Shown here piece by piece: positions 1 to 64,000 of a stretch of DNA of 64,000 bases. Location: contig CABMCB010000094.1 in assembly GCA_902384455.1 (NCBI GenBank), positions 32,001 through 96,000 on the forward strand, written 5' to 3'. Position 1 is the stretch's first letter. Every line of letters begins with the position of its first letter. This DNA comes from an uncultured archaeon (GTDB lineage: Archaea > Altiarchaeota > Altiarchaeia > IMC4 > SCGC-AAA252-I15). The notes under the pieces are model-generated. The model was not told where the DNA came from. It did no database searches and saw only the letters and a program-made list of their open reading frames with translations. Made by a program: the position numbers and the translations under genes.

Positions 1-159
1 GTCAAACCCTTACGAAAAAATAACTTCTCAACCCTCAACTCATTATCCCGGTTACTAGGCGCGTGCTTACCCATCCTCCACACACGTGAGGAACACGCAT
101 ATAAAAACCCAGATCCTAGCAAAATTGACTAATTTTAACTGTCCAGCAAATAACATACC

Positions 160-3100
160 ATGACCGAGGATTTTGATTTTAGCACTTTCCTAAACCAGGG
201 GGCTATAATTGATAACCGCCGGTCATTTAATGAAAAGACAGTAACTCTAAAAAGGGTTTTAGAGAGCCTTGCTAAGGGTTCTGAGGCGTTCAAATGTGCT
301 GTTGGATACTTTTACATTGAGGGTCTTTCTGAGATAATCAACTCCTTAGATAACTTCAAAGAAATAAAGATTTTGATGGGCAGTGAGACAACGCCAAAAA
401 CAAAGACAGAACTGATTAATGCATTCAAGAACGGCTTCGATAAAATAGAAAAAAATGAAACGACTATTCCCGCTATCCTACTTTTTCATAAGCTTGTTAA
501 AGAGGCAAAAACTCTAAAAGTAAAAGTCTACTTGGGTGAAGATGGTAACTTCCAAAGACTACACTCAAAACTATATTTGTTCATAAAAGATAACGAATCA
601 AAAGAAGCCTTAGATAAGTACAAGGCCGCGGTTGTCGGATCATCCAATTTAACCCCGAGCGGTTTAATCGGCAATACTGAACTTGATGTAATAATTGAAA
701 GAAGGCCGGATTTACAGTATCTTGAGAAGTGGTTTGACGGTCTGTGGACAATTGGGACTGAGGAATTCGAGAAACTCAGGGTATCTGATGCAATAATTGA
801 AGCTATCGAAAAGTCGAAGTTTGGGGAGCATCTAAATGAATCGTATACTTACCTAGAACCGGTTGAGTTCTTTACCGTATTAATAAAATTCCTAAAAGCA
901 GATTATCTCTTTGAAGACTGGAAGAAATCAGGACTGTTCAAATTCCAAGTTATTGACACTATACGGTGTTTACGGCTCTTTAGGGAAAAGGACTATCGGG
1001 GCGTATTCTTAACCTCCTCAGTAGGTTTAGGTAAATCCTATGTGGCCTGCCAAATATCTGAAATACATTTACGCGAAAAAAAGGACGTACTCATAATAGG
1101 TCCAGCAAACCTTGTGCAAAGCGAAGACCAATGGCCGAGGTATCTAAAGGAGTTTAATCTTATTGGGAAAGTCCACCTTGTCTCTATGGGGGCTCTTCAG
1201 GACGATCCAGGCATAGTTTTCAACAAGAGATTTGTCAATTATTCCACCGGTGGAAAAGTTAAACTTGATAGCGAAAACAAATATGACCTCATTATTGTTG
1301 ACGAAGCCCACAACTATCGTAACCCCGATGCTTACCGCACACGCAACCTAAAGAGGATAATAGATTTAAACGGTAAAGCAAAGATACTTTTCTTAACTGC
1401 CACGCCGATTAATACACGCCTAGAAGACTTGATAAACCTGATTAACTTATTCCACCGACCCGGCGCGAATCTTTACTTTGATAAGATAATCCGTGACTTT
1501 AAGGCCATCCTAGGACATTTAGCGACTACTGAATTTGAGGATTTAACCGAATACGAAAGGGGTGAACTGGTTAAATTGCAGGAAGAAGTTGAAAAAGAAT
1601 TGTTTGTCAAATCAACAAGAGAAACAATAAAATCAGATGAAACATACATCCAAGAACTCAAGTATTTTACTGGTGTAGACATAACCAACATACCAGACCC
1701 CACTGTTGAGGGGGAGGTATATGTCCTTCATGAGCGTTACAGGCCCATTGTGAATGGAATTGTAGATTTCATAAATAGCCTAAGTGCAGCACACCTACGG
1801 ATAGTAGACCCCGAGAAGGGTATTAGGTTAGGTGGATTCTTCAAATGGGTGCTTTACAAGAGATTTGAAAGCAGTATCTACGCATATTACCTAACTCTGA
1901 CAAGATTAGCCAAGAAAAACATAAGCATTGAATCTGCAATACAAAACCGAGATATTAAATACCTTGAACCTGAAGACGAAGATGATATCCCGATCACTTT
2001 TGAGCTTGACTTCAAAGAAAATCTTCAAAAAGTTATCGACAAAATAAAACAGGGGAAAGGCGCAGAACACCTAGCAATCTTATCTGAACTCACAAAGGAT
2101 AGGGAACTGATTCAGGAAGAACTGAAAAAATTGACGCCCTTACTCAACAAAAAACAAATATTCGAGGACGACAAAAAACTAGAGAAATTAGAGCAAACAC
2201 TCAGAGAACAAAAAAATAAGAAGATACTTGTCTTTACCGAATACAAAGACACACTAAAAGCAATAAAGCAAGTAATAAGCGAAAATTTCGACCAGGAAAC
2301 AATAAGATTCGTCTCCTCAGACACAAAAAACAAAGAAGGGATAATAGAAAAATTCAACAACAAAAACTCCAACCTTAGAATACTAATAACTACCGACACC
2401 CTATCTGAAGGAGTTAACATAAGCGGGGCGGATATCGTAATAAACTACGACATACCCTACAATCCCGTAAGAATCATCCAAAGAATCGGTCGTGCAACTA
2501 GACTAGACAATCCCAAAGAGGTCCTAGTTATAAACTATAAACCTGATTCGGACATAGACAAAGAGCTTGAATTAGTCTCTAAGATGGATCTCCGAATCAA
2601 GGACATAATCAAATTCGTAGGAGTAGACTACAGAGTATGGATTGACAAAGAAAATGAGGTAAAAAAACTCTTAGAAGAAAGACGAGCAAGAGATAGGGTA
2701 AACTATGCCAAAGTACTAGAAAACATAAGAAACGACGTATGGTCCGGAGACTTCTCAGACCTCGAATCCAAGATACAATACACAAAACCGTCGCTAATCC
2801 TATTACAAAAAGCAATAAACAAATACCACCTGAAAAGAGAGGATATAGAAAAAACACAAGAAATACCACAAAAAGCGTACACCTGCCTGCAAGGACAACA
2901 TAACCTATCTGTATTCTACGGTAATGGAGAAACATTCAACGAAGAGCATCTCTCAAAAATCGACATAAAAGAGACGCGAAAAGAGATAATACTCGAAAGA
3001 GAATTCAAGAACGAATTAGATGACTTTTCAGAGCAACTAAAGAAGGAAAAACAAGAGGAGTTAAGCCTTAGGTATTATAACGACCGGATTGATAGAAAAA

Positions 3101-3375
3101 TCTACGATGTACTAGACATACTCAAAGCCGAGGGGTATACTGAGATATATCCAAAATCTAAGGGGTTTATTGATGTATTATTATCCGTTAAAGACAATTG
3201 TGGGGGTACTACAGAACAAGTTGTAAATAGAATACATAACGATATACGCAAAATATCAAATCAGAATTTAGATGAATGGATAGAGCGTATAACTATGAGT
3301 TTCACAAGAAAACACGTGCAAGAAAAACTAGTCAAAGAATCAGAGCACCGGCTAGCATTAGCACTCATTGAATAA
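160..3375 (+). CDS. PLD-family nuclease domain fused to SF2 (SNF2-like) helicase, R-M associated
   Basis: N-terminal HxK motif (LHSKLYLF...VGSSNLT). Helicase motifs VGLGKS, DEAH, TATP, SEGVN and QRIGR. Adjacent to a Type IIG methyltransferase. Confidence 0.85.
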   Translation: MTEDFDFSTFLNQGAIIDNRRSFNEKTVTLKRVLESLAKGSEAFKCAVGYFYIEGLSEIINSLDNFKEIKILMGSETTPKTKTELINAFKNGFDKIEKNETTIPAILLFHKLVKEAKTLKVKVYLGEDGNFQRLHSKLYLFIKDNESKEALDKYKAAVVGSSNLTPSGLIGNTELDVIIERRPDLQYLEKWFDGLWTIGTEEFEKLRVSDAIIEAIEKSKFGEHLNESYTYLEPVEFFTVLIKFLKADYLFEDWKKSGLFKFQVIDTIRCLRLFREKDYRGVFLTSSVGLGKSYVACQISEIHLREKKDVLIIGPANLVQSEDQWPRYLKEFNLIGKVHLVSMGALQDDPGIVFNKRFVNYSTGGKVKLDSENKYDLIIVDEAHNYRNPDAYRTRNLKRIIDLNGKAKILFLTATPINTRLEDLINLINLFHRPGANLYFDKIIRDFKAILGHLATTEFEDLTEYERGELVKLQEEVEKELFVKSTRETIKSDETYIQELKYFTGVDITNIPDPTVEGEVYVLHERYRPIVNGIVDFINSLSAAHLRIVDPEKGIRLGGFFKWVLYKRFESSIYAYYLTLTRLAKKNISIESAIQNRDIKYLEPEDEDDIPITFELDFKENLQKVIDKIKQGKGAEHLAILSELTKDRELIQEELKKLTPLLNKKQIFEDDKKLEKLEQTLREQKNKKILVFTEYKDTLKAIKQVISENFDQETIRFVSSDTKNKEGIIEKFNNKNSNLRILITTDTLSEGVNISGADIVINYDIPYNPVRIIQRIGRATRLDNPKEVLVINYKPDSDIDKELELVSKMDLRIKDIIKFVGVDYRVWIDKENEVKKLLEERRARDRVNYAKVLENIRNDVWSGDFSDLESKIQYTKPSLILLQKAINKYHLKREDIEKTQEIPQKAYTCLQGQHNLSVFYGNGETFNEEHLSKIDIKETRKEIILEREFKNELDDFSEQLKKEKQEELSLRYYNDRIDRKIYDVLDILKAEGYTEIYPKSKGFIDVLLSVKDNCGGTTEQVVNRIHNDIRKISNQNLDEWIERITMSFTRKHVQEKLVKESEHRLALALIE

Positions 3376-3381
3376 TCAAAG

Positions 3382-6300
3382 ATGAGGATACAGGACATCT
3401 TAGGGGGGGGACAAAAACTTGAGGAATTTTTAATAGAAAAAGGCTATAAAGTTGAAACTGAGTATATTGACAAAGAATATCCCTCAGCACTTTTTATTAA
3501 GTTAGATAAAAGACGATTACTAGCAATTATTGAATTATCTAATGAAGAATCTATTAAGGAAATAAAAAATTATTTTCTTATTGATAAAGGATTAACCCAT
3601 TGTTGTTTGATTCTTCCTCAAAAACTGTTATTCTTTAGGAACTTCGGTGAACGAAGATATTTCCTATACTCTCAAAGGACTAGTGATTCAATTTCAAAAA
3701 TCGACAAACTAGATAAAATAAATGATGATTTTGATTTGTTATTCCAAACTCGAGATGTCTCTGGCGACTTTTACGAAAAATTTAGACTTAAACGAGATTT
3801 TCTTGTCAGGCATATACAGAATGATTTTGAGTCTCCAGAAAAATATCTCATTGCTCAAAAAATATTTGATAGAATCTTCTTTATCTATTTTTTGTGTCAT
3901 AAGGGTATAATAAAATTTTCAGATGGTCGTGCTATAGGGGGGAAATCTCTATTTAAAATACTGCTTGAAAATGGCGAATTCACAAAAAATTTAAAAAATT
4001 TATTCCATCTATTCAATGACGTTGAAGGAAAGTCCATTAAGATTGGTGATAATGTTATCTTAGTACCATATCTTAATGGTGGCCTTTTTCGCCCAGATGT
4101 TTTAGAGCTAGATTTAGATATTTCTCTCACAAATAAAGATTGGAATTCTATCCTAGATTTTCTTAATGACTATCATTGGATTATAGAGGACGATATTACC
4201 GTAGCTGTCCACGACGAAGAAAAAGTATTAACTCCCGAGATATTGGGGCATGTTTATGAACGGGGTGTAGTTGAATGGGAGAATATTGGTTATAATAATG
4301 CTGCAGATGAATCTACAGGTAAAAAGTCGATAAGTGAAAGGAAGAAGAAGGGAGTATATTATACTCCCGAAGAGATTACTGACTATATATCTAGAAACAC
4401 AATTTTCCCATATATCCTTGAAAAATTTGGGGGAAAGTATTCGAGTATAGAAGATATCTTGGATATTGGGGATAAATCAGATTTAGAAGAATTAAAAAAT
4501 ATTTCATTAAATCTGAAGATATTAGACCCTGCATGCGGTAGTGGGGCTTTTTTAATAAATGCGGCCGAAATTTTGTTCTATCTTAATGCAAGAATAAATT
4601 CAAAGCTGGGTATAAAACAGAGATATTATGACATTAAACTTGATATTGTAACAGAAAACATATATGGTGTTGATATACTGCAAGGATCTTCAGAAATATC
4701 AAAGTTACGACTATGGTTATGGTTGATAGCTGATTATGTTGACGTAGTAGATATCAAAGCATTACCCAACATCGAGTATAACATCCGTGTAGGGAATAGT
4801 CTCGTTGGATGGATAGATGAAAAATTGGCCCAGATACCATTAAGGAGCCCACTAACAGATGAGATAGTGGGAATATTCAAAGGACTTAGGGTATACTCAA
4901 ATAATCAAGATACGCAAAAAATTGAAAAAGCTAGAGCATTATTAGGGGATAATGAATGGACCTCAAATAACCCTACCCATCCATTAGAGCGGTATATAGA
5001 AGCATATTCACTTCTCTACTCGATATATAGGAAATCTCATGGGATTAAGGCTGAAAATTTAAAGGGCATAATCGAAACTATTCGAAAAGCAATTTACTCG
5101 AGTATAAGTCCCGGATATTACGAGTATGTTAATGACCGCTTAAAAAAAGACCATATTCGCCCTATTCCGTATACTGAATTTTACCAATTAAAACCATTCC
5201 ATTGGAGAGTAGATTTTGGGGATATTATCAAGAGGGGGGGATTTGATATAGTAATTGGAAATCCACCTTATGTCGATGCACAAACCCAATCATCTAAATA
5301 TGAAAAAACAACGATTAAGGCGCTGTATTTGTCATACACAAATAATTGTGATTATTATGTTCCGTTCATTGAGCTAGGTGCAATAAAACTATGCAGTAAA
5401 GACGGTAGGTTCTCATATATCTGCCCAAATAATTTTTTAAAGCTAGAGTATGGTAAAAACATAAGGAAGCTATTAGAAGGGAGAGTGTATGAGATAGATG
5501 ATTTTGGAGCAAACCAAGTATTTTATGGGTCAGATATCACTAACTATTCCCTTTTGATATTTTCTAGAGGCAAATGTAAGATTCTGGATTATCGATATTT
5601 TAAGTATAAAAAAGATTTTGAACCTATCCTTAAGTCGGGTAGATTAAACTTTTCTTATCCAGCTGATGAATTTGAAGATAATATTTCATATCATTCATTA
5701 TATCAAGATTATAAGGGATTTGTACTTTTTAATGAAAGTCCCTGGATTTTTTTAACAAAGCTTGAGGAGAAATATCTCCCAAATATAATAACAGATAATA
5801 TTCCATTAACTGAAGTTATTGGTGCAAAAATCCATGAAGGAAGTAGTACCGGAGATGATGATTTCTATCTCTTAGAGGATTGTAAAAACAAGAAGGGTTT
5901 GATTGAGGGTTTTTCTAAACTGAAAGAGGAGAGGATTACTATTGAAAAAGAGTTATGTAAAAAATATGTTAAAAGAATATCTGAAGACTTCAGGATAGTT
6001 GATGAAAATATGTTCTTGGTATTTCCATATAAAAAACAGGGCGACGGATACATTTCCCTCTCCGAAAAAGAACTAAAAAAATACTCGATTGGTTATCCAT
6101 ATTTCAAGGAATTTAGGGGTAGACTGGAAAAACGAGAAGACATTAAGAAGAAATCAAATTTTGAAGACACGTGGTTTCTATTCTCTGCAGCGAGAAGTTT
6201 AGAGTATTACGATAAAAACAAGATTATTATGAAATTTACCTCTAAAGACAAACCAAAATTTGCTATCGATAAAGAGGGATACTTTCATAATGCTTCGATT

Positions 6301-6591
6301 AATAACATCACGATAGAGGCATCTATTGATATCCCGGTAGAAGTGTTATTCAATATTCTAGTTTCAGATTTTACAAAATATTTTATTGCAAGGTTTGGTA
6401 CTTTTCTCAGGGGGGGGTATATTAGATATGAAGAACGTTTTTTGAAAAATTTACCAATACCAAAAAAGATAAAGACGAAAAGATGTACGGATATGAAAAC
6501 TAGTTATGGATATGATTCCTTATTTGATAAATTTATTGAAAAATTTTTAGAAGAATGGATTTCAGATAACGGTAATTCAGAACTGCAATAG
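3382..6591 (+). CDS. Type IIG (Eco57I-like) restriction-modification enzyme / N6-adenine DNA methyltransferase with target-recognition domain
   Basis: YLNGGLF, GVYYTP, DPACGSGAF (SAM binding), GNPPY (catalytic), and a C-terminal TaqI-like region (LKNLPIP). Strongly AT-rich. Confidence 0.88.
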   Translation: MRIQDILGGGQKLEEFLIEKGYKVETEYIDKEYPSALFIKLDKRRLLAIIELSNEESIKEIKNYFLIDKGLTHCCLILPQKLLFFRNFGERRYFLYSQRTSDSISKIDKLDKINDDFDLLFQTRDVSGDFYEKFRLKRDFLVRHIQNDFESPEKYLIAQKIFDRIFFIYFLCHKGIIKFSDGRAIGGKSLFKILLENGEFTKNLKNLFHLFNDVEGKSIKIGDNVILVPYLNGGLFRPDVLELDLDISLTNKDWNSILDFLNDYHWIIEDDITVAVHDEEKVLTPEILGHVYERGVVEWENIGYNNAADESTGKKSISERKKKGVYYTPEEITDYISRNTIFPYILEKFGGKYSSIEDILDIGDKSDLEELKNISLNLKILDPACGSGAFLINAAEILFYLNARINSKLGIKQRYYDIKLDIVTENIYGVDILQGSSEISKLRLWLWLIADYVDVVDIKALPNIEYNIRVGNSLVGWIDEKLAQIPLRSPLTDEIVGIFKGLRVYSNNQDTQKIEKARALLGDNEWTSNNPTHPLERYIEAYSLLYSIYRKSHGIKAENLKGIIETIRKAIYSSISPGYYEYVNDRLKKDHIRPIPYTEFYQLKPFHWRVDFGDIIKRGGFDIVIGNPPYVDAQTQSSKYEKTTIKALYLSYTNNCDYYVPFIELGAIKLCSKDGRFSYICPNNFLKLEYGKNIRKLLEGRVYEIDDFGANQVFYGSDITNYSLLIFSRGKCKILDYRYFKYKKDFEPILKSGRLNFSYPADEFEDNISYHSLYQDYKGFVLFNESPWIFLTKLEEKYLPNIITDNIPLTEVIGAKIHEGSSTGDDDFYLLEDCKNKKGLIEGFSKLKEERITIEKELCKKYVKRISEDFRIVDENMFLVFPYKKQGDGYISLSEKELKKYSIGYPYFKEFRGRLEKREDIKKKSNFEDTWFLFSAARSLEYYDKNKIIMKFTSKDKPKFAIDKEGYFHNASINNITIEASIDIPVEVLFNILVSDFTKYFIARFGTFLRGGYIRYEERFLKNLPIPKKIKTKRCTDMKTSYGYDSLFDKFIEKFLEEWISDNGNSELQ

Positions 6592-6626
6592 TCTGTCACA
6601 AGTTAACTCGAGTATATTATTTGTTC

Positions 6627-7712
6627 ATGCAAGTACATGAACAAAAGATACGTCTTGAGCATAAGCGGGCTGTTATCCATTCTTTTTCGCCTTATCTGGC
6701 AACTTTTCCGGATGAGATTCCGAAGTACGTTATCGACAGGTTTCTGCCTCCTGCGGCGTTGAGGAAGAATTGCGGCGGCAAGAAGCTGATTCTAGACCCA
6801 TTTTGCGGCTCTGGGACCACGCTCGTCGTGGCGGCCGAGAACAATGTGAAGGCTATTGGGGTGGATTTTAATCCTATGGCGGTTTTGATTTCGAACGTCA
6901 AGTGTCGTCCTTTCTGTGAGCGGGATTTTGCGGATGCCGAGGCGCTGCTTGAGGAGATCAGCGGGTGTTTGCCTTTCTCCGGCGGCAGAAACATCGATTT
7001 GTCGGTGGATTTGGATAAGGTGAAGTACTGGTTTCACTCCAAGGTCGCGGATGACCTATTTACGTTGAGGGACGTTATCATAGGATGCAGGAACGAGAAG
7101 GTCAGGAACCTGGCGCTGGTAGTCTATGCCGTCACTTTGAGGGCCTGCAGCTATGCAAAGAATGACACTCTTTCGAGGGCGAGGAAGACGTACGCGATAA
7201 TCGAGGCCTCTCGCGCCAATGCCTTCAGGGATTTCGCCGGGCGGTTCGAGAAGGCGTTGACGTTGAAGCGGGATCAGAAGTTGCTGGTCGCGGATAATAT
7301 GGCTGTGGAGGGGGATTCTAGGCGTCTTTTCTTCGATGACTGCTTGTTTGATTGCATTGTGACGTCGCCGCCTTACATAGCGAGCATCAGCTATTCGACT
7401 CCTTTCGATTTGTTCTACGTCTTCATGAACCAGCGGATTGAGAAGAAGGGGTTCATCAACGGCGAAGACAAGGAGAAGTTCTTCGACGGCATGAAGCAGG
7501 CGTATAACGAGATGTTCAGGGTCTTGAAGAAAGACGCTCCGTGCGTGATGGTCGTCGGCGAGCGGGAGGTGAAAGGCACGATAGAACACATGGTTGAGGC
7601 CGGATTCGTCCTTGAGGAGAAGTTGTTTTACGACATCAAAGGCGGATGCCGCGGCTTTTTCCACGGAATAAAGAGGCTGAAGGAATACGTGCTGGTGTTC
7701 CGTAAGCCTTAG
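6627..7712 (+). CDS. Orphan DNA amino-methyltransferase, probably N4-cytosine (alpha motif order)
   Basis: HSFSPYLATFP, then LDPFCGSGT, then VTSPPY. The ATG at 6627 is preferred over the TTG at 6621. Confidence 0.8.
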   Translation: MQVHEQKIRLEHKRAVIHSFSPYLATFPDEIPKYVIDRFLPPAALRKNCGGKKLILDPFCGSGTTLVVAAENNVKAIGVDFNPMAVLISNVKCRPFCERDFADAEALLEEISGCLPFSGGRNIDLSVDLDKVKYWFHSKVADDLFTLRDVIIGCRNEKVRNLALVVYAVTLRACSYAKNDTLSRARKTYAIIEASRANAFRDFAGRFEKALTLKRDQKLLVADNMAVEGDSRRLFFDDCLFDCIVTSPPYIASISYSTPFDLFYVFMNQRIEKKGFINGEDKEKFFDGMKQAYNEMFRVLKKDAPCVMVVGEREVKGTIEHMVEAGFVLEEKLFYDIKGGCRGFFHGIKRLKEYVLVFRKP

Positions 7713-8005
7713 AATTCAGCCGAGAAGTCGGGGTTGATGAGGCCTATTATTTTGTTGGCCTCGTTTATCGTTTCTTCCTTCTTGCAGGGGTCTTTGAGGT
7801 AGATTTGTATCGTGCCGGAGGTGAAGAACAACACCGAGGCGTCGGGTAGGTGGACTATAACCCTGTTGGTTATGTCCGGGTTGTATTCGGCTGAATACTT
7901 CTCGTTCAGCAACTGATAGAGCTTGTCAAGGTTGATCCGATTCTTTATCCTGCCCTTCAGCATCATACCGCATACTTTGTAGTCCACTTCGACACCCCCA
8001 CTCAT
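7709..8005 (-). CDS. Single-repeat TATA-binding-protein (TBP)-like protein
   Basis: 98 aa match one TBP repeat by eye: INLDKL..AEYNPD...VIVHL.DASVLFFTSGTIQI...EETINEANKII versus the typical LDLE.I..AEYEPE.FPGLVYRL..PKVT.LIFSSGKLVI.G. Confidence 0.75.
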   Translation of the reverse strand: MSGGVEVDYKVCGMMLKGRIKNRINLDKLYQLLNEKYSAEYNPDITNRVIVHLPDASVLFFTSGTIQIYLKDPCKKEETINEANKIIGLINPDFSAEF

Positions 8006-8050
8006 AGTCTAAGTTCTTGGTTATCCCGTGACTTGTCGTTTTAGCTAGTC

Positions 8051-8485
8051 CTATCGGTAGGCATCTATGTTCTTCTCCACCGTCCCTAGGAATTCCTTAA
8101 CCTCCCTTATCTTGTCTTTGGTTATCATGACGTCGCCGAAGTTCTCCCAATGGCCTCCCTTCTTCTTGGCTTCTTTGATTCGTATGAAGGGTTTTCCGTA
8201 CTGGGATATGAAAGTGTCCAGGAACAGGATGTGGTCTTGGTCGAGCCTGACCCTCTTCTGCCATTTCCCGTTTCCGTTGAAGAAGTAGATTATGGAGTTG
8301 CCTAGGCGTTCGCTGTTGACCCTGCCGATGGACTCCAAGTAGTCCATGTGTTTTTGCACTGTCGCCCAGGCAAGGTTAGTTCCTTCTGATACTTGGTTTG
8401 TGGATGCCTTCTTGTTCTTCGCAAGGAAGCACTCTATCCGCTTTCTCGCCTCGTCCTCGACTTCGTTGTGAGTCGGCTCTTTCAT
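8051..8485 (-). CDS. Winged-HTH protein fused to a PUR/PC4-like single-stranded nucleic-acid-binding domain
   Basis: Start reassigned to MKEPTH (ATG at 8485). The wHTH reads STNQVSEGTNLAWATVQKHMDYLESIGRV plus a wing. The C-terminal LFLDTFISQYGKPFIRIKEAKK...VMITKDKIREVKEFL resembles the PUR/PC4 fold. Confidence 0.7.
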   Translation of the reverse strand: MKEPTHNEVEDEARKRIECFLAKNKKASTNQVSEGTNLAWATVQKHMDYLESIGRVNSERLGNSIIYFFNGNGKWQKRVRLDQDHILFLDTFISQYGKPFIRIKEAKKKGGHWENFGDVMITKDKIREVKEFLGTVEKNIDAYR

Positions 8486-8505
8486 GAGATAGATTGCGCT
8501 CTCGC

Positions 8506-8514
8506 GATATAAAG
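8506..8514. promoter_or_regulatory. TATA box in the divergent intergenic region (TTTATA on the minus strand, ~25 bp before the ATG at 8485; TATAAA on the plus strand)
   Basis: gatataaag; the spacing fits a leaderless archaeal promoter. Confidence 0.5.
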
Positions 8515-8608
8515 AACTTCTCTCAGAGAGCATGGGAAAAGTTTCATTTTTCCTGTGGACATCGACGAAACCCACAAGTGAACCAACTGCATCATATGTT
8601 ACCTCAAA

Positions 8609-9022
8609 ATGGACAACAAACTTTTCACCAGAACCGTATGGAAGCCCGAGAAGGGCGAATACATCGTGGAGATAGAGGAAATGGGGAAGATGCTCGTGGA
8701 CACGCCCTACGGGAAACGCAAGGCCGTTTTCATCAAAGTGGGCGGGGAGCCGTACGTCTGGTTCATAAACCACTACGGCAAGGTGGTGGAGAAGGCCATA
8801 GAAACGCGGCTTGACGGCATACTCTCTAAGAGGAAATCGGGCAAGGCGCTTGTCAAGGTCACTGTGGATGAGGCGGACGGGAGGAAGCTCTATGACATTG
8901 AGGAAGTCAAAGCTACGCCTGAGTCCATCGTCGTTTCCGTCGGTATATACGTGAGCGACGGCGAAGGCGAGGACTACCACCTCATCCACTCTGACACGAT
9001 ACCCGTTGGAGGTAAGAAATGA
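8609..9022 (+). CDS. Hypothetical beta-rich protein, possibly OB-fold ssDNA-binding; first gene of the transfer operon
   Basis: 137-aa ORF with alternating beta-strand pattern (WKPEKGEYIVEI...TPYGKR.AVFIKV). Its stop overlaps the pilin start (ATGA). Confidence 0.55.
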   Translation: MDNKLFTRTVWKPEKGEYIVEIEEMGKMLVDTPYGKRKAVFIKVGGEPYVWFINHYGKVVEKAIETRLDGILSKRKSGKALVKVTVDEADGRKLYDIEEVKATPESIVVSVGIYVSDGEGEDYHLIHSDTIPVGGKK

Positions 9023-9345
9023 AGGAAAAACTTTGGATCACGATGTTTGCGGTGATGGTGATGACGCAGATTGCGGTCGCGGGTCTGGGGGACATAAACG
9101 ACCCCAGCCAGGGGATAGCGATAAACGAGTTCCTCTGGAACGTCATAAACCTCATACGGTTCATAGCCGCCGCAGTCTGCGTACTCGCCCTAAGCTGGGC
9201 TGGCCTAGTCATGATATTCGGCCTCTTCGGAGGTACGGAGAACCACGCCAGAGCCAAGGAAATAGCAGGAGCCGCGATACTAGGCCTCATCCTGGTTGTG
9301 CTGGCTCCGAGCATAGTGAATTGGATAGTCAACGGGATTCACTGA
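9019..9345 (+). CDS. VirB2/TrbC-like conjugative pilin
   Basis: 108 aa with a signal-like N-terminus and two hydrophobic segments separated by ARAKEI..AILGLILV, typical of the TrbC/VirB2 family. Lies upstream of VirB6/VirB4-like genes. Confidence 0.7.
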   Translation: MKEKLWITMFAVMVMTQIAVAGLGDINDPSQGIAINEFLWNVINLIRFIAAAVCVLALSWAGLVMIFGLFGGTENHARAKEIAGAAILGLILVVLAPSIVNWIVNGIH

Positions 9346-9365
9346 AATCCCGTCTTTCCCCATCA

Positions 9366-10784
9366 ATGAACTTTCGAGCCCTCGTAGTCTTGGTCTTTCT
9401 GTCCCAGGCGGCGGCAGCACTCGGCTATACGAACCTGCCTCAGATGAACCTGACAATAGCCACGCCGCCCTACCAAGTAGTCTGGGGCTACAACCTGGTT
9501 CGCGGCAATTCCACGAGCGGGCCGCCCAACGGGACCGTCCTCTCCCAGGGTTCGGGGTTCACGGACGCGTGGGTGAAGATACTGGCGTTGGACAAGGCCG
9601 TATTCGACAGCGAGATCAACTCCTCGTACGCGTCAAGGCAGGGGCAAGTGCTCTCCAAGTACGGCTACACGCCAGTCTGTCCGCCCTCGGACTACTGCTG
9701 GCCAAGCTGCATAGGCACGCGATACGAGTACGCAGGCTCGACAGGAAGATTCACCCTCTTCGCCAACGGGCAGTTGCAGGGCAGCAACGCGATACAGGGC
9801 TACAGCATTCCTGACACGGCAACTCAATTGAATCTTAACGCGCAACTAAACGTGGACACGCGGTGCAGGAAATACAAGCTCAGGTTGCGCGTAGATCCGA
9901 ACACCGGGCTGAGGTACTGCAATGAACGCTACTTCGGCGTGGTGACGTTCAGCGGGGTCGTAAGCGATAAGGCAGCCTACGGTCTCTTCGACCTTAAGCC
10001 GCAGGCTAACGTTTCCTTTCAGCGCATCGCCCAAGACGTTTCCGAAATCAGCCGAGGAAGGCTGACTGTCAGAACGGCAGCGCCCTACTCCAATCTCACG
10101 TTCATTCTGGGAAACAACTCCCTGTCCTACTCCGGGAACGCCTACGACGTCGGCTACTACCTACCCGACTACAACCTCCTGAGGGTAAGCACATACGGCC
10201 TCTCGAGGATAACGCAGTACGGCCTATTCTCAAACGTTTCAAGAGCCAGAGAAAACGGGAGCGGGGTCGTGGTTACAGACGTGGATTTCACTTTGACGTA
10301 TGGCGAAACCAAGGCCCTACTTCAAAGGAGGATATGTAGGCTCATCGTCGAAGACTTGTTCAAGCGGCAGTACGTGCTCGAAAATCTCTGTCCAACGGAC
10401 TGGAAGCAGCCTGTAATCGACGCCTCGACCAACGGCAGGATATTCGCCGACAACGGCGAAGTAAACATATCCGTATCTTTGGCTTACAACGGAACCCAGA
10501 TTCCGGGCAGACGGGTGTTTGTTCGCTACGCGAATAGACAATACGCTAAGACTACGGACTCTAATGGCAAGGCGGACTTCGTCTTCAACGCGGAGTATCC
10601 AAACAATAGGGTAGAGGTCGAGTTTCCCGGCGACGGCGTTTACCTAGGTTGCTCCAAGACGGTCTTGATAGCCGTTTCAGACTCCGAGGTGAAAGATCTG
10701 TTGGCTCAGATACTGCCTGCCTTTCTGGTATTCGTAATATCGGTCTACGGGGCGTATCGGATGCTCAAGTTCTGGGGGTTATAA
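9366..10784 (+). CDS. Secreted, C-terminally membrane-anchored protein with Ig-like domain (putative mating-pair/adhesin)
   Basis: True start MNFRALVVL (ATG 9366) with a signal peptide. Ig-like motif TTDSNGKADF and a C-terminal TM helix. Confidence 0.65.
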   Translation: MNFRALVVLVFLSQAAAALGYTNLPQMNLTIATPPYQVVWGYNLVRGNSTSGPPNGTVLSQGSGFTDAWVKILALDKAVFDSEINSSYASRQGQVLSKYGYTPVCPPSDYCWPSCIGTRYEYAGSTGRFTLFANGQLQGSNAIQGYSIPDTATQLNLNAQLNVDTRCRKYKLRLRVDPNTGLRYCNERYFGVVTFSGVVSDKAAYGLFDLKPQANVSFQRIAQDVSEISRGRLTVRTAAPYSNLTFILGNNSLSYSGNAYDVGYYLPDYNLLRVSTYGLSRITQYGLFSNVSRARENGSGVVVTDVDFTLTYGETKALLQRRICRLIVEDLFKRQYVLENLCPTDWKQPVIDASTNGRIFADNGEVNISVSLAYNGTQIPGRRVFVRYANRQYAKTTDSNGKADFVFNAEYPNNRVEVEFPGDGVYLGCSKTVLIAVSDSEVKDLLAQILPAFLVFVISVYGAYRMLKFWGL

Positions 10785-11690
10785 ATGAGGAAACTAGTTC
10801 TAGCTGTCCTGAGTATAGCGTTCGCCACCTCCACAGCCTCAGCGGACTTGATAGGGGACTTGGGAAAGACTCTTGTCGAGGCGGTGTATACGCCAGCCTA
10901 CAACGCAGTATACGCCCTGCTCACGGCGTTCATGCAGCTTGTTTTGGATATCCTAGTCTGGAACCCTCCGCTCGACTCCGCATATGACGCCTGGAGCATA
11001 GTGCGGACCGTCATAACGTCGATGTACCTCGTGGTGTTGACGTATGCAGGCCTCAAGTTGATGGCGGGAACGATGGTCGGGGAGAATGAGCGGTCTACGC
11101 TGAAGAAGTGGGTCGGCGGCTCGATACTCTCCCTACTCCTCGTGAACATGTCCTATGTCTTGTACGAGTCGGTCATCCAGCTTAACGTGGGCCTGTCTGC
11201 GCTCGTCTACAAGCAGCCAAACATCCAGGGGTTCATAGCGGCATCCGCCGCCTTCATCATACTCCTCTCCTTGCAGACCTCAATCGTGATGCTGGTCATC
11301 CTCCTATTGATAGTGAGGACGCTATTAGTTTTGGTCGGCGTGGTACTGTTCCCTATAGGCATCTTCCTCTACTATCTCCCGCCGACGAGAAGGTTCGGGA
11401 AGCTGATAATCACCGTCATATTCGCCAACATATTCATCCAGTTCTTCGAGGTCCTATGCCTCAGGGTCTGCCTGGACATGTTCGGCGCCATCGGCGGAAG
11501 CTTCACTAGCTCAGTCTTTAACACCATGTTCGGCATGGCGATGATGCTCCTGATGCTCTTCGTGCCTCTAGTGTCCTACGGCTTCGCTACTCTGACAGGG
11601 ATGATACTACAAAAGGCCACGGAAGTCGTAACAAACGTCGTCCCCATGCCCGTACACCTTGACACGTTCAGGACGAGGGGGAAGCAGTAG
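10785..11690 (+). CDS. VirB6/TrbL-like polytopic T4SS membrane protein
   Basis: Multiple TM helices, the motif RTLLV..GVVLFPIGI...LPPTRRF, and its position between the pilin and PrgI/VirB4. Confidence 0.7.
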   Translation: MRKLVLAVLSIAFATSTASADLIGDLGKTLVEAVYTPAYNAVYALLTAFMQLVLDILVWNPPLDSAYDAWSIVRTVITSMYLVVLTYAGLKLMAGTMVGENERSTLKKWVGGSILSLLLVNMSYVLYESVIQLNVGLSALVYKQPNIQGFIAASAAFIILLSLQTSIVMLVILLLIVRTLLVLVGVVLFPIGIFLYYLPPTRRFGKLIITVIFANIFIQFFEVLCLRVCLDMFGAIGGSFTSSVFNTMFGMAMMLLMLFVPLVSYGFATLTGMILQKATEVVTNVVPMPVHLDTFRTRGKQ

Positions 11691-12551
11691 ATGGCGTACG
11701 ACATACCGCAGGAATTGAAGTACAAGGAGATATTCGCCTACGGCATGACCTTAAAGCAGTTCATCTACGGGGCGATATTCGGCATGGCGGCGGTCCTGAT
11801 ACTGTCGCAAGACAAGATTCCGTGGGAAATAGGGGCGGTCGCCGGAATCGTCCTCATGGGCATTGCGGTGCTCCTCGGATTCTTCGACTTCGACAAGAAG
11901 ATAATCGAGTTCATATCCTACCTGCGAACCCCGAAGAACATAACGTTCCTGACGAAGGAGGCCTCCCAGTTCCTCGGCGTAAAGTACCTCAAGGACTCGG
12001 CGATAGTGCTCAAAGACGGCACCCTCGTTGGCGTACTCAAAGTAGAGGCCATAAACTTCTCCATCCTCTCCAAGGAGCAGAAGGACGCGGTGATACACAA
12101 CTTCATGAACTTCCTGAACTCTCTGGGCTTCAGGATACAGATCATAATGCGGACGGTGACATTGGACATGACCCCGTACCTTAGGAACATGGAATCCAAG
12201 ACGTCCGCCAACGCAGAAGGCGGCCTCGCCGAGTCCTACAGCCTAAAGGAGTTTCTCCAAAACTACGTCCAAACGAACAAGGTGACAGACAGGGTATTCT
12301 ACATAGCAGTGCCCCTGAGAAACGCAGGCCCTTCCGTCAAAACGATCAGGGGATCGGGTAAAGAGTCGCTTGCGTTCAGGGAGCTTGAGGAGAGGATGGA
12401 AGTCGTCCGCGAGTGGCTCTCAAAGTCGATGCTCAACTCAAAGAGACTGGACAACACAGGCCTTCTGGCGTTCTTGGCCTCGTTCTTCGACGACGGCGTT
12501 AAGCTGGATGCGGGATGCACAAGTCCCTACACGGACTATAAAGGTGACTAG
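11691..12551 (+). CDS. PrgI/VirB3-like protein with TraE-associated C-terminal domain
   Basis: YDIPQELKYKE..AYGMTLKQF plus two TMs (PrgI signature), then VLKVEAINFSILSKEQ...FLNSL.F.IQI. Confidence 0.75.
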   Translation: MAYDIPQELKYKEIFAYGMTLKQFIYGAIFGMAAVLILSQDKIPWEIGAVAGIVLMGIAVLLGFFDFDKKIIEFISYLRTPKNITFLTKEASQFLGVKYLKDSAIVLKDGTLVGVLKVEAINFSILSKEQKDAVIHNFMNFLNSLGFRIQIIMRTVTLDMTPYLRNMESKTSANAEGGLAESYSLKEFLQNYVQTNKVTDRVFYIAVPLRNAGPSVKTIRGSGKESLAFRELEERMEVVREWLSKSMLNSKRLDNTGLLAFLASFFDDGVKLDAGCTSPYTDYKGD

Positions 12552-12552
12552 G

Positions 12553-14874
12553 ATGGTCTGGAAGAAGACGCCTAAGGAAAAGACTGACGAGGAGCTCGCG
12601 GAGGAGGCGAGGATAGAGGAAGGCCAACGTATGAACAGGATAATATTCCCCAACCTCATCCAGAACCGGATGAGCGAGGTCAAGATAAACGACAGATGGA
12701 ACAGGCTGATTTCTGCGGACGGCTACCCAAGAAGCGTCAGCGACGGCTGGCTTGACAAGCTGGTTTCCATGTCCGGCAACTTCGACATGGCGATACACAT
12801 AGAGCCTCTCGAGCTGAACAACGTAATGAACCAACTCAACAGGGAACTTAGAAAGCAGGCAAGCGACATAAACACCCTATCCAAGAAGGGCGAGATAATC
12901 CCGACGTCCCTCCAAATCCAGCACGAGGACACCAAAAGCGTCCTACGCGTCATCCAGAAGGGCGAGGAAAAGATGTTCAACGTATCGATATACGTCAGCC
13001 CCAAGGCCGAAAGCCTGGAAGAACTCGAACTGCTGACTAAAAGAGTCAATGCGACGTTGAACAGCGTGATGATAGTACCTAAGATACCGACGATGCGAAT
13101 GCTCGACGGCCTGAAAAGCATCCTGCCTTTCGCGCAAGACAAACTCAAGATAACGAGAAACATCACTTCCTCGGCGTTGGCCGCCTGCTTCCCCTTCACC
13201 ACGTCGGGCCTCAAGATAGAGGATAATGGCGTGATGTTCGGCGTAAACTCGAACAACAAAATCCCCGTGATAATAGACCCGTTCGAACTCAACAATCCCA
13301 ACGGGCTAATCCTGGCTACGTCAGGCGCGGGCAAGAGCTTCTTCGTCAAGATATTCGAGATACGGGAGCTATTGCAGGGCGTAAACGTCATAAACCTAGA
13401 CCCACAGGGCGAGTACACCAAACTCACCGAAGCCTACCACGGGCAGTCAATCAAGATATCCAAGGACTCGGACACCGTCATAAACCCCTTTGACATGATG
13501 GGCATGGACTACGCGGACAAGATAGCTTCGCTGCATTCGCTGATGCACACGATAGTTGAGGACATAACCTCGCCGCAGCAGGCCCTCCTCGACGACGCAT
13601 TCAGGAGAATCTATCTCGAGGCGGGGATAACCGAGGAGAAACACACGTGGAACAACACGCCGCCCACGTTCAGCGACCTCTATTCCGTGATCAAGGGGAA
13701 GGAGTCGGACGAAAACCACTTTACTCGGGCCTCGGCCATGGCGTTGACTAACCGCCTCAGGATGTTCACCGAAGGGTCGCTCAAGTTTCTGAACCAGCAG
13801 ACGGACTTGGACTTCGACAACCGCATGGTGACGTTCGACATAAGCCAGGTGCCTAAACTCGCCAAACCCGCGATGATGTACACAATCCTGGAGTACATAA
13901 TGCACAAGATGAAGCATGACATGAAGCGGAAGATATTCGTCATAGACGAAACTTGGCTGCTCCTACAGCATCCGCAGGCCGCAGAACGGATATTTGAGAT
14001 AGTCAAGACTAGCAGGAAATACAACATGAGCTTCATCCTCATAACTCAGGAGGTGAATGACCTCCTGAGTTCACAGGCCGGAAACTCCGTTCTCGCCAAC
14101 ACAGCCTGGAAGCTGCTCCTAAGACAAGACCCCTCGGTAATCGACTCCGTATCCAAGACGTTCAAGCTCAACTACGGCGAAACCATGCTGTTGATGAACG
14201 CCCAACCCGGCGAAGGGATACTCATGGCGTACAACAACCACATACCGTTGAAGGTCATCGCCTCCAAGAGGGAGTACGACATAGTGACGACTAAGCCAGA
14301 AGACCTACTCAAGCTGGAGCCTAAGACGCAGCCGCAAAAGCTGGAAACTTTGGAAGAGCCCAAGAAACGGTTCGACATAACAAGAAAACTCCACTTGAAA
14401 AGCGAGTTGACGCCAGGGCAGATAGACATACTCAAACGGAGCGGCTTCAAGGAAATACGGGACCCCAGTTTTGTCAAAGGACGCGGGCCGGTGTATCTTG
14501 TGAATAACACCACCGTAGAATCGGACGAACACTTCATCCTACGGCAGCTCGTCTACGACGAAATCAGGAAATACACCGGGGACTTGACGCACAACTTCAC
14601 CAAGGAACCGGACATAGTATTCAAGACCCCAGAAGGTAAAGCCATCGCAGTCGAGATAGAGACGGACAAGTCCCCCAAGTCCAAGGAGCAACTGGAGCTG
14701 AAACTGAGCATACTACAGAAATACGACGGATGGTTCTTCATACTCACAAACTACGAGTCCTTCCCCCACTACGGAACCTACGGGGAAACGATAACCCGGA
14801 CAAAAGTCCCGGAGAAGATCAAGTCATACTTCAGGACTCCCGGAAACGAACCAAACCCGGAAACGGCAACCTAA
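12553..14874 (+). CDS. virB4: VirB4/TraE-family conjugation ATPase with C-terminal PD-(D/E)xK-like domain
   Basis: Start MVWKK (ATG 12553). Walker A ATSGAGKS, DPQGEY, Walker B VIDETW, RKY...ITQ. The C-terminus has EPDIVF...IAVEIET. Confidence 0.85.
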   Translation: MVWKKTPKEKTDEELAEEARIEEGQRMNRIIFPNLIQNRMSEVKINDRWNRLISADGYPRSVSDGWLDKLVSMSGNFDMAIHIEPLELNNVMNQLNRELRKQASDINTLSKKGEIIPTSLQIQHEDTKSVLRVIQKGEEKMFNVSIYVSPKAESLEELELLTKRVNATLNSVMIVPKIPTMRMLDGLKSILPFAQDKLKITRNITSSALAACFPFTTSGLKIEDNGVMFGVNSNNKIPVIIDPFELNNPNGLILATSGAGKSFFVKIFEIRELLQGVNVINLDPQGEYTKLTEAYHGQSIKISKDSDTVINPFDMMGMDYADKIASLHSLMHTIVEDITSPQQALLDDAFRRIYLEAGITEEKHTWNNTPPTFSDLYSVIKGKESDENHFTRASAMALTNRLRMFTEGSLKFLNQQTDLDFDNRMVTFDISQVPKLAKPAMMYTILEYIMHKMKHDMKRKIFVIDETWLLLQHPQAAERIFEIVKTSRKYNMSFILITQEVNDLLSSQAGNSVLANTAWKLLLRQDPSVIDSVSKTFKLNYGETMLLMNAQPGEGILMAYNNHIPLKVIASKREYDIVTTKPEDLLKLEPKTQPQKLETLEEPKKRFDITRKLHLKSELTPGQIDILKRSGFKEIRDPSFVKGRGPVYLVNNTTVESDEHFILRQLVYDEIRKYTGDLTHNFTKEPDIVFKTPEGKAIAVEIETDKSPKSKEQLELKLSILQKYDGWFFILTNYESFPHYGTYGETITRTKVPEKIKSYFRTPGNEPNPETAT

Positions 14875-15293
14875 AACCAAAAACAATTAGAACGCCAATC
14901 AAAGCCAAACCGCTGTTCAATCTACAACCAACTACAACAGAAACGCCCAAAACAACAAACAAAGCCCAACCAAAGACTTTCAGAAAATGTATATTCCTCC
15001 TCTAATATCCTGGCTCGCCTACAGCCGCCTAGGACAGAAGCGGCTCAGAACCTATTGAAACACCAATAGCCCGGGGGGAAATACGCATTAAAACACGTCT
15101 TACACGGTGCAACATCAGGCCGACACTTTGTTGTGGTGGAGCGTCTGTTTGCTCTGGTGCGACTTAGGTTGTTGGTTGAAACACATGGTTTACCGGATAT
15201 AGTCTGGGCGCACCCGTTTATGACTTGTTCGTTTTGGGCTCCACCGCTTTTTATTTTAATGTGTTTTAATAGGTATGGTAGTTTAGGAAAGAG

Positions 15294-15347
15294 AGAATTA
15301 CACACAGTGTATAATACTCGCCAGTATTACACACAGTGTATAATTCT
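15294..15347. promoter_or_regulatory. Double palindromic operator-like site: two identical 19-bp ATTACACACAGTGTATAAT boxes within a 54-bp imperfect palindrome
   Basis: Copies at 15297-15315 and 15326-15344, with central AATACT-CGCC-AGTATT. Confidence 0.65.
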
Positions 15348-15667
15348 TCCTACTTCCAGAAAAGCCGGAAAAACGCGTTATGCAAGGCGCAGTAAGCGTT
15401 TTTACTGCTTTTAGAGCCTAAACATCCATACATGACATTTGCCTCAAAAAGGCAAATCGAAACCAATTTCCATTCCTTTGCCGTTGTGGTTACCCACCAT
15501 AGGCGTGCCTTGGCACAAGCAGTTCTGTATTCGCTAGTTGTGGAGGCCTGCAACACGAGGTTCCTTGTGATGGAACCTCATCCCCCGCAGCTCCGAACAA
15601 TTTTTAATACGCTAAATCCTTATAATTAGACACTCAAACGCCCAAAAAGGCCAAAAACCTTCATCAC

Positions 15668-15750
15668 GCGGGGGTGCCGGAGTGGTCAAACGGGCAGGGC
15701 TTAGGACCCTGTGGCGAAGGCCTACGCGAGTTCGAACCTCGTCCCCCGCA
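15668..15750 (+). tRNA. trnL: tRNA-Leu (anticodon TAG), long variable arm, CCA not encoded
   Basis: Acceptor GCGGGGG/CCCCCGC-A, D-loop GGAGTGGTCAAA, anticodon arm CAGGG-CTTAGGA-CCCTG, T-loop GTTCGAAC. Confidence 0.95.
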
Positions 15751-15952
15751 AACCTTTTTCTTTAGAAAAGAAAAAGCGCAACGAAGACGTCGGTCTTCGT
15801 GCGCACCGAGACGAATGTCTCGGTTGCGTTGATGGAAAAAGAAACTGTTTGTTTGAATGCTCGAACGGGGTGGGGTCAGGATTAACCTAAAACTGGGGGA
15901 GGGGTGTCCCCTCCCGCGGTTTGGTACTCGTCCCCCGCAAACCTTTTTCTTT
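15738..15952 (+). repeat. 26-bp direct repeat of the tRNA 3' end and T-tract (att-like), flanking a hairpin-rich insert
   Basis: CTCGTCCCCCGCAAACCTTTTTCTTT at 15738-15763 and 15927-15952. Confidence 0.85.
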
Positions 15953-15964
15953 CAGGTAGAGTGT

Positions 15965-17572
15965 TTACGTTAGGGGGTATGTTTCGTTGAACTGCGTTAG
16001 TATGCCGTATATCCGGTAGAAGCGTATTTTGTACTGCGGACCCCACGAGGCCTCAACTATTAGGGTGTTGTTGAATGTGTTCCTGTATTTTTCCTGAAAC
16101 ACGGTGTATTTCGGCAGGCTTGTGTCGGGTTGATAGTAATATAAGCATATTTTATCCAAAATCAGGTTTAGGTTTTCAGGTGTCGCCATCGTTTGGTCTA
16201 TCACACGCATTTTGAGGCCGGACAGGATGTAGGGGCTTATGCCCGGCGCTAGCACGTAGCATTCGCGGTTTATTGTGCCGTTTACCGTTAGGTTATGGAT
16301 TATCTCCGAGAACTGGTCGTTAGGGTGCTTGTTTACGGGAGGACTAAGCGTCAAATAATCGGTTGAGACAGCTAACGGATTTTGAAGGTTTAGGCCTCCT
16401 GTTAATGCGGATGCTGTAATTAGGAGTATGCATCCTGCGGCTGCTCTTTTTTGTTTTTCGTATTGCGTGGGTAGTATTTTGTTGAGGGCGTATCCTGCTG
16501 TGATGGCGAGTGAGGGGTATAGGACGATTAGGCGGCGTATGCTGTATCGTGTGTTGTAGTCTATCCACCATGCAGGGTAAAGCAGGAAAGGTAGTGTGAG
16601 CATTAGCAGTAGGATGAGTAGTTCGCGTTTTTTCCCTTTCTGCGCAAGTGTTATGAATCCTGCCGCCGAAAGCAGAAGCAGCAGCGGGCTGTGGTTGTTT
16701 GTGCCGGTTAAGTATCCTATGAAGCCCGTGAAGTTGGTGATGTACCGTTCTACGGTGAAGCCTATGTTGGAGTTTACGTCGCTGTGCAAAAGGGCTTGAA
16801 ACGCAAGCGGCACGATGAGTAGTGGGGGAATAATTCCCGGCAGAACATTCTTTAATTCGCTGCGTTTTGGAGCGAGAATTGCTATTAGAGGTATGAATGC
16901 CAGGCCGTTTTCCACCCTGAGGAATACGGCGTACGTCATGTATGAGACAGACGCGAACAGAAGGGCGTAGGAGGGTTTTCTTTTCCACGCTAAGGCCAAT
17001 GCGAACGAGGAGGTGATGAAGAACAATGCGGGAACCTCCGAGTTCGTGGATGAACCGTACGTTAGGTACAACGGCAAAACAGCGATGAAAACTCCGGAAA
17101 ACACTGCTCCAACTAAGCTGCCAAGCAGCAGATAAGCCAAAAACGCCACTGCGAGAGGAGTTAGTATTGCGGTTAACTTGGGGATTATGAAGACTGCGTT
17201 AGGGAATTCTCCCCAAAGCATATAGGAGGGGGATAAAAGCATCGCCTGCCCGGGAGGGTGATAAGGGAGATTGAACGCCGGACATACGTGCACGTCGCCC
17301 ATTTGACAGGTGCCGTATATGTGGCGGACAATCATCGTTTCAGCCGCCGCCATATCCTCCCACTCATCGTAACTCACTTGATGCCTAAGAGGAACAGAAA
17401 GATTAGTCCAACAAGAAACAACAAGAAGAAACAACACCGCATAAACGACTTTTTTCTGCCTTATTCGGCCGCCGAAAACTTCCAGCAAATCTGAAAAAGC
17501 GAACGGAGTGGCTGCGAGGACCATCAGCAGGCTTAAAGCTGCCGTTTGGAAGAGTATGACTTCTAGCATCAC
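15965..17572 (-). CDS. GT-C fold (PMT/ArnT-like) membrane glycosyltransferase
   Basis: YDE motif after the first TMs, HPPG motif, many TM helices and a soluble C-terminal domain. Confidence 0.7.
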   Translation of the reverse strand: MMLEVILFQTAALSLLMVLAATPFAFSDLLEVFGGRIRQKKVVYAVLFLLVVSCWTNLSVPLRHQVSYDEWEDMAAAETMIVRHIYGTCQMGDVHVCPAFNLPYHPPGQAMLLSPSYMLWGEFPNAVFIIPKLTAILTPLAVAFLAYLLLGSLVGAVFSGVFIAVLPLYLTYGSSTNSEVPALFFITSSFALALAWKRKPSYALLFASVSYMTYAVFLRVENGLAFIPLIAILAPKRSELKNVLPGIIPPLLIVPLAFQALLHSDVNSNIGFTVERYITNFTGFIGYLTGTNNHSPLLLLLSAAGFITLAQKGKKRELLILLLMLTLPFLLYPAWWIDYNTRYSIRRLIVLYPSLAITAGYALNKILPTQYEKQKRAAAGCILLITASALTGGLNLQNPLAVSTDYLTLSPPVNKHPNDQFSEIIHNLTVNGTINRECYVLAPGISPYILSGLKMRVIDQTMATPENLNLILDKICLYYYQPDTSLPKYTVFQEKYRNTFNNTLIVEASWGPQYKIRFYRIYGILTQFNETYPLT

Positions 17573-17629
17573 GGGAAAGGGATTAAGCGTACGCTAACTA
17601 GAAATAGGAGAGATAATAGAAAAATGGGG

Positions 17630-17670
17630 GAAGAAGGCCCCTGAAAAGCGGGGCCTTCCTTCTTTTTATT
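17630..17670. terminator. Hairpin/T-tract terminator-like element downstream of dsbA
   Basis: GAAGGCCC...GGGCCTTC inverted repeat followed by a T-rich tract. Confidence 0.45.
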
Positions 17671-17680
17671 GCGTTTGCCT

Positions 17681-19504
17681 TTATGTTGCCTTCGCAAGTT
17701 GTTCGTCTATGACTTGCTTGAAGTTTGCGTAGGGTTGGGCTCCGCTTAGTGCCGTGTCTCCGACGAAGAATGACGGTGTGCCGGATACTCCTACTGCTTC
17801 GGCGTCGGCTGTGTCTTTCTGTACTGTGCTTGCGTATTTTGCTGTGTCTAGGCAGTCGTTGAATTTGGCTGCGTCAAGTCCCAGGTCTGTTGCGTACTTC
17901 TTTAGTGACGCTATGTCTAGTGCGTTCTGGTTGGCGAATAGTTTGTCGTGGTATTCCCAGAACTTGCCTTGCTCGTTGGCGCATTCCGATGCTTCGGCTG
18001 CTTTTTCAGCGTTTGCGTGTAGGCTTGTTAAGGGCAGGTTTTTGAACGCTATTTTTACTTTGCCTGTGTCTACGTAGTCTTTCTTGATTGACGGGTATGT
18101 GTCTGTGAAGAACTTGCCGCAGTAGGGGCACTGGAAGTCGCTGAATTCTATTATGGTCACTTTTGCGGTTGGGCTGCCAAGTACTGGGCTGTTTCCGGCT
18201 GTTGGCGGGTGAAGGTATCTCCCTGCGCCTCCTGCTGCGCCGGCTTTAATCAGGTAGGATCCTGCGATTTGGTCTAACGCGGATGCTACTTGGGCGTAGT
18301 TGGCTGCTTTGGTTACGTTGGGGCCGAATATGTATGTGGGTATGGCGTTTATGTTGTATTTTTGTATTAGGGCTTGGCCTTCTGCGCTGTTCCATTCTAC
18401 TTGTCGGACGTTTATTGTTGGGAATATTTGTTGTCTGGTGACTGATATTACTTGGCTTGGGTCGCATGTTGTGCAGTTGCTGTCTGTGACTATTATGAAG
18501 TCGATTGGGGGGTCGTTGGTGGTGGTTGTTGTTCCGTTGTCTTGTACGCCGAGTTTTTTGTTTATTACAGTCTGGAATGCGGTGTAGGGTTGTGCTCCGA
18601 CGACTAGTTCGCCGTTGACGAGGAAGCTTGGTGTTCCTGAGACGCCTGCTTGTGTGCCTGCGGCTACGTCTGCTTGTACGGCGGATGCGTATTTGCCTGT
18701 GTCGAGGCAGCTGTTGAATTTAGCGGTGTCGAGGCCGACGTCTGCTGCGTATTTTTTGAGTGAGGTGGTGTCGAGTGCGTTTTGGTTGGTGAATAGTTTG
18801 TCGTGGTATTCCCAGAATTTGCCTTGTTCTTTGGCGCATTCAGCGGCTTCTGCCGCTTTTTGTGCGTATTGGTGGAAGCTTAGTGGGAAGTTGTGGAATT
18901 CTAGTTTTACTTTTCCTGTGTCTATGTAGTTGGTTTTGATTGATGGGAATGTTTGTGTTTCGAAGGCGCCGCAGTATGGGCATTGGAAGTCGGTGAATAT
19001 TACGATGGTCACGGGTGCGTTTGCGTTGCCTAGCACTGGTGCGCTTCCTGCGGTTGATGTTCCTGTTGAGGGTGTTGGGGTCGTTGCTGGGACTGCAGGT
19101 ATGGTTGTTGTGGGTATTATTGTGTTTGCGGGAGATGTTCCTTGGCGCATGTAAACGATGGCTCCTGCGACAAGTACGAGGACTAGGAATATTGCGACTG
19201 CTTTCCATGGGTCGGATTCCTCCTCTTTTTTCTTGGCTTTGGGGGCTTCATCGTCTTCTGACGGTTCTGCCGCGTGTTTTTTCGCCTTGGCGGCGCTTTT
19301 GTGAGCTGGGCGTTGGACTGCTTTTTCCTCAACTGGAGTTGATTCTTTGGCAGCCGTTTCCTCTGGCTCGGCGGTGTATTTTCTTTTTCGACCCCGCTTG
19401 CCTTTGGCTGGAGCCGCAGATGCGGTGTTTTCCATTTGCGTTTCTGTTTCCGTCTCAACGGAATCTGGTAGTATTTCCATTTTAGTTGGTACCTTTTCAG
19501 CCAT
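17681..19504 (-). CDS. dsbA: Membrane-anchored DsbA-family oxidoreductase with two DsbA domains and a central CxxC domain
   Basis: Two FxDFQCPYC...GVSGTPSF domains, a central CTTC motif, a single TM and a Thr-rich linker. Confidence 0.88.
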   Translation of the reverse strand: MAEKVPTKMEILPDSVETETETQMENTASAAPAKGKRGRKRKYTAEPEETAAKESTPVEEKAVQRPAHKSAAKAKKHAAEPSEDDEAPKAKKKEEESDPWKAVAIFLVLVLVAGAIVYMRQGTSPANTIIPTTTIPAVPATTPTPSTGTSTAGSAPVLGNANAPVTIVIFTDFQCPYCGAFETQTFPSIKTNYIDTGKVKLEFHNFPLSFHQYAQKAAEAAECAKEQGKFWEYHDKLFTNQNALDTTSLKKYAADVGLDTAKFNSCLDTGKYASAVQADVAAGTQAGVSGTPSFLVNGELVVGAQPYTAFQTVINKKLGVQDNGTTTTTNDPPIDFIIVTDSNCTTCDPSQVISVTRQQIFPTINVRQVEWNSAEGQALIQKYNINAIPTYIFGPNVTKAANYAQVASALDQIAGSYLIKAGAAGGAGRYLHPPTAGNSPVLGSPTAKVTIIEFSDFQCPYCGKFFTDTYPSIKKDYVDTGKVKIAFKNLPLTSLHANAEKAAEASECANEQGKFWEYHDKLFANQNALDIASLKKYATDLGLDAAKFNDCLDTAKYASTVQKDTADAEAVGVSGTPSFFVGDTALSGAQPYANFKQVIDEQLAKAT

Positions 19505-19724
19505 TCTTTCGTTAGCTTGATTTTTGATGGTTAAATTGAGATGAATTGAGCACTGGTAATTAAAAATAGATGCTTTACCGTCTCACAACATAAAACTAAT
19601 TTTTTATGGCACACACATTCGATTTTTGTATTATCACGCTGTTTTGCTGGGGGATTGGAATCCCCCTGAATTTGAAAAATATAAAAAAATAGGGAACTAA
19701 TTTTTTGCCTTATCCTCCTCGCGT

Positions 19725-19877
19725 TTATCTGCGTGGGGGGCGGTGCTTGGCGAAACATTCGCGGCAGTACACCGGTCGTCCAGCTGTTGGCTGGAATGGG
19801 ACCTGAGTCTGAATGCCGCAGTCGCTACATACGACGTCGAACATCTTTCTCGGTCCTCGGTCATCTCGGAAACCCAT
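19725..19877 (-). CDS. CxxC-x17-CxxC zinc-ribbon microprotein (50 aa; below the ORF-track cutoff)
   Basis: MGFRDDRGPRKMFDVVCSDCGIQTQVPFQPTAGRPVYCRECFAKHRPPRR, with a GAGGTGA SD upstream. Confidence 0.9.
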   Translation of the reverse strand: MGFRDDRGPRKMFDVVCSDCGIQTQVPFQPTAGRPVYCRECFAKHRPPRR

Positions 19878-20043
19878 TGCTCTCACCTCTTTCTTTTTTA
19901 CTGGCGCGAGAACGGACGACTTATACTATTCTCTAGAAAGAGAAACGCTCCGTCAAACCTATTCCTTTTGCCAACACACTCCCATATGGAGTGCGCATAG
20001 TAGTTTACTGATGGGGAGCTTAAATAGGCGTTTTTCCCCGGCT

Positions 20044-20976
20044 TTAGAGAAAATCGTTAAGCGTCGGGTTGCTTCTGCGCTTCCTGCAGATAACGTTGAA
20101 CCCGCAGTAACGTTGTTTTGCCTGCGGGCACCTTAGGCATCGACCGTCTATTTTTCCGTTGGAAAGAAGCGCCTCGCATGTTTTGTCGAATCTTTGCGAG
20201 ACGGAGTCTGCGTCTACGTCAGCGTACACTGTGAGGACGTTTTCGACAGAATTGCCAAAGCGGATTGTTGCTGTGGATTCGCCGCCGTAATTGTCGGTTA
20301 ACCCTATTTCAGATTCCTGCATTTCCTTTACGGGTTGGGGGGAGTTGTTTTCCGGGTTTTCCCCCCTTAACCGTATCTCTACGGCGGTCGTGATGTATGA
20401 TGGGTCTACGACGTCTATTTGCGTGTAGGATGCGGCGGCCGCAAGTATGTCTGATATGAGCTTTTTTTGTATGTGGAGTTGGTATATGTCGTCGGTGAAG
20501 ACGTGGGGTAGGCCTTCTTCTCCGTATAGTCTGGTTCTTGTTTTGCGTTCTGTGATTTGGATTTTTCCGTTGTTTATTGTGATTAGGTCTGGTATGCCCC
20601 ATATGGGGCGGGTGGGGCTGAAGTAGGGTAGTTCGGTGAGTGTTGGCGTTTCTTTTGTTAGTGCTGCGTTTATGAGGTTTAGGGAGTTGATTAGTGCTGC
20701 TTCTTCTGGGGGTGCTTCTTCTTTTGGCGTGGTGTCTAGTGTTTGGTGTATGCGTGTTCCTTCTTGGCTTTCTGGTGTTTCTATGCGGGCTGGTCGGTGT
20801 CCTTCTAGGATGTATCTTGCGTAGTTTGGGCAGTACATTGAGTTTTTGAGGCGGCTTACGCTTAGGTAGTTGTGGGGGTTTAGGTTTAGGTAGGCTTTTT
20901 TGAGTTCTTTTTCTATTTCGGTGAGGGTTTGGTTGTAGGGCGGGTTTTTTGTCTGTGCCTGCATGTATTGCCTCAT
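20044..20976 (-). CDS. Solo Cas4-like PD-(D/E)xK exonuclease with putative Fe-S cluster
   Basis: YCP...GTRIH...GIPD...ERK...YQL...CLRC...C. No CRISPR array or other cas genes are in the window. Confidence 0.75.
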   Translation of the reverse strand: MRQYMQAQTKNPPYNQTLTEIEKELKKAYLNLNPHNYLSVSRLKNSMYCPNYARYILEGHRPARIETPESQEGTRIHQTLDTTPKEEAPPEEAALINSLNLINAALTKETPTLTELPYFSPTRPIWGIPDLITINNGKIQITERKTRTRLYGEEGLPHVFTDDIYQLHIQKKLISDILAAAASYTQIDVVDPSYITTAVEIRLRGENPENNSPQPVKEMQESEIGLTDNYGGESTATIRFGNSVENVLTVYADVDADSVSQRFDKTCEALLSNGKIDGRCLRCPQAKQRYCGFNVICRKRRSNPTLNDFL

Positions 20977-21083
20977 GGTTGCCCTCCTTGTGCGTATTTT
21001 TTTAGTATTATGAATGCGAGTGCGGCTAGGAATGCGAATCCGACTAGTATTCGGACTAGGCGTTGTTGTTCTTCGTCGCTCAT
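20973..21083 (-). CDS. 36-aa single-TM microprotein translationally coupled to the Cas4-like gene
   Basis: MSDEEQQRLVRILVGFAFLAALAFIILKKYAQGGQP. ATGA overlap with the next start and the same A/C-rich codon usage. Confidence 0.6.
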   Translation of the reverse strand: MSDEEQQRLVRILVGFAFLAALAFIILKKYAQGGQP

Positions 21084-21132
21084 CGTTAATGAATTTTGCG
21101 GCTGGGCTAAAATGCGGTCGGTTGCTTGCAGG

Positions 21133-21498
21133 CTACAGTTTTTCAGGGTCTTGTCCTGCTGCGAGTATGCTGCATGCGTTGATTAGGCGTAGTTTTAGGG
21201 TTTTTCCTTTCGCGGATAGTTCGGGGCTTTCTACGCCGGGGTTCACGTACACTAGGCCTACTTTTTTTTCCGCTATCTGGTCGAGCGCTAATACGGCGGC
21301 GGATGGCGGCAGGTATAGTGTGGCAACGTCTACGTTTACGGGGATTTCGGATATGCTTTTGTAGCAGCGTATGCCTTCTATTTCGTTTTCTTTGGGGTTT
21401 ACGGGGTATACAGAATGGCCGGCCGCAATCCAGGCGCGTACTGCTTTGTTTCCGTATTTTTTCCTGTCTGCGCTTGCGCCTATGACCGCGACGTTCAT
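21133..21498 (-). CDS. CoA-binding protein (YccU-like)
   Basis: VAVIGASADRKKYGN...VYPVNPK...NPG...NACS. Confidence 0.9.
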   Translation of the reverse strand: MNVAVIGASADRKKYGNKAVRAWIAAGHSVYPVNPKENEIEGIRCYKSISEIPVNVDVATLYLPPSAAVLALDQIAEKKVGLVYVNPGVESPELSAKGKTLKLRLINACSILAAGQDPEKL

Positions 21499-21737
21499 TC
21501 GGCTAGTTCTTCTTCTATTGCTTGCCGGTCGAATCCTACTATTATTTTCCCGTTTATGTCCAGTACGGGGACGCCCATTTGACCGCTTTTCTCGAACATT
21601 TCGGTCGCCCCTTTTTCGTCGGACGAGACGTCCACTTCCTTGTAGGCGACTTTCTTCTGTTTCAGAAGATCACGTGCTTTATGACACCACGGGCACGAAG
21701 GCGTCGCATAAATAGTTATTTGAATGTTTTTTGCCAT
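21495..21737 (-). CDS. Glutaredoxin-like protein (NrdH/YruB type)
   Basis: CPWC and SGQMGVPV...IVGFD. Confidence 0.9.
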   Translation of the reverse strand: MAKNIQITIYATPSCPWCHKARDLLKQKKVAYKEVDVSSDEKGATEMFEKSGQMGVPVLDINGKIIVGFDRQAIEEELAE

Positions 21738-21786
21738 TTCACCACCCTTGCTTAGGGATTGGAACGAGGGGATTTAAATGGCGGGA

Positions 21787-22305
21787 CTATTTTTTCTTCT
21801 TTATCGTTTCCGTAAGCGCCAAAAGGCCTTTGAGTATTTCCGTCGGAGTCGGGGGGTTGCCGGGTATTTTAGCGTCCACGGGGAGTATTTTGTCGGCTCC
21901 GCCGAGGACGGCGTATGAGTCTTTGAATATGCCTCCGTCGCATGCGTCGTCTCCGACTGCGATTACGAATTTGGGGTTTGGCATCGCATCGTAAGTTTTT
22001 TTGGCGGCAATAGCCATGTTATGGGTGATGGGGCCTGTGACAACCAGGACGTCGGCGTGCCGCGGGGAGGCGACGAATGTTATGCCGAACCGTTCGACGT
22101 CGTAGTAGGGTGTTGTAAGGTTTACGAGCTCTATTTCAGGGGAGTTGTCGCTTCCTGTGTCCAGTTCGCGGAGGGCTAGGCTTCTCCCGAAGATGGCGTC
22201 TACTTCCTTTCGCAGCTTGATTCCGACGGCATCAAATTCTTCGTCTGTGAACGTGAAGTTTTTTGTCGACTTTGGTGTAACTATGTTTTTGAGTGGGTTC
22301 GCCAT
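21787..22305 (-). CDS. hyfI: Ehr/Hyf small subunit (NuoB/HyfI-like) lacking the canonical Fe-S cysteines
   Basis: YDVERFGITFVASPRHADVLVVTGP core is present, but GSDNSP, GDDA and PGNPP replace GSCNGC, GxCA and PGCPP. Confidence 0.85.
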   Translation of the reverse strand: MANPLKNIVTPKSTKNFTFTDEEFDAVGIKLRKEVDAIFGRSLALRELDTGSDNSPEIELVNLTTPYYDVERFGITFVASPRHADVLVVTGPITHNMAIAAKKTYDAMPNPKFVIAVGDDACDGGIFKDSYAVLGGADKILPVDAKIPGNPPTPTEILKGLLALTETIKKKK

Positions 22306-22315
22306 TGTTTTTTCC

Positions 22316-23893
22316 TCACAGGTCCGTTCCCGCGTACGACAGGTTCAGGCTTTTATTGATTAAGGGGAAATCGGGCACGATGTTGCCCAAAACCGCATGC
22401 TCTATGGCCTGCCAGTTGCAAAACGACGCCGTCCGCACTTTGTAGCGGTCGATGCGACCGTCTTTTATTCGCACCCAATGCAGGTTTTGGCCTCTTGGCG
22501 CTTCTATTAGGGATAGTGCGCTGCCGTCTGCGGGCTTGAGCGTAGTGTGGATGGCTTTGTTTTCGGGTATCCTGCAGATTAGTTTTTGTATTATGGCGGA
22601 GGAGTCATGTATTTCCGCCGCTTTGACTTCGAACCTAGACAGGACGTCGCCTTCTTCCCTCGTCCGCTTTTGCAGGTGCAGCTTGGGGTAGAGGCCGTAG
22701 GGGTGGTCTATTCGGGTGTCTACTTGTGCGCCTGATGCGCGGGCGGCTGGTCCGGTTATGTTAAGGGGTTCGATAAGCTCTTTTTTGATTACGCCCGTGC
22801 GCTCCAGGCGGTCTATGACTGATGTGGATGAGCGGATTGCGTTTACCGCTTCAGTGAATTTGCCGGAGAATTCCTCGAGGTAGTCTGAGAATTCGGTGAG
22901 CGATTCGTCGGGGATGTTTTTTGTGAGGCCGCCTGTTGTGATTATGTCGCGTAGGAAGCGGGAGCCGGTTAGTTTTTGGTTTTGTTGTAGTGTTTGTTCG
23001 CGTAGGATGAAGAAGGGGCTTGCGCCTGCTGGGTATGCGACGTCTATTATCATTCCGGCCATGTCGCCAAGGTGGGAGTAGATGCGTTCTGTTTCCAGCA
23101 GTATTGTTCGTATGTGCCATGCTCTTTCGGGTGCGTTTGTGTCGGTTATTTTTTCTATGGCGTTGCAGTAGGCGGTTGTGTTTGCGGCGGTTTCGTCGCC
23201 GCTTATGGCTTGGGCTATTTTGACGGATTCTTGTGGTGTTTTTCCTTCGGCTAGTTTTTCTATGCCTCGGTGTTTGTAGAACATCCGGATTTCGAGGTTG
23301 AATATTGTTTCGCCTATTACGCTGAATCTGAAGTGGCCTGGTTCTATTATGCCTGCGTGTACTGGGCCGACGGGTATTTGGTATACTCCTTCTCCGTGTA
23401 CTTGTTTGAAGGGGTATTCGTCGGCTGCGTTGTTTTTTGTGTTTGTTGTTATTGGTCCGTTTTTGATTGTTTTTAGTAGGGGGTGGAAGTCGTTGGGGTA
23501 TGTTTCGTGTAGGAATAGGCGGCGGATGTCGAATGCGTTTTTGAATTTGATGCCGAATCCGTCTGTGATTTCTCGTTCGTACCAGCAGGCGGCGGGGAAT
23601 GTTTCGGCTATTGATTGGGCTGTTGTGTTTTTTAGTGGTATTTGGATTGTGAGGGTGTGTGGTTGGTGGCGTCGTTCGAAGACGTAGTGTAATGTGAATC
23701 CTTTTTTTGTGTCGGTTTCTTGTGTGCAGAATAGGGCTATTAGGATGAAGCCTTTTTGAGCGATGGCTGGAAGCGTCTCTTCCATCTCTTCTTCGCTGAG
23801 GGTTATGGCGATTTCTTGGCTGCGTCCGTCGGTGGCCAATTCGGCTTTTTTGTTGCCGAATATGCCGTTCAGTTCTGCTCGTAGTTCGTCCAT
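22316..23893 (-). CDS. hyfG: Ehr/Hyf large subunit (fused NuoC-NuoD, HycE/HyfG-like) without Ni-binding CxxC motifs
   Basis: WYEREI, GPVHAGIIEPGHFRF, YKHRGIEK, EAPRG. The C-terminus is NLSYAGTDL instead of DPCxxC. Confidence 0.88.
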   Translation of the reverse strand: MDELRAELNGIFGNKKAELATDGRSQEIAITLSEEEMEETLPAIAQKGFILIALFCTQETDTKKGFTLHYVFERRHQPHTLTIQIPLKNTTAQSIAETFPAACWYEREITDGFGIKFKNAFDIRRLFLHETYPNDFHPLLKTIKNGPITTNTKNNAADEYPFKQVHGEGVYQIPVGPVHAGIIEPGHFRFSVIGETIFNLEIRMFYKHRGIEKLAEGKTPQESVKIAQAISGDETAANTTAYCNAIEKITDTNAPERAWHIRTILLETERIYSHLGDMAGMIIDVAYPAGASPFFILREQTLQQNQKLTGSRFLRDIITTGGLTKNIPDESLTEFSDYLEEFSGKFTEAVNAIRSSTSVIDRLERTGVIKKELIEPLNITGPAARASGAQVDTRIDHPYGLYPKLHLQKRTREEGDVLSRFEVKAAEIHDSSAIIQKLICRIPENKAIHTTLKPADGSALSLIEAPRGQNLHWVRIKDGRIDRYKVRTASFCNWQAIEHAVLGNIVPDFPLINKSLNLSYAGTDL

Positions 23894-23897
23894 TTGT

Positions 23898-25355
23898 TTA
23901 CACCCCCACGTCGGCGACGATGCGCGTTAGTAACGAAGTAAGCCATGCGGGGAAGTATATTCCCAGCACGAATATGAGTATGAGCAATGCTACAATAGGC
24001 ATTTCCATGCCTATGTGCACCTGGTATTTCTTTGATGAAGCGACGTTTTTCTCCTCTATCTGAGAGAACATTTTGGTGAGCACAAGGGCGAATGATGACG
24101 CTGCCGCAACCAGCAGTATGAGTAGGATAAGCAGGAGTCCTGTGGATGCGTTCCCCGCCTGCAGCAGGATGGACAGCTTGGACATGAATATCATGAATGG
24201 CGGCATTCCAGCTATTGCGGCGCTGCCAAGCATCATGCCCAATGATGCGAGGGGTTGCAGCTTAAGCGCATTCTCCATTTTTTCCACGCGGTTGCTTTGG
24301 TACTGCTGGTGGAGTATTCCCGCTGAGAAGAATAGCAGCGCCTTTGTGAGCGCGTGAGCTAGGACGTGGTAGAGGACCCAGAATAGGGCTATTGGAGTGC
24401 CTATGCCTATGCCCACCAGCATTATGCCCATATGTTCTATGCTGGAGAAAGCGATGAGTTTCTTGAGGTTTCTCTGCGTTAGCATGCTGAATGCCGCAAT
24501 GAAAATGCTGAGCATGCCGAAAAATAGGAGTATCTTGGTGAAGGGGATTATTGCTGGCGTTTGCCTTACTATGGCCGTAAGCCGCAGTATCCCGTAGACG
24601 CCTATGTTGAGTAGTACCGCAGAGAGCACGGCGCTTATCGCAGATGGGGCTCGTGAGTGGGCGTGCGGAAGCCAGGTGTGGAATGGGGCTATCCCGGATT
24701 TGGCGGCAAACCCTATGAAAACAAAGACGGCGGCGGCCGCAAGTAGTGTGGGAGGGAACTCTTTGGCGTGCGCTGTGATGTCGCTTAGGTTTAGTGTTCC
24801 TGCGGCAAGCGTGTGCTGCGTAAGCGCGAAAAAGAGTATGATGCCGATGAACGAGAAGAGCATTGCAATCGACGTTACAAATATGTATTTGAGGGAGGCG
24901 TCGATGTTCTTGGTGGAGTTGAGGATGGCGATAAGCAGCGCGGAAACGAATGTAGTCAGCTCCGCGAAAATCCAAAAGAGCGCCAGATTGTTTGAGGAAA
25001 ACACAAGAACAGTCAGCAGCATCAGTATGTTGTATGCGATGTAGAACACCTGCATGTCCCTTTTGTCGAGCTCCTGATGCTGTATCATCCCCTTTATGTA
25101 CCCCTTCAGGTACACGGCCGCAAGTAGGAACACCGTTCCCGCAATCAGTATTTCGTAAGCGGCTAGGTGGTCTATTAGGAGGTCTTTGTTTTCTAGGTAA
25201 GTGAGGGGTAGGTTTCCTTGGAAGGCGATAATCGCCGTTATCATCGCTCCCGCGGCGTTCATAACGGTCAGGATGTTCATTATCCGGTGCGACCTCGCAA
25301 CGGACACTACCGAGGAGACCAGCAGACTGAAAACCACGTAGTATATGAGTATCAT
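23898..25355 (-). CDS. hyfF: HyfF-like proton-translocating antiporter subunit
   Basis: WIFAELTT, KSGIAPFHTWLPHAHS, AFSSIEHMG. Confidence 0.88.
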   Translation of the reverse strand: MILIYYVVFSLLVSSVVSVARSHRIMNILTVMNAAGAMITAIIAFQGNLPLTYLENKDLLIDHLAAYEILIAGTVFLLAAVYLKGYIKGMIQHQELDKRDMQVFYIAYNILMLLTVLVFSSNNLALFWIFAELTTFVSALLIAILNSTKNIDASLKYIFVTSIAMLFSFIGIILFFALTQHTLAAGTLNLSDITAHAKEFPPTLLAAAAVFVFIGFAAKSGIAPFHTWLPHAHSRAPSAISAVLSAVLLNIGVYGILRLTAIVRQTPAIIPFTKILLFFGMLSIFIAAFSMLTQRNLKKLIAFSSIEHMGIMLVGIGIGTPIALFWVLYHVLAHALTKALLFFSAGILHQQYQSNRVEKMENALKLQPLASLGMMLGSAAIAGMPPFMIFMSKLSILLQAGNASTGLLLILLILLVAAASSFALVLTKMFSQIEEKNVASSKKYQVHIGMEMPIVALLILIFVLGIYFPAWLTSLLTRIVADVGV

Positions 25356-25356
25356 C

Positions 25357-26040
25357 TTAATCCTCCTCCTTAGACCACCCGTGGAAAGGGTGAAGCCGCA
25401 TATGGAATTCCTCGATGCTCGAGTCTATGCCTATAGTGAGTATCAACGCAAGCAGCACAAGGATGAACAGGTCAATCATAATCAAAACCTCCACGATGAA
25501 AGGAAGCTCGGCCAAAAATAAACTGAAAAGTAGGACGCCGTTCTCCATCACCAAGTACCCGATGATTTTGGTGACAAGCTTCTTGCGGCTGACAGCCACC
25601 ATCATGCCCATTAACGTAAGCGAGACGCCGAATACTGCGCCAAGGTAAAATAGGTTGCTTAAGGCCAGTTCACGGATGATCTCGGAAAAAGCCGTATAGA
25701 CCAGCAGGATGAGTATTATGGTGGCAACCAAAGAGCGCGCAGGAGTGAAATAATGAAACTCAAGGTCCCGTTTTATGCGCATCTCCCTCTGAATGCTGCG
25801 CATTACGTACGGAATCAGTATGACCTTGCTTATGAGAGTTAGAGCGGCAAGGTACAGAAGAACCGAACTTCCATCCAACAGGTAAAGGAATACGGCCGCA
25901 AGCACCAGAAGGAATGACTGTGCGGCATATGTGGAGACTAGCGAGAATAGGTCTCGTCTGGTGACGACTAATGCGCCTGTGATGAACGTGAGTGCTAGAA
26001 GTACTTTAATCCATTCTGTTAGTAGCAGCGGGTCGATCAT
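25357..26040 (-). CDS. hyfE: HyfE-like membrane subunit
   Basis: YAAQS, KVILIP, GYLVMENG, PFIVE; operon context. Confidence 0.85.
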   Translation of the reverse strand: MIDPLLLTEWIKVLLALTFITGALVVTRRDLFSLVSTYAAQSFLLVLAAVFLYLLDGSSVLLYLAALTLISKVILIPYVMRSIQREMRIKRDLEFHYFTPARSLVATIILILLVYTAFSEIIRELALSNLFYLGAVFGVSLTLMGMMVAVSRKKLVTKIIGYLVMENGVLLFSLFLAELPFIVEVLIMIDLFILVLLALILTIGIDSSIEEFHMRLHPFHGWSKEED

Positions 26041-26987
26041 TTGAAGACCTCCAGGAATAGTGTGAGGACTGAAAAGAAGAATGCGGTCATGAACACGTTA
26101 GGCAGGTTGAATAGGCGCAATTTGGCTATTGACGACTCGACGACTCCTATGGCGAACGCAAGCACAGCGCCCTTAACAAGGAAGCTTAATGCGCCGACTG
26201 CTATTCCCACGAGCGTCGCATCTGAGGATAGGCCCCATGGTACGAGGAGGTTTATGAATATACCCATTAGTAGGGTCTGTTTTACTGCGTGGGAAAGTTC
26301 CATGAGAGCAAGGTCGCTGCCGGATAGTTCCAGAATCATGGCTTCATGTATCATGGTGAGCTCAAGGTGTGTTTCGGGGTTGTCTACAGGTATCCGCGCA
26401 GTTTCCGTGATTAGGACGATAAACAGTGGAATAGAGATTAGGATAAATGCGGGGTCCATGAAGAAGCCGGTTCCTGCCGTCGCCCTAAACATCTCATGGA
26501 AGTTGGTGGTATGCAGTATGAACGCAAGCGCGGTGAAAACCATGACGGTAATCGGCTCTATTACCGCGGAGATGCTCATCTCCCGTGAGCTTCCCATCCC
26601 CCCGAATGTGCTTCCTGCGTCCAAACCCGCAAGAGCCATGAAAAACCGCGCGAGCGCCAGCAGGTACAGGAACAGTATGACGTTTCCTATGCCGTCGACA
26701 GGCGAAGGAACGAAAGCGAGGGGCACGAAAAGTGCGGCAACTACCATCGCTATTATGCTAACGTAAGGTGTTGCCCGCATAATCCACGACGCGTTTGAGG
26801 AGTACACCCGCTCTTTCCTCATCAATTTCGCAATGCTATAGTACTGCTGAAGAAGCGGCGGACCCCTGCGCCTTTGGGCGTACGCCTTGACCTTCTTTAT
26901 GAGCCCCATGAACAGCGGAGAAACCAATAAAGCCACCGCCACGTTCACTATACAGTATAGTACGAAGGAGCCGGTCACAGGTACCAC
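26037..26987 (-). CDS. hyfC: HyfC/NuoH-like membrane subunit
   Basis: RRGPPLLQ, GLDAGSTFGGMGSSRE, ETARIPVDNPETHLELTMIHEAM. Confidence 0.9.
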   Translation of the reverse strand: MVPVTGSFVLYCIVNVAVALLVSPLFMGLIKKVKAYAQRRRGPPLLQQYYSIAKLMRKERVYSSNASWIMRATPYVSIIAMVVAALFVPLAFVPSPVDGIGNVILFLYLLALARFFMALAGLDAGSTFGGMGSSREMSISAVIEPITVMVFTALAFILHTTNFHEMFRATAGTGFFMDPAFILISIPLFIVLITETARIPVDNPETHLELTMIHEAMILELSGSDLALMELSHAVKQTLLMGIFINLLVPWGLSSDATLVGIAVGALSFLVKGAVLAFAIGVVESSIAKLRLFNLPNVFMTAFFFSVLTLFLEVFK

Positions 26988-28921
26988 CCCAAAAGAACCA
27001 GTAACGCCACGACCGCTATGAAGCCGTAGTTAATGTACGAATCGAGGTTGCCGTTCTGCAGCGCCGAAACCGAACGCGAAATGCCGCCCGCCATCTTAGC
27101 AACAGGCATGTAAAGGTACTCCTCAAAAAACTTCATCAGGTGAATCTCTGCATATCCCCCCTTGAAAATAACCTGCTTATTATCGAAGAACGTCCTATCA
27201 CTGACTTTCTTAGTCTGGTAAACAGGCTTGAATATGGTGACAATAGGCTCGGAAAACCCTGACGCCGTATACTCCATCTTACTGTTCTGCGAAAGCAGCC
27301 CGCACCCCCACGTCTCGCTAACACGACTTCTGCGAACGGACAACGTAAAGACCGCAATATACACTGCCGCATAAACCAAAAGCAAAAGCAAACCAACCAA
27401 AAGAAGATTCGGGATAAGAAGCGGATAACCTAACCACGACAAAAGCGGCGCGGAAAAGACACCGAGAAAAACGCACAAAAAGGCAAGAAAACCAGGACCA
27501 ACCAACATCAGAAACGGCACCTCCTTCGACTTCTGCGCCTCCTCAGACCTCGGAACCGCAAGGAACATGACACCGAACGCCTTAACGAAACACGCGGCAG
27601 CAAGCGCGCTGGTTAATGCGAAAACGGAGAGGCACATCATCAGCGACAACTGAAGCATCGGGTGGTTCTGCAGCGCGTAAGACTGAAGAAGCACCTGGAA
27701 TATCATCAATTCGCTTACAAATCCATTGAAAGGAGGCAACGCCGATATGGACACCGCACCCACAAGGAAGAATAACGCAGTATACGGCATACGCTTAATC
27801 AAGCCTCCCATTTCCTCTATGTTCTGCGTCTTTACTGCGCTTACGACCGAACCCGCAGTGAGGAACAGGAGGCTCTTGAACAGCGCGTGATTGAGGGTGT
27901 GGAATAGGGCGCCTATGAGGCTGAGGAACGCCAGGTCCGCAAGCCCGTAATGCAGGAAGATAGGATACAAACCAAATCCTATAAGAATTATGCCGACGTT
28001 CTCTATGCTGTGGTACGCAAGAAGCCGCTTGATATCATGCTCCTTGAGGGCGTATATCACGCCCAAAATGGCGGACGTAGTACCTACGACTAAGATGATG
28101 ATGCCCCACCAGGGGTTGGGCGGCAGGACATATAGGACGAACCGCATCAGACCGTATATCGCCACCTTTATCATTACGCCGGACATTAAGGCGGATATGT
28201 TTGAGGGGCTGGCGGGGTGCGCGTAAGGCAACCACTTGTGGAAAGGTATGACTCCCGCTTTAATCCCGAATCCCACAAGCAACGCCAAGAATACGGCGGC
28301 CGCAGACCCAGTCGCGATTTCAACGGCCGTTATGCTAAGTGATCCGCTTGCGCGGTATAGCAGGGAGAATGCGATTATTAGGAAGACTGTGCTTAACTGC
28401 GTCATTGCGAAGTAGAATATTCCTGCTTTTCTTGTTTCCGGCTTCTCGTACTCGAACATCACAAGGAAGAAGGATGAAAGCGACATGAGCTCCCAGAAGA
28501 ATAGGAATGAAAAGGTGTTTTCTGACGCCACTACGAGGACCATGGAGAGTATGAAAACGTTCATTAGGGAGGCCAGCACGTTTTTGCGGCGCACGTGCCT
28601 GCCGTGTTCCACATACTGGATGGAGTATACCGCCACCGCCAGCGAGACTACGGATATTACGAGGATGAAGAATGAGGCAAGCCGGTCTACTGCGAATGAC
28701 AACGCCAGCGACGGCGCAAGGGAATAAGCGGCGAAATAAGTCTCCTGATTCGCATATATTGTTGCCGAAGAGAAGGATAGAAACAGAAGGGACGATACTA
28801 CAGTAAGCAGAAAAGAAATCCGCCTAACAGACCTGCCCAGACGCAAAGAAAAAAGAAGCGGCAACAGAGAGCCGACGAGGGAGAACGCCACACCACCGCA
28901 GAACAATGAAGACGTAAGCAT
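26975..28921 (-). CDS. hyfB: HyfB-like proton-translocating antiporter subunit
   Basis: FWELMSL, KAGVIPFHKWLPYAHP, LAYHSIENVG, TWGCG, MEYTASGFS. Confidence 0.9.
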   Translation of the reverse strand: MLTSSLFCGGVAFSLVGSLLPLLFSLRLGRSVRRISFLLTVVSSLLFLSFSSATIYANQETYFAAYSLAPSLALSFAVDRLASFFILVISVVSLAVAVYSIQYVEHGRHVRRKNVLASLMNVFILSMVLVVASENTFSFLFFWELMSLSSFFLVMFEYEKPETRKAGIFYFAMTQLSTVFLIIAFSLLYRASGSLSITAVEIATGSAAAVFLALLVGFGIKAGVIPFHKWLPYAHPASPSNISALMSGVMIKVAIYGLMRFVLYVLPPNPWWGIIILVVGTTSAILGVIYALKEHDIKRLLAYHSIENVGIILIGFGLYPIFLHYGLADLAFLSLIGALFHTLNHALFKSLLFLTAGSVVSAVKTQNIEEMGGLIKRMPYTALFFLVGAVSISALPPFNGFVSELMIFQVLLQSYALQNHPMLQLSLMMCLSVFALTSALAAACFVKAFGVMFLAVPRSEEAQKSKEVPFLMLVGPGFLAFLCVFLGVFSAPLLSWLGYPLLIPNLLLVGLLLLLVYAAVYIAVFTLSVRRSRVSETWGCGLLSQNSKMEYTASGFSEPIVTIFKPVYQTKKVSDRTFFDNKQVIFKGGYAEIHLMKFFEEYLYMPVAKMAGGISRSVSALQNGNLDSYINYGFIAVVALLVLLGWYL

Positions 28922-29012
28922 CTTAGTCGCCTTTGGATTTCATAACGCAATTTCTAGCGTTCTTATTCATCCCCCCTCTTTAAGAACATTCATTCAATGA
29001 CCAAAAAAAGCG

Positions 29013-30224
29013 TCATCCGCCAAACATCAGAATGCCCGGCTTGAATATTAGTATGAGGCCGAGAAGCAGCATTAGTGTGCCGCCGATTAGTTTTCCTATT
29101 TTTCCTTCTTTCGCATCTAGTTTGCGGCTGCGCAACGTATATACCGCTATGCTAAAGACGAGAAGGTCATCCAGCATGTAGAAGAAGATGTATAGGCTCA
29201 AGTAAGCGTAGTACATTGGAGCGGAGAGGTTGTTTAAAGTCAATACTCTAGTGTAAATGGCGGGAAACCCGGCCGTGCACGCAAGCTCCACTAGGTTGAC
29301 GGCGAACGCCAAAACTATTGTGCCGGCGATTGTCGCAGGCAACGCTCCCTCGTGGACTATACTGCGCATCCGCTTGAATATGCCTGGTTTGACGCTTTCA
29401 GGTATCGTAAGCGACGGACCCTTCTTGAACCAAAACACGTCCTTAAGGTTTATGAGGCCTGCTGCCACCGCGAACGCTCCTATTGCAACGCGGGTCGGGG
29501 TTGCGTAGCCCACAAACAGGAATAAATTAAGCCACGCGGCCATAAACAGGAAGTAGCTTATGCCGGAAGCCAAAATGAATATCCCGCCTACGAGGAACAT
29601 CTTTCTTCGGCTTCTTGTGTACACTAAAAGCGCAAGAAGGAAAGTCAACACCCACATAGCGCAGGGGTTAAATCCGTCCAAAAGGCCGACGGCCATTGTG
29701 AAGGCGGGCAAGCTGACTGTGAGAGGGTCTACTTCGCCAAGGCCAGGAACCAGCATGATGTTTGAAACGTTTTCCGGCTGAACCAACTCCAGTTTCATGG
29801 AGGAATTAGTAAGTTTGAGGTATGGGCTGAGGCAGCCGTATTTTATGCAGAATTTTACTTTGTTTTCAATTCTCTGCCCTGAAACAAACGTGTTGCCGTA
29901 GCCGGCAAAGTATGTGTCGCCTATGAAGTTTGCCGGCACTCCGCCGGGTTTCTCGCCGTATGCGTCCGTGAAATTCAGAAGCAGAGGCACAAATTCAGGA
30001 TTCGTCTCTAAGTCGTAATAATCAAACGTGACCTGAGGATAACGGACTAAAAGTTCAGACATGAACTCTTTCTCCGCCTGACAGTGAGGGCAACTTGTGC
30101 GCCCGAAAACAACCAACGTGACGTTGTACTCCGGCTGCCCCACATCATCCGCTGAAACAGGCAGAAGAAGGAGAAAGACGGAGAATAGTATGATTGCCGC
30201 CTTGAAACTCAAATATGACGCCAT
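29013..30224 (-). CDS. Thioredoxin/glutaredoxin domain fused to a CcdA/DsbD-like transmembrane domain
   Basis: Signal peptide, CPHC, then GLLDGFNPCA and VELACTAGFP in the TM region. Confidence 0.8.
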   Translation of the reverse strand: MASYLSFKAAIILFSVFLLLLPVSADDVGQPEYNVTLVVFGRTSCPHCQAEKEFMSELLVRYPQVTFDYYDLETNPEFVPLLLNFTDAYGEKPGGVPANFIGDTYFAGYGNTFVSGQRIENKVKFCIKYGCLSPYLKLTNSSMKLELVQPENVSNIMLVPGLGEVDPLTVSLPAFTMAVGLLDGFNPCAMWVLTFLLALLVYTRSRRKMFLVGGIFILASGISYFLFMAAWLNLFLFVGYATPTRVAIGAFAVAAGLINLKDVFWFKKGPSLTIPESVKPGIFKRMRSIVHEGALPATIAGTIVLAFAVNLVELACTAGFPAIYTRVLTLNNLSAPMYYAYLSLYIFFYMLDDLLVFSIAVYTLRSRKLDAKEGKIGKLIGGTLMLLLGLILIFKPGILMFGG

Positions 30225-30234
30225 ATCAGCGGTC

Positions 30235-31197
30235 CTAAACTTCGTAACCTAATTCCCGCGTAAGCTCCTCATACCTATTGCGGATAGTAATCTCGGTCAC
30301 ACCCGACAGCTTCTCAGCAATCTCCTTCTGAGTGTAACGCTCACGAGTAAGCTTCCCAGCCAAATAAATAGCAGCAGCCGCAACACCAGTAGGACCGCGG
30401 CCCGACGTAATACCCTTCTCGCGGGCCCGCTGAATTATTTCCATAGCCTTCGCCTCAGTCTCCCCGCTTATTCCCAACTCGCTAGCGAACTTAGGAACAT
30501 AATCCATGGGAGTCGCAACAGGCATCTTAAGGCCGAGTTTGCGGCAGCAGAAGCGGTAACTTTTTCCGATGTCCTTCTTGCTTTTGCCGGTCGCCTCGGA
30601 AAGCTCGTCCAGCGTCTTAGGCTGCCCGTGCTTCCGGGTTACGAAATATACGATTGCGGCAACAACACTCTCTATGCTGCGCCCCCGCGTCAGCCCCTGA
30701 TTGACGGCTTTGCGGTAAATCATGGCGCACTCCTCCTTTATGTTGTTGTTTATGGAAAGGAAACTGCAGACTCGGTCCAACTCCGGAAGCGCAATAGAAA
30801 GGTTCCTGTGGACGCTGTCGCTCATGCGGCTGCGCCGCTGCCACTTACGCAGACGATACAACTGAGCCTTCCTCTCCGGCTGAATGTTACCCCCGCGAAT
30901 GTCGCGATCATAACGGTCGATTTCAGTGGTAAGACCTTTGTTAAGCTTAGCGAACTTGACTGGGCCGCCGGTGCGGCTTCTTTTGGCGGTCTGCTCCTGA
31001 TCGAACGCCCGCCACTCCGGACCGCTGTCGATAAGATTTTCCTCAATAACGGTGCCGCATGCTTTGCAGACTATTTCAGCGTGCTTGCGGTCCGTGAACA
31101 AGTTTCCGCTGCCGCATTCAGGGCAGACCTTTATTTCTTCTCCGGGGGTAGACTCAGGTTTTTCCCCCTTCACCATTTGCATTGATTTAACTGTCAT
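30235..31197 (-). CDS. tfb: Transcription initiation factor IIB (TFB)
   Basis: Zn ribbon CPECG...CKACG, IDSGPEWRAF, and two cyclin repeats (RGRSIE, SGRGPTG, VTEITIRNRY). The exact start is uncertain (31197 or slightly downstream). Confidence 0.96.
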   Translation of the reverse strand: MTVKSMQMVKGEKPESTPGEEIKVCPECGSGNLFTDRKHAEIVCKACGTVIEENLIDSGPEWRAFDQEQTAKRSRTGGPVKFAKLNKGLTTEIDRYDRDIRGGNIQPERKAQLYRLRKWQRRSRMSDSVHRNLSIALPELDRVCSFLSINNNIKEECAMIYRKAVNQGLTRGRSIESVVAAIVYFVTRKHGQPKTLDELSEATGKSKKDIGKSYRFCCRKLGLKMPVATPMDYVPKFASELGISGETEAKAMEIIQRAREKGITSGRGPTGVAAAAIYLAGKLTRERYTQKEIAEKLSGVTEITIRNRYEELTRELGYEV

Positions 31198-31360
31198 CTT
31201 AGAACCGTGTAAAAGGCAGAATGAAGAGTATATTGCTTCTTTACCGCTTAAAAAAGAGGCAGTATTCAAAAAGTTACCTGATTTCGGCCGGATTCTTATT
31301 CTTTAGCATTTTTTAAGGGGGGAACATAAAGAGTGGATGACAGTTTTTGTAGGCACTCAC

Positions 31361-32143
31361 ATGAAAAAAATCTATTTAGGATTAATGGTTTTCACCTTGG
31401 CCCTGTTTGCTTTCAACGCATCCGGAGCAGGACAGAACGGGCAAGACAACCGCCCTGACGCTCAAGTCGTCCCATACAAAGGGAACGAGATTAAGAACTA
31501 CAGCCTGTTTGACTGCGGCAACACCACAGACAAGAAGGAGGAATTAAAGTGCAAAACATCTGCACGGATAAGAGAGGATGAAGGAAACAAAAGCAGATTT
31601 ACCGGAATCAACTGCTCAAACATAACTGGAGTAGGAGACCGAATAAGATGCCGCATCAAAACGCAAGTAAACGAAAAAACAAACAAAAGCGAATGCGCCG
31701 AGCAAACAGGAGAAAACCAGACTCAATGCGAACAAAAATACCAGAAAACCAAAGACTGCTGGAAGAAAAACCTAACTGACGACCGCATATCATGCATAAA
31801 AGAAAAACTAAACGCCACAGACTTCCAAGAGCGCAAACAAGAATGCATGAACAAAACAGAACAAGAACGCGGACAATGCATAGCAGACCTAAAACGCGCG
31901 GCCTACGACGCAGTGCTACTTAGGTTTGAAAACATCGAAGACCGCATACAAACCCTCCAAAACAAAAGCCTGCTCACAACGGCAGAAGCCGATGAATACA
32001 CCGCCCAAATAGAAGAACAAAAAATCGCGTTCAACCAATCCAAAAACCTGGACGGACTATTAGAAGCCATCCACACCGTCAGAGACATATGGCAAGAAAT
32101 CATACAAACAGCCAAAAACCACAAAAAGGAGGCCGAACAATGA
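31361..32143 (+). CDS. Secreted Cys-rich helical hypothetical protein
   Basis: MKKIYLG signal peptide and repeated C-x(9-10)-C pairs. Confidence 0.65.
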   Translation: MKKIYLGLMVFTLALFAFNASGAGQNGQDNRPDAQVVPYKGNEIKNYSLFDCGNTTDKKEELKCKTSARIREDEGNKSRFTGINCSNITGVGDRIRCRIKTQVNEKTNKSECAEQTGENQTQCEQKYQKTKDCWKKNLTDDRISCIKEKLNATDFQERKQECMNKTEQERGQCIADLKRAAYDAVLLRFENIEDRIQTLQNKSLLTTAEADEYTAQIEEQKIAFNQSKNLDGLLEAIHTVRDIWQEIIQTAKNHKKEAEQ

Positions 32144-32409
32144 AACCCGCGTTTATACTGCTTATGATGGCATTCGCAGTCGCTTTGTCAGGCTGCTTGG
32201 GAACAGACGAGACATCCACGACCACTGCTCCATCAACAGTAGAGCAGACGTATGTCACAACCACTTTAGCGGCGCAGTCTGCCACAACAACTACAGTAAT
32301 TCAACCACCGATAGAGGTTAGTACGACCGCCACAACAATAGACCTCGGCGTTGACTTAAACGACGGCTTAGACGGCGCAATAAAGGACGTCCAGGACGTA
32401 AACTCTTAG
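32140..32409 (+). CDS. Small Thr-rich lipoprotein
   Basis: GGAGG SD, ATG at 32140, lipobox LSGC. Confidence 0.7.
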   Translation: MKPAFILLMMAFAVALSGCLGTDETSTTTAPSTVEQTYVTTTLAAQSATTTTVIQPPIEVSTTATTIDLGVDLNDGLDGAIKDVQDVNS

Positions 32410-32471
32410 TGAGTATTCTGACCGCGTTTGCAGCAGCCTAATCTAAGTAAGCTTTTATCTACAGCAGGGAA

Positions 32472-33257
32472 ATGAGTATTGTGGAAGCCCTTAAGCTGAT
32501 TAGTTTAGGCCTTTTATGCGGGTTCCTGAGTGCCACATTGGGCATTGGAGGGGGGGTTATTCTGGTGCCTGCGCTTGTTTTCCTTTTGGGTTACCACATG
32601 AAAAAAGCAGTCTCTACGTCTCTTTCCACTATTATTCCCACGACTCTTGTCGCACTTCTTACCCACTATTTGATACAAGGAGGACATTTCCAATTTCTCC
32701 TTGCCGCATTAATCACATTAGGCGCCCTTTTTGGCGCAAAGTTCGGAGCACAACTGGTCCACCAGATAAGCACACACCGCCTAACAAGATTATTCTCGCT
32801 GCTTTTGATTGTTACCGGACTCAAGCTCGCAGGAGCACTAAGCGTATCAGCAGACACCGGCACAGTAAGCACTACGCCGCCGCTGCTTGTCTCATTGGGC
32901 CTGGCAACAGGCACATTATCCGCGCTATTTGGGGTAGGTGGCGGCGTAATAGTAGTACCTGCGTTAAACATGCTCTTCGGATTGCCCCTTAAGGACGCCA
33001 TGACTATTTCCCTCCTTGTTATACTTCCTACGGCGTGCGCGGGCGTTTTCTTCCACAGAAAATTCAATAACGTGGATTCTGGGGCTCTTAAAACGCTTGT
33101 TCCGGCAGCCGCTTTAGGGGCAGTCATAGGCACTTTTGTTTCACCGCACATTCCCGCAGACGCGCTAAAACAGATTCTCGGATTCTTCCTCGTCTTGACC
33201 GCAACCTTGATGATAGTACAGCACAAAATCAAAAGTAAAACCCCGACAGTTGCGTAG
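32472..33257 (+). CDS. TauE/SafE-family sulfite exporter
   Basis: Duplicated GIGGGVILVP / GVGGGVIVVP motifs and multiple TMs. Confidence 0.9.
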   Translation: MSIVEALKLISLGLLCGFLSATLGIGGGVILVPALVFLLGYHMKKAVSTSLSTIIPTTLVALLTHYLIQGGHFQFLLAALITLGALFGAKFGAQLVHQISTHRLTRLFSLLLIVTGLKLAGALSVSADTGTVSTTPPLLVSLGLATGTLSALFGVGGGVIVVPALNMLFGLPLKDAMTISLLVILPTACAGVFFHRKFNNVDSGALKTLVPAAALGAVIGTFVSPHIPADALKQILGFFLVLTATLMIVQHKIKSKTPTVA

Positions 33258-33295
33258 CGACTAGCATTCTTATCCTTGTACAACGGGGTATTTTT

Positions 33296-33982
33296 ATGGC
33301 GAATCCGACGACATTGCCAGCGGTACAGCAGATGAAGGGGGACGCGCTCGGAATCCGCGGGCAACAGGCCATGCAACAGCTTGATGAGGCTTTAGGGCAG
33401 TTGGATCCAGGCAAACTTAGAGAATACGGGATTCCAACAGGATATCTAATCGGCGCAGAAAGGGAGCTGGCAAGGAGGCCTCTCGCGCAGTTGGACAGGC
33501 TTAAGGATGCGCGGCGCGGTTTGGAGGAACGGTGCGACCGCCTTTCTTTACAGTTTATTAAACCGACCGGCGAGTACAGTTTTGCAAATTACGGATTTGA
33601 CACGGCGAATTATACGGGGGGAGAAAACATTGAAGACAGAGTCGTCCAGGTGGATGGAAAGCTTCAAACCATTTTCGTGGGAAGAACCGGCACCAACTCC
33701 CCATACAACTACAGAGACATCGGTAAGGCAGTTTACGACATAGCCGAACTTAGGATACAACAGGACAGGGAGAAAAAAGGCTGGCTAAGCAAACCCGTAA
33801 GCCCCGCAGAATCTGAACTAGGCGCAAGAGAAGCGCACATTATCGTCGAACACAAAGTCCTAGACCAAATTGAGGCAGACCCGGCACTACTTACTCAAGT
33901 TGGAAGAGCCATAAAAACATCCAGAGACACCGGAAAACCCTTTAGACAAATCTGGGCGGCACTTCAAGAAAAACAGGCGTAA
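33296..33982 (+). CDS. Hypothetical protein
   Basis: 228-aa ORF with plausible codon usage and no recognised motif. Confidence 0.6.
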   Translation: MANPTTLPAVQQMKGDALGIRGQQAMQQLDEALGQLDPGKLREYGIPTGYLIGAERELARRPLAQLDRLKDARRGLEERCDRLSLQFIKPTGEYSFANYGFDTANYTGGENIEDRVVQVDGKLQTIFVGRTGTNSPYNYRDIGKAVYDIAELRIQQDREKKGWLSKPVSPAESELGAREAHIIVEHKVLDQIEADPALLTQVGRAIKTSRDTGKPFRQIWAALQEKQA

Positions 33983-33994
33983 AAACTTATTTTT

Positions 33995-34036
33995 CGGTGG
34001 ACGCCCACTCTACAGATTGAAACGGTGGACGCCCAC
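33995..34036. repeat. Two 14-bp direct repeats CGGTGGACGCCCAC (mini-hairpin, REP-like)
   Basis: Copies at 33995-34008 and 34023-34036. Confidence 0.7.
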
Positions 34037-34073
34037 CTAACCCCCTTCTGAGCAAAAAGCAGACATCTACGCC

Positions 34074-34193
34074 TTACCCCACCTTCTTCCAGTCGGCCGG
34101 AAGCAGATTGTATGGGTCATAGGCGTATTTCTTCTCTTTATGCCCGTCAAAGGGATTCCCCTTTATACCCGAAGGTATACAGTCATAGACCAC
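34074..34193 (-). CDS. Possible 39-aa small protein or gene remnant
   Basis: GTG start 8 nt after AGGAGGTGA; VYDCIPSGIKGNPFDGHKEKKYAYDPYNLLPADWKKVG. Confidence 0.3.
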   Translation of the reverse strand: MVYDCIPSGIKGNPFDGHKEKKYAYDPYNLLPADWKKVG

Positions 34194-34421
34194 TTTCCCG
34201 TTCACCTCCTACACGGGACAATGCCCGGATGGCGCTATTTCCCTGTCGCCTGGGAGGCGGAGTTATGTAATACTCCGCCCCCGCATACCCGCGAATTTTC
34301 TTATTGGCGACTTTCATCTTACCATCGATTCTATATTACTCCGGATGGCATATATACTTTCCCGACATAGAATATATTTATATATATAGACTCTTTATTT
34401 GTATATAGAAGAGGTTTGATT

Positions 34422-35417
34422 ATGGACACAAGAAAAGTACAAATCACCGGAGGAGCATCCTACATGATAACACTCCCAAAAGAATGGATACAATCACTCA
34501 ACATAAAGAAAAACGACACACTAGGACTCGTAATACAACCAGACAAAACACTAACAATAACACCATACACAACAACAGAACACACCCAAAAAACAAAAAA
34601 ACTCGACGCCGACACAATAACCAACCCCGCCTACCTATACCGCTACCTAATAGGCAGCTACATCGCAGGCTACAACAACATAGAAATAAAATCACAAAAA
34701 AAACTCACACCACCCATAAAAAACGCAATAAGAACATTCACAAGAACCGCAATAGGCCAAGAAATAGTCGAAGAAACCGAGAACCGCATACTCATAAAAG
34801 ACCTACTTAACCCCAAAGAAATGCCCGTAGAAAACACGCTCAAAAGATTCTACCTCATCGTAAAAGGCATGCATGAAGACGCAATCAACTCCCTAGGAAC
34901 ATACGACAAACAACTCTCAGAAGACGTCATAAAACAAGAAAACGAAACAAACAGACTACACTGGCTAATAGCCCGACACCTCAACCTAATAATGAACGAC
35001 ACAACACTCGCCACAACCATGAACACCACAACATGGACCGCCAACAGCTACTACAGAGTAAGCATGAACCTAGAACACATAGGAGACCACGCAGTAATCA
35101 TCGCCAAAAACAACGTTGAAATAAAAGAAAAAAAAATAGACGAAAAAACCCTAACAGACATAAAAAACGCAAGCAAACAAGCAATCACAATACTAAACGA
35201 AAGCATGGAATCACTCTTCAAAAAAGACATCAACACAGCACAAAAAAACATGGACCTAATGGAAAAACTACAAACACAATGCCAACAAATACACACAAGA
35301 CTACAACACCAAAAAAACCCCACAACAGTACAACTAAGCTACATAACCACAAGCATAGAAAGAACAGGAGAATTCTCAAAAAACATATCAGAACAAATGA
35401 TAGACTACCTAGTCTAA
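34422..35417 (+). CDS. phoU: Archaeal phosphate-uptake regulator PhoU with N-terminal AbrB domain
   Basis: TRKVQITGGASYMITLPKEW, YIAGY, and two PhoU repeats (LEHIGDHA, IERTGEFS). An AT-rich TATA region lies upstream. Confidence 0.92.
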   Translation: MDTRKVQITGGASYMITLPKEWIQSLNIKKNDTLGLVIQPDKTLTITPYTTTEHTQKTKKLDADTITNPAYLYRYLIGSYIAGYNNIEIKSQKKLTPPIKNAIRTFTRTAIGQEIVEETENRILIKDLLNPKEMPVENTLKRFYLIVKGMHEDAINSLGTYDKQLSEDVIKQENETNRLHWLIARHLNLIMNDTTLATTMNTTTWTANSYYRVSMNLEHIGDHAVIIAKNNVEIKEKKIDEKTLTDIKNASKQAITILNESMESLFKKDINTAQKNMDLMEKLQTQCQQIHTRLQHQKNPTTVQLSYITTSIERTGEFSKNISEQMIDYLV

Positions 35418-35424
35418 AAGAAAA

Positions 35425-38400
35425 CTAAAAAGGAAGTTCGTCATCCGACGCATCAGAACATTTTCTGGCCTCAAACACACCTTCAAAAATATTTTGCTTA
35501 CCATTTGAAGCTACTGGAGTCTTCGTTATTTTTCTTCCCGCGTACGCTACGAAAACAAGGAAGGCTAGTGCAGAAGCGCCTAATACGCCTGAAGTGAGCA
35601 GTCGGTTCCCTCCCACTGCGCGACCGGATATAATAGGTGTGTCAACTGGTGAATCCGAATATTCGGCGCCTGTTTCCGCAGTTGCGTTCACCTCTTCGTC
35701 GTAAGATGGTGCCGGTGGCAGAGGTACTGTTGAATCTACGGTAGATTTGTTCTTTTTTTCTGTGACGTTGGATTTTACGGTTTTTTTCTCCCCGCTTTTA
35801 GACACGTTTGACGTGGGTTTTACTTCTCGGAGGGTGGTTGAAGTAGCTGTTGTAACTTCGGGGGTGGTGGTAGGGGAACTGTCTTGGTTTTCTTCTTGTG
35901 TCTCATTGTGGACTGGTGTAGGCACGTCTTGAACCGATGTTTCAGGGAGTGTTTCAGTTGGGTGATTTTTTCGTCCGGGAGTTCCGCCTTCAAATCCGCT
36001 TTCTATCCACTGGTTGTCGTCTGTTTTTTCTAGGCTGCGGTTGTTCCCGTTTCCGCCGTCTTCTGGGCTGTATGTGGTTTCGTCTGTTTGTGTTCCGTCT
36101 GGCGTGAGAATCCGCAGGGTTTTTCCGGTGTTTGGTAGTCCGCCGTTGGTGAGCGAGTTGTCTTCGGTTGTGAAGTGCGGCACGTAAGGTGGGAAGGAGA
36201 GCGACGTGTCTTTGTCTGTGATTATGGCAAAGCCGCCAGGTGGCACAAGTGGGAACGAACCGGTTTGTATTTCCAGAGTATCTTCGCCTTTGTCGTCTGC
36301 AATGCGCCAGCCGGTTAGGTCTACGTATCTGTCGCCGGTGTTTATGAGTTCTATGTATTCAGTGCGGTAGTCATCGCCAGGTGGGTTGTACATGATTTCG
36401 TTGAAGGCTATGTCAGCGTAGATTGTTGTTGACGTTATTGAGGTGGCGGAGGTAGTTGATGTTGAGGAGGTCGTGGTGGTGGATGTTGAGGTCGTGGTTG
36501 ATGTGGAGGATGTTGTAGTTGAGGAGGTAGTAGATGTCGTTGACGGTAATGAAGTAGTAGTTGAGGACGTTGTAGTTATCGGCAGGGTTGTCGTTGTTGA
36601 TGTTGTGCTTGTTATTGTCGTGGTGGGTTGAGTTGTGGATGTTATCGACGTGGTTGTGGTGGGTTGTACGGTAGTTGTTGTGGTTGTGTATGTCGTTGTT
36701 GTTGACGTGGCAGTTGTGGAGGAGGTGGTTGTTGTCTGAATTGTTGTGGTCGATGTTTTGGTTGTGGTTGTTGTCGTGGAGGTTGTTTGTGTTGTCGACG
36801 TCGTCGTTGTGGGTTGCGTTGTTGTCGGGATTGTTGGGGTTGTGGTCGTTGTTGTGTCCAGCAAGGTTGTTGTGGTTGTCGTAGTTGAGGTTGTGGAAGT
36901 TGTTGTGGATGTTATGGTTGACGATGTTATCGTGGAGGTTGTTATGGTAGTTGTGGATGTGGCGGTAGTTGAGGATGTTGTTGTCGTTATGGAGTATGTG
37001 GTTGTTGTAAAGGATTCTGTTGTGGATGTTTCTGTTGGTGTCGTTGCGGTTGTTGATGTGATTGTTTGAGTTGAGGTTGTGGTTGTTGTTGATTCGGTAG
37101 TTGTGGTTGTCGCTTCTTGCGAGAGGCTTGTGGTTGAGGTTATGGCCGTCTGTTCCGTTGTTGTGGTGGATTCGACTTTTGTTGTCGTTGTATAGTCGGT
37201 GGTTGATGTTGTGGCGGGTTCATCCTCTGTTAGGGTTGATGTTGTCGTGGGGTCTATTTGGGTTGAGGTGGTTGGGGTTTCTGTTGTTGAGGTTGTAGTG
37301 GACGTGTCTATTGTGGAGGTTGTTGTGGATTCCGGTTGGGATGTTGTGGGGGGTATTTCAGCGGTTGAGGTGGTGGTGGATTCTATTAGTGTTGATGTTG
37401 TTGTGGTGTGCTCTTCTGGCTTTGTTGGAGTTGTCGGGTCTGTTGCTGTCGTTGTCGAAGTGGGTTCTTTTGTGGAGGCTGCCGTTTCGGTCGTTGTGGT
37501 AGCCGGCTCTGGGATGGAAGTCGTCGTTGTTGGATTTGGTATGGTGGTCGTCGTGGATTCGGTAGTTGAAGTTGGGGTGGACGTTTCCGTTGTTGACGTC
37601 GTTGTTTCTATTGTTGGGGTTGGCTTGGTTGTCGACGTTTCATCTAAAACCGTTGATGTTGTTGTAGTAGACTCGATTGCGGGGGGGGTTATTGTGGAAG
37701 TGGAGGATTCTGTCGTTGTGGTCGTTGATTCTGCGATAGAAGTCGTCGTGGCCGAGTCCGGTAGTGTGGTTGTCGTGGATTCCGTGGTTGACGTTGTGGT
37801 TTCGATTGTTGTTGGGGGTTCGACTGTCGACGTCGTGGTGGTAGTGGTTTCGGTGGTAGTTGTTGTTTTCTGCGTCGTTTGTTCTTCGGGAGTTATGCTG
37901 TTTCTTTTTCCGGGAGTGCCGCTCTCCGTGTTTGATTCGCCCCAGTTTTCCTCTTCGTCTCCCGCCGACATATTTTTCTTTTCCAGACTCTTGTTGTTTC
38001 CGTTCCCGCCCCATGAATTTCTGTATGTAAGATTCGCTTTGACGCTTCCGTTTTCCTCCAGCGCAAGAGGCTCTCCAGTGTTGCTTAAGCTGTCCCAACT
38101 AGAGTCTAACAGTATCCCGTTGTATTGCTGGTAGTCTGTGATGAACTTCACCGGGTCGTCTGTAATAACCGCGTATTCTCCGGGAAGTAGAGTATCGTAC
38201 TGTATCGGCTCCAACTTGTGCTTTACTCCGCCTTCCAGAAGCCGCCAAGCCGAGACGTTGACGCTTTCATTGCCGAAATTCAGCACCTCAACCCACTCGC
38301 GCCCCGAATCCGAGCCTGCCGGATTGTACATTACCTCCGTGAAAATCAAAGAGGCGCTTGTGAGGGTAGGGTACATTAAGCATAACAACAACGCCACAAC

Positions 38401-38430
38401 TAAACCCAACAAGCCCCCCCTCATTTTCAT
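35425..38430 (-). CDS. Surface protein with two lamin-tail (LTD) domains, a very long Thr-rich linker and a C-terminal TM anchor
   Basis: FTEVMYNP...EWVE...SGTPG and FNEIMYNP...EYIE...GGTPG flank a several-hundred-residue mucin-like stalk. Confidence 0.85.
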   Translation of the reverse strand: MKMRGGLLGLVVALLLCLMYPTLTSASLIFTEVMYNPAGSDSGREWVEVLNFGNESVNVSAWRLLEGGVKHKLEPIQYDTLLPGEYAVITDDPVKFITDYQQYNGILLDSSWDSLSNTGEPLALEENGSVKANLTYRNSWGGNGNNKSLEKKNMSAGDEEENWGESNTESGTPGKRNSITPEEQTTQKTTTTTETTTTTTSTVEPPTTIETTTSTTESTTTTLPDSATTTSIAESTTTTTESSTSTITPPAIESTTTTSTVLDETSTTKPTPTIETTTSTTETSTPTSTTESTTTTIPNPTTTTSIPEPATTTTETAASTKEPTSTTTATDPTTPTKPEEHTTTTSTLIESTTTSTAEIPPTTSQPESTTTSTIDTSTTTSTTETPTTSTQIDPTTTSTLTEDEPATTSTTDYTTTTKVESTTTTEQTAITSTTSLSQEATTTTTESTTTTTSTQTITSTTATTPTETSTTESFTTTTYSITTTTSSTTATSTTTITTSTITSSTITSTTTSTTSTTTTTTTLLDTTTTTTPTIPTTTQPTTTTSTTQTTSTTTTTTKTSTTTIQTTTTSSTTATSTTTTYTTTTTTVQPTTTTSITSTTQPTTTITSTTSTTTTLPITTTSSTTTSLPSTTSTTSSTTTSSTSTTTSTSTTTTSSTSTTSATSITSTTIYADIAFNEIMYNPPGDDYRTEYIELINTGDRYVDLTGWRIADDKGEDTLEIQTGSFPLVPPGGFAIITDKDTSLSFPPYVPHFTTEDNSLTNGGLPNTGKTLRILTPDGTQTDETTYSPEDGGNGNNRSLEKTDDNQWIESGFEGGTPGRKNHPTETLPETSVQDVPTPVHNETQEENQDSSPTTTPEVTTATSTTLREVKPTSNVSKSGEKKTVKSNVTEKKNKSTVDSTVPLPPAPSYDEEVNATAETGAEYSDSPVDTPIISGRAVGGNRLLTSGVLGASALAFLVFVAYAGRKITKTPVASNGKQNIFEGVFEARKCSDASDDELPF

Positions 38431-39194
38431 GCCACCGTAATCTGACCGTTGACTAACTTCAGCGTCCTATACTGGCCAGTTCCCTGGTCTAGAATCTGGA
38501 ATTCCCGGACTCGCACGATAGTGTTGTTACTCGCGTCAATGTTTCCGCGCACGGTCACATTCCCGTTCACGTCTAACCGCGAAACCGGAGTTGTCGTTCC
38601 CACGCCGACGTTGCCGTTGTATATTGTCAGGCGTTCCGCCCCCATCTGGATGAAGCTTATGTCGTCGTCCATATCGTTGTTGTTTGCGAGAACCAACTTA
38701 GTGTTTTCCCCACCCTCTGAATAGTATTTCAAGTAAGCATCGTCCCCCGAACCGCCCCACGCATTGTCCTTGAAGTTCAATCCATAACCTGCGGCAGGCT
38801 CAATCCACCCGCCTGAGACACTCAATTTCTGACTTGGCGATGCTGTTCCCACTCCAACATTACCGTTCTTAAGGGTAACAGTCCGCGCCCAACCGGACGT
38901 TGGATTACTGCGGTTGTACGCGTTATTTGTCCACAAGTTTCCGCCGTAAGAATCTGCAGCCACCGCAAAAGCCATGCCACCGTTGCTTGCTACAATATCC
39001 CCAACAACGTCAACAGTCTTGCCGGGAGTCATTGTTCCCACACCTAAACTACCGTTAACTACGACGTTACCCCCAGCCGGACTTAAAAACAGGTTGCCCT
39101 CTTGGGTGGTAATCGTCCCTTCAGCAGCCGCGTAAACCGCTAAAGCCGCCAACACCAGTCCAATACACAGTTGCTTTTTTTTCATGTTTTTCAC
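38427..39194 (-). CDS. Secreted protein with GNVGVGT repeats (tail-fibre/adhesin-like)
   Basis: Three G(N/S)(V/L)GVGT..P...L.V.G repeats and a signal peptide. Confidence 0.7.
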   Translation of the reverse strand: MKNMKKKQLCIGLVLAALAVYAAAEGTITTQEGNLFLSPAGGNVVVNGSLGVGTMTPGKTVDVVGDIVASNGGMAFAVAADSYGGNLWTNNAYNRSNPTSGWARTVTLKNGNVGVGTASPSQKLSVSGGWIEPAAGYGLNFKDNAWGGSGDDAYLKYYSEGGENTKLVLANNNDMDDDISFIQMGAERLTIYNGNVGVGTTTPVSRLDVNGNVTVRGNIDASNNTIVRVREFQILDQGTGQYRTLKLVNGQITVA

Positions 39195-39220
39195 TTTTTA
39201 TCCTATCGTTTTTGTTCACC

Positions 39221-42200
39221 TCAGAATAGCCCTATTCCCCCGGCCCCCGGATCCTTTAGCGGAACCGGCGGCGCATAATCTTCTATCAAGCCGTCTTGAG
39301 TTGAAGTGAAAACCAATGTCCCGTAGTCAAGACTCAAGACGTTGTTGAGAACAAGTTTGCCAAAGACTGGGATAGACGGATCTTCGCATACGGTATTCAC
39401 GTTTATCCGCCAGTCTCCTGCCGCAGGCGGACTGCTCCCCAAGCAAGCCGACTGCGCGACATACTGCTTGTTGTAGTCAACTATGAAAGCCGACGGTCGA
39501 GTAACGTGGATTATGTATCCTCTGCCGGGTGTTAGTTCAGTCAGGTTTTGTGTTTCTTGTGGGGGCTTTTTTGGGTCGAATGTGACGGAGCAGTTGGGTC
39601 CGACTCCGCAGTCGTCTTTCTGCCATTGGATTATGTCGTATGCTCCGTCGAAGTCCGGTCCGAAGTTTGTTGCGTTGCCGTCGTGCAAGGAGGACAAAAC
39701 GGAGTCTCTGAAAGGTTTGATTGGGCGAGCGTATTTTCCGGGGTAGCCTATCCAATACCAACCTGCGGCTGAAAAGTTGATCACCGTTGTCGTTGGCTCA
39801 TATCCCAAAACCTTCATCGTACTGGGCTTATTGACCCACAATGAGAAGCCGGTTTTCTCGGAAACCTTATTGAAACCCTGACTTATCCACGAGGGAACAG
39901 TAGGATTGAACGACGCCAGAGTCGCGGAAGAATCCGCAATCGGCCCAATTGTGAAGTCGTATGAGCCGTCGAAGCCGGGTCCGAAGTCGGTTGCGTTTCC
40001 TGTGTGGAGGCTTTTGAAGAATGAGTCGCCAAACGGCTTGAAGCTTGTGTTTAGTGGTATCAGCGGGATTGAGATGTATTTCCATCCGGTAGTGTTGAAT
40101 TGTATCACGAATTCCTTTACTCGCAGGTCTTTGATTTCTATTGTTTTGTTTTGGCTCCAGACGCCCCAGTTGCCTTTTGCGTCTTGCGCGCGGACTCTGT
40201 ATGTGACGTTTCCTAAAGATTTGTTTTGCGTTTGCAGCAGGGGTATTTGGCTCGCGTAAGTCGTCTTGTTTTTGGCGTATTCCTCGATTTCGTAGGCGCT
40301 TATTCCGCTTCCGTCTGAAGAAGGCATCCACACTAACGTGACGTTGTATCCATCAACGAATCCACCAATGATTTCGGGGGTCGTCGGCGGTTTCATCAGG
40401 ACTGCGCCCGCGTCCGAGACGGCACTTAACGCGTATTCTGGCGTGTTGTCTGCGTCTGCCGCCTGAACCCGCACGTAAAGATGCTCGCCTTCATGGGCTT
40501 CGGGAGCTTCTATTGCCGCCGTCCATAAGCCGCCTGCTTTCGCGAGTTTTTCTATGCCGTCGAATTTGCTTTGCGACACGTCGCTTGCGTTCCACCGGTA
40601 CAATACGCGCGGCAGGTCCTGCGTCTCCTGTATTCCCTTAGTATCGTTGAATGTTGCGGCGATAATAAAGTTTCCGCCCGCATCAGCATCTCCAAAGGAT
40701 AAGACGGTAATGTTCGGCGGACTTACGTCGTCGTCGCCTATTTTGTATCCGCCACCGGGGTCGTCGTAGGGACTCCACTGGTACCCCCACCATGAATCGT
40801 AAGTGCGAATCCTCCAGTAGACTTTTTTGCCTTCGCATTCCTCTGAGAGCAGGAAGTTGGCGGGAGTCTTCCAGTTGTAGGGGCAGCTTCCAACGCAGTA
40901 ATTGGACAAATCCACCCAACCGGTCCTGTGTAAGTCATCTACGCTTGTGTCTTGGCACCTGTAGAATAATCGCGCCTTTGTGACACTTGAGGGTAGTTTG
41001 AGGCCTATGAAGTAGGGTTGCGATGAGTTTGTTGGTGGGCGGTCTTCGATTGTGTCGAATTCAATCCACGTCGGCGGGTGAACTGGGATTTCAAGTATTT
41101 TATTTTTGTGTTCGTCCACCGCCCAGTCGTCGATTGTCACGTTGAGTTTTATGTACTGCGCTTTTTCTCCGTCGCCTACCTTACAGTTCGTCAGATTGTA
41201 TACGTCTACGTGGTTTACGTCGACGTATTCATAGTCTCCTGCAGTGATTGCGCCTATGTGTTGGTATTGGGCTAATGTTTTTCTGACGCAGGGCCCTGCA
41301 GTCCACACCTCAACGCTCACGTCTCCTCCGCTCTTTGCCCCCGTGTTCTCAATTTTCAGCGTGAAGTCGACTTCCTCGCCGGGGTTTACGTTGCCGTCTT
41401 CCGGATTGTATCCTTCAGGTATAGCGTATGTTCCCCGCGCCTGCGCCGTCAACTCCAAATCAACAGCCTCAAAAAAAGGAGCAACAGAAACATTCACCCA
41501 AACAGGATTACTAAACGCAACAAAACCACCACCCCCAACCAAAACAACACGAAGATAATATGACTCATTAGTTGACAATGAAAATGGCAACACTTTACTC
41601 CCTTGTAGAGGTATATTCTGATATTCTTGCCATACAATTTCTTCAACTGGAAGAGCATCTAACTCCCTCTTTTTTCCTTTGAATACAGTGATACTACTCA
41701 CGTTCCCAAACTCTGCCGTAGTATTCCACGTAAGTACAACCGTTGGTGTTCTGCCGTTTGGTATGTTTAATGTGTCTCCCATCCCCACGCCATCTGCCGT
41801 CAATGTGACTGCCGGTCCGTCTGTCATATAACATCGGCCATTCTGGAGCGCGTCGTATATGCTCGACGGGTTGTTTGCGGCACGACAGCAGGTGCGGACG
41901 CGACCGAAAGAGGATGTGTTGTCGCTGCTTTCTCCAGTGATTATTCTTCGCCGTAGAATGTTGAAGTCTCCGTGTGAGTCCGTCCCACCTATTGCATTGA
42001 TGTGGCGGCTGAGATTTTCAGTTAGGAGGGTGCGCCATTTTTCGAGGACGAGGTCGCGGCTTTTTACGTTTTCAGTTGTGCGACCGTTCCAGAGTTGGAT
42101 TCCCGCATAGTTAGGGAGGGTGTAGTCTTCGGATACATAATCTCCTATGTTTAGTTCGCCGTCGTTGAGGAACGTATATGGCATCGACGCAATCCACATG

Positions 42201-43324
42201 TCTGCTGCGGATTTGTTGATTCCCGCGAGTCGCGCGTATATAGGACCCAATCGCCCGCTAATTAGAAACAGATCTGAGCTGTTATTAGTTGGCGAAGATT
42301 GCCTAAATTCCAGTGGGTGTGCGTAGTAGGAGAATGCGCCGCTTTGCTTCAGGCTTGATAGCAGTAGGTAGAGGGGTAGAGTGCATGTTTGATTGAATGT
42401 TCCATGTTCGTCTGGAATACAATTTTTTTCTCCAAAGCTGTCGCCGTCTCCGTATATTGCTTCTGTGTAGTTTTCCATCCGGTAGCCAAGTAGATGAACA
42501 TACTTTCCTGCGCTGTTTTCCGCGCTGATTTCCTCTCCAACGAGGCATCTTACGCCGCCCTTGCCGTTGACGGCGGCGCATTCCTGCTTGAGATTCCCCC
42601 ATTTACCGAGTTCCGGCGGATTTTGACTGTCGAGGTCGAAGCTGTGGTCTGTAACGGCAAACCAGTCTAACCCTATAAGTTGCGCGGCTTCAGCTGAAGC
42701 GTTTATAGTATTCCCCACTTCGGCGTAGTTGTCGGTGTATATAGTATGGAAGTGCGTATCGCCGCAGATGTAGCCGGGAATTGAGGGTATCCCATTTCCG
42801 TAGTGAACAGAAAGGGGATAATGCTCTTCAACATTGTTCCATAGTGTTGCAAGGGTTCCGTTGATTATGGAGCCGTTACCACTCAAAGTTCCTATACGGG
42901 ACTGACCGGATAAGATGACTGTGAAAGAATAGATGCCTAAGGTATTGTCTAATTTTAGCTCTGAACGTTTAACGTATACGGTCGTCATCCACGTTCTTTG
43001 TTGAATAAACGCCGGGAGAACGCCGTTGAGGAAAGTCGATAGAAGGTTTCCGTTTCCGTCATAAAGTAGAAGTTGTGTGCCGTTGTTGTTTGCATCAAAC
43101 ACTGAAATGGAAGTTAGGTTAAGGAACTCAGTTCTTCCGAATTCGCTTGACGTTTTAACTACGATGCTGACTGGCATTAATTCTACGTTGGGTTGTATTC
43201 TCCACGGCGCATCCGCGACCGCATACCACGAAGCAAAATTGCTGCTGTAAGCTGTTGCTTCCTGCGTGGCCCACAGAGCCGACCCGAAGGCTAGCGCTAA
43301 AGCTAACCAATTTTGTTCCTTCAT
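39221..43324 (-). CDS. Large secreted PHP-domain (CehA/McbA-like) metallohydrolase with Ig/FN3 domains and duplicated C-terminal modules
   Basis: GDTHFHT, AVTDH, GEEIS, AHP, GGTDSHG, FSNPVW. FN3-like region SSDGSGISAYEI...VRAQDAKGNW. Confidence 0.85.
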   Translation of the reverse strand: MKEQNWLALALAFGSALWATQEATAYSSNFASWYAVADAPWRIQPNVELMPVSIVVKTSSEFGRTEFLNLTSISVFDANNNGTQLLLYDGNGNLLSTFLNGVLPAFIQQRTWMTTVYVKRSELKLDNTLGIYSFTVILSGQSRIGTLSGNGSIINGTLATLWNNVEEHYPLSVHYGNGIPSIPGYICGDTHFHTIYTDNYAEVGNTINASAEAAQLIGLDWFAVTDHSFDLDSQNPPELGKWGNLKQECAAVNGKGGVRCLVGEEISAENSAGKYVHLLGYRMENYTEAIYGDGDSFGEKNCIPDEHGTFNQTCTLPLYLLLSSLKQSGAFSYYAHPLEFRQSSPTNNSSDLFLISGRLGPIYARLAGINKSAADMWIASMPYTFLNDGELNIGDYVSEDYTLPNYAGIQLWNGRTTENVKSRDLVLEKWRTLLTENLSRHINAIGGTDSHGDFNILRRRIITGESSDNTSSFGRVRTCCRAANNPSSIYDALQNGRCYMTDGPAVTLTADGVGMGDTLNIPNGRTPTVVLTWNTTAEFGNVSSITVFKGKKRELDALPVEEIVWQEYQNIPLQGSKVLPFSLSTNESYYLRVVLVGGGGFVAFSNPVWVNVSVAPFFEAVDLELTAQARGTYAIPEGYNPEDGNVNPGEEVDFTLKIENTGAKSGGDVSVEVWTAGPCVRKTLAQYQHIGAITAGDYEYVDVNHVDVYNLTNCKVGDGEKAQYIKLNVTIDDWAVDEHKNKILEIPVHPPTWIEFDTIEDRPPTNSSQPYFIGLKLPSSVTKARLFYRCQDTSVDDLHRTGWVDLSNYCVGSCPYNWKTPANFLLSEECEGKKVYWRIRTYDSWWGYQWSPYDDPGGGYKIGDDDVSPPNITVLSFGDADAGGNFIIAATFNDTKGIQETQDLPRVLYRWNASDVSQSKFDGIEKLAKAGGLWTAAIEAPEAHEGEHLYVRVQAADADNTPEYALSAVSDAGAVLMKPPTTPEIIGGFVDGYNVTLVWMPSSDGSGISAYEIEEYAKNKTTYASQIPLLQTQNKSLGNVTYRVRAQDAKGNWGVWSQNKTIEIKDLRVKEFVIQFNTTGWKYISIPLIPLNTSFKPFGDSFFKSLHTGNATDFGPGFDGSYDFTIGPIADSSATLASFNPTVPSWISQGFNKVSEKTGFSLWVNKPSTMKVLGYEPTTTVINFSAAGWYWIGYPGKYARPIKPFRDSVLSSLHDGNATNFGPDFDGAYDIIQWQKDDCGVGPNCSVTFDPKKPPQETQNLTELTPGRGYIIHVTRPSAFIVDYNKQYVAQSACLGSSPPAAGDWRINVNTVCEDPSIPVFGKLVLNNVLSLDYGTLVFTSTQDGLIEDYAPPVPLKDPGAGGIGLF

Positions 43325-43341
43325 TTGCGTCCTCCCGCGGA

Positions 43342-44172
43342 CTAAACAAACTGGTGTAGTATCTCTACGTCATCCACCGTGCCCACAGTGGTCGAATCAA
43401 TATACTTCCCAGTGTTTGTTTTAAGTTTGAGTGTGATATTGAAAGGATGTCTGCTTGAATACTGGATAGAATAGGGTACTGTTGCTAATGCACATGGATC
43501 ATCCGGCCCGCCCGCCCTATTAATATTCCAAAGAGAATCATTCACATACGCCTCTAGAGTCTGAAACCCTCGCCCCGTCACATTCACCGCAAAAACGTGA
43601 GAATAAACCTTTTCGTCGCCCTGTAATTCATAAGCAGGATAACGCCGCACTACTACACTCGTTATTTTCCCTTCCGCCGGACACTGTGAGTAGGGATCCA
43701 CATTGGGCCCGTAGTTTACTGTGAACTTGTCCAAAACTTTGTCGCCGTCTCGCAACTCCACAGTAATCGGATACGTGAGGCTGGTGTTGGCGACGCGAAT
43801 GCGATAAGAAGTGGTGATTGTATTAGAGAATTCTACGTTGACTACGTCAGGCTTTAAACTAAGGGTTTCTGAACGTAAGCCCCAATATTGAATCGACTCA
43901 TCCCCAATAAAACCAGACGCCCAATTTGAACCATACGGTAAACCACGCAACTTAAACTGCAGACCATTAATCCATATTTCGTAGGGTACTTTACCATGAC
44001 TAGCTCCAAGCACACCCTCCCCCACAGCAAAACTAATTATTGCGCCTCCTTCCTGTACTTGAGGATCACCGAACTTTACGTATTCACCCAAACAACCAGA
44101 AGATGCTAGAACAACAACCAAGCTTACCGTCAAGACCGCCGTCAATTCCTTGCCACCACGTAATTGTTTCAT
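43342..44172 (-). CDS. Variable lipoprotein, paralogue 1
   Basis: Lipobox LASSGC and the family core EYV.F.DPQVQEGG.IISF...NYGP..PY.QCPAEGKIT...DPC...IDS..VG. Confidence 0.8.
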   Translation of the reverse strand: MKQLRGGKELTAVLTVSLVVVLASSGCLGEYVKFGDPQVQEGGAIISFAVGEGVLGASHGKVPYEIWINGLQFKLRGLPYGSNWASGFIGDESIQYWGLRSETLSLKPDVVNVEFSNTITTSYRIRVANTSLTYPITVELRDGDKVLDKFTVNYGPNVDPYSQCPAEGKITSVVVRRYPAYELQGDEKVYSHVFAVNVTGRGFQTLEAYVNDSLWNINRAGGPDDPCALATVPYSIQYSSRHPFNITLKLKTNTGKYIDSTTVGTVDDVEILHQFV

Positions 44173-44190
44173 CGCATCTATCCCTTCAGT

Positions 44191-44352
44191 TTATTTAGTA
44201 TTGCTTTTGATTAAGCCGCTAACTAAAGCAGCCGAACCCGACCAGACTCCCGCACCCAACGCAAAGTTGCTGTTGTATGCTGTCGCATTCTGCGCGGCCC
44301 CCACAGCCAGTCCGAAGGCTAGCGCTAACGCTAACCAAGTTTGTTCCTTCAT
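44191..44352 (-). pseudogene. Truncated, diverged copy of the PHP-hydrolase N-terminus (53 aa)
   Basis: MKEQTWLALALAFGLAVGAAQNATAYNSNFA...LIKSNTK*. Confidence 0.75.
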
Positions 44353-44377
44353 TTAGGTGTCCTCCCGCGGACTTTCT

Positions 44378-45214
44378 TTAGTTCAGGGGTTCGATTTCCT
44401 CCTCGGTTCTTGCGCCCACGACAACCGAGTCAATCAACCTCCCTGAAGGCGTTTTTAAAGTGAGATTAAAACTGAAAGGAAGAGTTCCAAAGTAATTCAT
44501 AGAGTATGTTAAGTTCGCCCATTCACAGGGATTATCAGGTGGACTTGCTGGCGAAATCAAGTAATAACGAGAATCGAGGTATCCCTCCAAACGCCTAAAC
44601 CCTTGACCATACGTATTGACAAAAAAAACAACTGAATACTCACTACCATTTTCTCCAATAGCATACCCCCGATACCTCTTCAATTTCACGCCCGTTATTT
44701 TTCCTTCCGCGGGGCATTCCAGGTACGGATTCACGTCCGGCCCGTAGTTTAACGTGAACTTATCCAACACTCTATCGCCGTCCCGCAACTCTACAGTAAC
44801 TGGATACGTTAGTGTTGTGTTGGCGACGCGAAGCCGGTACGATGTGACTGTGTGTCGCCATAGATTTACATTAATTGTGTCGTGTTCAGCATACAATTCA
44901 GGATAAGACTGAGTACACCAGTAGTCAACCGCTTCTTTTTCTAGGTTGCCTTGCGCCCAGTAGGATCCAGGAGGACATCCTTCAGAAATCCAACGTCGCC
45001 CATTTAACCATACTTCCAACGACAAATCTTCACTGCTGTACCAATACCTTTGGTCTATCGCGTAGCTGATTATTGAACCCCCCTCTTGCACTTGCGGATC
45101 ACCAAACTTAACGTACTCACCCAAGCAGCCAGAAGACGATAAAACAACAACTAAACTCACCGCTAAAATCACCGCCAACACCCTACCGCACCGTAAACGT
45201 TTCATCGCATCCAT
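44378..45214 (-). CDS. Variable lipoprotein, paralogue 2
   Basis: Lipobox LSSSGC and the same family core. Confidence 0.8.
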   Translation of the reverse strand: MDAMKRLRCGRVLAVILAVSLVVVLSSSGCLGEYVKFGDPQVQEGGSIISYAIDQRYWYSSEDLSLEVWLNGRRWISEGCPPGSYWAQGNLEKEAVDYWCTQSYPELYAEHDTINVNLWRHTVTSYRLRVANTTLTYPVTVELRDGDRVLDKFTLNYGPDVNPYLECPAEGKITGVKLKRYRGYAIGENGSEYSVVFFVNTYGQGFRRLEGYLDSRYYLISPASPPDNPCEWANLTYSMNYFGTLPFSFNLTLKTPSGRLIDSVVVGARTEEEIEPLN

Positions 45215-45236
45215 CCCTTCAGTTAAATTACTTTGT

Positions 45237-45455
45237 TCATGCCGTAAATTGTACTTTAGTATTACTTTTGATTAAGTCGCTGACTACTACCGCAGCCAAA
45301 TTCAGCCGGACTTCAACCCCCGGCTGTATTCTCCACGGCGCATCCGCGACCGCATACCACGAAGCAAAATTGCTGCTGTAAGCTGTTGCTTCCTGCGTGG
45401 CCCACAGAGCCGACCCGAAGGCTAGCGCTAACGCTAACCAAAGTTTAAGTTCCAT
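45237..45455 (-). pseudogene. Truncated near-identical copy of the PHP-hydrolase N-terminus (72 aa)
   Basis: WLALALAFGSALWATQEATAYSSNFASWYAVADAPWRIQP is identical to the 39221..43324 N-terminus, then runs into ...LIKSNTK. Confidence 0.8.
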
Positions 45456-45475
45456 CGTGTCCTCCCGCGGACTAT

Positions 45476-46324
45476 TTAGTTCAGGGGTTCGATTTCCTCC
45501 TCGGTCTTTGCGCCCACAACAACCGAGTCAATCAAACGCCCAGTCTGTGTTTTTAACGTGAGATTAAACGTGAACGGAAGAGTCCCAAAATAATTCATTG
45601 GGTACGTTAAGTTCGCCCAGTCACAAGGATTATCAGGCGGATTAGCCGGCGAAATCAAGGAGTAGCGAGTATCAAGATAGCCCTCCAAATTCCTAAACCC
45701 TCGACCATACGTATTAGCAAACAAAACAACAGAATACTCACTACCATTTTCACCAATAGCATAACCCCTATATCGCTTCAATTTAACGTCTGTTATTTTT
45801 CCGTCTGCGGGGCACTGCGGGTACGGGTTTACGTTGGGCCCGTAGTTTAGTGTGAATTTGTCTAAGATTTTGTCGCCTTCGCGCAATTCCACGTTAATCG
45901 GGTATTTGACGCTGGTGTTTGCGATTCTAATGCGGAATGATGTTGTGATTACGTTGGAGAATTCTACGTTCACTATGTCCGGTTCAAGACTCACGCTTTG
46001 ACCCCAAACAGCCCAATAATCCACAGGCTCTTCTCCAAGTTTGCCAGTCGCCCAGTAGGAGCCGGGCGGAAAAACACTACAACTCCACCTTCTACCGTCA
46101 ATCCAAACTTCCCACGGCACATTACCTTTCCCGCCACCCAACACACGCTCCTCCACCGCAAAACTAATTATCTGCCCCCCCTCCTGAACCTGCGGGTCAA
46201 CAAAACGAACATACTCAACAAAAAACAACCAGTAAAAACCAACAACAAACAAACCCAAAATTATCAAGAAAACTAAACACAACCCCGCCACCACCCGCCA
46301 TTTACTTTTCATTGTATCCATCAT
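45476..46324 (-). CDS. Variable membrane-anchored protein, paralogue 3
   Basis: N-terminal TM instead of a lipobox. The C-terminal third is nearly identical to paralogue 2. Confidence 0.8.
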   Translation of the reverse strand: MMDTMKSKWRVVAGLCLVFLIILGLFVVGFYWLFFVEYVRFVDPQVQEGGQIISFAVEERVLGGGKGNVPWEVWIDGRRWSCSVFPPGSYWATGKLGEEPVDYWAVWGQSVSLEPDIVNVEFSNVITTSFRIRIANTSVKYPINVELREGDKILDKFTLNYGPNVNPYPQCPADGKITDVKLKRYRGYAIGENGSEYSVVLFANTYGRGFRNLEGYLDTRYSLISPANPPDNPCDWANLTYPMNYFGTLPFTFNLTLKTQTGRLIDSVVVGAKTEEEIEPLN

Positions 46325-46339
46325 CGTCCTCCCGCGGAC

Positions 46340-47251
46340 TTATGTTGTTTTTTCTGTTTCGGACACAGCGCCCACTGTGACCGAATCTATTGGTTTACCT
46401 GTTTTAGTTTTTACTGTGAGTGTAATCGGCATTTTCAATGATTCGTTAGTATACACAAGACGATAAGGAATCGTTTGAATCACACAAGGATCAGACGGAG
46501 AAACATAATCAGGAAGACGATACTCACTCCAATAAACTCCATCAACAAAAGGCTCAGAACCATCAATACCCACCCCAGTCAAATTAAAAGACAACGTCCA
46601 CACCTCCATAGGCCGCCCATCAAGAACATACTGACCCTCAGACTGCCGCAATATAACACCGCTAGTTTTTCCTTCCGCCTGGCATTGCGGGTACGGGTTT
46701 ATGTCTGGCCCGTAGTTTACTGTTTTTTGTCCTACAGATTTTCCTTTATACTTGACTTCCACTGTAAGAGGGTAAGTGAAATTGAAATCTGATACCCTAA
46801 GCAGATAATGAACCTTCCGCAAATACACAATATTTATGTTGATTGTATCATGCTCCGCCTGCAACCCCGGATACTCCACGTTATTAGGCATCAAACCCAC
46901 CTGACGCCCATTAACCCACACCTCCCACGGAAAATCAAAACGCTGACTCCAAACCCGATCTTCCACAACAAAAGACACCACACCACCCCCCTCAACCACA
47001 TCAACACCACCCAAACGAACATACTCAGAAAAAAACAACTCGTACACGCCAAGAGAAAACAAACAAAAAAATACAATAAACGTTAAACCCAATAGGATGG
47101 CGTATTTATGGTTGTAGTGTGAGGTATTTTTTAGGCCTCTTTGGTTTCTGGTTGTCCTCCCGCGGACTCCGGATGTGAGGCTTAGGGTCGGGGTGATGGG
47201 GGGATGGCGCCCACTGTCCTCCTCCCGGCCCGGTTTCGGTTGGACGTTCAT
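46340..47251 (-). CDS. Variable membrane-anchored protein, paralogue 4 (start uncertain)
   Basis: Same family core but lacks the Trp-rich variable insert. The 15-bp motif lies inside its annotated 5' part and is not followed by an ATG. Confidence 0.7.
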   Translation of the reverse strand: MNVQPKPGREEDSGRHPPITPTLSLTSGVRGRTTRNQRGLKNTSHYNHKYAILLGLTFIVFFCLFSLGVYELFFSEYVRLGGVDVVEGGGVVSFVVEDRVWSQRFDFPWEVWVNGRQVGLMPNNVEYPGLQAEHDTININIVYLRKVHYLLRVSDFNFTYPLTVEVKYKGKSVGQKTVNYGPDINPYPQCQAEGKTSGVILRQSEGQYVLDGRPMEVWTLSFNLTGVGIDGSEPFVDGVYWSEYRLPDYVSPSDPCVIQTIPYRLVYTNESLKMPITLTVKTKTGKPIDSVTVGAVSETEKTT

Positions 47252-47488
47252 GTTTTCAGTATTATTTTGACTGCGAGGGCGGTTATGAATACTGTTGTGT
47301 TGAAAAGTATGTATGTGTTTGTTTTCTGGTTCATTCCAGGTCCCTCAGCGGTTTTGCTTTTAGTTCTCCGTCTTCTGTTTTCAGGCGGAGTATGTCGCGG
47401 TGTTTTAGGCTTAATGCGAGGATGACTTCGCGGGGCACGTAAATTCGCCCCGCTCCGTTGTCTTCCAAGTATATTTTGCCTATCTCAA

Positions 47489-47788
47489 TCATTTGTCTGC
47501 TGCCTCCTTGAGGGTTTGGATTACGACGCTGTTTGGGAAGACGGCGACTCCTGCGCGGAGGTTGCGTCCGTCCTCGCTTTTCCCCAAGAAGACTGTGTGT
47601 TTGTATGCTGGTTTGACGCCTTCTGCGCCGCGCTTCTCCAGTGCTACGTTGTCTAATGCTGCCGTTATCAGGGAGGCGCGGGCGGCCACCGCTTCGAATA
47701 CTCGCGCCGACATGCGGCTTTCGTTCATTAGGTCGTATTTTGTTTTTCCTATGGTTACCGTTTTCGATTCAGTTTTGGTCATATTCAA
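47489..47788 (-). CDS. Hypothetical protein
   Basis: 99-aa ORF with AAGGTGG SD-like sequence and TTTTATA upstream. Confidence 0.6.
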   Translation of the reverse strand: MNMTKTESKTVTIGKTKYDLMNESRMSARVFEAVAARASLITAALDNVALEKRGAEGVKPAYKHTVFLGKSEDGRNLRAGVAVFPNSVVIQTLKEAADK

Positions 47789-47911
47789 CCACCTTGTTAG
47801 TTACCGGGCAGAAAAACTATAAAAAAAGATATGCTAGAATGTATATGTATGAAGTTACACTTTTGTGGGGTTAACGTTATGAAAACCCTGTTTTTGGCGG
47901 CGCAGATTCGT

Positions 47912-49132
47912 TTATTTTGTTTGCCAGGTCATTAGGTTTCCTTCTTGTTCGTGGGGTATTTTTCTTGGTAGTAGTAGGCCTGTTCTGGAGAATTCTGTGT
48001 GGTGTAGGCTTAGTGTTGCGGGTAGTATGCCGGCGTATATTTCGTCTTTTTGGTCTGGGTTTTGGTCTGCGTCGTTTAGTAGGCGAGTGATTTCTGTTTG
48101 TTCTTGTGGGTTGTCTAGTTGCCATTTTAGTCGTGTTAGGCGGGCTAGTGTGTATGGGCTTGTGGGGTAGGATTGTATTAGGTGTGCTTCTTTTTTTTGG
48201 GTTGCGTTGGCGATTGTTTGCGCTAGTGCCATTGTTGTGCGGGTTAGGAATGCGGACCATCCTTGTTGTTGGTAGGGTGTTTGGGTTTGGGTGTAGTGTA
48301 TTTCCCATGTTTTGGCGCTTCCTAGGTTTAGGGTTTGGTATGCGACTTGGGTTTCGTGTCCTTTTGTGCGTGTGGGGTTTGTGTCTGTTATTTCTAGCAT
48401 TATTCCTGCGCCGCCCCATACGGCTGTGTGTTCGTCGCCTGTGTCTGCGTCTGCTGGTCGGGTTATTTTGAGTGTGTATCCGTCTTGGAGGGGTATTGTC
48501 CAGGGTTGTCCTTTGTTTCCGTCGTATGCTTTGTTTATTAGGTCGTTGGTGTTTGCGGGGTTTATTGTTTCTGCGGCTGTTTGTATTAGGCGGTCGTCGT
48601 CTTGTTGCGTGAATACGGGGTTGCTTGTGCGTGCGGGCGTTGCTTCTCCTGTAAGTAGGCGCGCTATTTTTTGGGCTGCTGCTTCTGCGGTTTTTGTAAG
48701 TAGTATGCGTTCTTCTTCTTGCATTGGCCGGTGGGCTTTCCAGCTTATTTGGGGGTCTGCGGTGCGTATTTGGTGTTTTTGGGTGTCGAATGGGGTGAAG
48801 TTTATGCAGGCTAGGTCTTGGTCTCCTTGGGCTAGGAACATTCGGAAGGGGGGTATGCCTGCTTTTGGCGTGATGTCTATGCGGTATTCGACGTCCAAGT
48901 GTATTGTTGCTTTGCGGTTTAGTTCGGCTATTGTTTGAGCGCGGTTTGGGTATTGGTTGGTTCTTGCTCGCCAGTAGCGTCTTATGTCTCGTCCGAAGTC
49001 GTATATTCCTTCTCTGTTGTCGGGTAGTGCGTCTAGGATTCGTTTGGTTACTGGGTCTATCTGGAGGGTTTCTGGGGGCGCGGGTGTTTCGCCGGGTTTG
49101 TGTTGTATGGGGTCGGGTTGGTTGACTAGCAT
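47912..49132 (-). CDS. Hypothetical protein (possible GNAT-like C-terminal half)
   Basis: 406-aa ORF with A/C-rich codons. PYQQQGWS weakly resembles the GNAT Q/RxxGxG/A motif. Confidence 0.6.
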   Translation of the reverse strand: MLVNQPDPIQHKPGETPAPPETLQIDPVTKRILDALPDNREGIYDFGRDIRRYWRARTNQYPNRAQTIAELNRKATIHLDVEYRIDITPKAGIPPFRMFLAQGDQDLACINFTPFDTQKHQIRTADPQISWKAHRPMQEEERILLTKTAEAAAQKIARLLTGEATPARTSNPVFTQQDDDRLIQTAAETINPANTNDLINKAYDGNKGQPWTIPLQDGYTLKITRPADADTGDEHTAVWGGAGIMLEITDTNPTRTKGHETQVAYQTLNLGSAKTWEIHYTQTQTPYQQQGWSAFLTRTTMALAQTIANATQKKEAHLIQSYPTSPYTLARLTRLKWQLDNPQEQTEITRLLNDADQNPDQKDEIYAGILPATLSLHHTEFSRTGLLLPRKIPHEQEGNLMTWQTK

Positions 49133-49158
49133 TGTTATTAACCTGCGTTGGGAGTTAA

Positions 49159-49770
49159 TTAATTCGGCTTTTGTGCTGTGAAGTATATGTCGGCGTGTAT
49201 GTGTGTTCCGCCGTGTGTGTGGTTTACTAGGTCTTCGGTGATTTCGACTTCAGTCATTCCCGCCAGCATTTCCCTTATTTCTTTTTTTGTGAAGTATTTT
49301 CCTTCGCTGCCTCTTGTGCCTTTTGGCCCGAATTTTTCGTCTTTTTCGCTTGGAACTGAGTGGACTAGCAGTCCCCCGGGCTTAAGCACCCTCATCATCT
49401 CGTCGAACGCCTTTTTCCTTTCGGTGCTGGTGAATATGTGGAATATGAAGAATCCGTATACTGCGTCATATGAGGCGTCTTTGAATGGTAGGTTTAGAAG
49501 CGACCCCAATCGTAAGTCTGCTTTGGGGAAGAGTTTTTTTCCCAGACGCAACGCCTCCTCGGAGGCGTCTATTCCAACCGCCTCAAAGCCTTCCCGCCGG
49601 AAGTATTCCACGTCCCGGCCGTATGCGCAGCCGACCTCAAGGATTCCGCAGGCTTTTTTCTTTTTGAACAATTCTGCGGCTTTGACTGCGGCGGGGCTTG
49701 GTTCTATGCCCCATACTGCGCCTTCTTGTTTGAAGCGGTGGTTCCAGAGTTTTGCCGAGTCGTCTTCCAT
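49159..49770 (-). CDS. Class I SAM-dependent methyltransferase
   Basis: True start MEDDSAK (ATG 49770, overlapping the upstream stop). LEVGCAYGRD, GIDAS, LPFKDASYDAV, RVLKPGG. Confidence 0.88.
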   Translation of the reverse strand: MEDDSAKLWNHRFKQEGAVWGIEPSPAAVKAAELFKKKKACGILEVGCAYGRDVEYFRREGFEAVGIDASEEALRLGKKLFPKADLRLGSLLNLPFKDASYDAVYGFFIFHIFTSTERKKAFDEMMRVLKPGGLLVHSVPSEKDEKFGPKGTRGSEGKYFTKKEIREMLAGMTEVEITEDLVNHTHGGTHIHADIYFTAQKPN

Positions 49771-50630
49771 TAGTTGAATGTGGCTATTGGAAGGCTTATG
49801 AGGTTCCATCCTCCGAACATGATTGTGCGGTAGGTTATTGCTTGCAGGCAGTTTACGCATTGGATTGTTCTGGAGCCCGTGTCTTCTTGCGCGGTGTTGT
49901 CTGCTGTTGCTCGTAGCGTGAATGTTATGTTTCCGTTGTCTGTTGCGCCTGCTGCGGGTTGTATGTTTAGTGTGCCTGTGATTTGTGCGCCTGCTGCCAG
50001 TGTTCCGCCCGATATTATTGCGCTTCCTGTTCCGTCTTGGTAGGATAGGGAGTTGGAGGGGGTTGTGGTTATGGCGAGGCGTAGGTTGCTGGTGGATGCT
50101 GTTTGGGCGTCTCCTATGTTTGTGAGGCGGTATTGGACTGCGGCTGTGGTTCCGCCGTTTATTGCTGCGGGGACGCTTATTATTTCCAGGTTGAGCACAG
50201 GCTGGTTTTTGACTTCGATTGTTCCTGTGGGGCTTCCTGTTGCGGGGTTTATTGTGTCGCCGCCTGTTGAGCTTCCGCGTACTTCGATGATTATTACGCT
50301 TCCGTCGTATGTTCCTGTTGTTGTGGGTTGTATTTCGAATGTTGCGGTGCCAGAGCATGAGGGTAGTGTCTTGTAGTTTATGTCGTAGTTGTCGCGGACT
50401 CCCCATCCGGAGGGTATGCTTGTGACTTTTGCTTGGCAGTTTGTGACTGAGACGCCGGAGGGACTTGAGTAGGTGAATCCTATTTGAGTGTAGAGGTCTT
50501 TGCTGTAGGGGCTTGTTTCAGTGAAAGCTACGTTGCTGATGCTCATGCTGTATGTGGCCGCGTACGCTGTCTGGGCGATGAAGGCGGTTAGTATTAGCGC
50601 CGCCCAAGCCGTCTTGGTTGTTTTGTTCAT
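49770..50630 (-). CDS. Secreted Ig/CARDB-like protein ending in GWNLISLP
   Basis: Signal peptide (AYA), beta-sandwich pattern YRLTNIG...GTLAAG, and C-terminal GGWNLISLP. Confidence 0.7.
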   Translation of the reverse strand: MNKTTKTAWAALILTAFIAQTAYAATYSMSISNVAFTETSPYSKDLYTQIGFTYSSPSGVSVTNCQAKVTSIPSGWGVRDNYDINYKTLPSCSGTATFEIQPTTTGTYDGSVIIIEVRGSSTGGDTINPATGSPTGTIEVKNQPVLNLEIISVPAAINGGTTAAVQYRLTNIGDAQTASTSNLRLAITTTPSNSLSYQDGTGSAIISGGTLAAGAQITGTLNIQPAAGATDNGNITFTLRATADNTAQEDTGSRTIQCVNCLQAITYRTIMFGGWNLISLPIATFN

Positions 50631-50631
50631 T

Positions 50632-53600
50632 TTATGGTCCTCCTCCGGTTGCGTCTCTGTCGCAGGCGTTGTCTGCGAAGGACCAGGTGCATAATGCTCC
50701 TGGGCCGGGTGTTTGGTCGCAGATGCTTTGTTGGGTTATTATGTTGCAGCTTGCGCATTGGTTGTGGCCTGGGTCCCAGAAGCATGGGGGGTCGGCTGCG
50801 TTGCATGCGCCTTGCGTTGCGTATGTTGTGCAGTCTACTGGGTCGCCGGTTGGGTTACATTCGCTTAGTCCGCCGTCCCACGCGCATAGGCCGTGGCTGT
50901 TGTCGCATACGTTTTGGACTATGATGCTGTTGCATGCGTCTGGGTTGCCTCCGCCTCCTCCGCTGAATGCTATTCTCATGCACTTGTTTTTGTCGGCGTC
51001 CCAGTTGCATTCGGGTAGGTGGCTGCAGGAGCTTTCGTCTTGTATCATGTTGCAGCTTAGGCATTTGTCGCCTTCGGGTGTTCCTGTGACCCATAGGCAG
51101 GGTGGGTTGGCGTTTGTGCAGTCGCTTTGGTTTTTGAGGTCGCGGCAGTATACGGGGTTGGGGTTGGGTTGGCAGGTGCTTAGTCCGGCGTTCCAGCTGC
51201 ATAGTCCGGGTGGGTTGGATGCGCATACCGTGTTGTTGGCGACTCCTTCGCAGGCTTCAACTTGAGGTCCTTCGCCGCCTCCGCCCCCGCCGCCTTTGCC
51301 TCTGAAGTCGAACCAGATGCTGCTTTCTTCGCTGTCTCCTGCGTCTTCTTGTATTAGGATGCGGACTTCGTAGCCGAATCCTTCGTACCAGCTTGTGTTG
51401 TCTGTGAGGGCGATTAGCAGGAACATTAGGCCGTCGCTGTCTAGGCGGTTGTCGTCGATTGTTATGCCGTCGTAGTGGACTGAGACGTTTATGTCGCTGT
51501 AGTTGGCGAGGTCTGTTTCCTGCCATCGGCCGCCTATTACGCCGAACATTGATATGCCTGTGACGTTTACTGTGCCGGATATGGGTTGTCCGTTGAAGTC
51601 TCTGACGCGTATTCCTACTGTGAGGTTGCTTCTTGTGGTTAGGGATTGGCCCCACCATCCTTGGTATCTTTCTAGTAGGTGTACGGGTTCGCTTGTGTTT
51701 GCGTCCCATATTTCGTAGCCGCTTTGGGTGAATAGCGCGCCTGATGCGTTTCTGTATGGCAGGTTCATGAAGTTCCAGGTTCCTATGTTGCCTTGGGCTT
51801 CTGCCATGAGTCCTGCTTCGTCTGTTTGGCTTCCGGATGTGGGGTTTTGGTCTGTGCAGTTCATTCCTTCCCCGCCTCCTTCGCATTCGCGGTCGAATCG
51901 TATCATGTTGCTGTCGTCGTCTCCTCGTATCATGCCTTGTTGGGCGGGTTCGTCTTGGCCGCGTTCTTCTGCGTAGAGGATGAATGTTACGTTTCTGCCG
52001 CTGTTGTTGTTTAGGGGTGTGGGCCATGCTGTTTCTGGGGCGATGCTGCGTTTGTATTGTCCGTTTACTGAGCGGGGTATTCCTAGTGTTTTGGTTGGGT
52101 TTTGGGCTATGACTACGCCGTCGTTTTGGCTTAGGTAGCTTAGGTAGTAGTTGGTGCCGTCGAAGTTGGTTAGGTTGCCGTACTGGCGGCCTTCGTTTGG
52201 TGTGAGTATGGTGTCGTTGGATAGGTAGATGGATGTTAGTGTTACGTCGCTTTGGCTTTCGTTTCCGTCTATGGCGACTGCGTTGTATAGGGTTCCGCTT
52301 ACGTTTATTTTGCATAGGAGTTTTTGGTAGTTTTCGTTTGTGTAGTGGTCTTGGGTTTCGGCGGGTAGTCCGCTTACGTTGTAGCCTAGGGTTACCATGC
52401 CGTTTGTTAGGGTTACGCTTGCGTTTACTGAGTTGTCGCCGTTTACTCCTCCGAATGTTATTTTGACTCCGCGTCGTTCCTGGGTTGGTTGTCCGGGGTT
52501 GAGCCACATTTCGTCGGCGCCGCATCCTCTGCAGGTGGTTTCGTTTATTAGGAATCTTGCGGTCTGTTCGGTGTTGTTGGACTCGGACAGAGTGACTAAG
52601 TACGCCTGATACTGTTTCTCTTCAGCGAGGTTGAATGTGGTCCAGCCGTAATCCAGTGGGCTTATGTAGAGGACGTTTAGGATTATTGTGTCGTTGAGCC
52701 AGCTGTTGTAGACTCCTATGTCTTCGCCTTGGTGTTTTCCTGAGGTACCTGTGAAGTTGCTTGTGGCGCTCGTGTAGAACACGGGGTCTGCTGGGTTTGT
52801 CGTGTCTATTGCGTACCAAAGGTTCCTCCAGCTTGCGTAAGTAACCAGGTAGCTGCCGCTTGGGCCGACAAGCGCGCCTTGGTTTGGGTCGACTTTTATG
52901 TTGGAGTGTATTGTGTCGTTGTATTTCGTCTGAAGGTCGAATGTGATTTGATACATTGTGCCGGTCCACGTGGCGTTGAATATAGTCAGGTTTACTTCCG
53001 CTTCGCCTCCGGGGCAGCCTTGTTGGGCGCACCAGTCTTGGGTGTTGGCGTCGCCTCTAACTTGGATTACTCCAGTCTCGTTTGGTATTCCGGATGCGTC
53101 TAAGGCTACTGCCTTCTGGGCTGTGCTTAGGTTGAGGTCGTCGTCTATGTAGAGGTTTGTGGGCAGTCCGCCTGTGTCGTTTATGAACATGTAGGCGTTG
53201 GTGTTCACGCCTTCCCTGCGTATGCCAGTGTCGTAGCAGACTTGGTATAAGCCGTTTGTTGGGCCGCCGCATCCTGTGGCTGCGCCTGCTCCTTTGGTTA
53301 TTATTGCGGTGTTTGTTTGGGCGGCTTCGAATACCGTCTGGCATCCGTCTGGGCGGCATATGATGCCTTTGAATGTGTATGTTATGTTTTCCTGTGGGTC
53401 TTGTATTTGGCCGTCTGGGAATTGCCGTTCTCTTGTTAGCACCACGTCTCCTTGGGAGTAGGCTGCGGCGCCTGAGTAGTTGCCTGCGGCGGCTTTTATG
53501 AAGAGGTGTTGGATGTTTTGGTTGTAGAGGGCTGTGTAGCTGTCGTAAATCATGGAGGGGCCGAAGTCGTTGCTTAAGTATCCGGTGAAGTTGGCTTCGG

Positions 53601-56600
53601 GTAGGTCGGCGAGTATTTGTTCGAGTAGTGTGCCGTTTGTGTTTATCCATTCGGTTTGGGTTCCGCGGCTTTCCCACCATGTTAGCCGGCAGCTTGTTGC
53701 GTTGAAGTCTGTGAAGGCGGGGATTTTTATTACGTTTTTGAATAGTTCTGTTCGGCTGTCGAATGCGCGTACTTGTAGGAAAGGTGCCTCCCAGGGTTCA
53801 GGCACTTCTGTGATTGTTCCGTTGGGGTCTGTAGCCCTGTATAGGACTCGGAAGCTTCCGGGCACTGCTATGTTGACTGTGAGGAAGCCCATTCCGTCGT
53901 CTCCGACAACTGCAGGCCACCATGTGTAGTTGTTTGGGTCTAGCGGTTGGAATGTGCGGTCGTTGACTATTTCTGCGACGGTTATGTTTAGGTTTCTGGT
54001 GCGGCTGTATATTGGGATTGTGATGTTGCTTTGTTTGCGGTGCGTCCCAAGCCAGTTGTCTCTGCCGCTTTCGTTGAATGCGAATAGGACGTCGAAGAAG
54101 TCTCCTTTGATTAGGTAGAGTGTTTTGCCTGCGTAGTTAAGGTTTGCTCCGTTGCCGCCTATTATTATCGGAGTTTCCGCGGTGAAGTCTAAGTCGAGGT
54201 TGGTGTCGACGAGGGCGGTGTCGTAGACTCCCGACGTGTGCGGGTCCATGAGTACGAATGGGATTCCGTAGCTTGCTCTGTTTTGGCCGCGGTCTATTTC
54301 GCCGTCGTGATTGAAGTCTACGTCTACGAAGTCTTCGCCTATTGTTCCTATGCGCAGTACGCCGGATAGCGTTACGTTTCCGCTCGTGTTTACGCGTAGG
54401 TCGCGGAGTTCCCAGGTATTGGCGAATATGACTGGGGCTAGTGTGACGCTGTCGCGTTGTATTTTGGATATGCGGAACTTTGCGCCTGAGGAGTCTGTTA
54501 TTGTGTCTCCGACTGAAAGCGGGGTCAGGCTTCCGTTAGTGAGGTCGGCGTCGTTTTGGGCTACGTATACGCGCGCTGAACTTACTGACTCCCAGCTGAC
54601 TGGTCCGACGATTAGGTTGAATCCGCGCAGTACGGTGAGGTTTCCTGATGTGTTGTAGTAGCTGTAGAATTGGTTTAGTGCGACCTCTTCGTCGTGGTTT
54701 CTGACCTGAAGTATTTCAGCCCTTACGCCGGTCTTGTTTATTAGGCCGCAGCTGTAGTTGCTGCTTATTACGGGGTATGGGCAGCCTCCTGGGTATTGGT
54801 CGTAGAATCTGTTGCCTCTTTGTTCGTCGTAGTAGTAGAGTTTGTAGGAGGATGTTGTGTTGTAGTCTTGGCTCCATGTCTGTAGTATGTTGGCTAGGCC
54901 GTATGTGAATGATCTTAGGCTGAACCATTGGCTGTAGATTACGTTTCCTGGTTGTCCGTCTCCGAATGTGACGTTGAATCGTAGTTGTAGTACGTATTCT
55001 CCTTTGTTTAGTCCTGCGTTGGATAGTGTTGCGGTTAGTACGCGGCTTGCGTTGACGTCGTTTTCCCATGTGAGGTTGATTATGTTTTCGGGGTGGGGTA
55101 TTGTTTGGTCGCCTTCTTTTCCTCCGCCGCCCATCTTGAGCAGGCGCACCAGCGACGCGTCTGTTACGTTTGACGATGGGTCTGCGCTTACGCGGAAGCG
55201 CAGTGATTCGCCTGGCGAGAACACTGGTTCTCCTCTAAGAAGGAATTCCACGTCTATGTTGAATGGGGAGACTGAGAAGTGGTTGAATCCTGACGCCATC
55301 CTGCCTTGCGCGTCTTCGCCGACAGCCTCAATATCGTATTCTCCACCTAACGATGCGGCTTGCAGTATGAATGAGCTGACGTTGACGTTCCCGTACTGCG
55401 GGATTAAGCACCACGCTACGTTTGTTATGTTGGGAGTGAGCGACCGGAATACGGGTTCGCCGTTGAGGTTTGTGAACTGGAACAGCTGGGACTGGTCTAG
55501 GCGGGGTGTGGCTTGTACTATGCCTCCTCCGGCTTCGAATCCTACTATGGCGAACGCCTGGCTTCCCACCACCTTTATGGGGCCGCCGCCTCCGTCTTTG
55601 CCTCCTGCGTTTAGGGGTGTGCAGTTGCCTCCGGTTCGTTCTACTGCGAATACGGTCAGGTAGAAGTCTTGTATTTTGAAGAATCCTCGTCCGTAGTCAA
55701 TGTTTCCGTCGGCGTCTCTTACGCGGATGGATACGTCGTATTCTCCTACGGTCAGGTTTTCTGTGGGGTCTATTGTTACGTTGGCGCGGCCGTCGCTTCC
55801 TGTTGTTGCTCTTATTGCGGTGTAGTTGAATGTTCTGCTGGTTCTTTGGTGGCGTATTTCTTGTATGTATACGTCTACGTTGCTTGCTGGGCCGCGTGGG
55901 CCTCTGACTTCTATGGTTAGGTTTATGCTGTCTCCGGGTGCGAAGTAGTCGAATCCGGCGTTTGAGTTGGGGTATCCGCGTATGTCGTATCTTTTGATTT
56001 CAAATCCTCCGCCTCCTATGCCGGTTGTGGGGGTGGAGTTTATTGTTGTTGTGATGCGGTATCTTAGGGAGTGGAAGCTTGTTGTTGTGTTTGGTAGTTG
56101 TATCCAGAGGATGGTTGTGTTTTCTTGTCCTATTGTGGTTGTTTGCCAGCCCCATGCTGTGACTGCGTCGAGTATGTTTGTTCCTTGGGCGAATAGTTCT
56201 TGCGGTTCGATGTTTTGGATGTTTTCGGGGGATACTTCGTTTCCGGTCTGTAGGTCTTTTACTGTTATTTTGAGGGTGACGTTTGATGAGGGGGGGAATT
56301 GCGGGCGGAATGTGTTTGACGTTAGGTCCCATGGTTGCGCGTATGTTTCTAGGTTTTGTATTAGCAGTTTTGAGCGTGCTTCTGTTGTTTCTCCGTTTAG
56401 GTTTAGTGTGGCGTGAAGGGCGTATTCTCCGGGTGTCGCTGGCGCCCAAGGCAGCCACGCCATGCATTGGCTTTCAAACGGCTGGGGGATTAGCGCTGTG
56501 GGGGCTTTGGAGTCGACCGTCTGTTTGACGTTGTCGAAGCCGCCTATGATTCCGGGTGCTGAGCTGTAGTTTGCAAGCAAAGTCCCTGAAGAGTCCGTTA

Positions 56601-58326
56601 TTTCAAGGCTGATTAGGGATTGGTTGCAGACGTTTACGTCGTCGCTCACGTTTTCGTCTATGGGCAGGAGGTCTTGAGGATCCAGGTTTTTGGCTATGTC
56701 GCCTTTGACCCCGAAGTTTGTGGCAAGCAGAGTTATGAATCCTTCCGCGTTTGGCGGAAACGCTCCGAAGTCGGGTTCAGGGTTACCCGGGAGGAACCGG
56801 ATAGGCTGCATCTGGAGCTCAAATGATTTGACGGTGATTGAACGCCCGATTACTCGCTCTTCAACGCCGTCGTTCACGAGAGTAACAACCACATCCCAGC
56901 GGCCTGTGCTGTTCAGACTGAACAGGGGGGTAAGGTTTGTTGTGAGCCCTATTATGTATTGGTTTGTGGAGTTGCTCCAGAATAGGCCGTCTGCGTCTGT
57001 GCCGTTGTATGTCCATGTTTGGGTGAGGATTGATGATGGGTTGTATATGTCGAATGTTATTGTTGTTATGTTGTCGGCGTCTGTGGTTAGTCCTGCTGCG
57101 AGGGGGGAGTTGATTTGGAAGTCGAATCGGTCGCGGCGCATTAGTGGGTCTCCGACAAGTAGCATTGCGTTCCAGGATGGTTGTAGGTTGAATGTTTCTG
57201 CTGCGAGGTTGTTTGCGATTAGGGTGTAGCTTCCTGCGGCGTATGTTCCTGTTTGGAGTACTGCTTCGTTTGATAGTCCGTCTGCTCCTGTTTGGTCTTC
57301 TATGTGTGTGTCGTTTTTGACGTCGGTTTCTTGGTAGCTTCCGTTTGGTTGTTGTAGGCGGAGTATGAGGCTTGTTATGTTTGTTGATGTTGGGGCTCCG
57401 CTTTGTGTGAACACTGCGAGGGTTATGTTGTCTCCGGTGGTGTAGGGGCGGTCTCCTGGGCCGGGTGGCATCGCCAGTACTACGCCGTTGTTCCATATGT
57501 GGGCTATCCGGTATGGTGCTGTTTCGTTTAGGTTTTGGCAGCGGACTGCGGTGTCGTCTATTGTGCGGCGTAGTTTGGTTGTTGCGTCTGATGTTTCGTT
57601 TAATATTGGGTCGTTGTCGAAGTAGGCTTTGTTGTATTCTCCGGGTGCTGTTGGGTCTCCGACCCATACGTAGAGTGTTCCTGTGGTTTCGCCGTCGCCG
57701 TCTAGGTCGCAGCCGAACGATGCTTCGCTTATGCTTCCGTTGTGTAGTGTGCCGCTTAGGGTTGTGTTTTCTCCGCCTACGGGGAATCCTGCGGCAACGT
57801 TCCATGTGTCGTTTGTGTTTATTGTTATTGTGCGGGCTGCTCCGTCTGGGTTGGTTTCCAATAGGAGTATGCGCATGTAGTAGTCTTCTATGATTGTGAA
57901 TTCGTGCGTGATGTTTTTGGCGCCGTCATCCAACTCCATAGTCCATGTTCCTGCGGACGTGAAGTTGTCTCCCGTGTAGGAGAGCGTTGAGGAGGTGTTG
58001 AGTGATACTGTTTCTACTGGGGGGTTGCCGGCTAATCCTCCTGCTGGGAGGTAGAAGCGGATTTGAACTGGCGTATCGTCTTGGGTTGCTGCGACGTTCA
58101 CCAGTAAGGTTTCGCCGGTCCTGAGGAAGCTGGGGCCGGTGACTGAGGTTATGGTGCCGTTTAGTGGGCCATATCCGAATCCTAATGCGGATGAGCCTTG
58201 GCCTGAGGCTTTTGCCTGTGCGCCGCTTCCTCCTGCGGCAAGTAGTAGACCGACGATGAGTGCGGTCGCAAACGGGGGTATTGTCCTTTCGGGGTGTTTC
58301 GCCGATAATTTAGAAGGAGGCATCAC
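50632..58326 (-). CDS. Giant (2564 aa) secreted surface glycoprotein with Ig-like domains and C-terminal Cys-rich repeats
   Basis: Signal-like N-terminus, many NxS/T sequons, DxDGDG/DFNHDG Ca-binding-like motifs, a Gly linker, then about six C...C...CxW...C repeats. Confidence 0.8.
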   Translation of the reverse strand: MMPPSKLSAKHPERTIPPFATALIVGLLLAAGGSGAQAKASGQGSSALGFGYGPLNGTITSVTGPSFLRTGETLLVNVAATQDDTPVQIRFYLPAGGLAGNPPVETVSLNTSSTLSYTGDNFTSAGTWTMELDDGAKNITHEFTIIEDYYMRILLLETNPDGAARTITINTNDTWNVAAGFPVGGENTTLSGTLHNGSISEASFGCDLDGDGETTGTLYVWVGDPTAPGEYNKAYFDNDPILNETSDATTKLRRTIDDTAVRCQNLNETAPYRIAHIWNNGVVLAMPPGPGDRPYTTGDNITLAVFTQSGAPTSTNITSLILRLQQPNGSYQETDVKNDTHIEDQTGADGLSNEAVLQTGTYAAGSYTLIANNLAAETFNLQPSWNAMLLVGDPLMRRDRFDFQINSPLAAGLTTDADNITTITFDIYNPSSILTQTWTYNGTDADGLFWSNSTNQYIIGLTTNLTPLFSLNSTGRWDVVVTLVNDGVEERVIGRSITVKSFELQMQPIRFLPGNPEPDFGAFPPNAEGFITLLATNFGVKGDIAKNLDPQDLLPIDENVSDDVNVCNQSLISLEITDSSGTLLANYSSAPGIIGGFDNVKQTVDSKAPTALIPQPFESQCMAWLPWAPATPGEYALHATLNLNGETTEARSKLLIQNLETYAQPWDLTSNTFRPQFPPSSNVTLKITVKDLQTGNEVSPENIQNIEPQELFAQGTNILDAVTAWGWQTTTIGQENTTILWIQLPNTTTSFHSLRYRITTTINSTPTTGIGGGGFEIKRYDIRGYPNSNAGFDYFAPGDSINLTIEVRGPRGPASNVDVYIQEIRHQRTSRTFNYTAIRATTGSDGRANVTIDPTENLTVGEYDVSIRVRDADGNIDYGRGFFKIQDFYLTVFAVERTGGNCTPLNAGGKDGGGGPIKVVGSQAFAIVGFEAGGGIVQATPRLDQSQLFQFTNLNGEPVFRSLTPNITNVAWCLIPQYGNVNVSSFILQAASLGGEYDIEAVGEDAQGRMASGFNHFSVSPFNIDVEFLLRGEPVFSPGESLRFRVSADPSSNVTDASLVRLLKMGGGGKEGDQTIPHPENIINLTWENDVNASRVLTATLSNAGLNKGEYVLQLRFNVTFGDGQPGNVIYSQWFSLRSFTYGLANILQTWSQDYNTTSSYKLYYYDEQRGNRFYDQYPGGCPYPVISSNYSCGLINKTGVRAEILQVRNHDEEVALNQFYSYYNTSGNLTVLRGFNLIVGPVSWESVSSARVYVAQNDADLTNGSLTPLSVGDTITDSSGAKFRISKIQRDSVTLAPVIFANTWELRDLRVNTSGNVTLSGVLRIGTIGEDFVDVDFNHDGEIDRGQNRASYGIPFVLMDPHTSGVYDTALVDTNLDLDFTAETPIIIGGNGANLNYAGKTLYLIKGDFFDVLFAFNESGRDNWLGTHRKQSNITIPIYSRTRNLNITVAEIVNDRTFQPLDPNNYTWWPAVVGDDGMGFLTVNIAVPGSFRVLYRATDPNGTITEVPEPWEAPFLQVRAFDSRTELFKNVIKIPAFTDFNATSCRLTWWESRGTQTEWINTNGTLLEQILADLPEANFTGYLSNDFGPSMIYDSYTALYNQNIQHLFIKAAAGNYSGAAAYSQGDVVLTRERQFPDGQIQDPQENITYTFKGIICRPDGCQTVFEAAQTNTAIITKGAGAATGCGGPTNGLYQVCYDTGIRREGVNTNAYMFINDTGGLPTNLYIDDDLNLSTAQKAVALDASGIPNETGVIQVRGDANTQDWCAQQGCPGGEAEVNLTIFNATWTGTMYQITFDLQTKYNDTIHSNIKVDPNQGALVGPSGSYLVTYASWRNLWYAIDTTNPADPVFYTSATSNFTGTSGKHQGEDIGVYNSWLNDTIILNVLYISPLDYGWTTFNLAEEKQYQAYLVTLSESNNTEQTARFLINETTCRGCGADEMWLNPGQPTQERRGVKITFGGVNGDNSVNASVTLTNGMVTLGYNVSGLPAETQDHYTNENYQKLLCKINVSGTLYNAVAIDGNESQSDVTLTSIYLSNDTILTPNEGRQYGNLTNFDGTNYYLSYLSQNDGVVIAQNPTKTLGIPRSVNGQYKRSIAPETAWPTPLNNNSGRNVTFILYAEERGQDEPAQQGMIRGDDDSNMIRFDRECEGGGEGMNCTDQNPTSGSQTDEAGLMAEAQGNIGTWNFMNLPYRNASGALFTQSGYEIWDANTSEPVHLLERYQGWWGQSLTTRSNLTVGIRVRDFNGQPISGTVNVTGISMFGVIGGRWQETDLANYSDINVSVHYDGITIDDNRLDSDGLMFLLIALTDNTSWYEGFGYEVRILIQEDAGDSEESSIWFDFRGKGGGGGGGEGPQVEACEGVANNTVCASNPPGLCSWNAGLSTCQPNPNPVYCRDLKNQSDCTNANPPCLWVTGTPEGDKCLSCNMIQDESSCSHLPECNWDADKNKCMRIAFSGGGGGNPDACNSIIVQNVCDNSHGLCAWDGGLSECNPTGDPVDCTTYATQGACNAADPPCFWDPGHNQCASCNIITQQSICDQTPGPGALCTWSFADNACDRDATGGGP

Positions 58327-58465
58327 GAGTCATCTCCGTGATTACTTACATCGAGATGCTTAAAAGTGAGGGCTGTTTTTTTCTTGCGGTAGGAAGAAGG
58401 TATTTGGGGAGTTTTGGGAGTCGGCTGGTATATTTATATTACTGTATGTTACTATAGTGTCTGCT

Positions 58466-58630
58466 ATGCCTTCTTTGAAGAAGCAGTCTGGTTCGGGTCT
58501 TGCTGGCTCGGCGGGTTTGATTCGTTATTTTGACGTTGACGAAGGCGGGCCCAAGTTGGATCCTAAGTTGATTATAGCTATCATCAGCGCTTTGATTTTG
58601 TTGGAGTTGCTGTCGAAGGTCCTGGTTTAA
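58466..58630 (+). CDS. secG: Preprotein translocase subunit Sec61beta/SecG (54 aa; below the ORF-track cutoff)
   Basis: MPSLKKQSGSGLAGSAGLIRYFDVDEGGPKLDPKLIIAIISALILLELLSKVLV; the AGLIRYFD...K.DP signature plus a TM. Confidence 0.92.
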   Translation: MPSLKKQSGSGLAGSAGLIRYFDVDEGGPKLDPKLIIAIISALILLELLSKVLV

Positions 58631-58639
58631 TTTTGTTTT

Positions 58640-61339
58640 TTATTCGATTACAGGCGGGAATTTGAAGTTTAGGGTTGTTTCTCCGTCTGGTTGTCTTTCG
58701 ACGTTGATTGTTCCGCCTAAGTCTCTTATTGTTGTTCCTGCGTTTCGTAGTATTCGGATTAGTTGTTCTCTGCTTGTTTGGGGGTTTATTGCATTTTCAT
58801 ATCGGTCTGTCGCTGTTGGGTGTTGGTATTGTGTTCCTGAGGTTTCTCCTCGTCGGGCTTCTGCTTCTATGAGTATGTCGTTGAATGCTGCGTCAGGTAT
58901 TTGCTCTGCGTTCCACCCGCGGTAGTTGACTGAAATTAGGGGTCCGTCTTCGGGGTTTGTTAGGGTGAATGCGAGGCGCCCTCCTTTTTGGACGCCCAGG
59001 AAACCGTTGTCGGATATTAGTGGCTTGATTATTACTTCGGATATGGCTCTTTCGTTGTCGTCTGTTGGTGCTAATCCAGCCAAAACTTCTGTTTCCGGAT
59101 ATTTTACTTCGAGTTCTATGCCGAACATCTGCCTTATTGAGTCTTGCCCTCTGGCTAGTGCCGCAACTTTTTTAGTCAACTCCAACACCATTCCTTTTAT
59201 TTGAGGGTTTACAGGCAGAGTGATTTTAAATCTTGTTCCGTGGTCTTGCGGGTCGACCGAGCTTTCTATTCCTATTGTTCCCCCGTGCGCTTCGATGAGG
59301 CTTTTGGATATGTCCAACCCCAGTCCTTGACCGCCCTTAGCCGTATCTCCTGCTTCATCTACTTGGGCGCCTCGAGTGAATATCCCGCCTATTTGGTCGG
59401 CTGGTATTCCGCGGCCTGTGTCTGCGACTATTATTTCCACTGCAGGAGGGTCGCCTTCTTTTCGTCTTGCCGACACCGTAACCGTGTTTGCTTGCACTTC
59501 GCCGCTTTCGCTGACTGCAGGGAACTTGAATGCGTTGCCTACGAGGTTTATTAACACACGACCGAGTTTCACGGGGTCTGCGTTTACGACCGCGTCTTCT
59601 TCGCATTGTGTTTCCAGAGCTTTTTCAGGCCCTTGTGATGGGTTGGATTTTTGGCGGACGGCGGTTTCCGTTTGGATTGTGGCTGCGACTGCGTTGAGTG
59701 TTTGGGGTATGAACTCGGCTAGTTGCAGGCGTTTGGGTTGAACCAGTATTCCCCTTGCTTTTATTTCGGCGCCTTGGTCCGTTATCACTCCCTCAAGACG
59801 CCCCATTTCAAAGTCTAATATTTCGAAGGTACTGAGGTCTAATAGTGCTGTATGTAGCAGACTGCTGAATATCGGGTTTTCTGCTGCAACTAGAAGCGCC
59901 TCCGCTTTTCGTACGTTCTCCAAATCCTCGGGGGACGCTGCCGCCTTATTCTGCGCGACATACGTCGTGACTAATCCTAAAAACTCCGGAACATCGGTTC
60001 GTTTTTTGCGGACTTCTGCGAGTACTTGAGGGGGAGTCCCTATTTCACGCAGCGCTTGTCGGCTTCTTCGCGCAGTATGCGCAGAAAATCCGCCTATTGT
60101 AGCTACCGGATTCCTTACGTCATGGGCCAAACGGTCAGCTAACACGGACATCAAAGCCTCTTGGAGGAGTATTTGCTGGTGTTCCTGCGCGTTGTGCAGC
60201 GCAGTAGACGCATCTTTAGACAGGCCCGTCAGGAACTCAGTGTCTTCCCTGTCCCAATCCTGCTTATTGGATACTAGTAATGCGCCTATGGTTATCGTAC
60301 TTATTTCTCCGGTTTGTCTGTTTCGCACTCTGCGGGTTATTGGAAACGTGCCCATAGAGAATATTCCCCACTTCTCGTCTTTGCTGTGGTCTACGCGCGG
60401 GTCTGCGGCGTAAGCGTCCTTCCCTAAGACGACAGGTTGCCCAGTCTGAAGAACCTCCTGGACTATGAGGTCAGTTAATACGTCGCTTCTTACCGCCTGC
60501 ATCTGAGCGTCAGTCCACCCATTTTCACCTGCGCCAGGCGCCCTGAAAACTGCGCTATCTACACTAATGCCTCTTCTTGTTTGTTTTGTTGTGATAAGCA
60601 GTCCTTTAGGGGAATCCTCGTCTTGGCCGGTCCATAGTCCGGCAAGTAGCACTGCGCCGTTGCATACGTCGCCTTGGACTGTTTCGACGTCTATTCCCTC
60701 TCCGACTAGGGAGACGTCGTCTCTTATCCTCTCAAGAAGCTTCGCCTGAGTCTTGTCTTCAACCCTAAGTAATACGCCTATTCTGTTGTCCGTCTGCCCC
60801 TCGTAAATAGGGTAGTACGTTAGGTTTTGGTGGACGTTCATGCCCAATGCAGTAAGGAGTTCCTGGCGTCTTGGCGAAAAATACTCCATATCGTACTCAT
60901 GGATAACTTCAATTGAGGGGTCTGACATTATGCGCCTGAAGTTTGCAGTCCGCCTTACGCCTTCGTCGCCTGTGACCACGTCAGTGTAGGGGATGTAGAC
61001 TTCTTCAGGTTGGGTCTCAGGGTTTCGTCCCCACTTCCTAAGCTGCTCTCCTCCGTAATATACGACAATCCAGTCACTATGCTCCACGTCATCGGGCCTA
61101 GTTGGAGCAAGCGCAATATAACCTGTCCTAACGTCAAGCCTCCGCGTATTAATGTTCCCTAAAACCCTGTAAACGGAAGCGGCAGCAGGCTCATCAAGAG
61201 GCTGCCCCCTTTTTTCCATAGTCTCCAACACTTTCGCGTAGAGCGCCCGAGATTCAGGAGAAAGCTGAGGTTGACCTTCGCCGGGTTGATATGGGCCTGG
61301 AAGCCCGCTTTCATGGCCTTCTACAGGCTTGAGAATCAT
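58640..61339 (-). CDS. Cytoplasmic GAF-domain sensor histidine kinase
   Basis: GAF region (AADPR...FPI...IGALLV), H-box LAHDVRNP, N-box NLVGNAFKF, DTGRGI, GQGLGL, HGGTI. Confidence 0.88.
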   Translation of the reverse strand: MILKPVEGHESGLPGPYQPGEGQPQLSPESRALYAKVLETMEKRGQPLDEPAAASVYRVLGNINTRRLDVRTGYIALAPTRPDDVEHSDWIVVYYGGEQLRKWGRNPETQPEEVYIPYTDVVTGDEGVRRTANFRRIMSDPSIEVIHEYDMEYFSPRRQELLTALGMNVHQNLTYYPIYEGQTDNRIGVLLRVEDKTQAKLLERIRDDVSLVGEGIDVETVQGDVCNGAVLLAGLWTGQDEDSPKGLLITTKQTRRGISVDSAVFRAPGAGENGWTDAQMQAVRSDVLTDLIVQEVLQTGQPVVLGKDAYAADPRVDHSKDEKWGIFSMGTFPITRRVRNRQTGEISTITIGALLVSNKQDWDREDTEFLTGLSKDASTALHNAQEHQQILLQEALMSVLADRLAHDVRNPVATIGGFSAHTARRSRQALREIGTPPQVLAEVRKKRTDVPEFLGLVTTYVAQNKAAASPEDLENVRKAEALLVAAENPIFSSLLHTALLDLSTFEILDFEMGRLEGVITDQGAEIKARGILVQPKRLQLAEFIPQTLNAVAATIQTETAVRQKSNPSQGPEKALETQCEEDAVVNADPVKLGRVLINLVGNAFKFPAVSESGEVQANTVTVSARRKEGDPPAVEIIVADTGRGIPADQIGGIFTRGAQVDEAGDTAKGGQGLGLDISKSLIEAHGGTIGIESSVDPQDHGTRFKITLPVNPQIKGMVLELTKKVAALARGQDSIRQMFGIELEVKYPETEVLAGLAPTDDNERAISEVIIKPLISDNGFLGVQKGGRLAFTLTNPEDGPLISVNYRGWNAEQIPDAAFNDILIEAEARRGETSGTQYQHPTATDRYENAINPQTSREQLIRILRNAGTTIRDLGGTINVERQPDGETTLNFKFPPVIE

Positions 61340-61414
61340 GTATTAAAGTGGGTTTTTGAAGCATAAAATCAGTCAAACCCCCCTTTTTTATGCTCAAATG
61401 CCTCCGTAGTATAC

Positions 61415-61672
61415 GGTGGACTAGGCTGGGGGGCTGATCCTCTCCTGTTGCCCCAAACGGATCTTTTGGGGGGGCTGAAGTCTGCGGGGCGGCGTCCAAA
61501 ACCGCCTTGAAGTCTAAGGTCGGACGGTGACTTCTCGTCCCGCTGGATTGTCCGCCGTTGGAATCGGGTCAGGCCCTGACGGGAGCAGCCCTAACAGCAG
61601 CGGACGATGCTTGCGGGGTCACGGGGAAAAGAATGGCCTTAGGTTCCCTTCAGGGCAGTTAGGTCGTCCACC
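61415..61672 (+). ncRNA. ffs: Archaeal SRP (7S) RNA
   Basis: 5' GGTGGACTAGGCTGGGGGG pairs with 3' GTCCACC. Helix 8 is GGGTCAGGCCC-TGAC-GGGAGCAGCC. A TATA-like TTTTTATG lies upstream. Confidence 0.88.
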
Positions 61673-61757
61673 TGCGGACGTGTCCGCCACCTATCTTTTA
61701 GGTCTCAGATGGGCGGTTTGAGATGTTTTTAAGTTGCGACAGCACTAATAGTGTTAT

Positions 61758-62861
61758 ATGAATTCTATTGTCAGCTCTGCTATCCAACATGGAACACAAG
61801 ATAAGAAGCTTGGGGAATTCGACGATACTGAAAAGCTTAAGATCGTCATACTAGGCGCTGGAGGCGGCGGAAACAACACCATTAACCGGCTGCACCGCGC
61901 GGGCATAACTGGGGCTCAGCTTGTCGCAGTCAACACGGACAAAGTCGACCTTATGAAGAAGCTCCCCAACCAAGGAATCACCAAAATACTCATCGGCGCC
62001 AAACTTACCCGAGGACTGGGCGCAGGCGGATTCCCCGAGATAGGGGAGAAGGCCGCTGAAGCCAGCCGCCATGAGCTTGAGGAGGTTTTGGCTGGAACTC
62101 ACATGCTCTTTTTGACTGCCGGGATGGGAGGAGGAACCGGCACAGGAAGCGCACCGGTGATTGCTCAGATAGCCAAGGAGGCGGGCGCAATAGTCATCGC
62201 AATGGTGACTTTCCCGTTTGAGCTTGAAAGAAGCCGCTTGGACAAGGCGCGCGAAGGAATCGACAAGCTTAGGGAGGCGGCAGACACCGTCGTCATAATC
62301 GACAACAACAAGCTCGTCCAGTACGTGCCCAACCTGCCTTTGGACAAGGCGTTTATGGTAGCAGATGAAGTGGTGACAAGAAGCGTCAAAGGAATTACCG
62401 AGACGATTATGGAGCCGTCACTCATCAACCTCGACTTCGCAGACATCAAAGCGGTGCTCGGAGGAGGAGGCGTCGCAGTAATTTCCGTCGGAGAAGGCGC
62501 AGGCCCCAACCGCGTTGAGGAGGCCGTTAAGAACACCATCAGCCACCCGCTTTTGGAAGTCGACTACAAGGGTGCGACCGGCGCGCTCATCCACATTACC
62601 GGAGGCAACGACATGACTTTAGGTGAGGCGAACCGCATAGGTGAGATGATTACGTCGGAGTTGGATCCTAAGTCGAGCGTCATGTGGGGTGCCCGCGTGA
62701 ACCCGAATGTGAGCGAGCACTTGGACGTGATTGCGATTATTACTGGAGTACATAGCCCAAACATCCTTGGCGCAAGCTCAGGGAAGCCTAGGCGGAAATC
62801 CGACGACTCCGCAAGCATGTACAGCAAGGACATCGACGAGCTCAACATTAAAGGGCTATAA
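61758..62861 (+). CDS. ftsZ: Cell division protein FtsZ
   Basis: GAGGGGNN, GLGAGG, GMGGGTGTG, INLDFAD. TTTTTAAG about 25-30 bp upstream (leaderless). Confidence 0.97.
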   Translation: MNSIVSSAIQHGTQDKKLGEFDDTEKLKIVILGAGGGGNNTINRLHRAGITGAQLVAVNTDKVDLMKKLPNQGITKILIGAKLTRGLGAGGFPEIGEKAAEASRHELEEVLAGTHMLFLTAGMGGGTGTGSAPVIAQIAKEAGAIVIAMVTFPFELERSRLDKAREGIDKLREAADTVVIIDNNKLVQYVPNLPLDKAFMVADEVVTRSVKGITETIMEPSLINLDFADIKAVLGGGGVAVISVGEGAGPNRVEEAVKNTISHPLLEVDYKGATGALIHITGGNDMTLGEANRIGEMITSELDPKSSVMWGARVNPNVSEHLDVIAIITGVHSPNILGASSGKPRRKSDDSASMYSKDIDELNIKGL

Positions 62862-62929
62862 AGTACGTCAAACAAATTTAGGGGGCCTTTTTTCGGCTCC
62901 CGCCCAATCTTTTTTTGTTGTTGCTTAGT

Positions 62930-63841
62930 TTAGAGGTCGTATTCGTCTGTGCGGGATTGGACGCTGCGTGTTTCATAGCGTATTACGTGGATTCTTTTAG
63001 GGTTCCGGTGGACTGTTATGCTTGATGTGTTTTCTCCGCGGGGGAAATTGGGGTCTGGGGGACGAGCGTCTTCGACTCCTTCCGGCTTAATCCACGGGCT
63101 TGGCGGCGTAATCCAGTCTACGGCGCGAAGCTTAAGTCCCTTTTTGAAGAAGGGGGTAAGTTCGTGCAGGATTCGAGGGAGTATTTCTGCGGAGTCTCTC
63201 CCGTTTCCTTTCACGAGCGCAAGTTCGACTTTGTTTATGCCGCCCGCTTCATCGCCTACTTCGTATGTGAATTCGAGCAGGCGTGCTGACGGCTGGGCAT
63301 GCGCTAAGGCCAGAAGGTCGTCTGCCATGTATGCTGCGTAGAAGCAGCTTGTTGCGAAATCAGACGATACGCTTGGCATGTTTCTGGCTATGATGGCTTC
63401 GCTGGAGTGAACATTTAATCCGGCTGCGACCGCTTCAGACCCCTCAAGGCGACTTAGTTCTATGAACCGGTGTAGGTCTGAGCTTACAGGGGAGTAAGTT
63501 GTTCCGGAAGGTATCTGCCAGACTTTGACAGACGGTTTTTCCAGGCGTATTTCGCCGTGGACCGTCACTTGATCAAGTAAGTCTATGCGGCGCGGGTCAG
63601 GCAAAATATCAAGGGGTATGTCTTGTCCTAAAACGTTTATGTACTGCATTCTTTGCTTTGGCGGCGTTCCTGGCACGTCGATTGACCGGGCGAAATGCAG
63701 CGCTCGCTCTGAGAATGCGAGTTCGGCGTTTAAAGCCGCCTCCTCGAGTGTTGCGTCGGGAAGCGTTATTCCGTTTGTTTGGCGTTGCCGAGATAATGCT
63801 TGGCGGAGTTCGTCCGGCTTGGTTTGAGGCGTTATGCGCAT
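62930..63841 (-). CDS. Hypothetical protein, tandem paralogue A
   Basis: 303-aa ORF whose C-terminus is duplicated in the next gene. Confidence 0.7.
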   Translation of the reverse strand: MRITPQTKPDELRQALSRQRQTNGITLPDATLEEAALNAELAFSERALHFARSIDVPGTPPKQRMQYINVLGQDIPLDILPDPRRIDLLDQVTVHGEIRLEKPSVKVWQIPSGTTYSPVSSDLHRFIELSRLEGSEAVAAGLNVHSSEAIIARNMPSVSSDFATSCFYAAYMADDLLALAHAQPSARLLEFTYEVGDEAGGINKVELALVKGNGRDSAEILPRILHELTPFFKKGLKLRAVDWITPPSPWIKPEGVEDARPPDPNFPRGENTSSITVHRNPKRIHVIRYETRSVQSRTDEYDL

Positions 63842-63842
63842 T

Positions 63843-64000
63843 TTATAGGTCGTATTCGTTTCTCGGGGAGGTGTTGGATTCGTATTGGTAGCGGATGACG
63901 TGGACTCTTTTTGGGTTTTGGTGTACTGTTATGTTGCAGTAGTTTTCTCCGCGGGGGAAATTTGGGTCTGGAGGACGCGCGTCTTCGACTCCTTCCGGCT
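63843..64000 (-). CDS. 3' end of tandem paralogue B (runs off the window)
   Basis: Translates to PEGVEDARPPDPNFPRGENYCNITVHQNPKRVHVIRY...EYDL*, matching the C-terminus of 62930..63841. Confidence 0.75.
   Translation of the reverse strand, partial: PEGVEDARPPDPNFPRGENYCNITVHQNPKRVHVIRYQYESNTSPRNEYDL

What the first reader, a model, noticed from the sequence alone, without database searches (positions are those of the whole stretch)
7709..8005. Stand-alone 'half' TBP encoded by a conjugative element
Seen: a complete 98-aa ORF matching a single TBP repeat (EYNPD, LFFTSG, C-terminal helix). It has its own ATG and stop, and there is no second repeat nearby. Known: archaeal and eukaryotic TBP is a two-repeat pseudo-dimer thought to descend from a single-repeat homodimer. 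Inference: this could be an element-encoded homodimeric TBP mimic that recognises element promoters, competes with host TBP, or sequesters TFB. The Phe of the usual EPEQFPG stirrup is replaced (NPDITNR), hinting at altered DNA or TFB contacts.
Basis: partly seen in the sequence, partly recalled or inferred. Interest (0 to 1): 0.85.

Follow-up and report, generated by a model that had tools for sequence, protein, structure and literature searches.

The report
Stand-alone half-TBP in archaeal secretion island
A small archaeal gene encodes just one of the two repeats of the TATA-binding protein and is kept, always as a single repeat, beside a DNA-transfer-type secretion gene cluster, where it most likely acts as a local gene regulator.

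Summary
The ORF at 7709..8005 (minus strand) passes Pfam's TBP cut-off. Its AlphaFold model (pLDDT 87.6) has one TBP repeat's order of elements, and its best PDB matches are TBPs. The likely start is GTG 7987, giving 92 aa.

It is not a truncated TBP. About 34 relatives are known. They are 67-144 aa, most of them 87-101 aa, and no fused form was found. dN/dS is 0.06-0.22 where computable, and identity to the host TBP is 22-26%.

Eight loci share the order methylase | half-TBP | (wHTH gene) | orf137-pilin-...-VirB4. Two of them lack the wHTH gene.

New here: a box, TC[G/C]ACAAGTCAA, lies at a fixed distance upstream of both the half-TBP gene and the secretion operon in every locus.

My reading (about 40%): a homodimeric regulator of the island that binds this box. 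Dimerisation and DNA binding are not shown.

"Conjugative element" is only partly supported. VirB4 and a VirB2-type pilin are present, but no relaxase, coupling protein or integrase was seen, and a VirB4 paralogue is nearly universal in the host order (Altiarchaeales).

Stand-alone TBP-domain proteins were described in 2013, so this is a new variant of a known kind. Interest is moderate.

The parts
7709..7987 (-). Half-TBP coding sequence from the probable GTG start (92 aa); the ORF from ATG 8005 gives 98 aa
   Evidence: TBP family and fold; start codon
7993..7999 (-). Shine-Dalgarno-like GGGGGTG, 5 nt before the GTG start
   Evidence: Conserved in 7 loci; coordinates
8027..8040 (-). Box 1 (AACGACAAGTCACG); the ACAAGT core starts 49 nt before the half-TBP start
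8051..8485 (-). Winged-helix (MarR-like) gene, 144 aa, upstream of and co-oriented with the half-TBP gene; the 312-aa ORF in the mechanical list is an over-extension
   Evidence: Weak Pfam HTH hits; PHROG MarR-family regulator E 1.7e-5; start MKEPTHN conserved in the 6 loci that have the gene; 77-88% identity in the 5 sequences aligned; gene absent in L009 and L011
8507..8513 (-). Canonical TATA-like TTTATAT, 21 nt before the wHTH ATG
   Evidence: interpretation as a TATA box is inferred
8519..8530 (-). Palindrome CTCTCTGAGAGA just upstream of the wHTH TATA; possible wHTH operator
   Evidence: Present, with small 3' variations, in window, L005, L015, L012 and L013 (5 of the 6 wHTH-bearing loci); not evident in L014; function inferred
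8570..8583 (+). Box 2 (ACCCACAAGTGAAC); the ACAAGT core starts 35 nt before the orf137 ATG
8609..9022 (+). orf137, first gene of the secretion-type operon; no family match
   Evidence: no Pfam; conserved in 8 loci
9019..9345 (+). VirB2/TrbC-type pilin
   Evidence: PF18895 T4SS_pilin E 1.5e-10
9366..10784 (+). orf472, no family match; N-terminus hydrophobic by eye; start inferred from conservation
10785..11690 (+). orf301, no family match; hydrophobic by eye, VirB6-like role only guessed
11691..12551 (+). PrgI-family-like protein (below Pfam cut-off)
   Evidence: PF12666, 23.6 bits against cut-off 27
12370..14874 (+). VirB4-type ATPase
   Evidence: PF19044, PF01935, PF12846 and PF03135 hits; 74% identical copy in L005
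6621..7712 (+). N6/N4 DNA methylase, convergent with the half-TBP gene (3' ends overlap by 4 nt)
   Evidence: PF01555 E 1.3e-19; adjacent in 7 loci
15668..15750 (+). tRNA-Leu (anticodon TAG) at the VirB4 end of the module; the relative L005 also has a tRNA-Leu (TAG) there

Best explanation
The gene encodes a one-repeat TBP-fold protein that serves as the module's own transcription regulator. Proposed mechanism (inferred): two copies pair to rebuild a TBP-like saddle with two-fold symmetry. The saddle binds the 8-bp near-palindrome (G/C)ACAAGTC inside the conserved box TC[G/C]ACAAGTCAA. That box lies upstream of the protein's own gene and of the divergent orf137-pilin-VirB4 operon, so the protein would switch the DNA-transfer-type apparatus on or off. 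Shown: the TBP family and fold, the stand-alone architecture, conservation under selection, fixed synteny, and the box at fixed offsets in both upstream regions. Inferred: dimerisation, that this protein rather than the wHTH protein binds the box, and the direction of regulation.
For: 1. TBP family and fold are established.
2. It is always a single repeat. The 16 + 14 clusters at 90% identity are 67-144 aa. The exhaustive phmmer run over 1.84 billion representatives listed 6 proteins: the query itself, two true relatives of 92 and 123 aa, and three long proteins of tandem repeats. By eye the three long ones do not look like TBP, and I set them aside. A search restricted to longer proteins found nothing among 8000 candidates, which the tool itself calls weak evidence.
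3. The gene order methylase | half-TBP | wHTH | orf137 | pilin | ... | VirB4 is conserved in the window and in L005/L008, L015, L012, L013, L014, L011 and L009, as far as each contig reaches.
4. In L009 and L011 the wHTH gene is missing from the 350- and 264-bp spacers. The half-TBP gene is then directly divergent from the operon, and both boxes are kept.
5. The core ACAAGT occurs in 13 of 14 upstream regions (7 loci x 2 genes; the near-duplicate L015 was dropped) and in 14 of 14 as AC[AT]AGT. It starts 49-55 nt before the half-TBP start and 28-35 nt before the orf137 start. In 2000 mononucleotide shuffles no 6-mer reached more than 6 of 14. Related loci inflate this count.
6. The box is specific to the module. 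Each related locus holds exactly the two copies at 13 bits or more, plus a third in L015. Of the 12 best-scoring other hits in the 2.4-Mb genome, 11 lie inside ORFs of 90 aa or more.
7. The wHTH gene has an ordinary TTTATAT at the usual place, whereas the two box-bearing units have no clear TATA there.
8. The positions aligned to TBP's DNA-facing strand residues are among the most conserved of the family (M15, H52, L59, F61, T65, Q67, Y69; N47 and R48 in the stirrup), but most differ from TBP's residues. Which TBP residues touch DNA is recalled, not taken from a call.
9. Precedent: in Sulfolobales a truncated general-factor paralogue, TFB3, co-regulates the Ced DNA-import system (passage in PMC9905601).
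Against: No tool showed dimerisation or DNA binding. The box could equally be the operator of the much better conserved wHTH protein (77-88% identity in the 5 sequences aligned). L009 and L011 are contigs of only about 1.7 kb, so a wHTH gene could lie elsewhere in those elements. Transcription starts are unknown: a conserved A/T-rich stretch (GAAAA...TTTTCC) further upstream could be the operon's true TATA, which would place the box near the start site as a repressor site. The box contains G:C pairs, which canonical TBP tolerates poorly in the minor groove (recalled), and one of the two intercalating Phe is lost. The box is only partly symmetric: its centre is AA, and the operon copies read CAC...GTC. 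The shuffle control does not correct for shared ancestry of the loci.
Confidence: 0.4

Rival explanations
1. It interferes with the general transcription factors. The single repeat binds host TFB through its retained stirrup, or caps host TBP, and so diverts or damps host transcription for the island. The wHTH protein is the factor that binds the box.
For: The stirrup keeps Y-N-P-(E/D)-hydrophobic, close to the Y-E-P-E-Q of the host TBP's C-terminal repeat and the Y-N-P-K-N of the N-terminal repeat of the host's second TBP. That these stirrup residues are TFB contacts is recalled. The host has two full TBPs and at least one TFB to act on. The wHTH protein is a typical box-binding candidate.
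Against: No partner was tested, because the one complex job went to the homodimer. The most conserved residues lie on the strands aligned with TBP's DNA-facing sheet, not only in the stirrup. The Phe-Pro-Gly part of the stirrup is replaced by an invariant (T/S)-N-R.
Confidence: 0.2
2. It is a DNA-handling accessory of the transfer apparatus rather than a transcription factor. For example, it could bind and bend DNA at a transfer origin. This would parallel TBP-like folds used outside transcription, such as Rep_trans rolling-circle initiators and the RNase HIII N-domain.
For: The TBP-like fold occurs in Rep_trans initiators and in the archaeal Rep-Arvir family, which combines it with a wHTH domain (passages in PMC13107129). 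It also occurs in RNase HIII (PMC3597702). The module has no recognisable relaxase, so an unrecognised DNA-processing component is needed if the module exports DNA. The neighbouring gene is a wHTH.
Against: At E<=10 Pfam reports only TBP, not Rep_trans. The first 39 PDB chains listed are all TBPs, and no Rep_trans or RNase HIII chain is among the 43 listed. At 92 aa the protein is far smaller than a Rep_trans catalytic domain. The boxes sit just upstream of two start codons, as promoters or operators do.
Confidence: 0.12
3. It is a decaying fragment of a duplicated TBP gene with no function of its own.
For: It is half the length of TBP, and Halobacterium TbpA is a known single-domain TBP that is very similar to full-length TBPs of its own species (PMC3597702).
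Against: Identity to the host TBP is only 22-26%. About 34 relatives keep the same length. dN/dS is 0.06-0.22 where computable. Synteny is fixed across two GTDB genera and several metagenomes. A ribosome-binding site is conserved. No full-length relative was found.
Confidence: 0.02

Closest known systems
Monopartite TBP-domain proteins of Thermococcales (Pyrococcus and Thermococcus, 82-136 aa; Brindefalk et al. 2013, PMC3597702, Table 3)
   Same: A single TBP domain as the whole protein; strongly diverged from the host's TBP; predicted TBP fold; function unknown.
   Different: Host lineage differs (Altiarchaeales relatives). This family is a tight cluster of its own: its profile found nothing outside the family at E<=10 among 5520 candidates. 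It is fixed beside a VirB4/pilin module with a conserved box. I could not obtain the Thermococcales sequences, so a direct comparison was not made. The passages I read give no genomic context for them.
Halobacterium TbpA (single-domain TBP)
   Same: A single TBP domain; reported as apparently functional and not essential (PMC3597702).
   Different: TbpA homologues are very similar to full-length TBPs of the same species and cluster with them. The window's protein shares only 22-26% identity with its host's TBP.
Canonical archaeal TBP
   Same: Same Pfam family and fold; Y-x-P-E stirrup motif; F-x-S-G strand motif with the second intercalating Phe.
   Different: One repeat instead of two; stirrup Phe-Pro-Gly replaced by (T/S)-N-R; S3-S4 loop two residues shorter; most positions aligned with the DNA-facing residues changed; far below the NCBIfam TBP cut-offs.
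TFB3 of Sulfolobales
   Same: A cut-down paralogue of a general transcription factor that regulates a DNA-exchange system related to type IV secretion (Ced) (PMC9905601). This is a functional analogy only.
   Different: A different protein family (TFB, not TBP), chromosomal and DNA-damage induced. That TFB3 is truncated is recalled.
Ced/Ted DNA-import systems and archaeal conjugative elements
   Same: VirB4-type ATPase plus VirB2-type pilin and membrane proteins; no recognisable relaxase, as reported for archaeal conjugative plasmids (PMC9905601).
   Different: No TBP-like component is mentioned in that paper (0 occurrences of 'TBP' or 'TATA'). Whether this module imports or exports DNA is unknown.

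Membership tests
TBP domain family (Pfam PF00352) | Score at or above Pfam's gathering cut-off | tested here: met
   30.1 bits against 22.9, E 4.3e-7; precomputed PF00352 on 26 of the 30 family clusters listed
TBP domain family (Pfam PF00352) | One repeat's fold: strand, helix, four strands, long helix | tested here: met
   AF2 pLDDT 87.6 with E14-19, H26-34, E38-41, E48-53, E56-61, E65-70, H73-90; the first 39 PDB chains listed are TBPs, query-normalised TM-score 0.62-0.72
Canonical TBP (general transcription factor) | Two tandem repeats in one chain | tested here: not met
   92-98 aa with one repeat; flanks are a methylase and a wHTH gene
Canonical TBP (general transcription factor) | NCBIfam TBP model cut-offs | tested here: not met
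   18.7 bits against 181, and 17.7 against 278
Canonical TBP (general transcription factor) | Both DNA-kinking Phe residues of a repeat (the feature itself is recalled) | tested here: not met
   The stirrup Phe position is Thr or Ser in 26 of 26; the second Phe position is Phe in 25 of 26; one alternative alignment exists (domain 2)
Canonical TBP (general transcription factor) | Binds a TATA box and recruits TFB | not testable with these tools
   Needs EMSA or in-vitro transcription
Monopartite TBP-domain proteins (Brindefalk 2013) | Single TBP domain, under 150 aa, no adjacent second domain, not a mis-annotated TBP | tested here: met
Monopartite TBP-domain proteins (Brindefalk 2013) | Clusters by sequence with the Thermococcales proteins | not testable with these tools
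The family profile found no outside hit at E<=10, which suggests a separate cluster but does not prove it
Halobacterial TbpA type | High similarity to full-length TBP of the same organism | tested here: not met
   22% (MAFFT) and 26% over 65 columns (hhalign)
Conjugative (type IV secretion) element | VirB4-family ATPase | tested here: met
   PF19044 E 5.3e-24 and PF03135
Conjugative (type IV secretion) element | VirB2/TrbC pilin | tested here: met
   PF18895 E 1.5e-10
Conjugative (type IV secretion) element | Relaxase and coupling protein (VirD4 type) | tested here: not met
   No such Pfam hit in 20 window ORFs, 10 upstream ORFs or 10 ORFs of L005/L014. Not all ORFs were scanned, and archaeal elements are reported to lack recognisable relaxases
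Conjugative (type IV secretion) element | Signs of mobility: integrase, att repeats, patchy distribution | tested here: inconclusive
   No integrase hit. The only repeat of the tRNA-Leu 3' end lies 189 bp away. The half-TBP gives strong matches in only 3 of 61 genomes of the phylum. The module lies by a tRNA-Leu in two genera, with different genes beyond the tRNA. G050 holds a truncated remnant. But a VirB4 paralogue is near-universal in the order
Rep_trans / Rep-Arvir rolling-circle initiators (TBP-like fold) | Match to PF02486 or DUF7845; catalytic domain of about 300 aa | tested here: not met
   Only PF00352 at E<=10; the protein is 92-98 aa

The most novel reading that the evidence does not exclude
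This is a natural homodimeric TBP. Two copies of a one-repeat protein form the saddle and read a near-palindromic, non-TATA 8-bp element, (G/C)ACAAGTC. That element replaces the TATA box in the promoters of a mobile DNA-transfer module, giving the module a private promoter code. It would be a living model of the proposed single-repeat ancestor of TBP.
Probability: 0.15. Interest if true: 0.85.

Novelty: new variant of a known kind. Interest (0 to 1): 0.55.

Why it matters
TBP is thought to descend from a one-repeat protein that worked as a homodimer. Natural one-repeat proteins have been listed since 2013, but the passages I read give them neither a function nor a DNA target. This family supplies what was missing for an experiment: a fixed genomic partner (a VirB4/pilin operon), a candidate cognate DNA element present twice per locus, and natural variants with and without the neighbouring wHTH gene. 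If the protein binds the box as a dimer, it shows how a symmetric TBP reads DNA, and how a gene module can carry its own version of a general transcription factor. If it does not, it is one more small regulator-like gene of an archaeal genomic island.

Tried and rejected
Homodimer prediction (two copies with the 26-row alignment): score 0.27 and 0.24 against a mark of 0.42. The tool's verdict was 'no answer', so this counts neither for nor against binding.

RNA evidence: no RNA holder was listed. One DNA run held a 0.12 share of the words. I did not lay reads, so transcription starts remain unknown.

AlphaFold2 of the wHTH protein (5-row alignment): pLDDT 49, unusable. The idea that its C-terminal half is a second TBP-like half for a heterodimer could not be tested.

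Searches with the 98-aa protein that found nothing: tblastn against plasmids and phages; a viral-contig scan with the alignment; a genome-contig scan with the single protein.

PHROGs gave only a weak hit at E 0.048. BFVD fold search returned mainly giant-virus TBPs and a few small proteins, nothing decisive.

ESM Atlas: 27 of 30 feature hits carry PF00352, including small clusters of 76-104 aa that are partly labelled viral. I kept these as leads only and did not follow them.

Hits discarded as spurious: L016, a 40% match over 57 residues inside a 309-aa protein; P0017, P0020 and P0021, long proteins of tandem repeats; and the weak G038 hit at E 6.5e-4 in a 227-aa frame, which I did not inspect.

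A Rep_trans or relaxase reading was considered and rejected. A truncated-pseudogene reading was rejected.

The box as a general host promoter element was rejected: 11 of the 12 best other genome hits lie in ORFs. With one mismatch the 9-mer is not enriched in the window (18 found, 14.5 expected). Only the exact copy and its position matter.

Literature searches for prior reports. Only PMC3597702 treats stand-alone TBP domains. No listed paper links them to type IV secretion or to Altiarchaeota. Supplements were closed and were not seen; those of PMC3597702 and PMC9905601 might list related genes.
Full report
**1. What is there.** The minus strand holds an ORF at 7709..8005, 98 aa, with ATG and stop.

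- Pfam's TBP model (PF00352) is the only family at E<=10. It scores 30.1 bits against a cut-off of 22.9.
- NCBIfam's full-length TBP models are hit far below their cut-offs.
- PDB sequence search gives weak matches to both repeats of Pyrococcus woesei TBP.
- An AlphaFold2 model built on 16 relatives has mean pLDDT 87.6 and the element order strand, helix, four strands, helix.
- Foldseek against the PDB lists 43 chains down to rank 49. The first 39 (ranks 1-43) are TBPs or TBP complexes, covering about 89 columns at rmsd 1.8-4.1 A.

The fold claim therefore stands.

**2. Start codon.** In seven loci an (A/G/T)TG-GAC-TAC start is preceded by GGGGGTG or a close variant. Most relatives begin M-D-Y-K. 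In the window this corresponds to GTG at 7987, so the protein is probably 92 aa, and the ATG at 8005 lies in the leader.

**3. It stands alone and is kept by selection.**

- The word-indexed search found 16 clusters of 67-144 aa at 58-78% identity, plus the query's own cluster at 100%. The profile search found 30 clusters and then nothing up to E = 10.
- The exhaustive phmmer run over 1.84 billion representatives listed six proteins: the query, two true relatives (92 and 123 aa), and three long proteins made of tandem repeats. By eye these three do not look like TBP.
- A search limited to longer proteins found none, which the tool itself rates as weak evidence.
- Identity to the host's own TBP is 22% by MAFFT and 26% over 65 columns by hhalign, E 9.5e-4.
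- NG86 dN/dS was computable for 6 of 21 pairs and was 0.06-0.22. In the other 15 pairs dS was saturated.

A truncated pseudogene is thus excluded as far as sequence evidence can show.

**4. Host and distribution.** The window is C94:32001-96000 of a 2.41-Mb, 103-contig genome that is 92% complete. That genome also encodes two full-length TBPs.

The closest named relative carrying the gene is the single-cell genome SCGC AAA252-I15. Bird et al. 2016 place it in Altiarchaeales (PMC4975002, passages). I take it to be G043, which lies in the window's GTDB family, from identical hit values; this was not checked directly.

Across the 61 genomes of the phylum, the family profile gives strong matches in three: the window's genome, G043 and G033. 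It also gives one weak hit, which I did not inspect. Many of these genomes are incomplete, so absence is not proven. The pattern is patchy all the same.

**5. Neighbourhood.** tblastn of the window's proteins against eight related loci shows a fixed order:

- an N6/N4 methylase, convergent with the half-TBP gene;
- the half-TBP gene;
- a 144-aa winged-helix gene on the same strand, upstream of it;
- then, divergently, orf137, a VirB2/TrbC pilin, orf472, orf301, a PrgI-like protein and a VirB4 ATPase.

The wHTH gene's true extent, 8051..8485, comes.

Beyond the methylase the cargo differs between loci. The window has an Eco57I-type enzyme and a PLD-helicase, L005 has a type I system, and L014 has a type III-like system.

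At the VirB4 end, both the window and L005 have a tRNA-Leu(TAG), with different genes beyond it. G050 keeps only a truncated VirB4 (79% identical) and the small ORF that follows it.

**6. Is it a conjugative element?** Only in part. VirB4 and a pilin are present. Pfam found no relaxase, coupling protein or integrase in the 40 ORFs I scanned.

The only repeat of the tRNA 3' end lies 189 bp away.

More importantly, a VirB4 paralogue at 30-43% identity is found in 45 of 61 genomes of the phylum, and in 44 of 47 genomes of families f1-f6. One copy is in the window's own genome on contig C92, together with a PrgI-like gene.

The window's module is therefore an accessory, sporadic paralogue of a lineage-wide secretion-type system. 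It sits in a variable island rich in restriction genes. Whether it exports DNA (conjugation) or imports it, like Ced/Ted (PMC9905601), cannot be told from sequence.

**7. A conserved box.** Comparing the intergenic DNA of the loci showed one short block shared by two different upstream regions.

- The consensus is TC[G/C]ACAAGTCAA.
- Its core ACAAGT starts 49-55 nt before the half-TBP start and 28-35 nt before the orf137 start, in the same orientation relative to each gene.
- It is present in 13 of 14 regions, and in 14 of 14 as AC[AT]AGT. L015 was dropped as a near-duplicate of L005. No 6-mer exceeded 6 of 14 in 2000 shuffles. Relatedness of the loci inflates such counts. The stronger point is that two non-homologous positions share the block while their flanks do not.
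- In the window the boxes are at 8027-8040 (-) and 8570-8583 (+).
- A weight matrix finds just these two copies per related locus, plus a third in L015 15 nt before its methylase. In the whole genome, 11 of the 12 best other hits lie inside ORFs.
- The half-TBP copies read GAC-AA-GTC, an 8-bp near-palindrome.

The wHTH gene instead has a plain TTTATAT 21 nt before its ATG. In the window, L005, L015, L012 and L013 a separate palindrome, CTCTCTGAGAGA, lies just upstream of that TATA. It is not evident in L014.

In L009 and L011 the wHTH gene is absent from the spacer, yet both boxes remain.

**8. Reading of the protein surface.** Three of four alignments place Thr46 (Thr or Ser in 26 of 26) at the position of TBP's stirrup Phe, and Phe61 at the second kinking Phe (domain 1). 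The fourth alignment shifts the stirrup (domain 2).

Family-invariant or nearly invariant residues include N47, R48, H52, L59, F60, F61, S63, G64, T65, Q67 and Y69. By alignment, several of these occupy the strand positions that face DNA in TBP. Which positions those are is recalled from the TBP-DNA structures, not computed here.

The face is thus conserved but chemically different from TBP's. That fits a ligand other than a TATA box.

**9. Mechanism.** My best reading (0.4) is a dimeric regulator specific to the module that binds the box. The rivals are:

- a factor that interferes with TFB or TBP, with the wHTH protein binding the box (0.2);
- a DNA-handling accessory (0.12);
- a dead fragment (0.02).

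The remainder is 'something else'. Dimerisation got no verdict, no RNA data were found, and the wHTH model was unusable.

**10. Comparison and novelty.** Brindefalk et al. 2013 (PMC3597702, passages and Table 3) already described monopartite TBP-domain proteins of 82-136 aa in Pyrococcus and Thermococcus. These are distinct both from TBP and from the TBP-like Halobacterium TbpA. The passages I read assign them no function and no genomic context.

The present family is of the same kind by architecture. It comes from another lineage and is apparently a separate sequence cluster. It adds a fixed link to a VirB4/pilin module and a candidate DNA target.

My literature searches found no paper making that link. 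Supplements were not available. I rate it a new variant of a known kind.

Noticed in passing
window 15738-15763 and 15927-15952: A 26-bp exact direct repeat that includes the 3' end of tRNA-Leu (15668-15750) recurs 189 bp downstream. It looks like a leftover attachment site of some integrating element. No more distant copy was found in the 117-kb contig.
   Followed up: partly
window 1-6600 and contig C94:24000-32000 (L017): A low-GC block (33-41% against about 50%) holds defence genes: a PLD-nuclease/helicase fusion, an Eco57I-type methylase-endonuclease, GmrSD, a GIY-YIG/RAMA protein and a PD-(D/E)XK nuclease.
   Followed up: partly
own genome, contig C92:11400-24400 (L030): A second VirB4 (41% identical), a PrgI-like gene and two orf301-like genes form another cluster. 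Such VirB4 paralogues occur in 45 of 61 genomes of the phylum and in nearly every genome of the order, so a type IV secretion-like system seems to be core equipment of this lineage.
   Followed up: partly
own genome, C71:184228-184770 and C32:about 609-1170: There are two full-length TBP paralogues (181- and 187-aa open frames) in one 2.4-Mb genome. The second lies near the start of a 47-kb contig.
   Followed up: no
window 8051-8989 (-) against 8609-9022 (+): The mechanical ORF list gives a 312-aa frame for the wHTH gene. Its N-terminal 168 residues run through the intergenic DNA and antisense to orf137, and tblastn 'conservation' there reflects orf137 on the other strand. The real gene is 144 aa.
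   Followed up: yes
L031 (G050:C3), about 8050-9940: A truncated copy of the module's VirB4 (79% identical, C-terminal 520 aa) and the small ORF that follows it, without the rest of the module. This is apparently a decayed remnant.
   Followed up: partly
L015 4067-4080 (-): A third, weaker copy of the box (ATCCACAAGTCGTT, 14.0 bits) lies 15 nt before the methylase start in this locus only.
   Followed up: no
window 15965-17572 (-): A 535-aa ORF directly after the second repeat copy has no Pfam match at E<=0.01. I did not examine whether it is an unrecognised integrase.
   Followed up: no
window 50632-58326 (-): A very long open frame (2564 aa) lies in a region of strong GC and AT skew. Not examined.
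   Followed up: no
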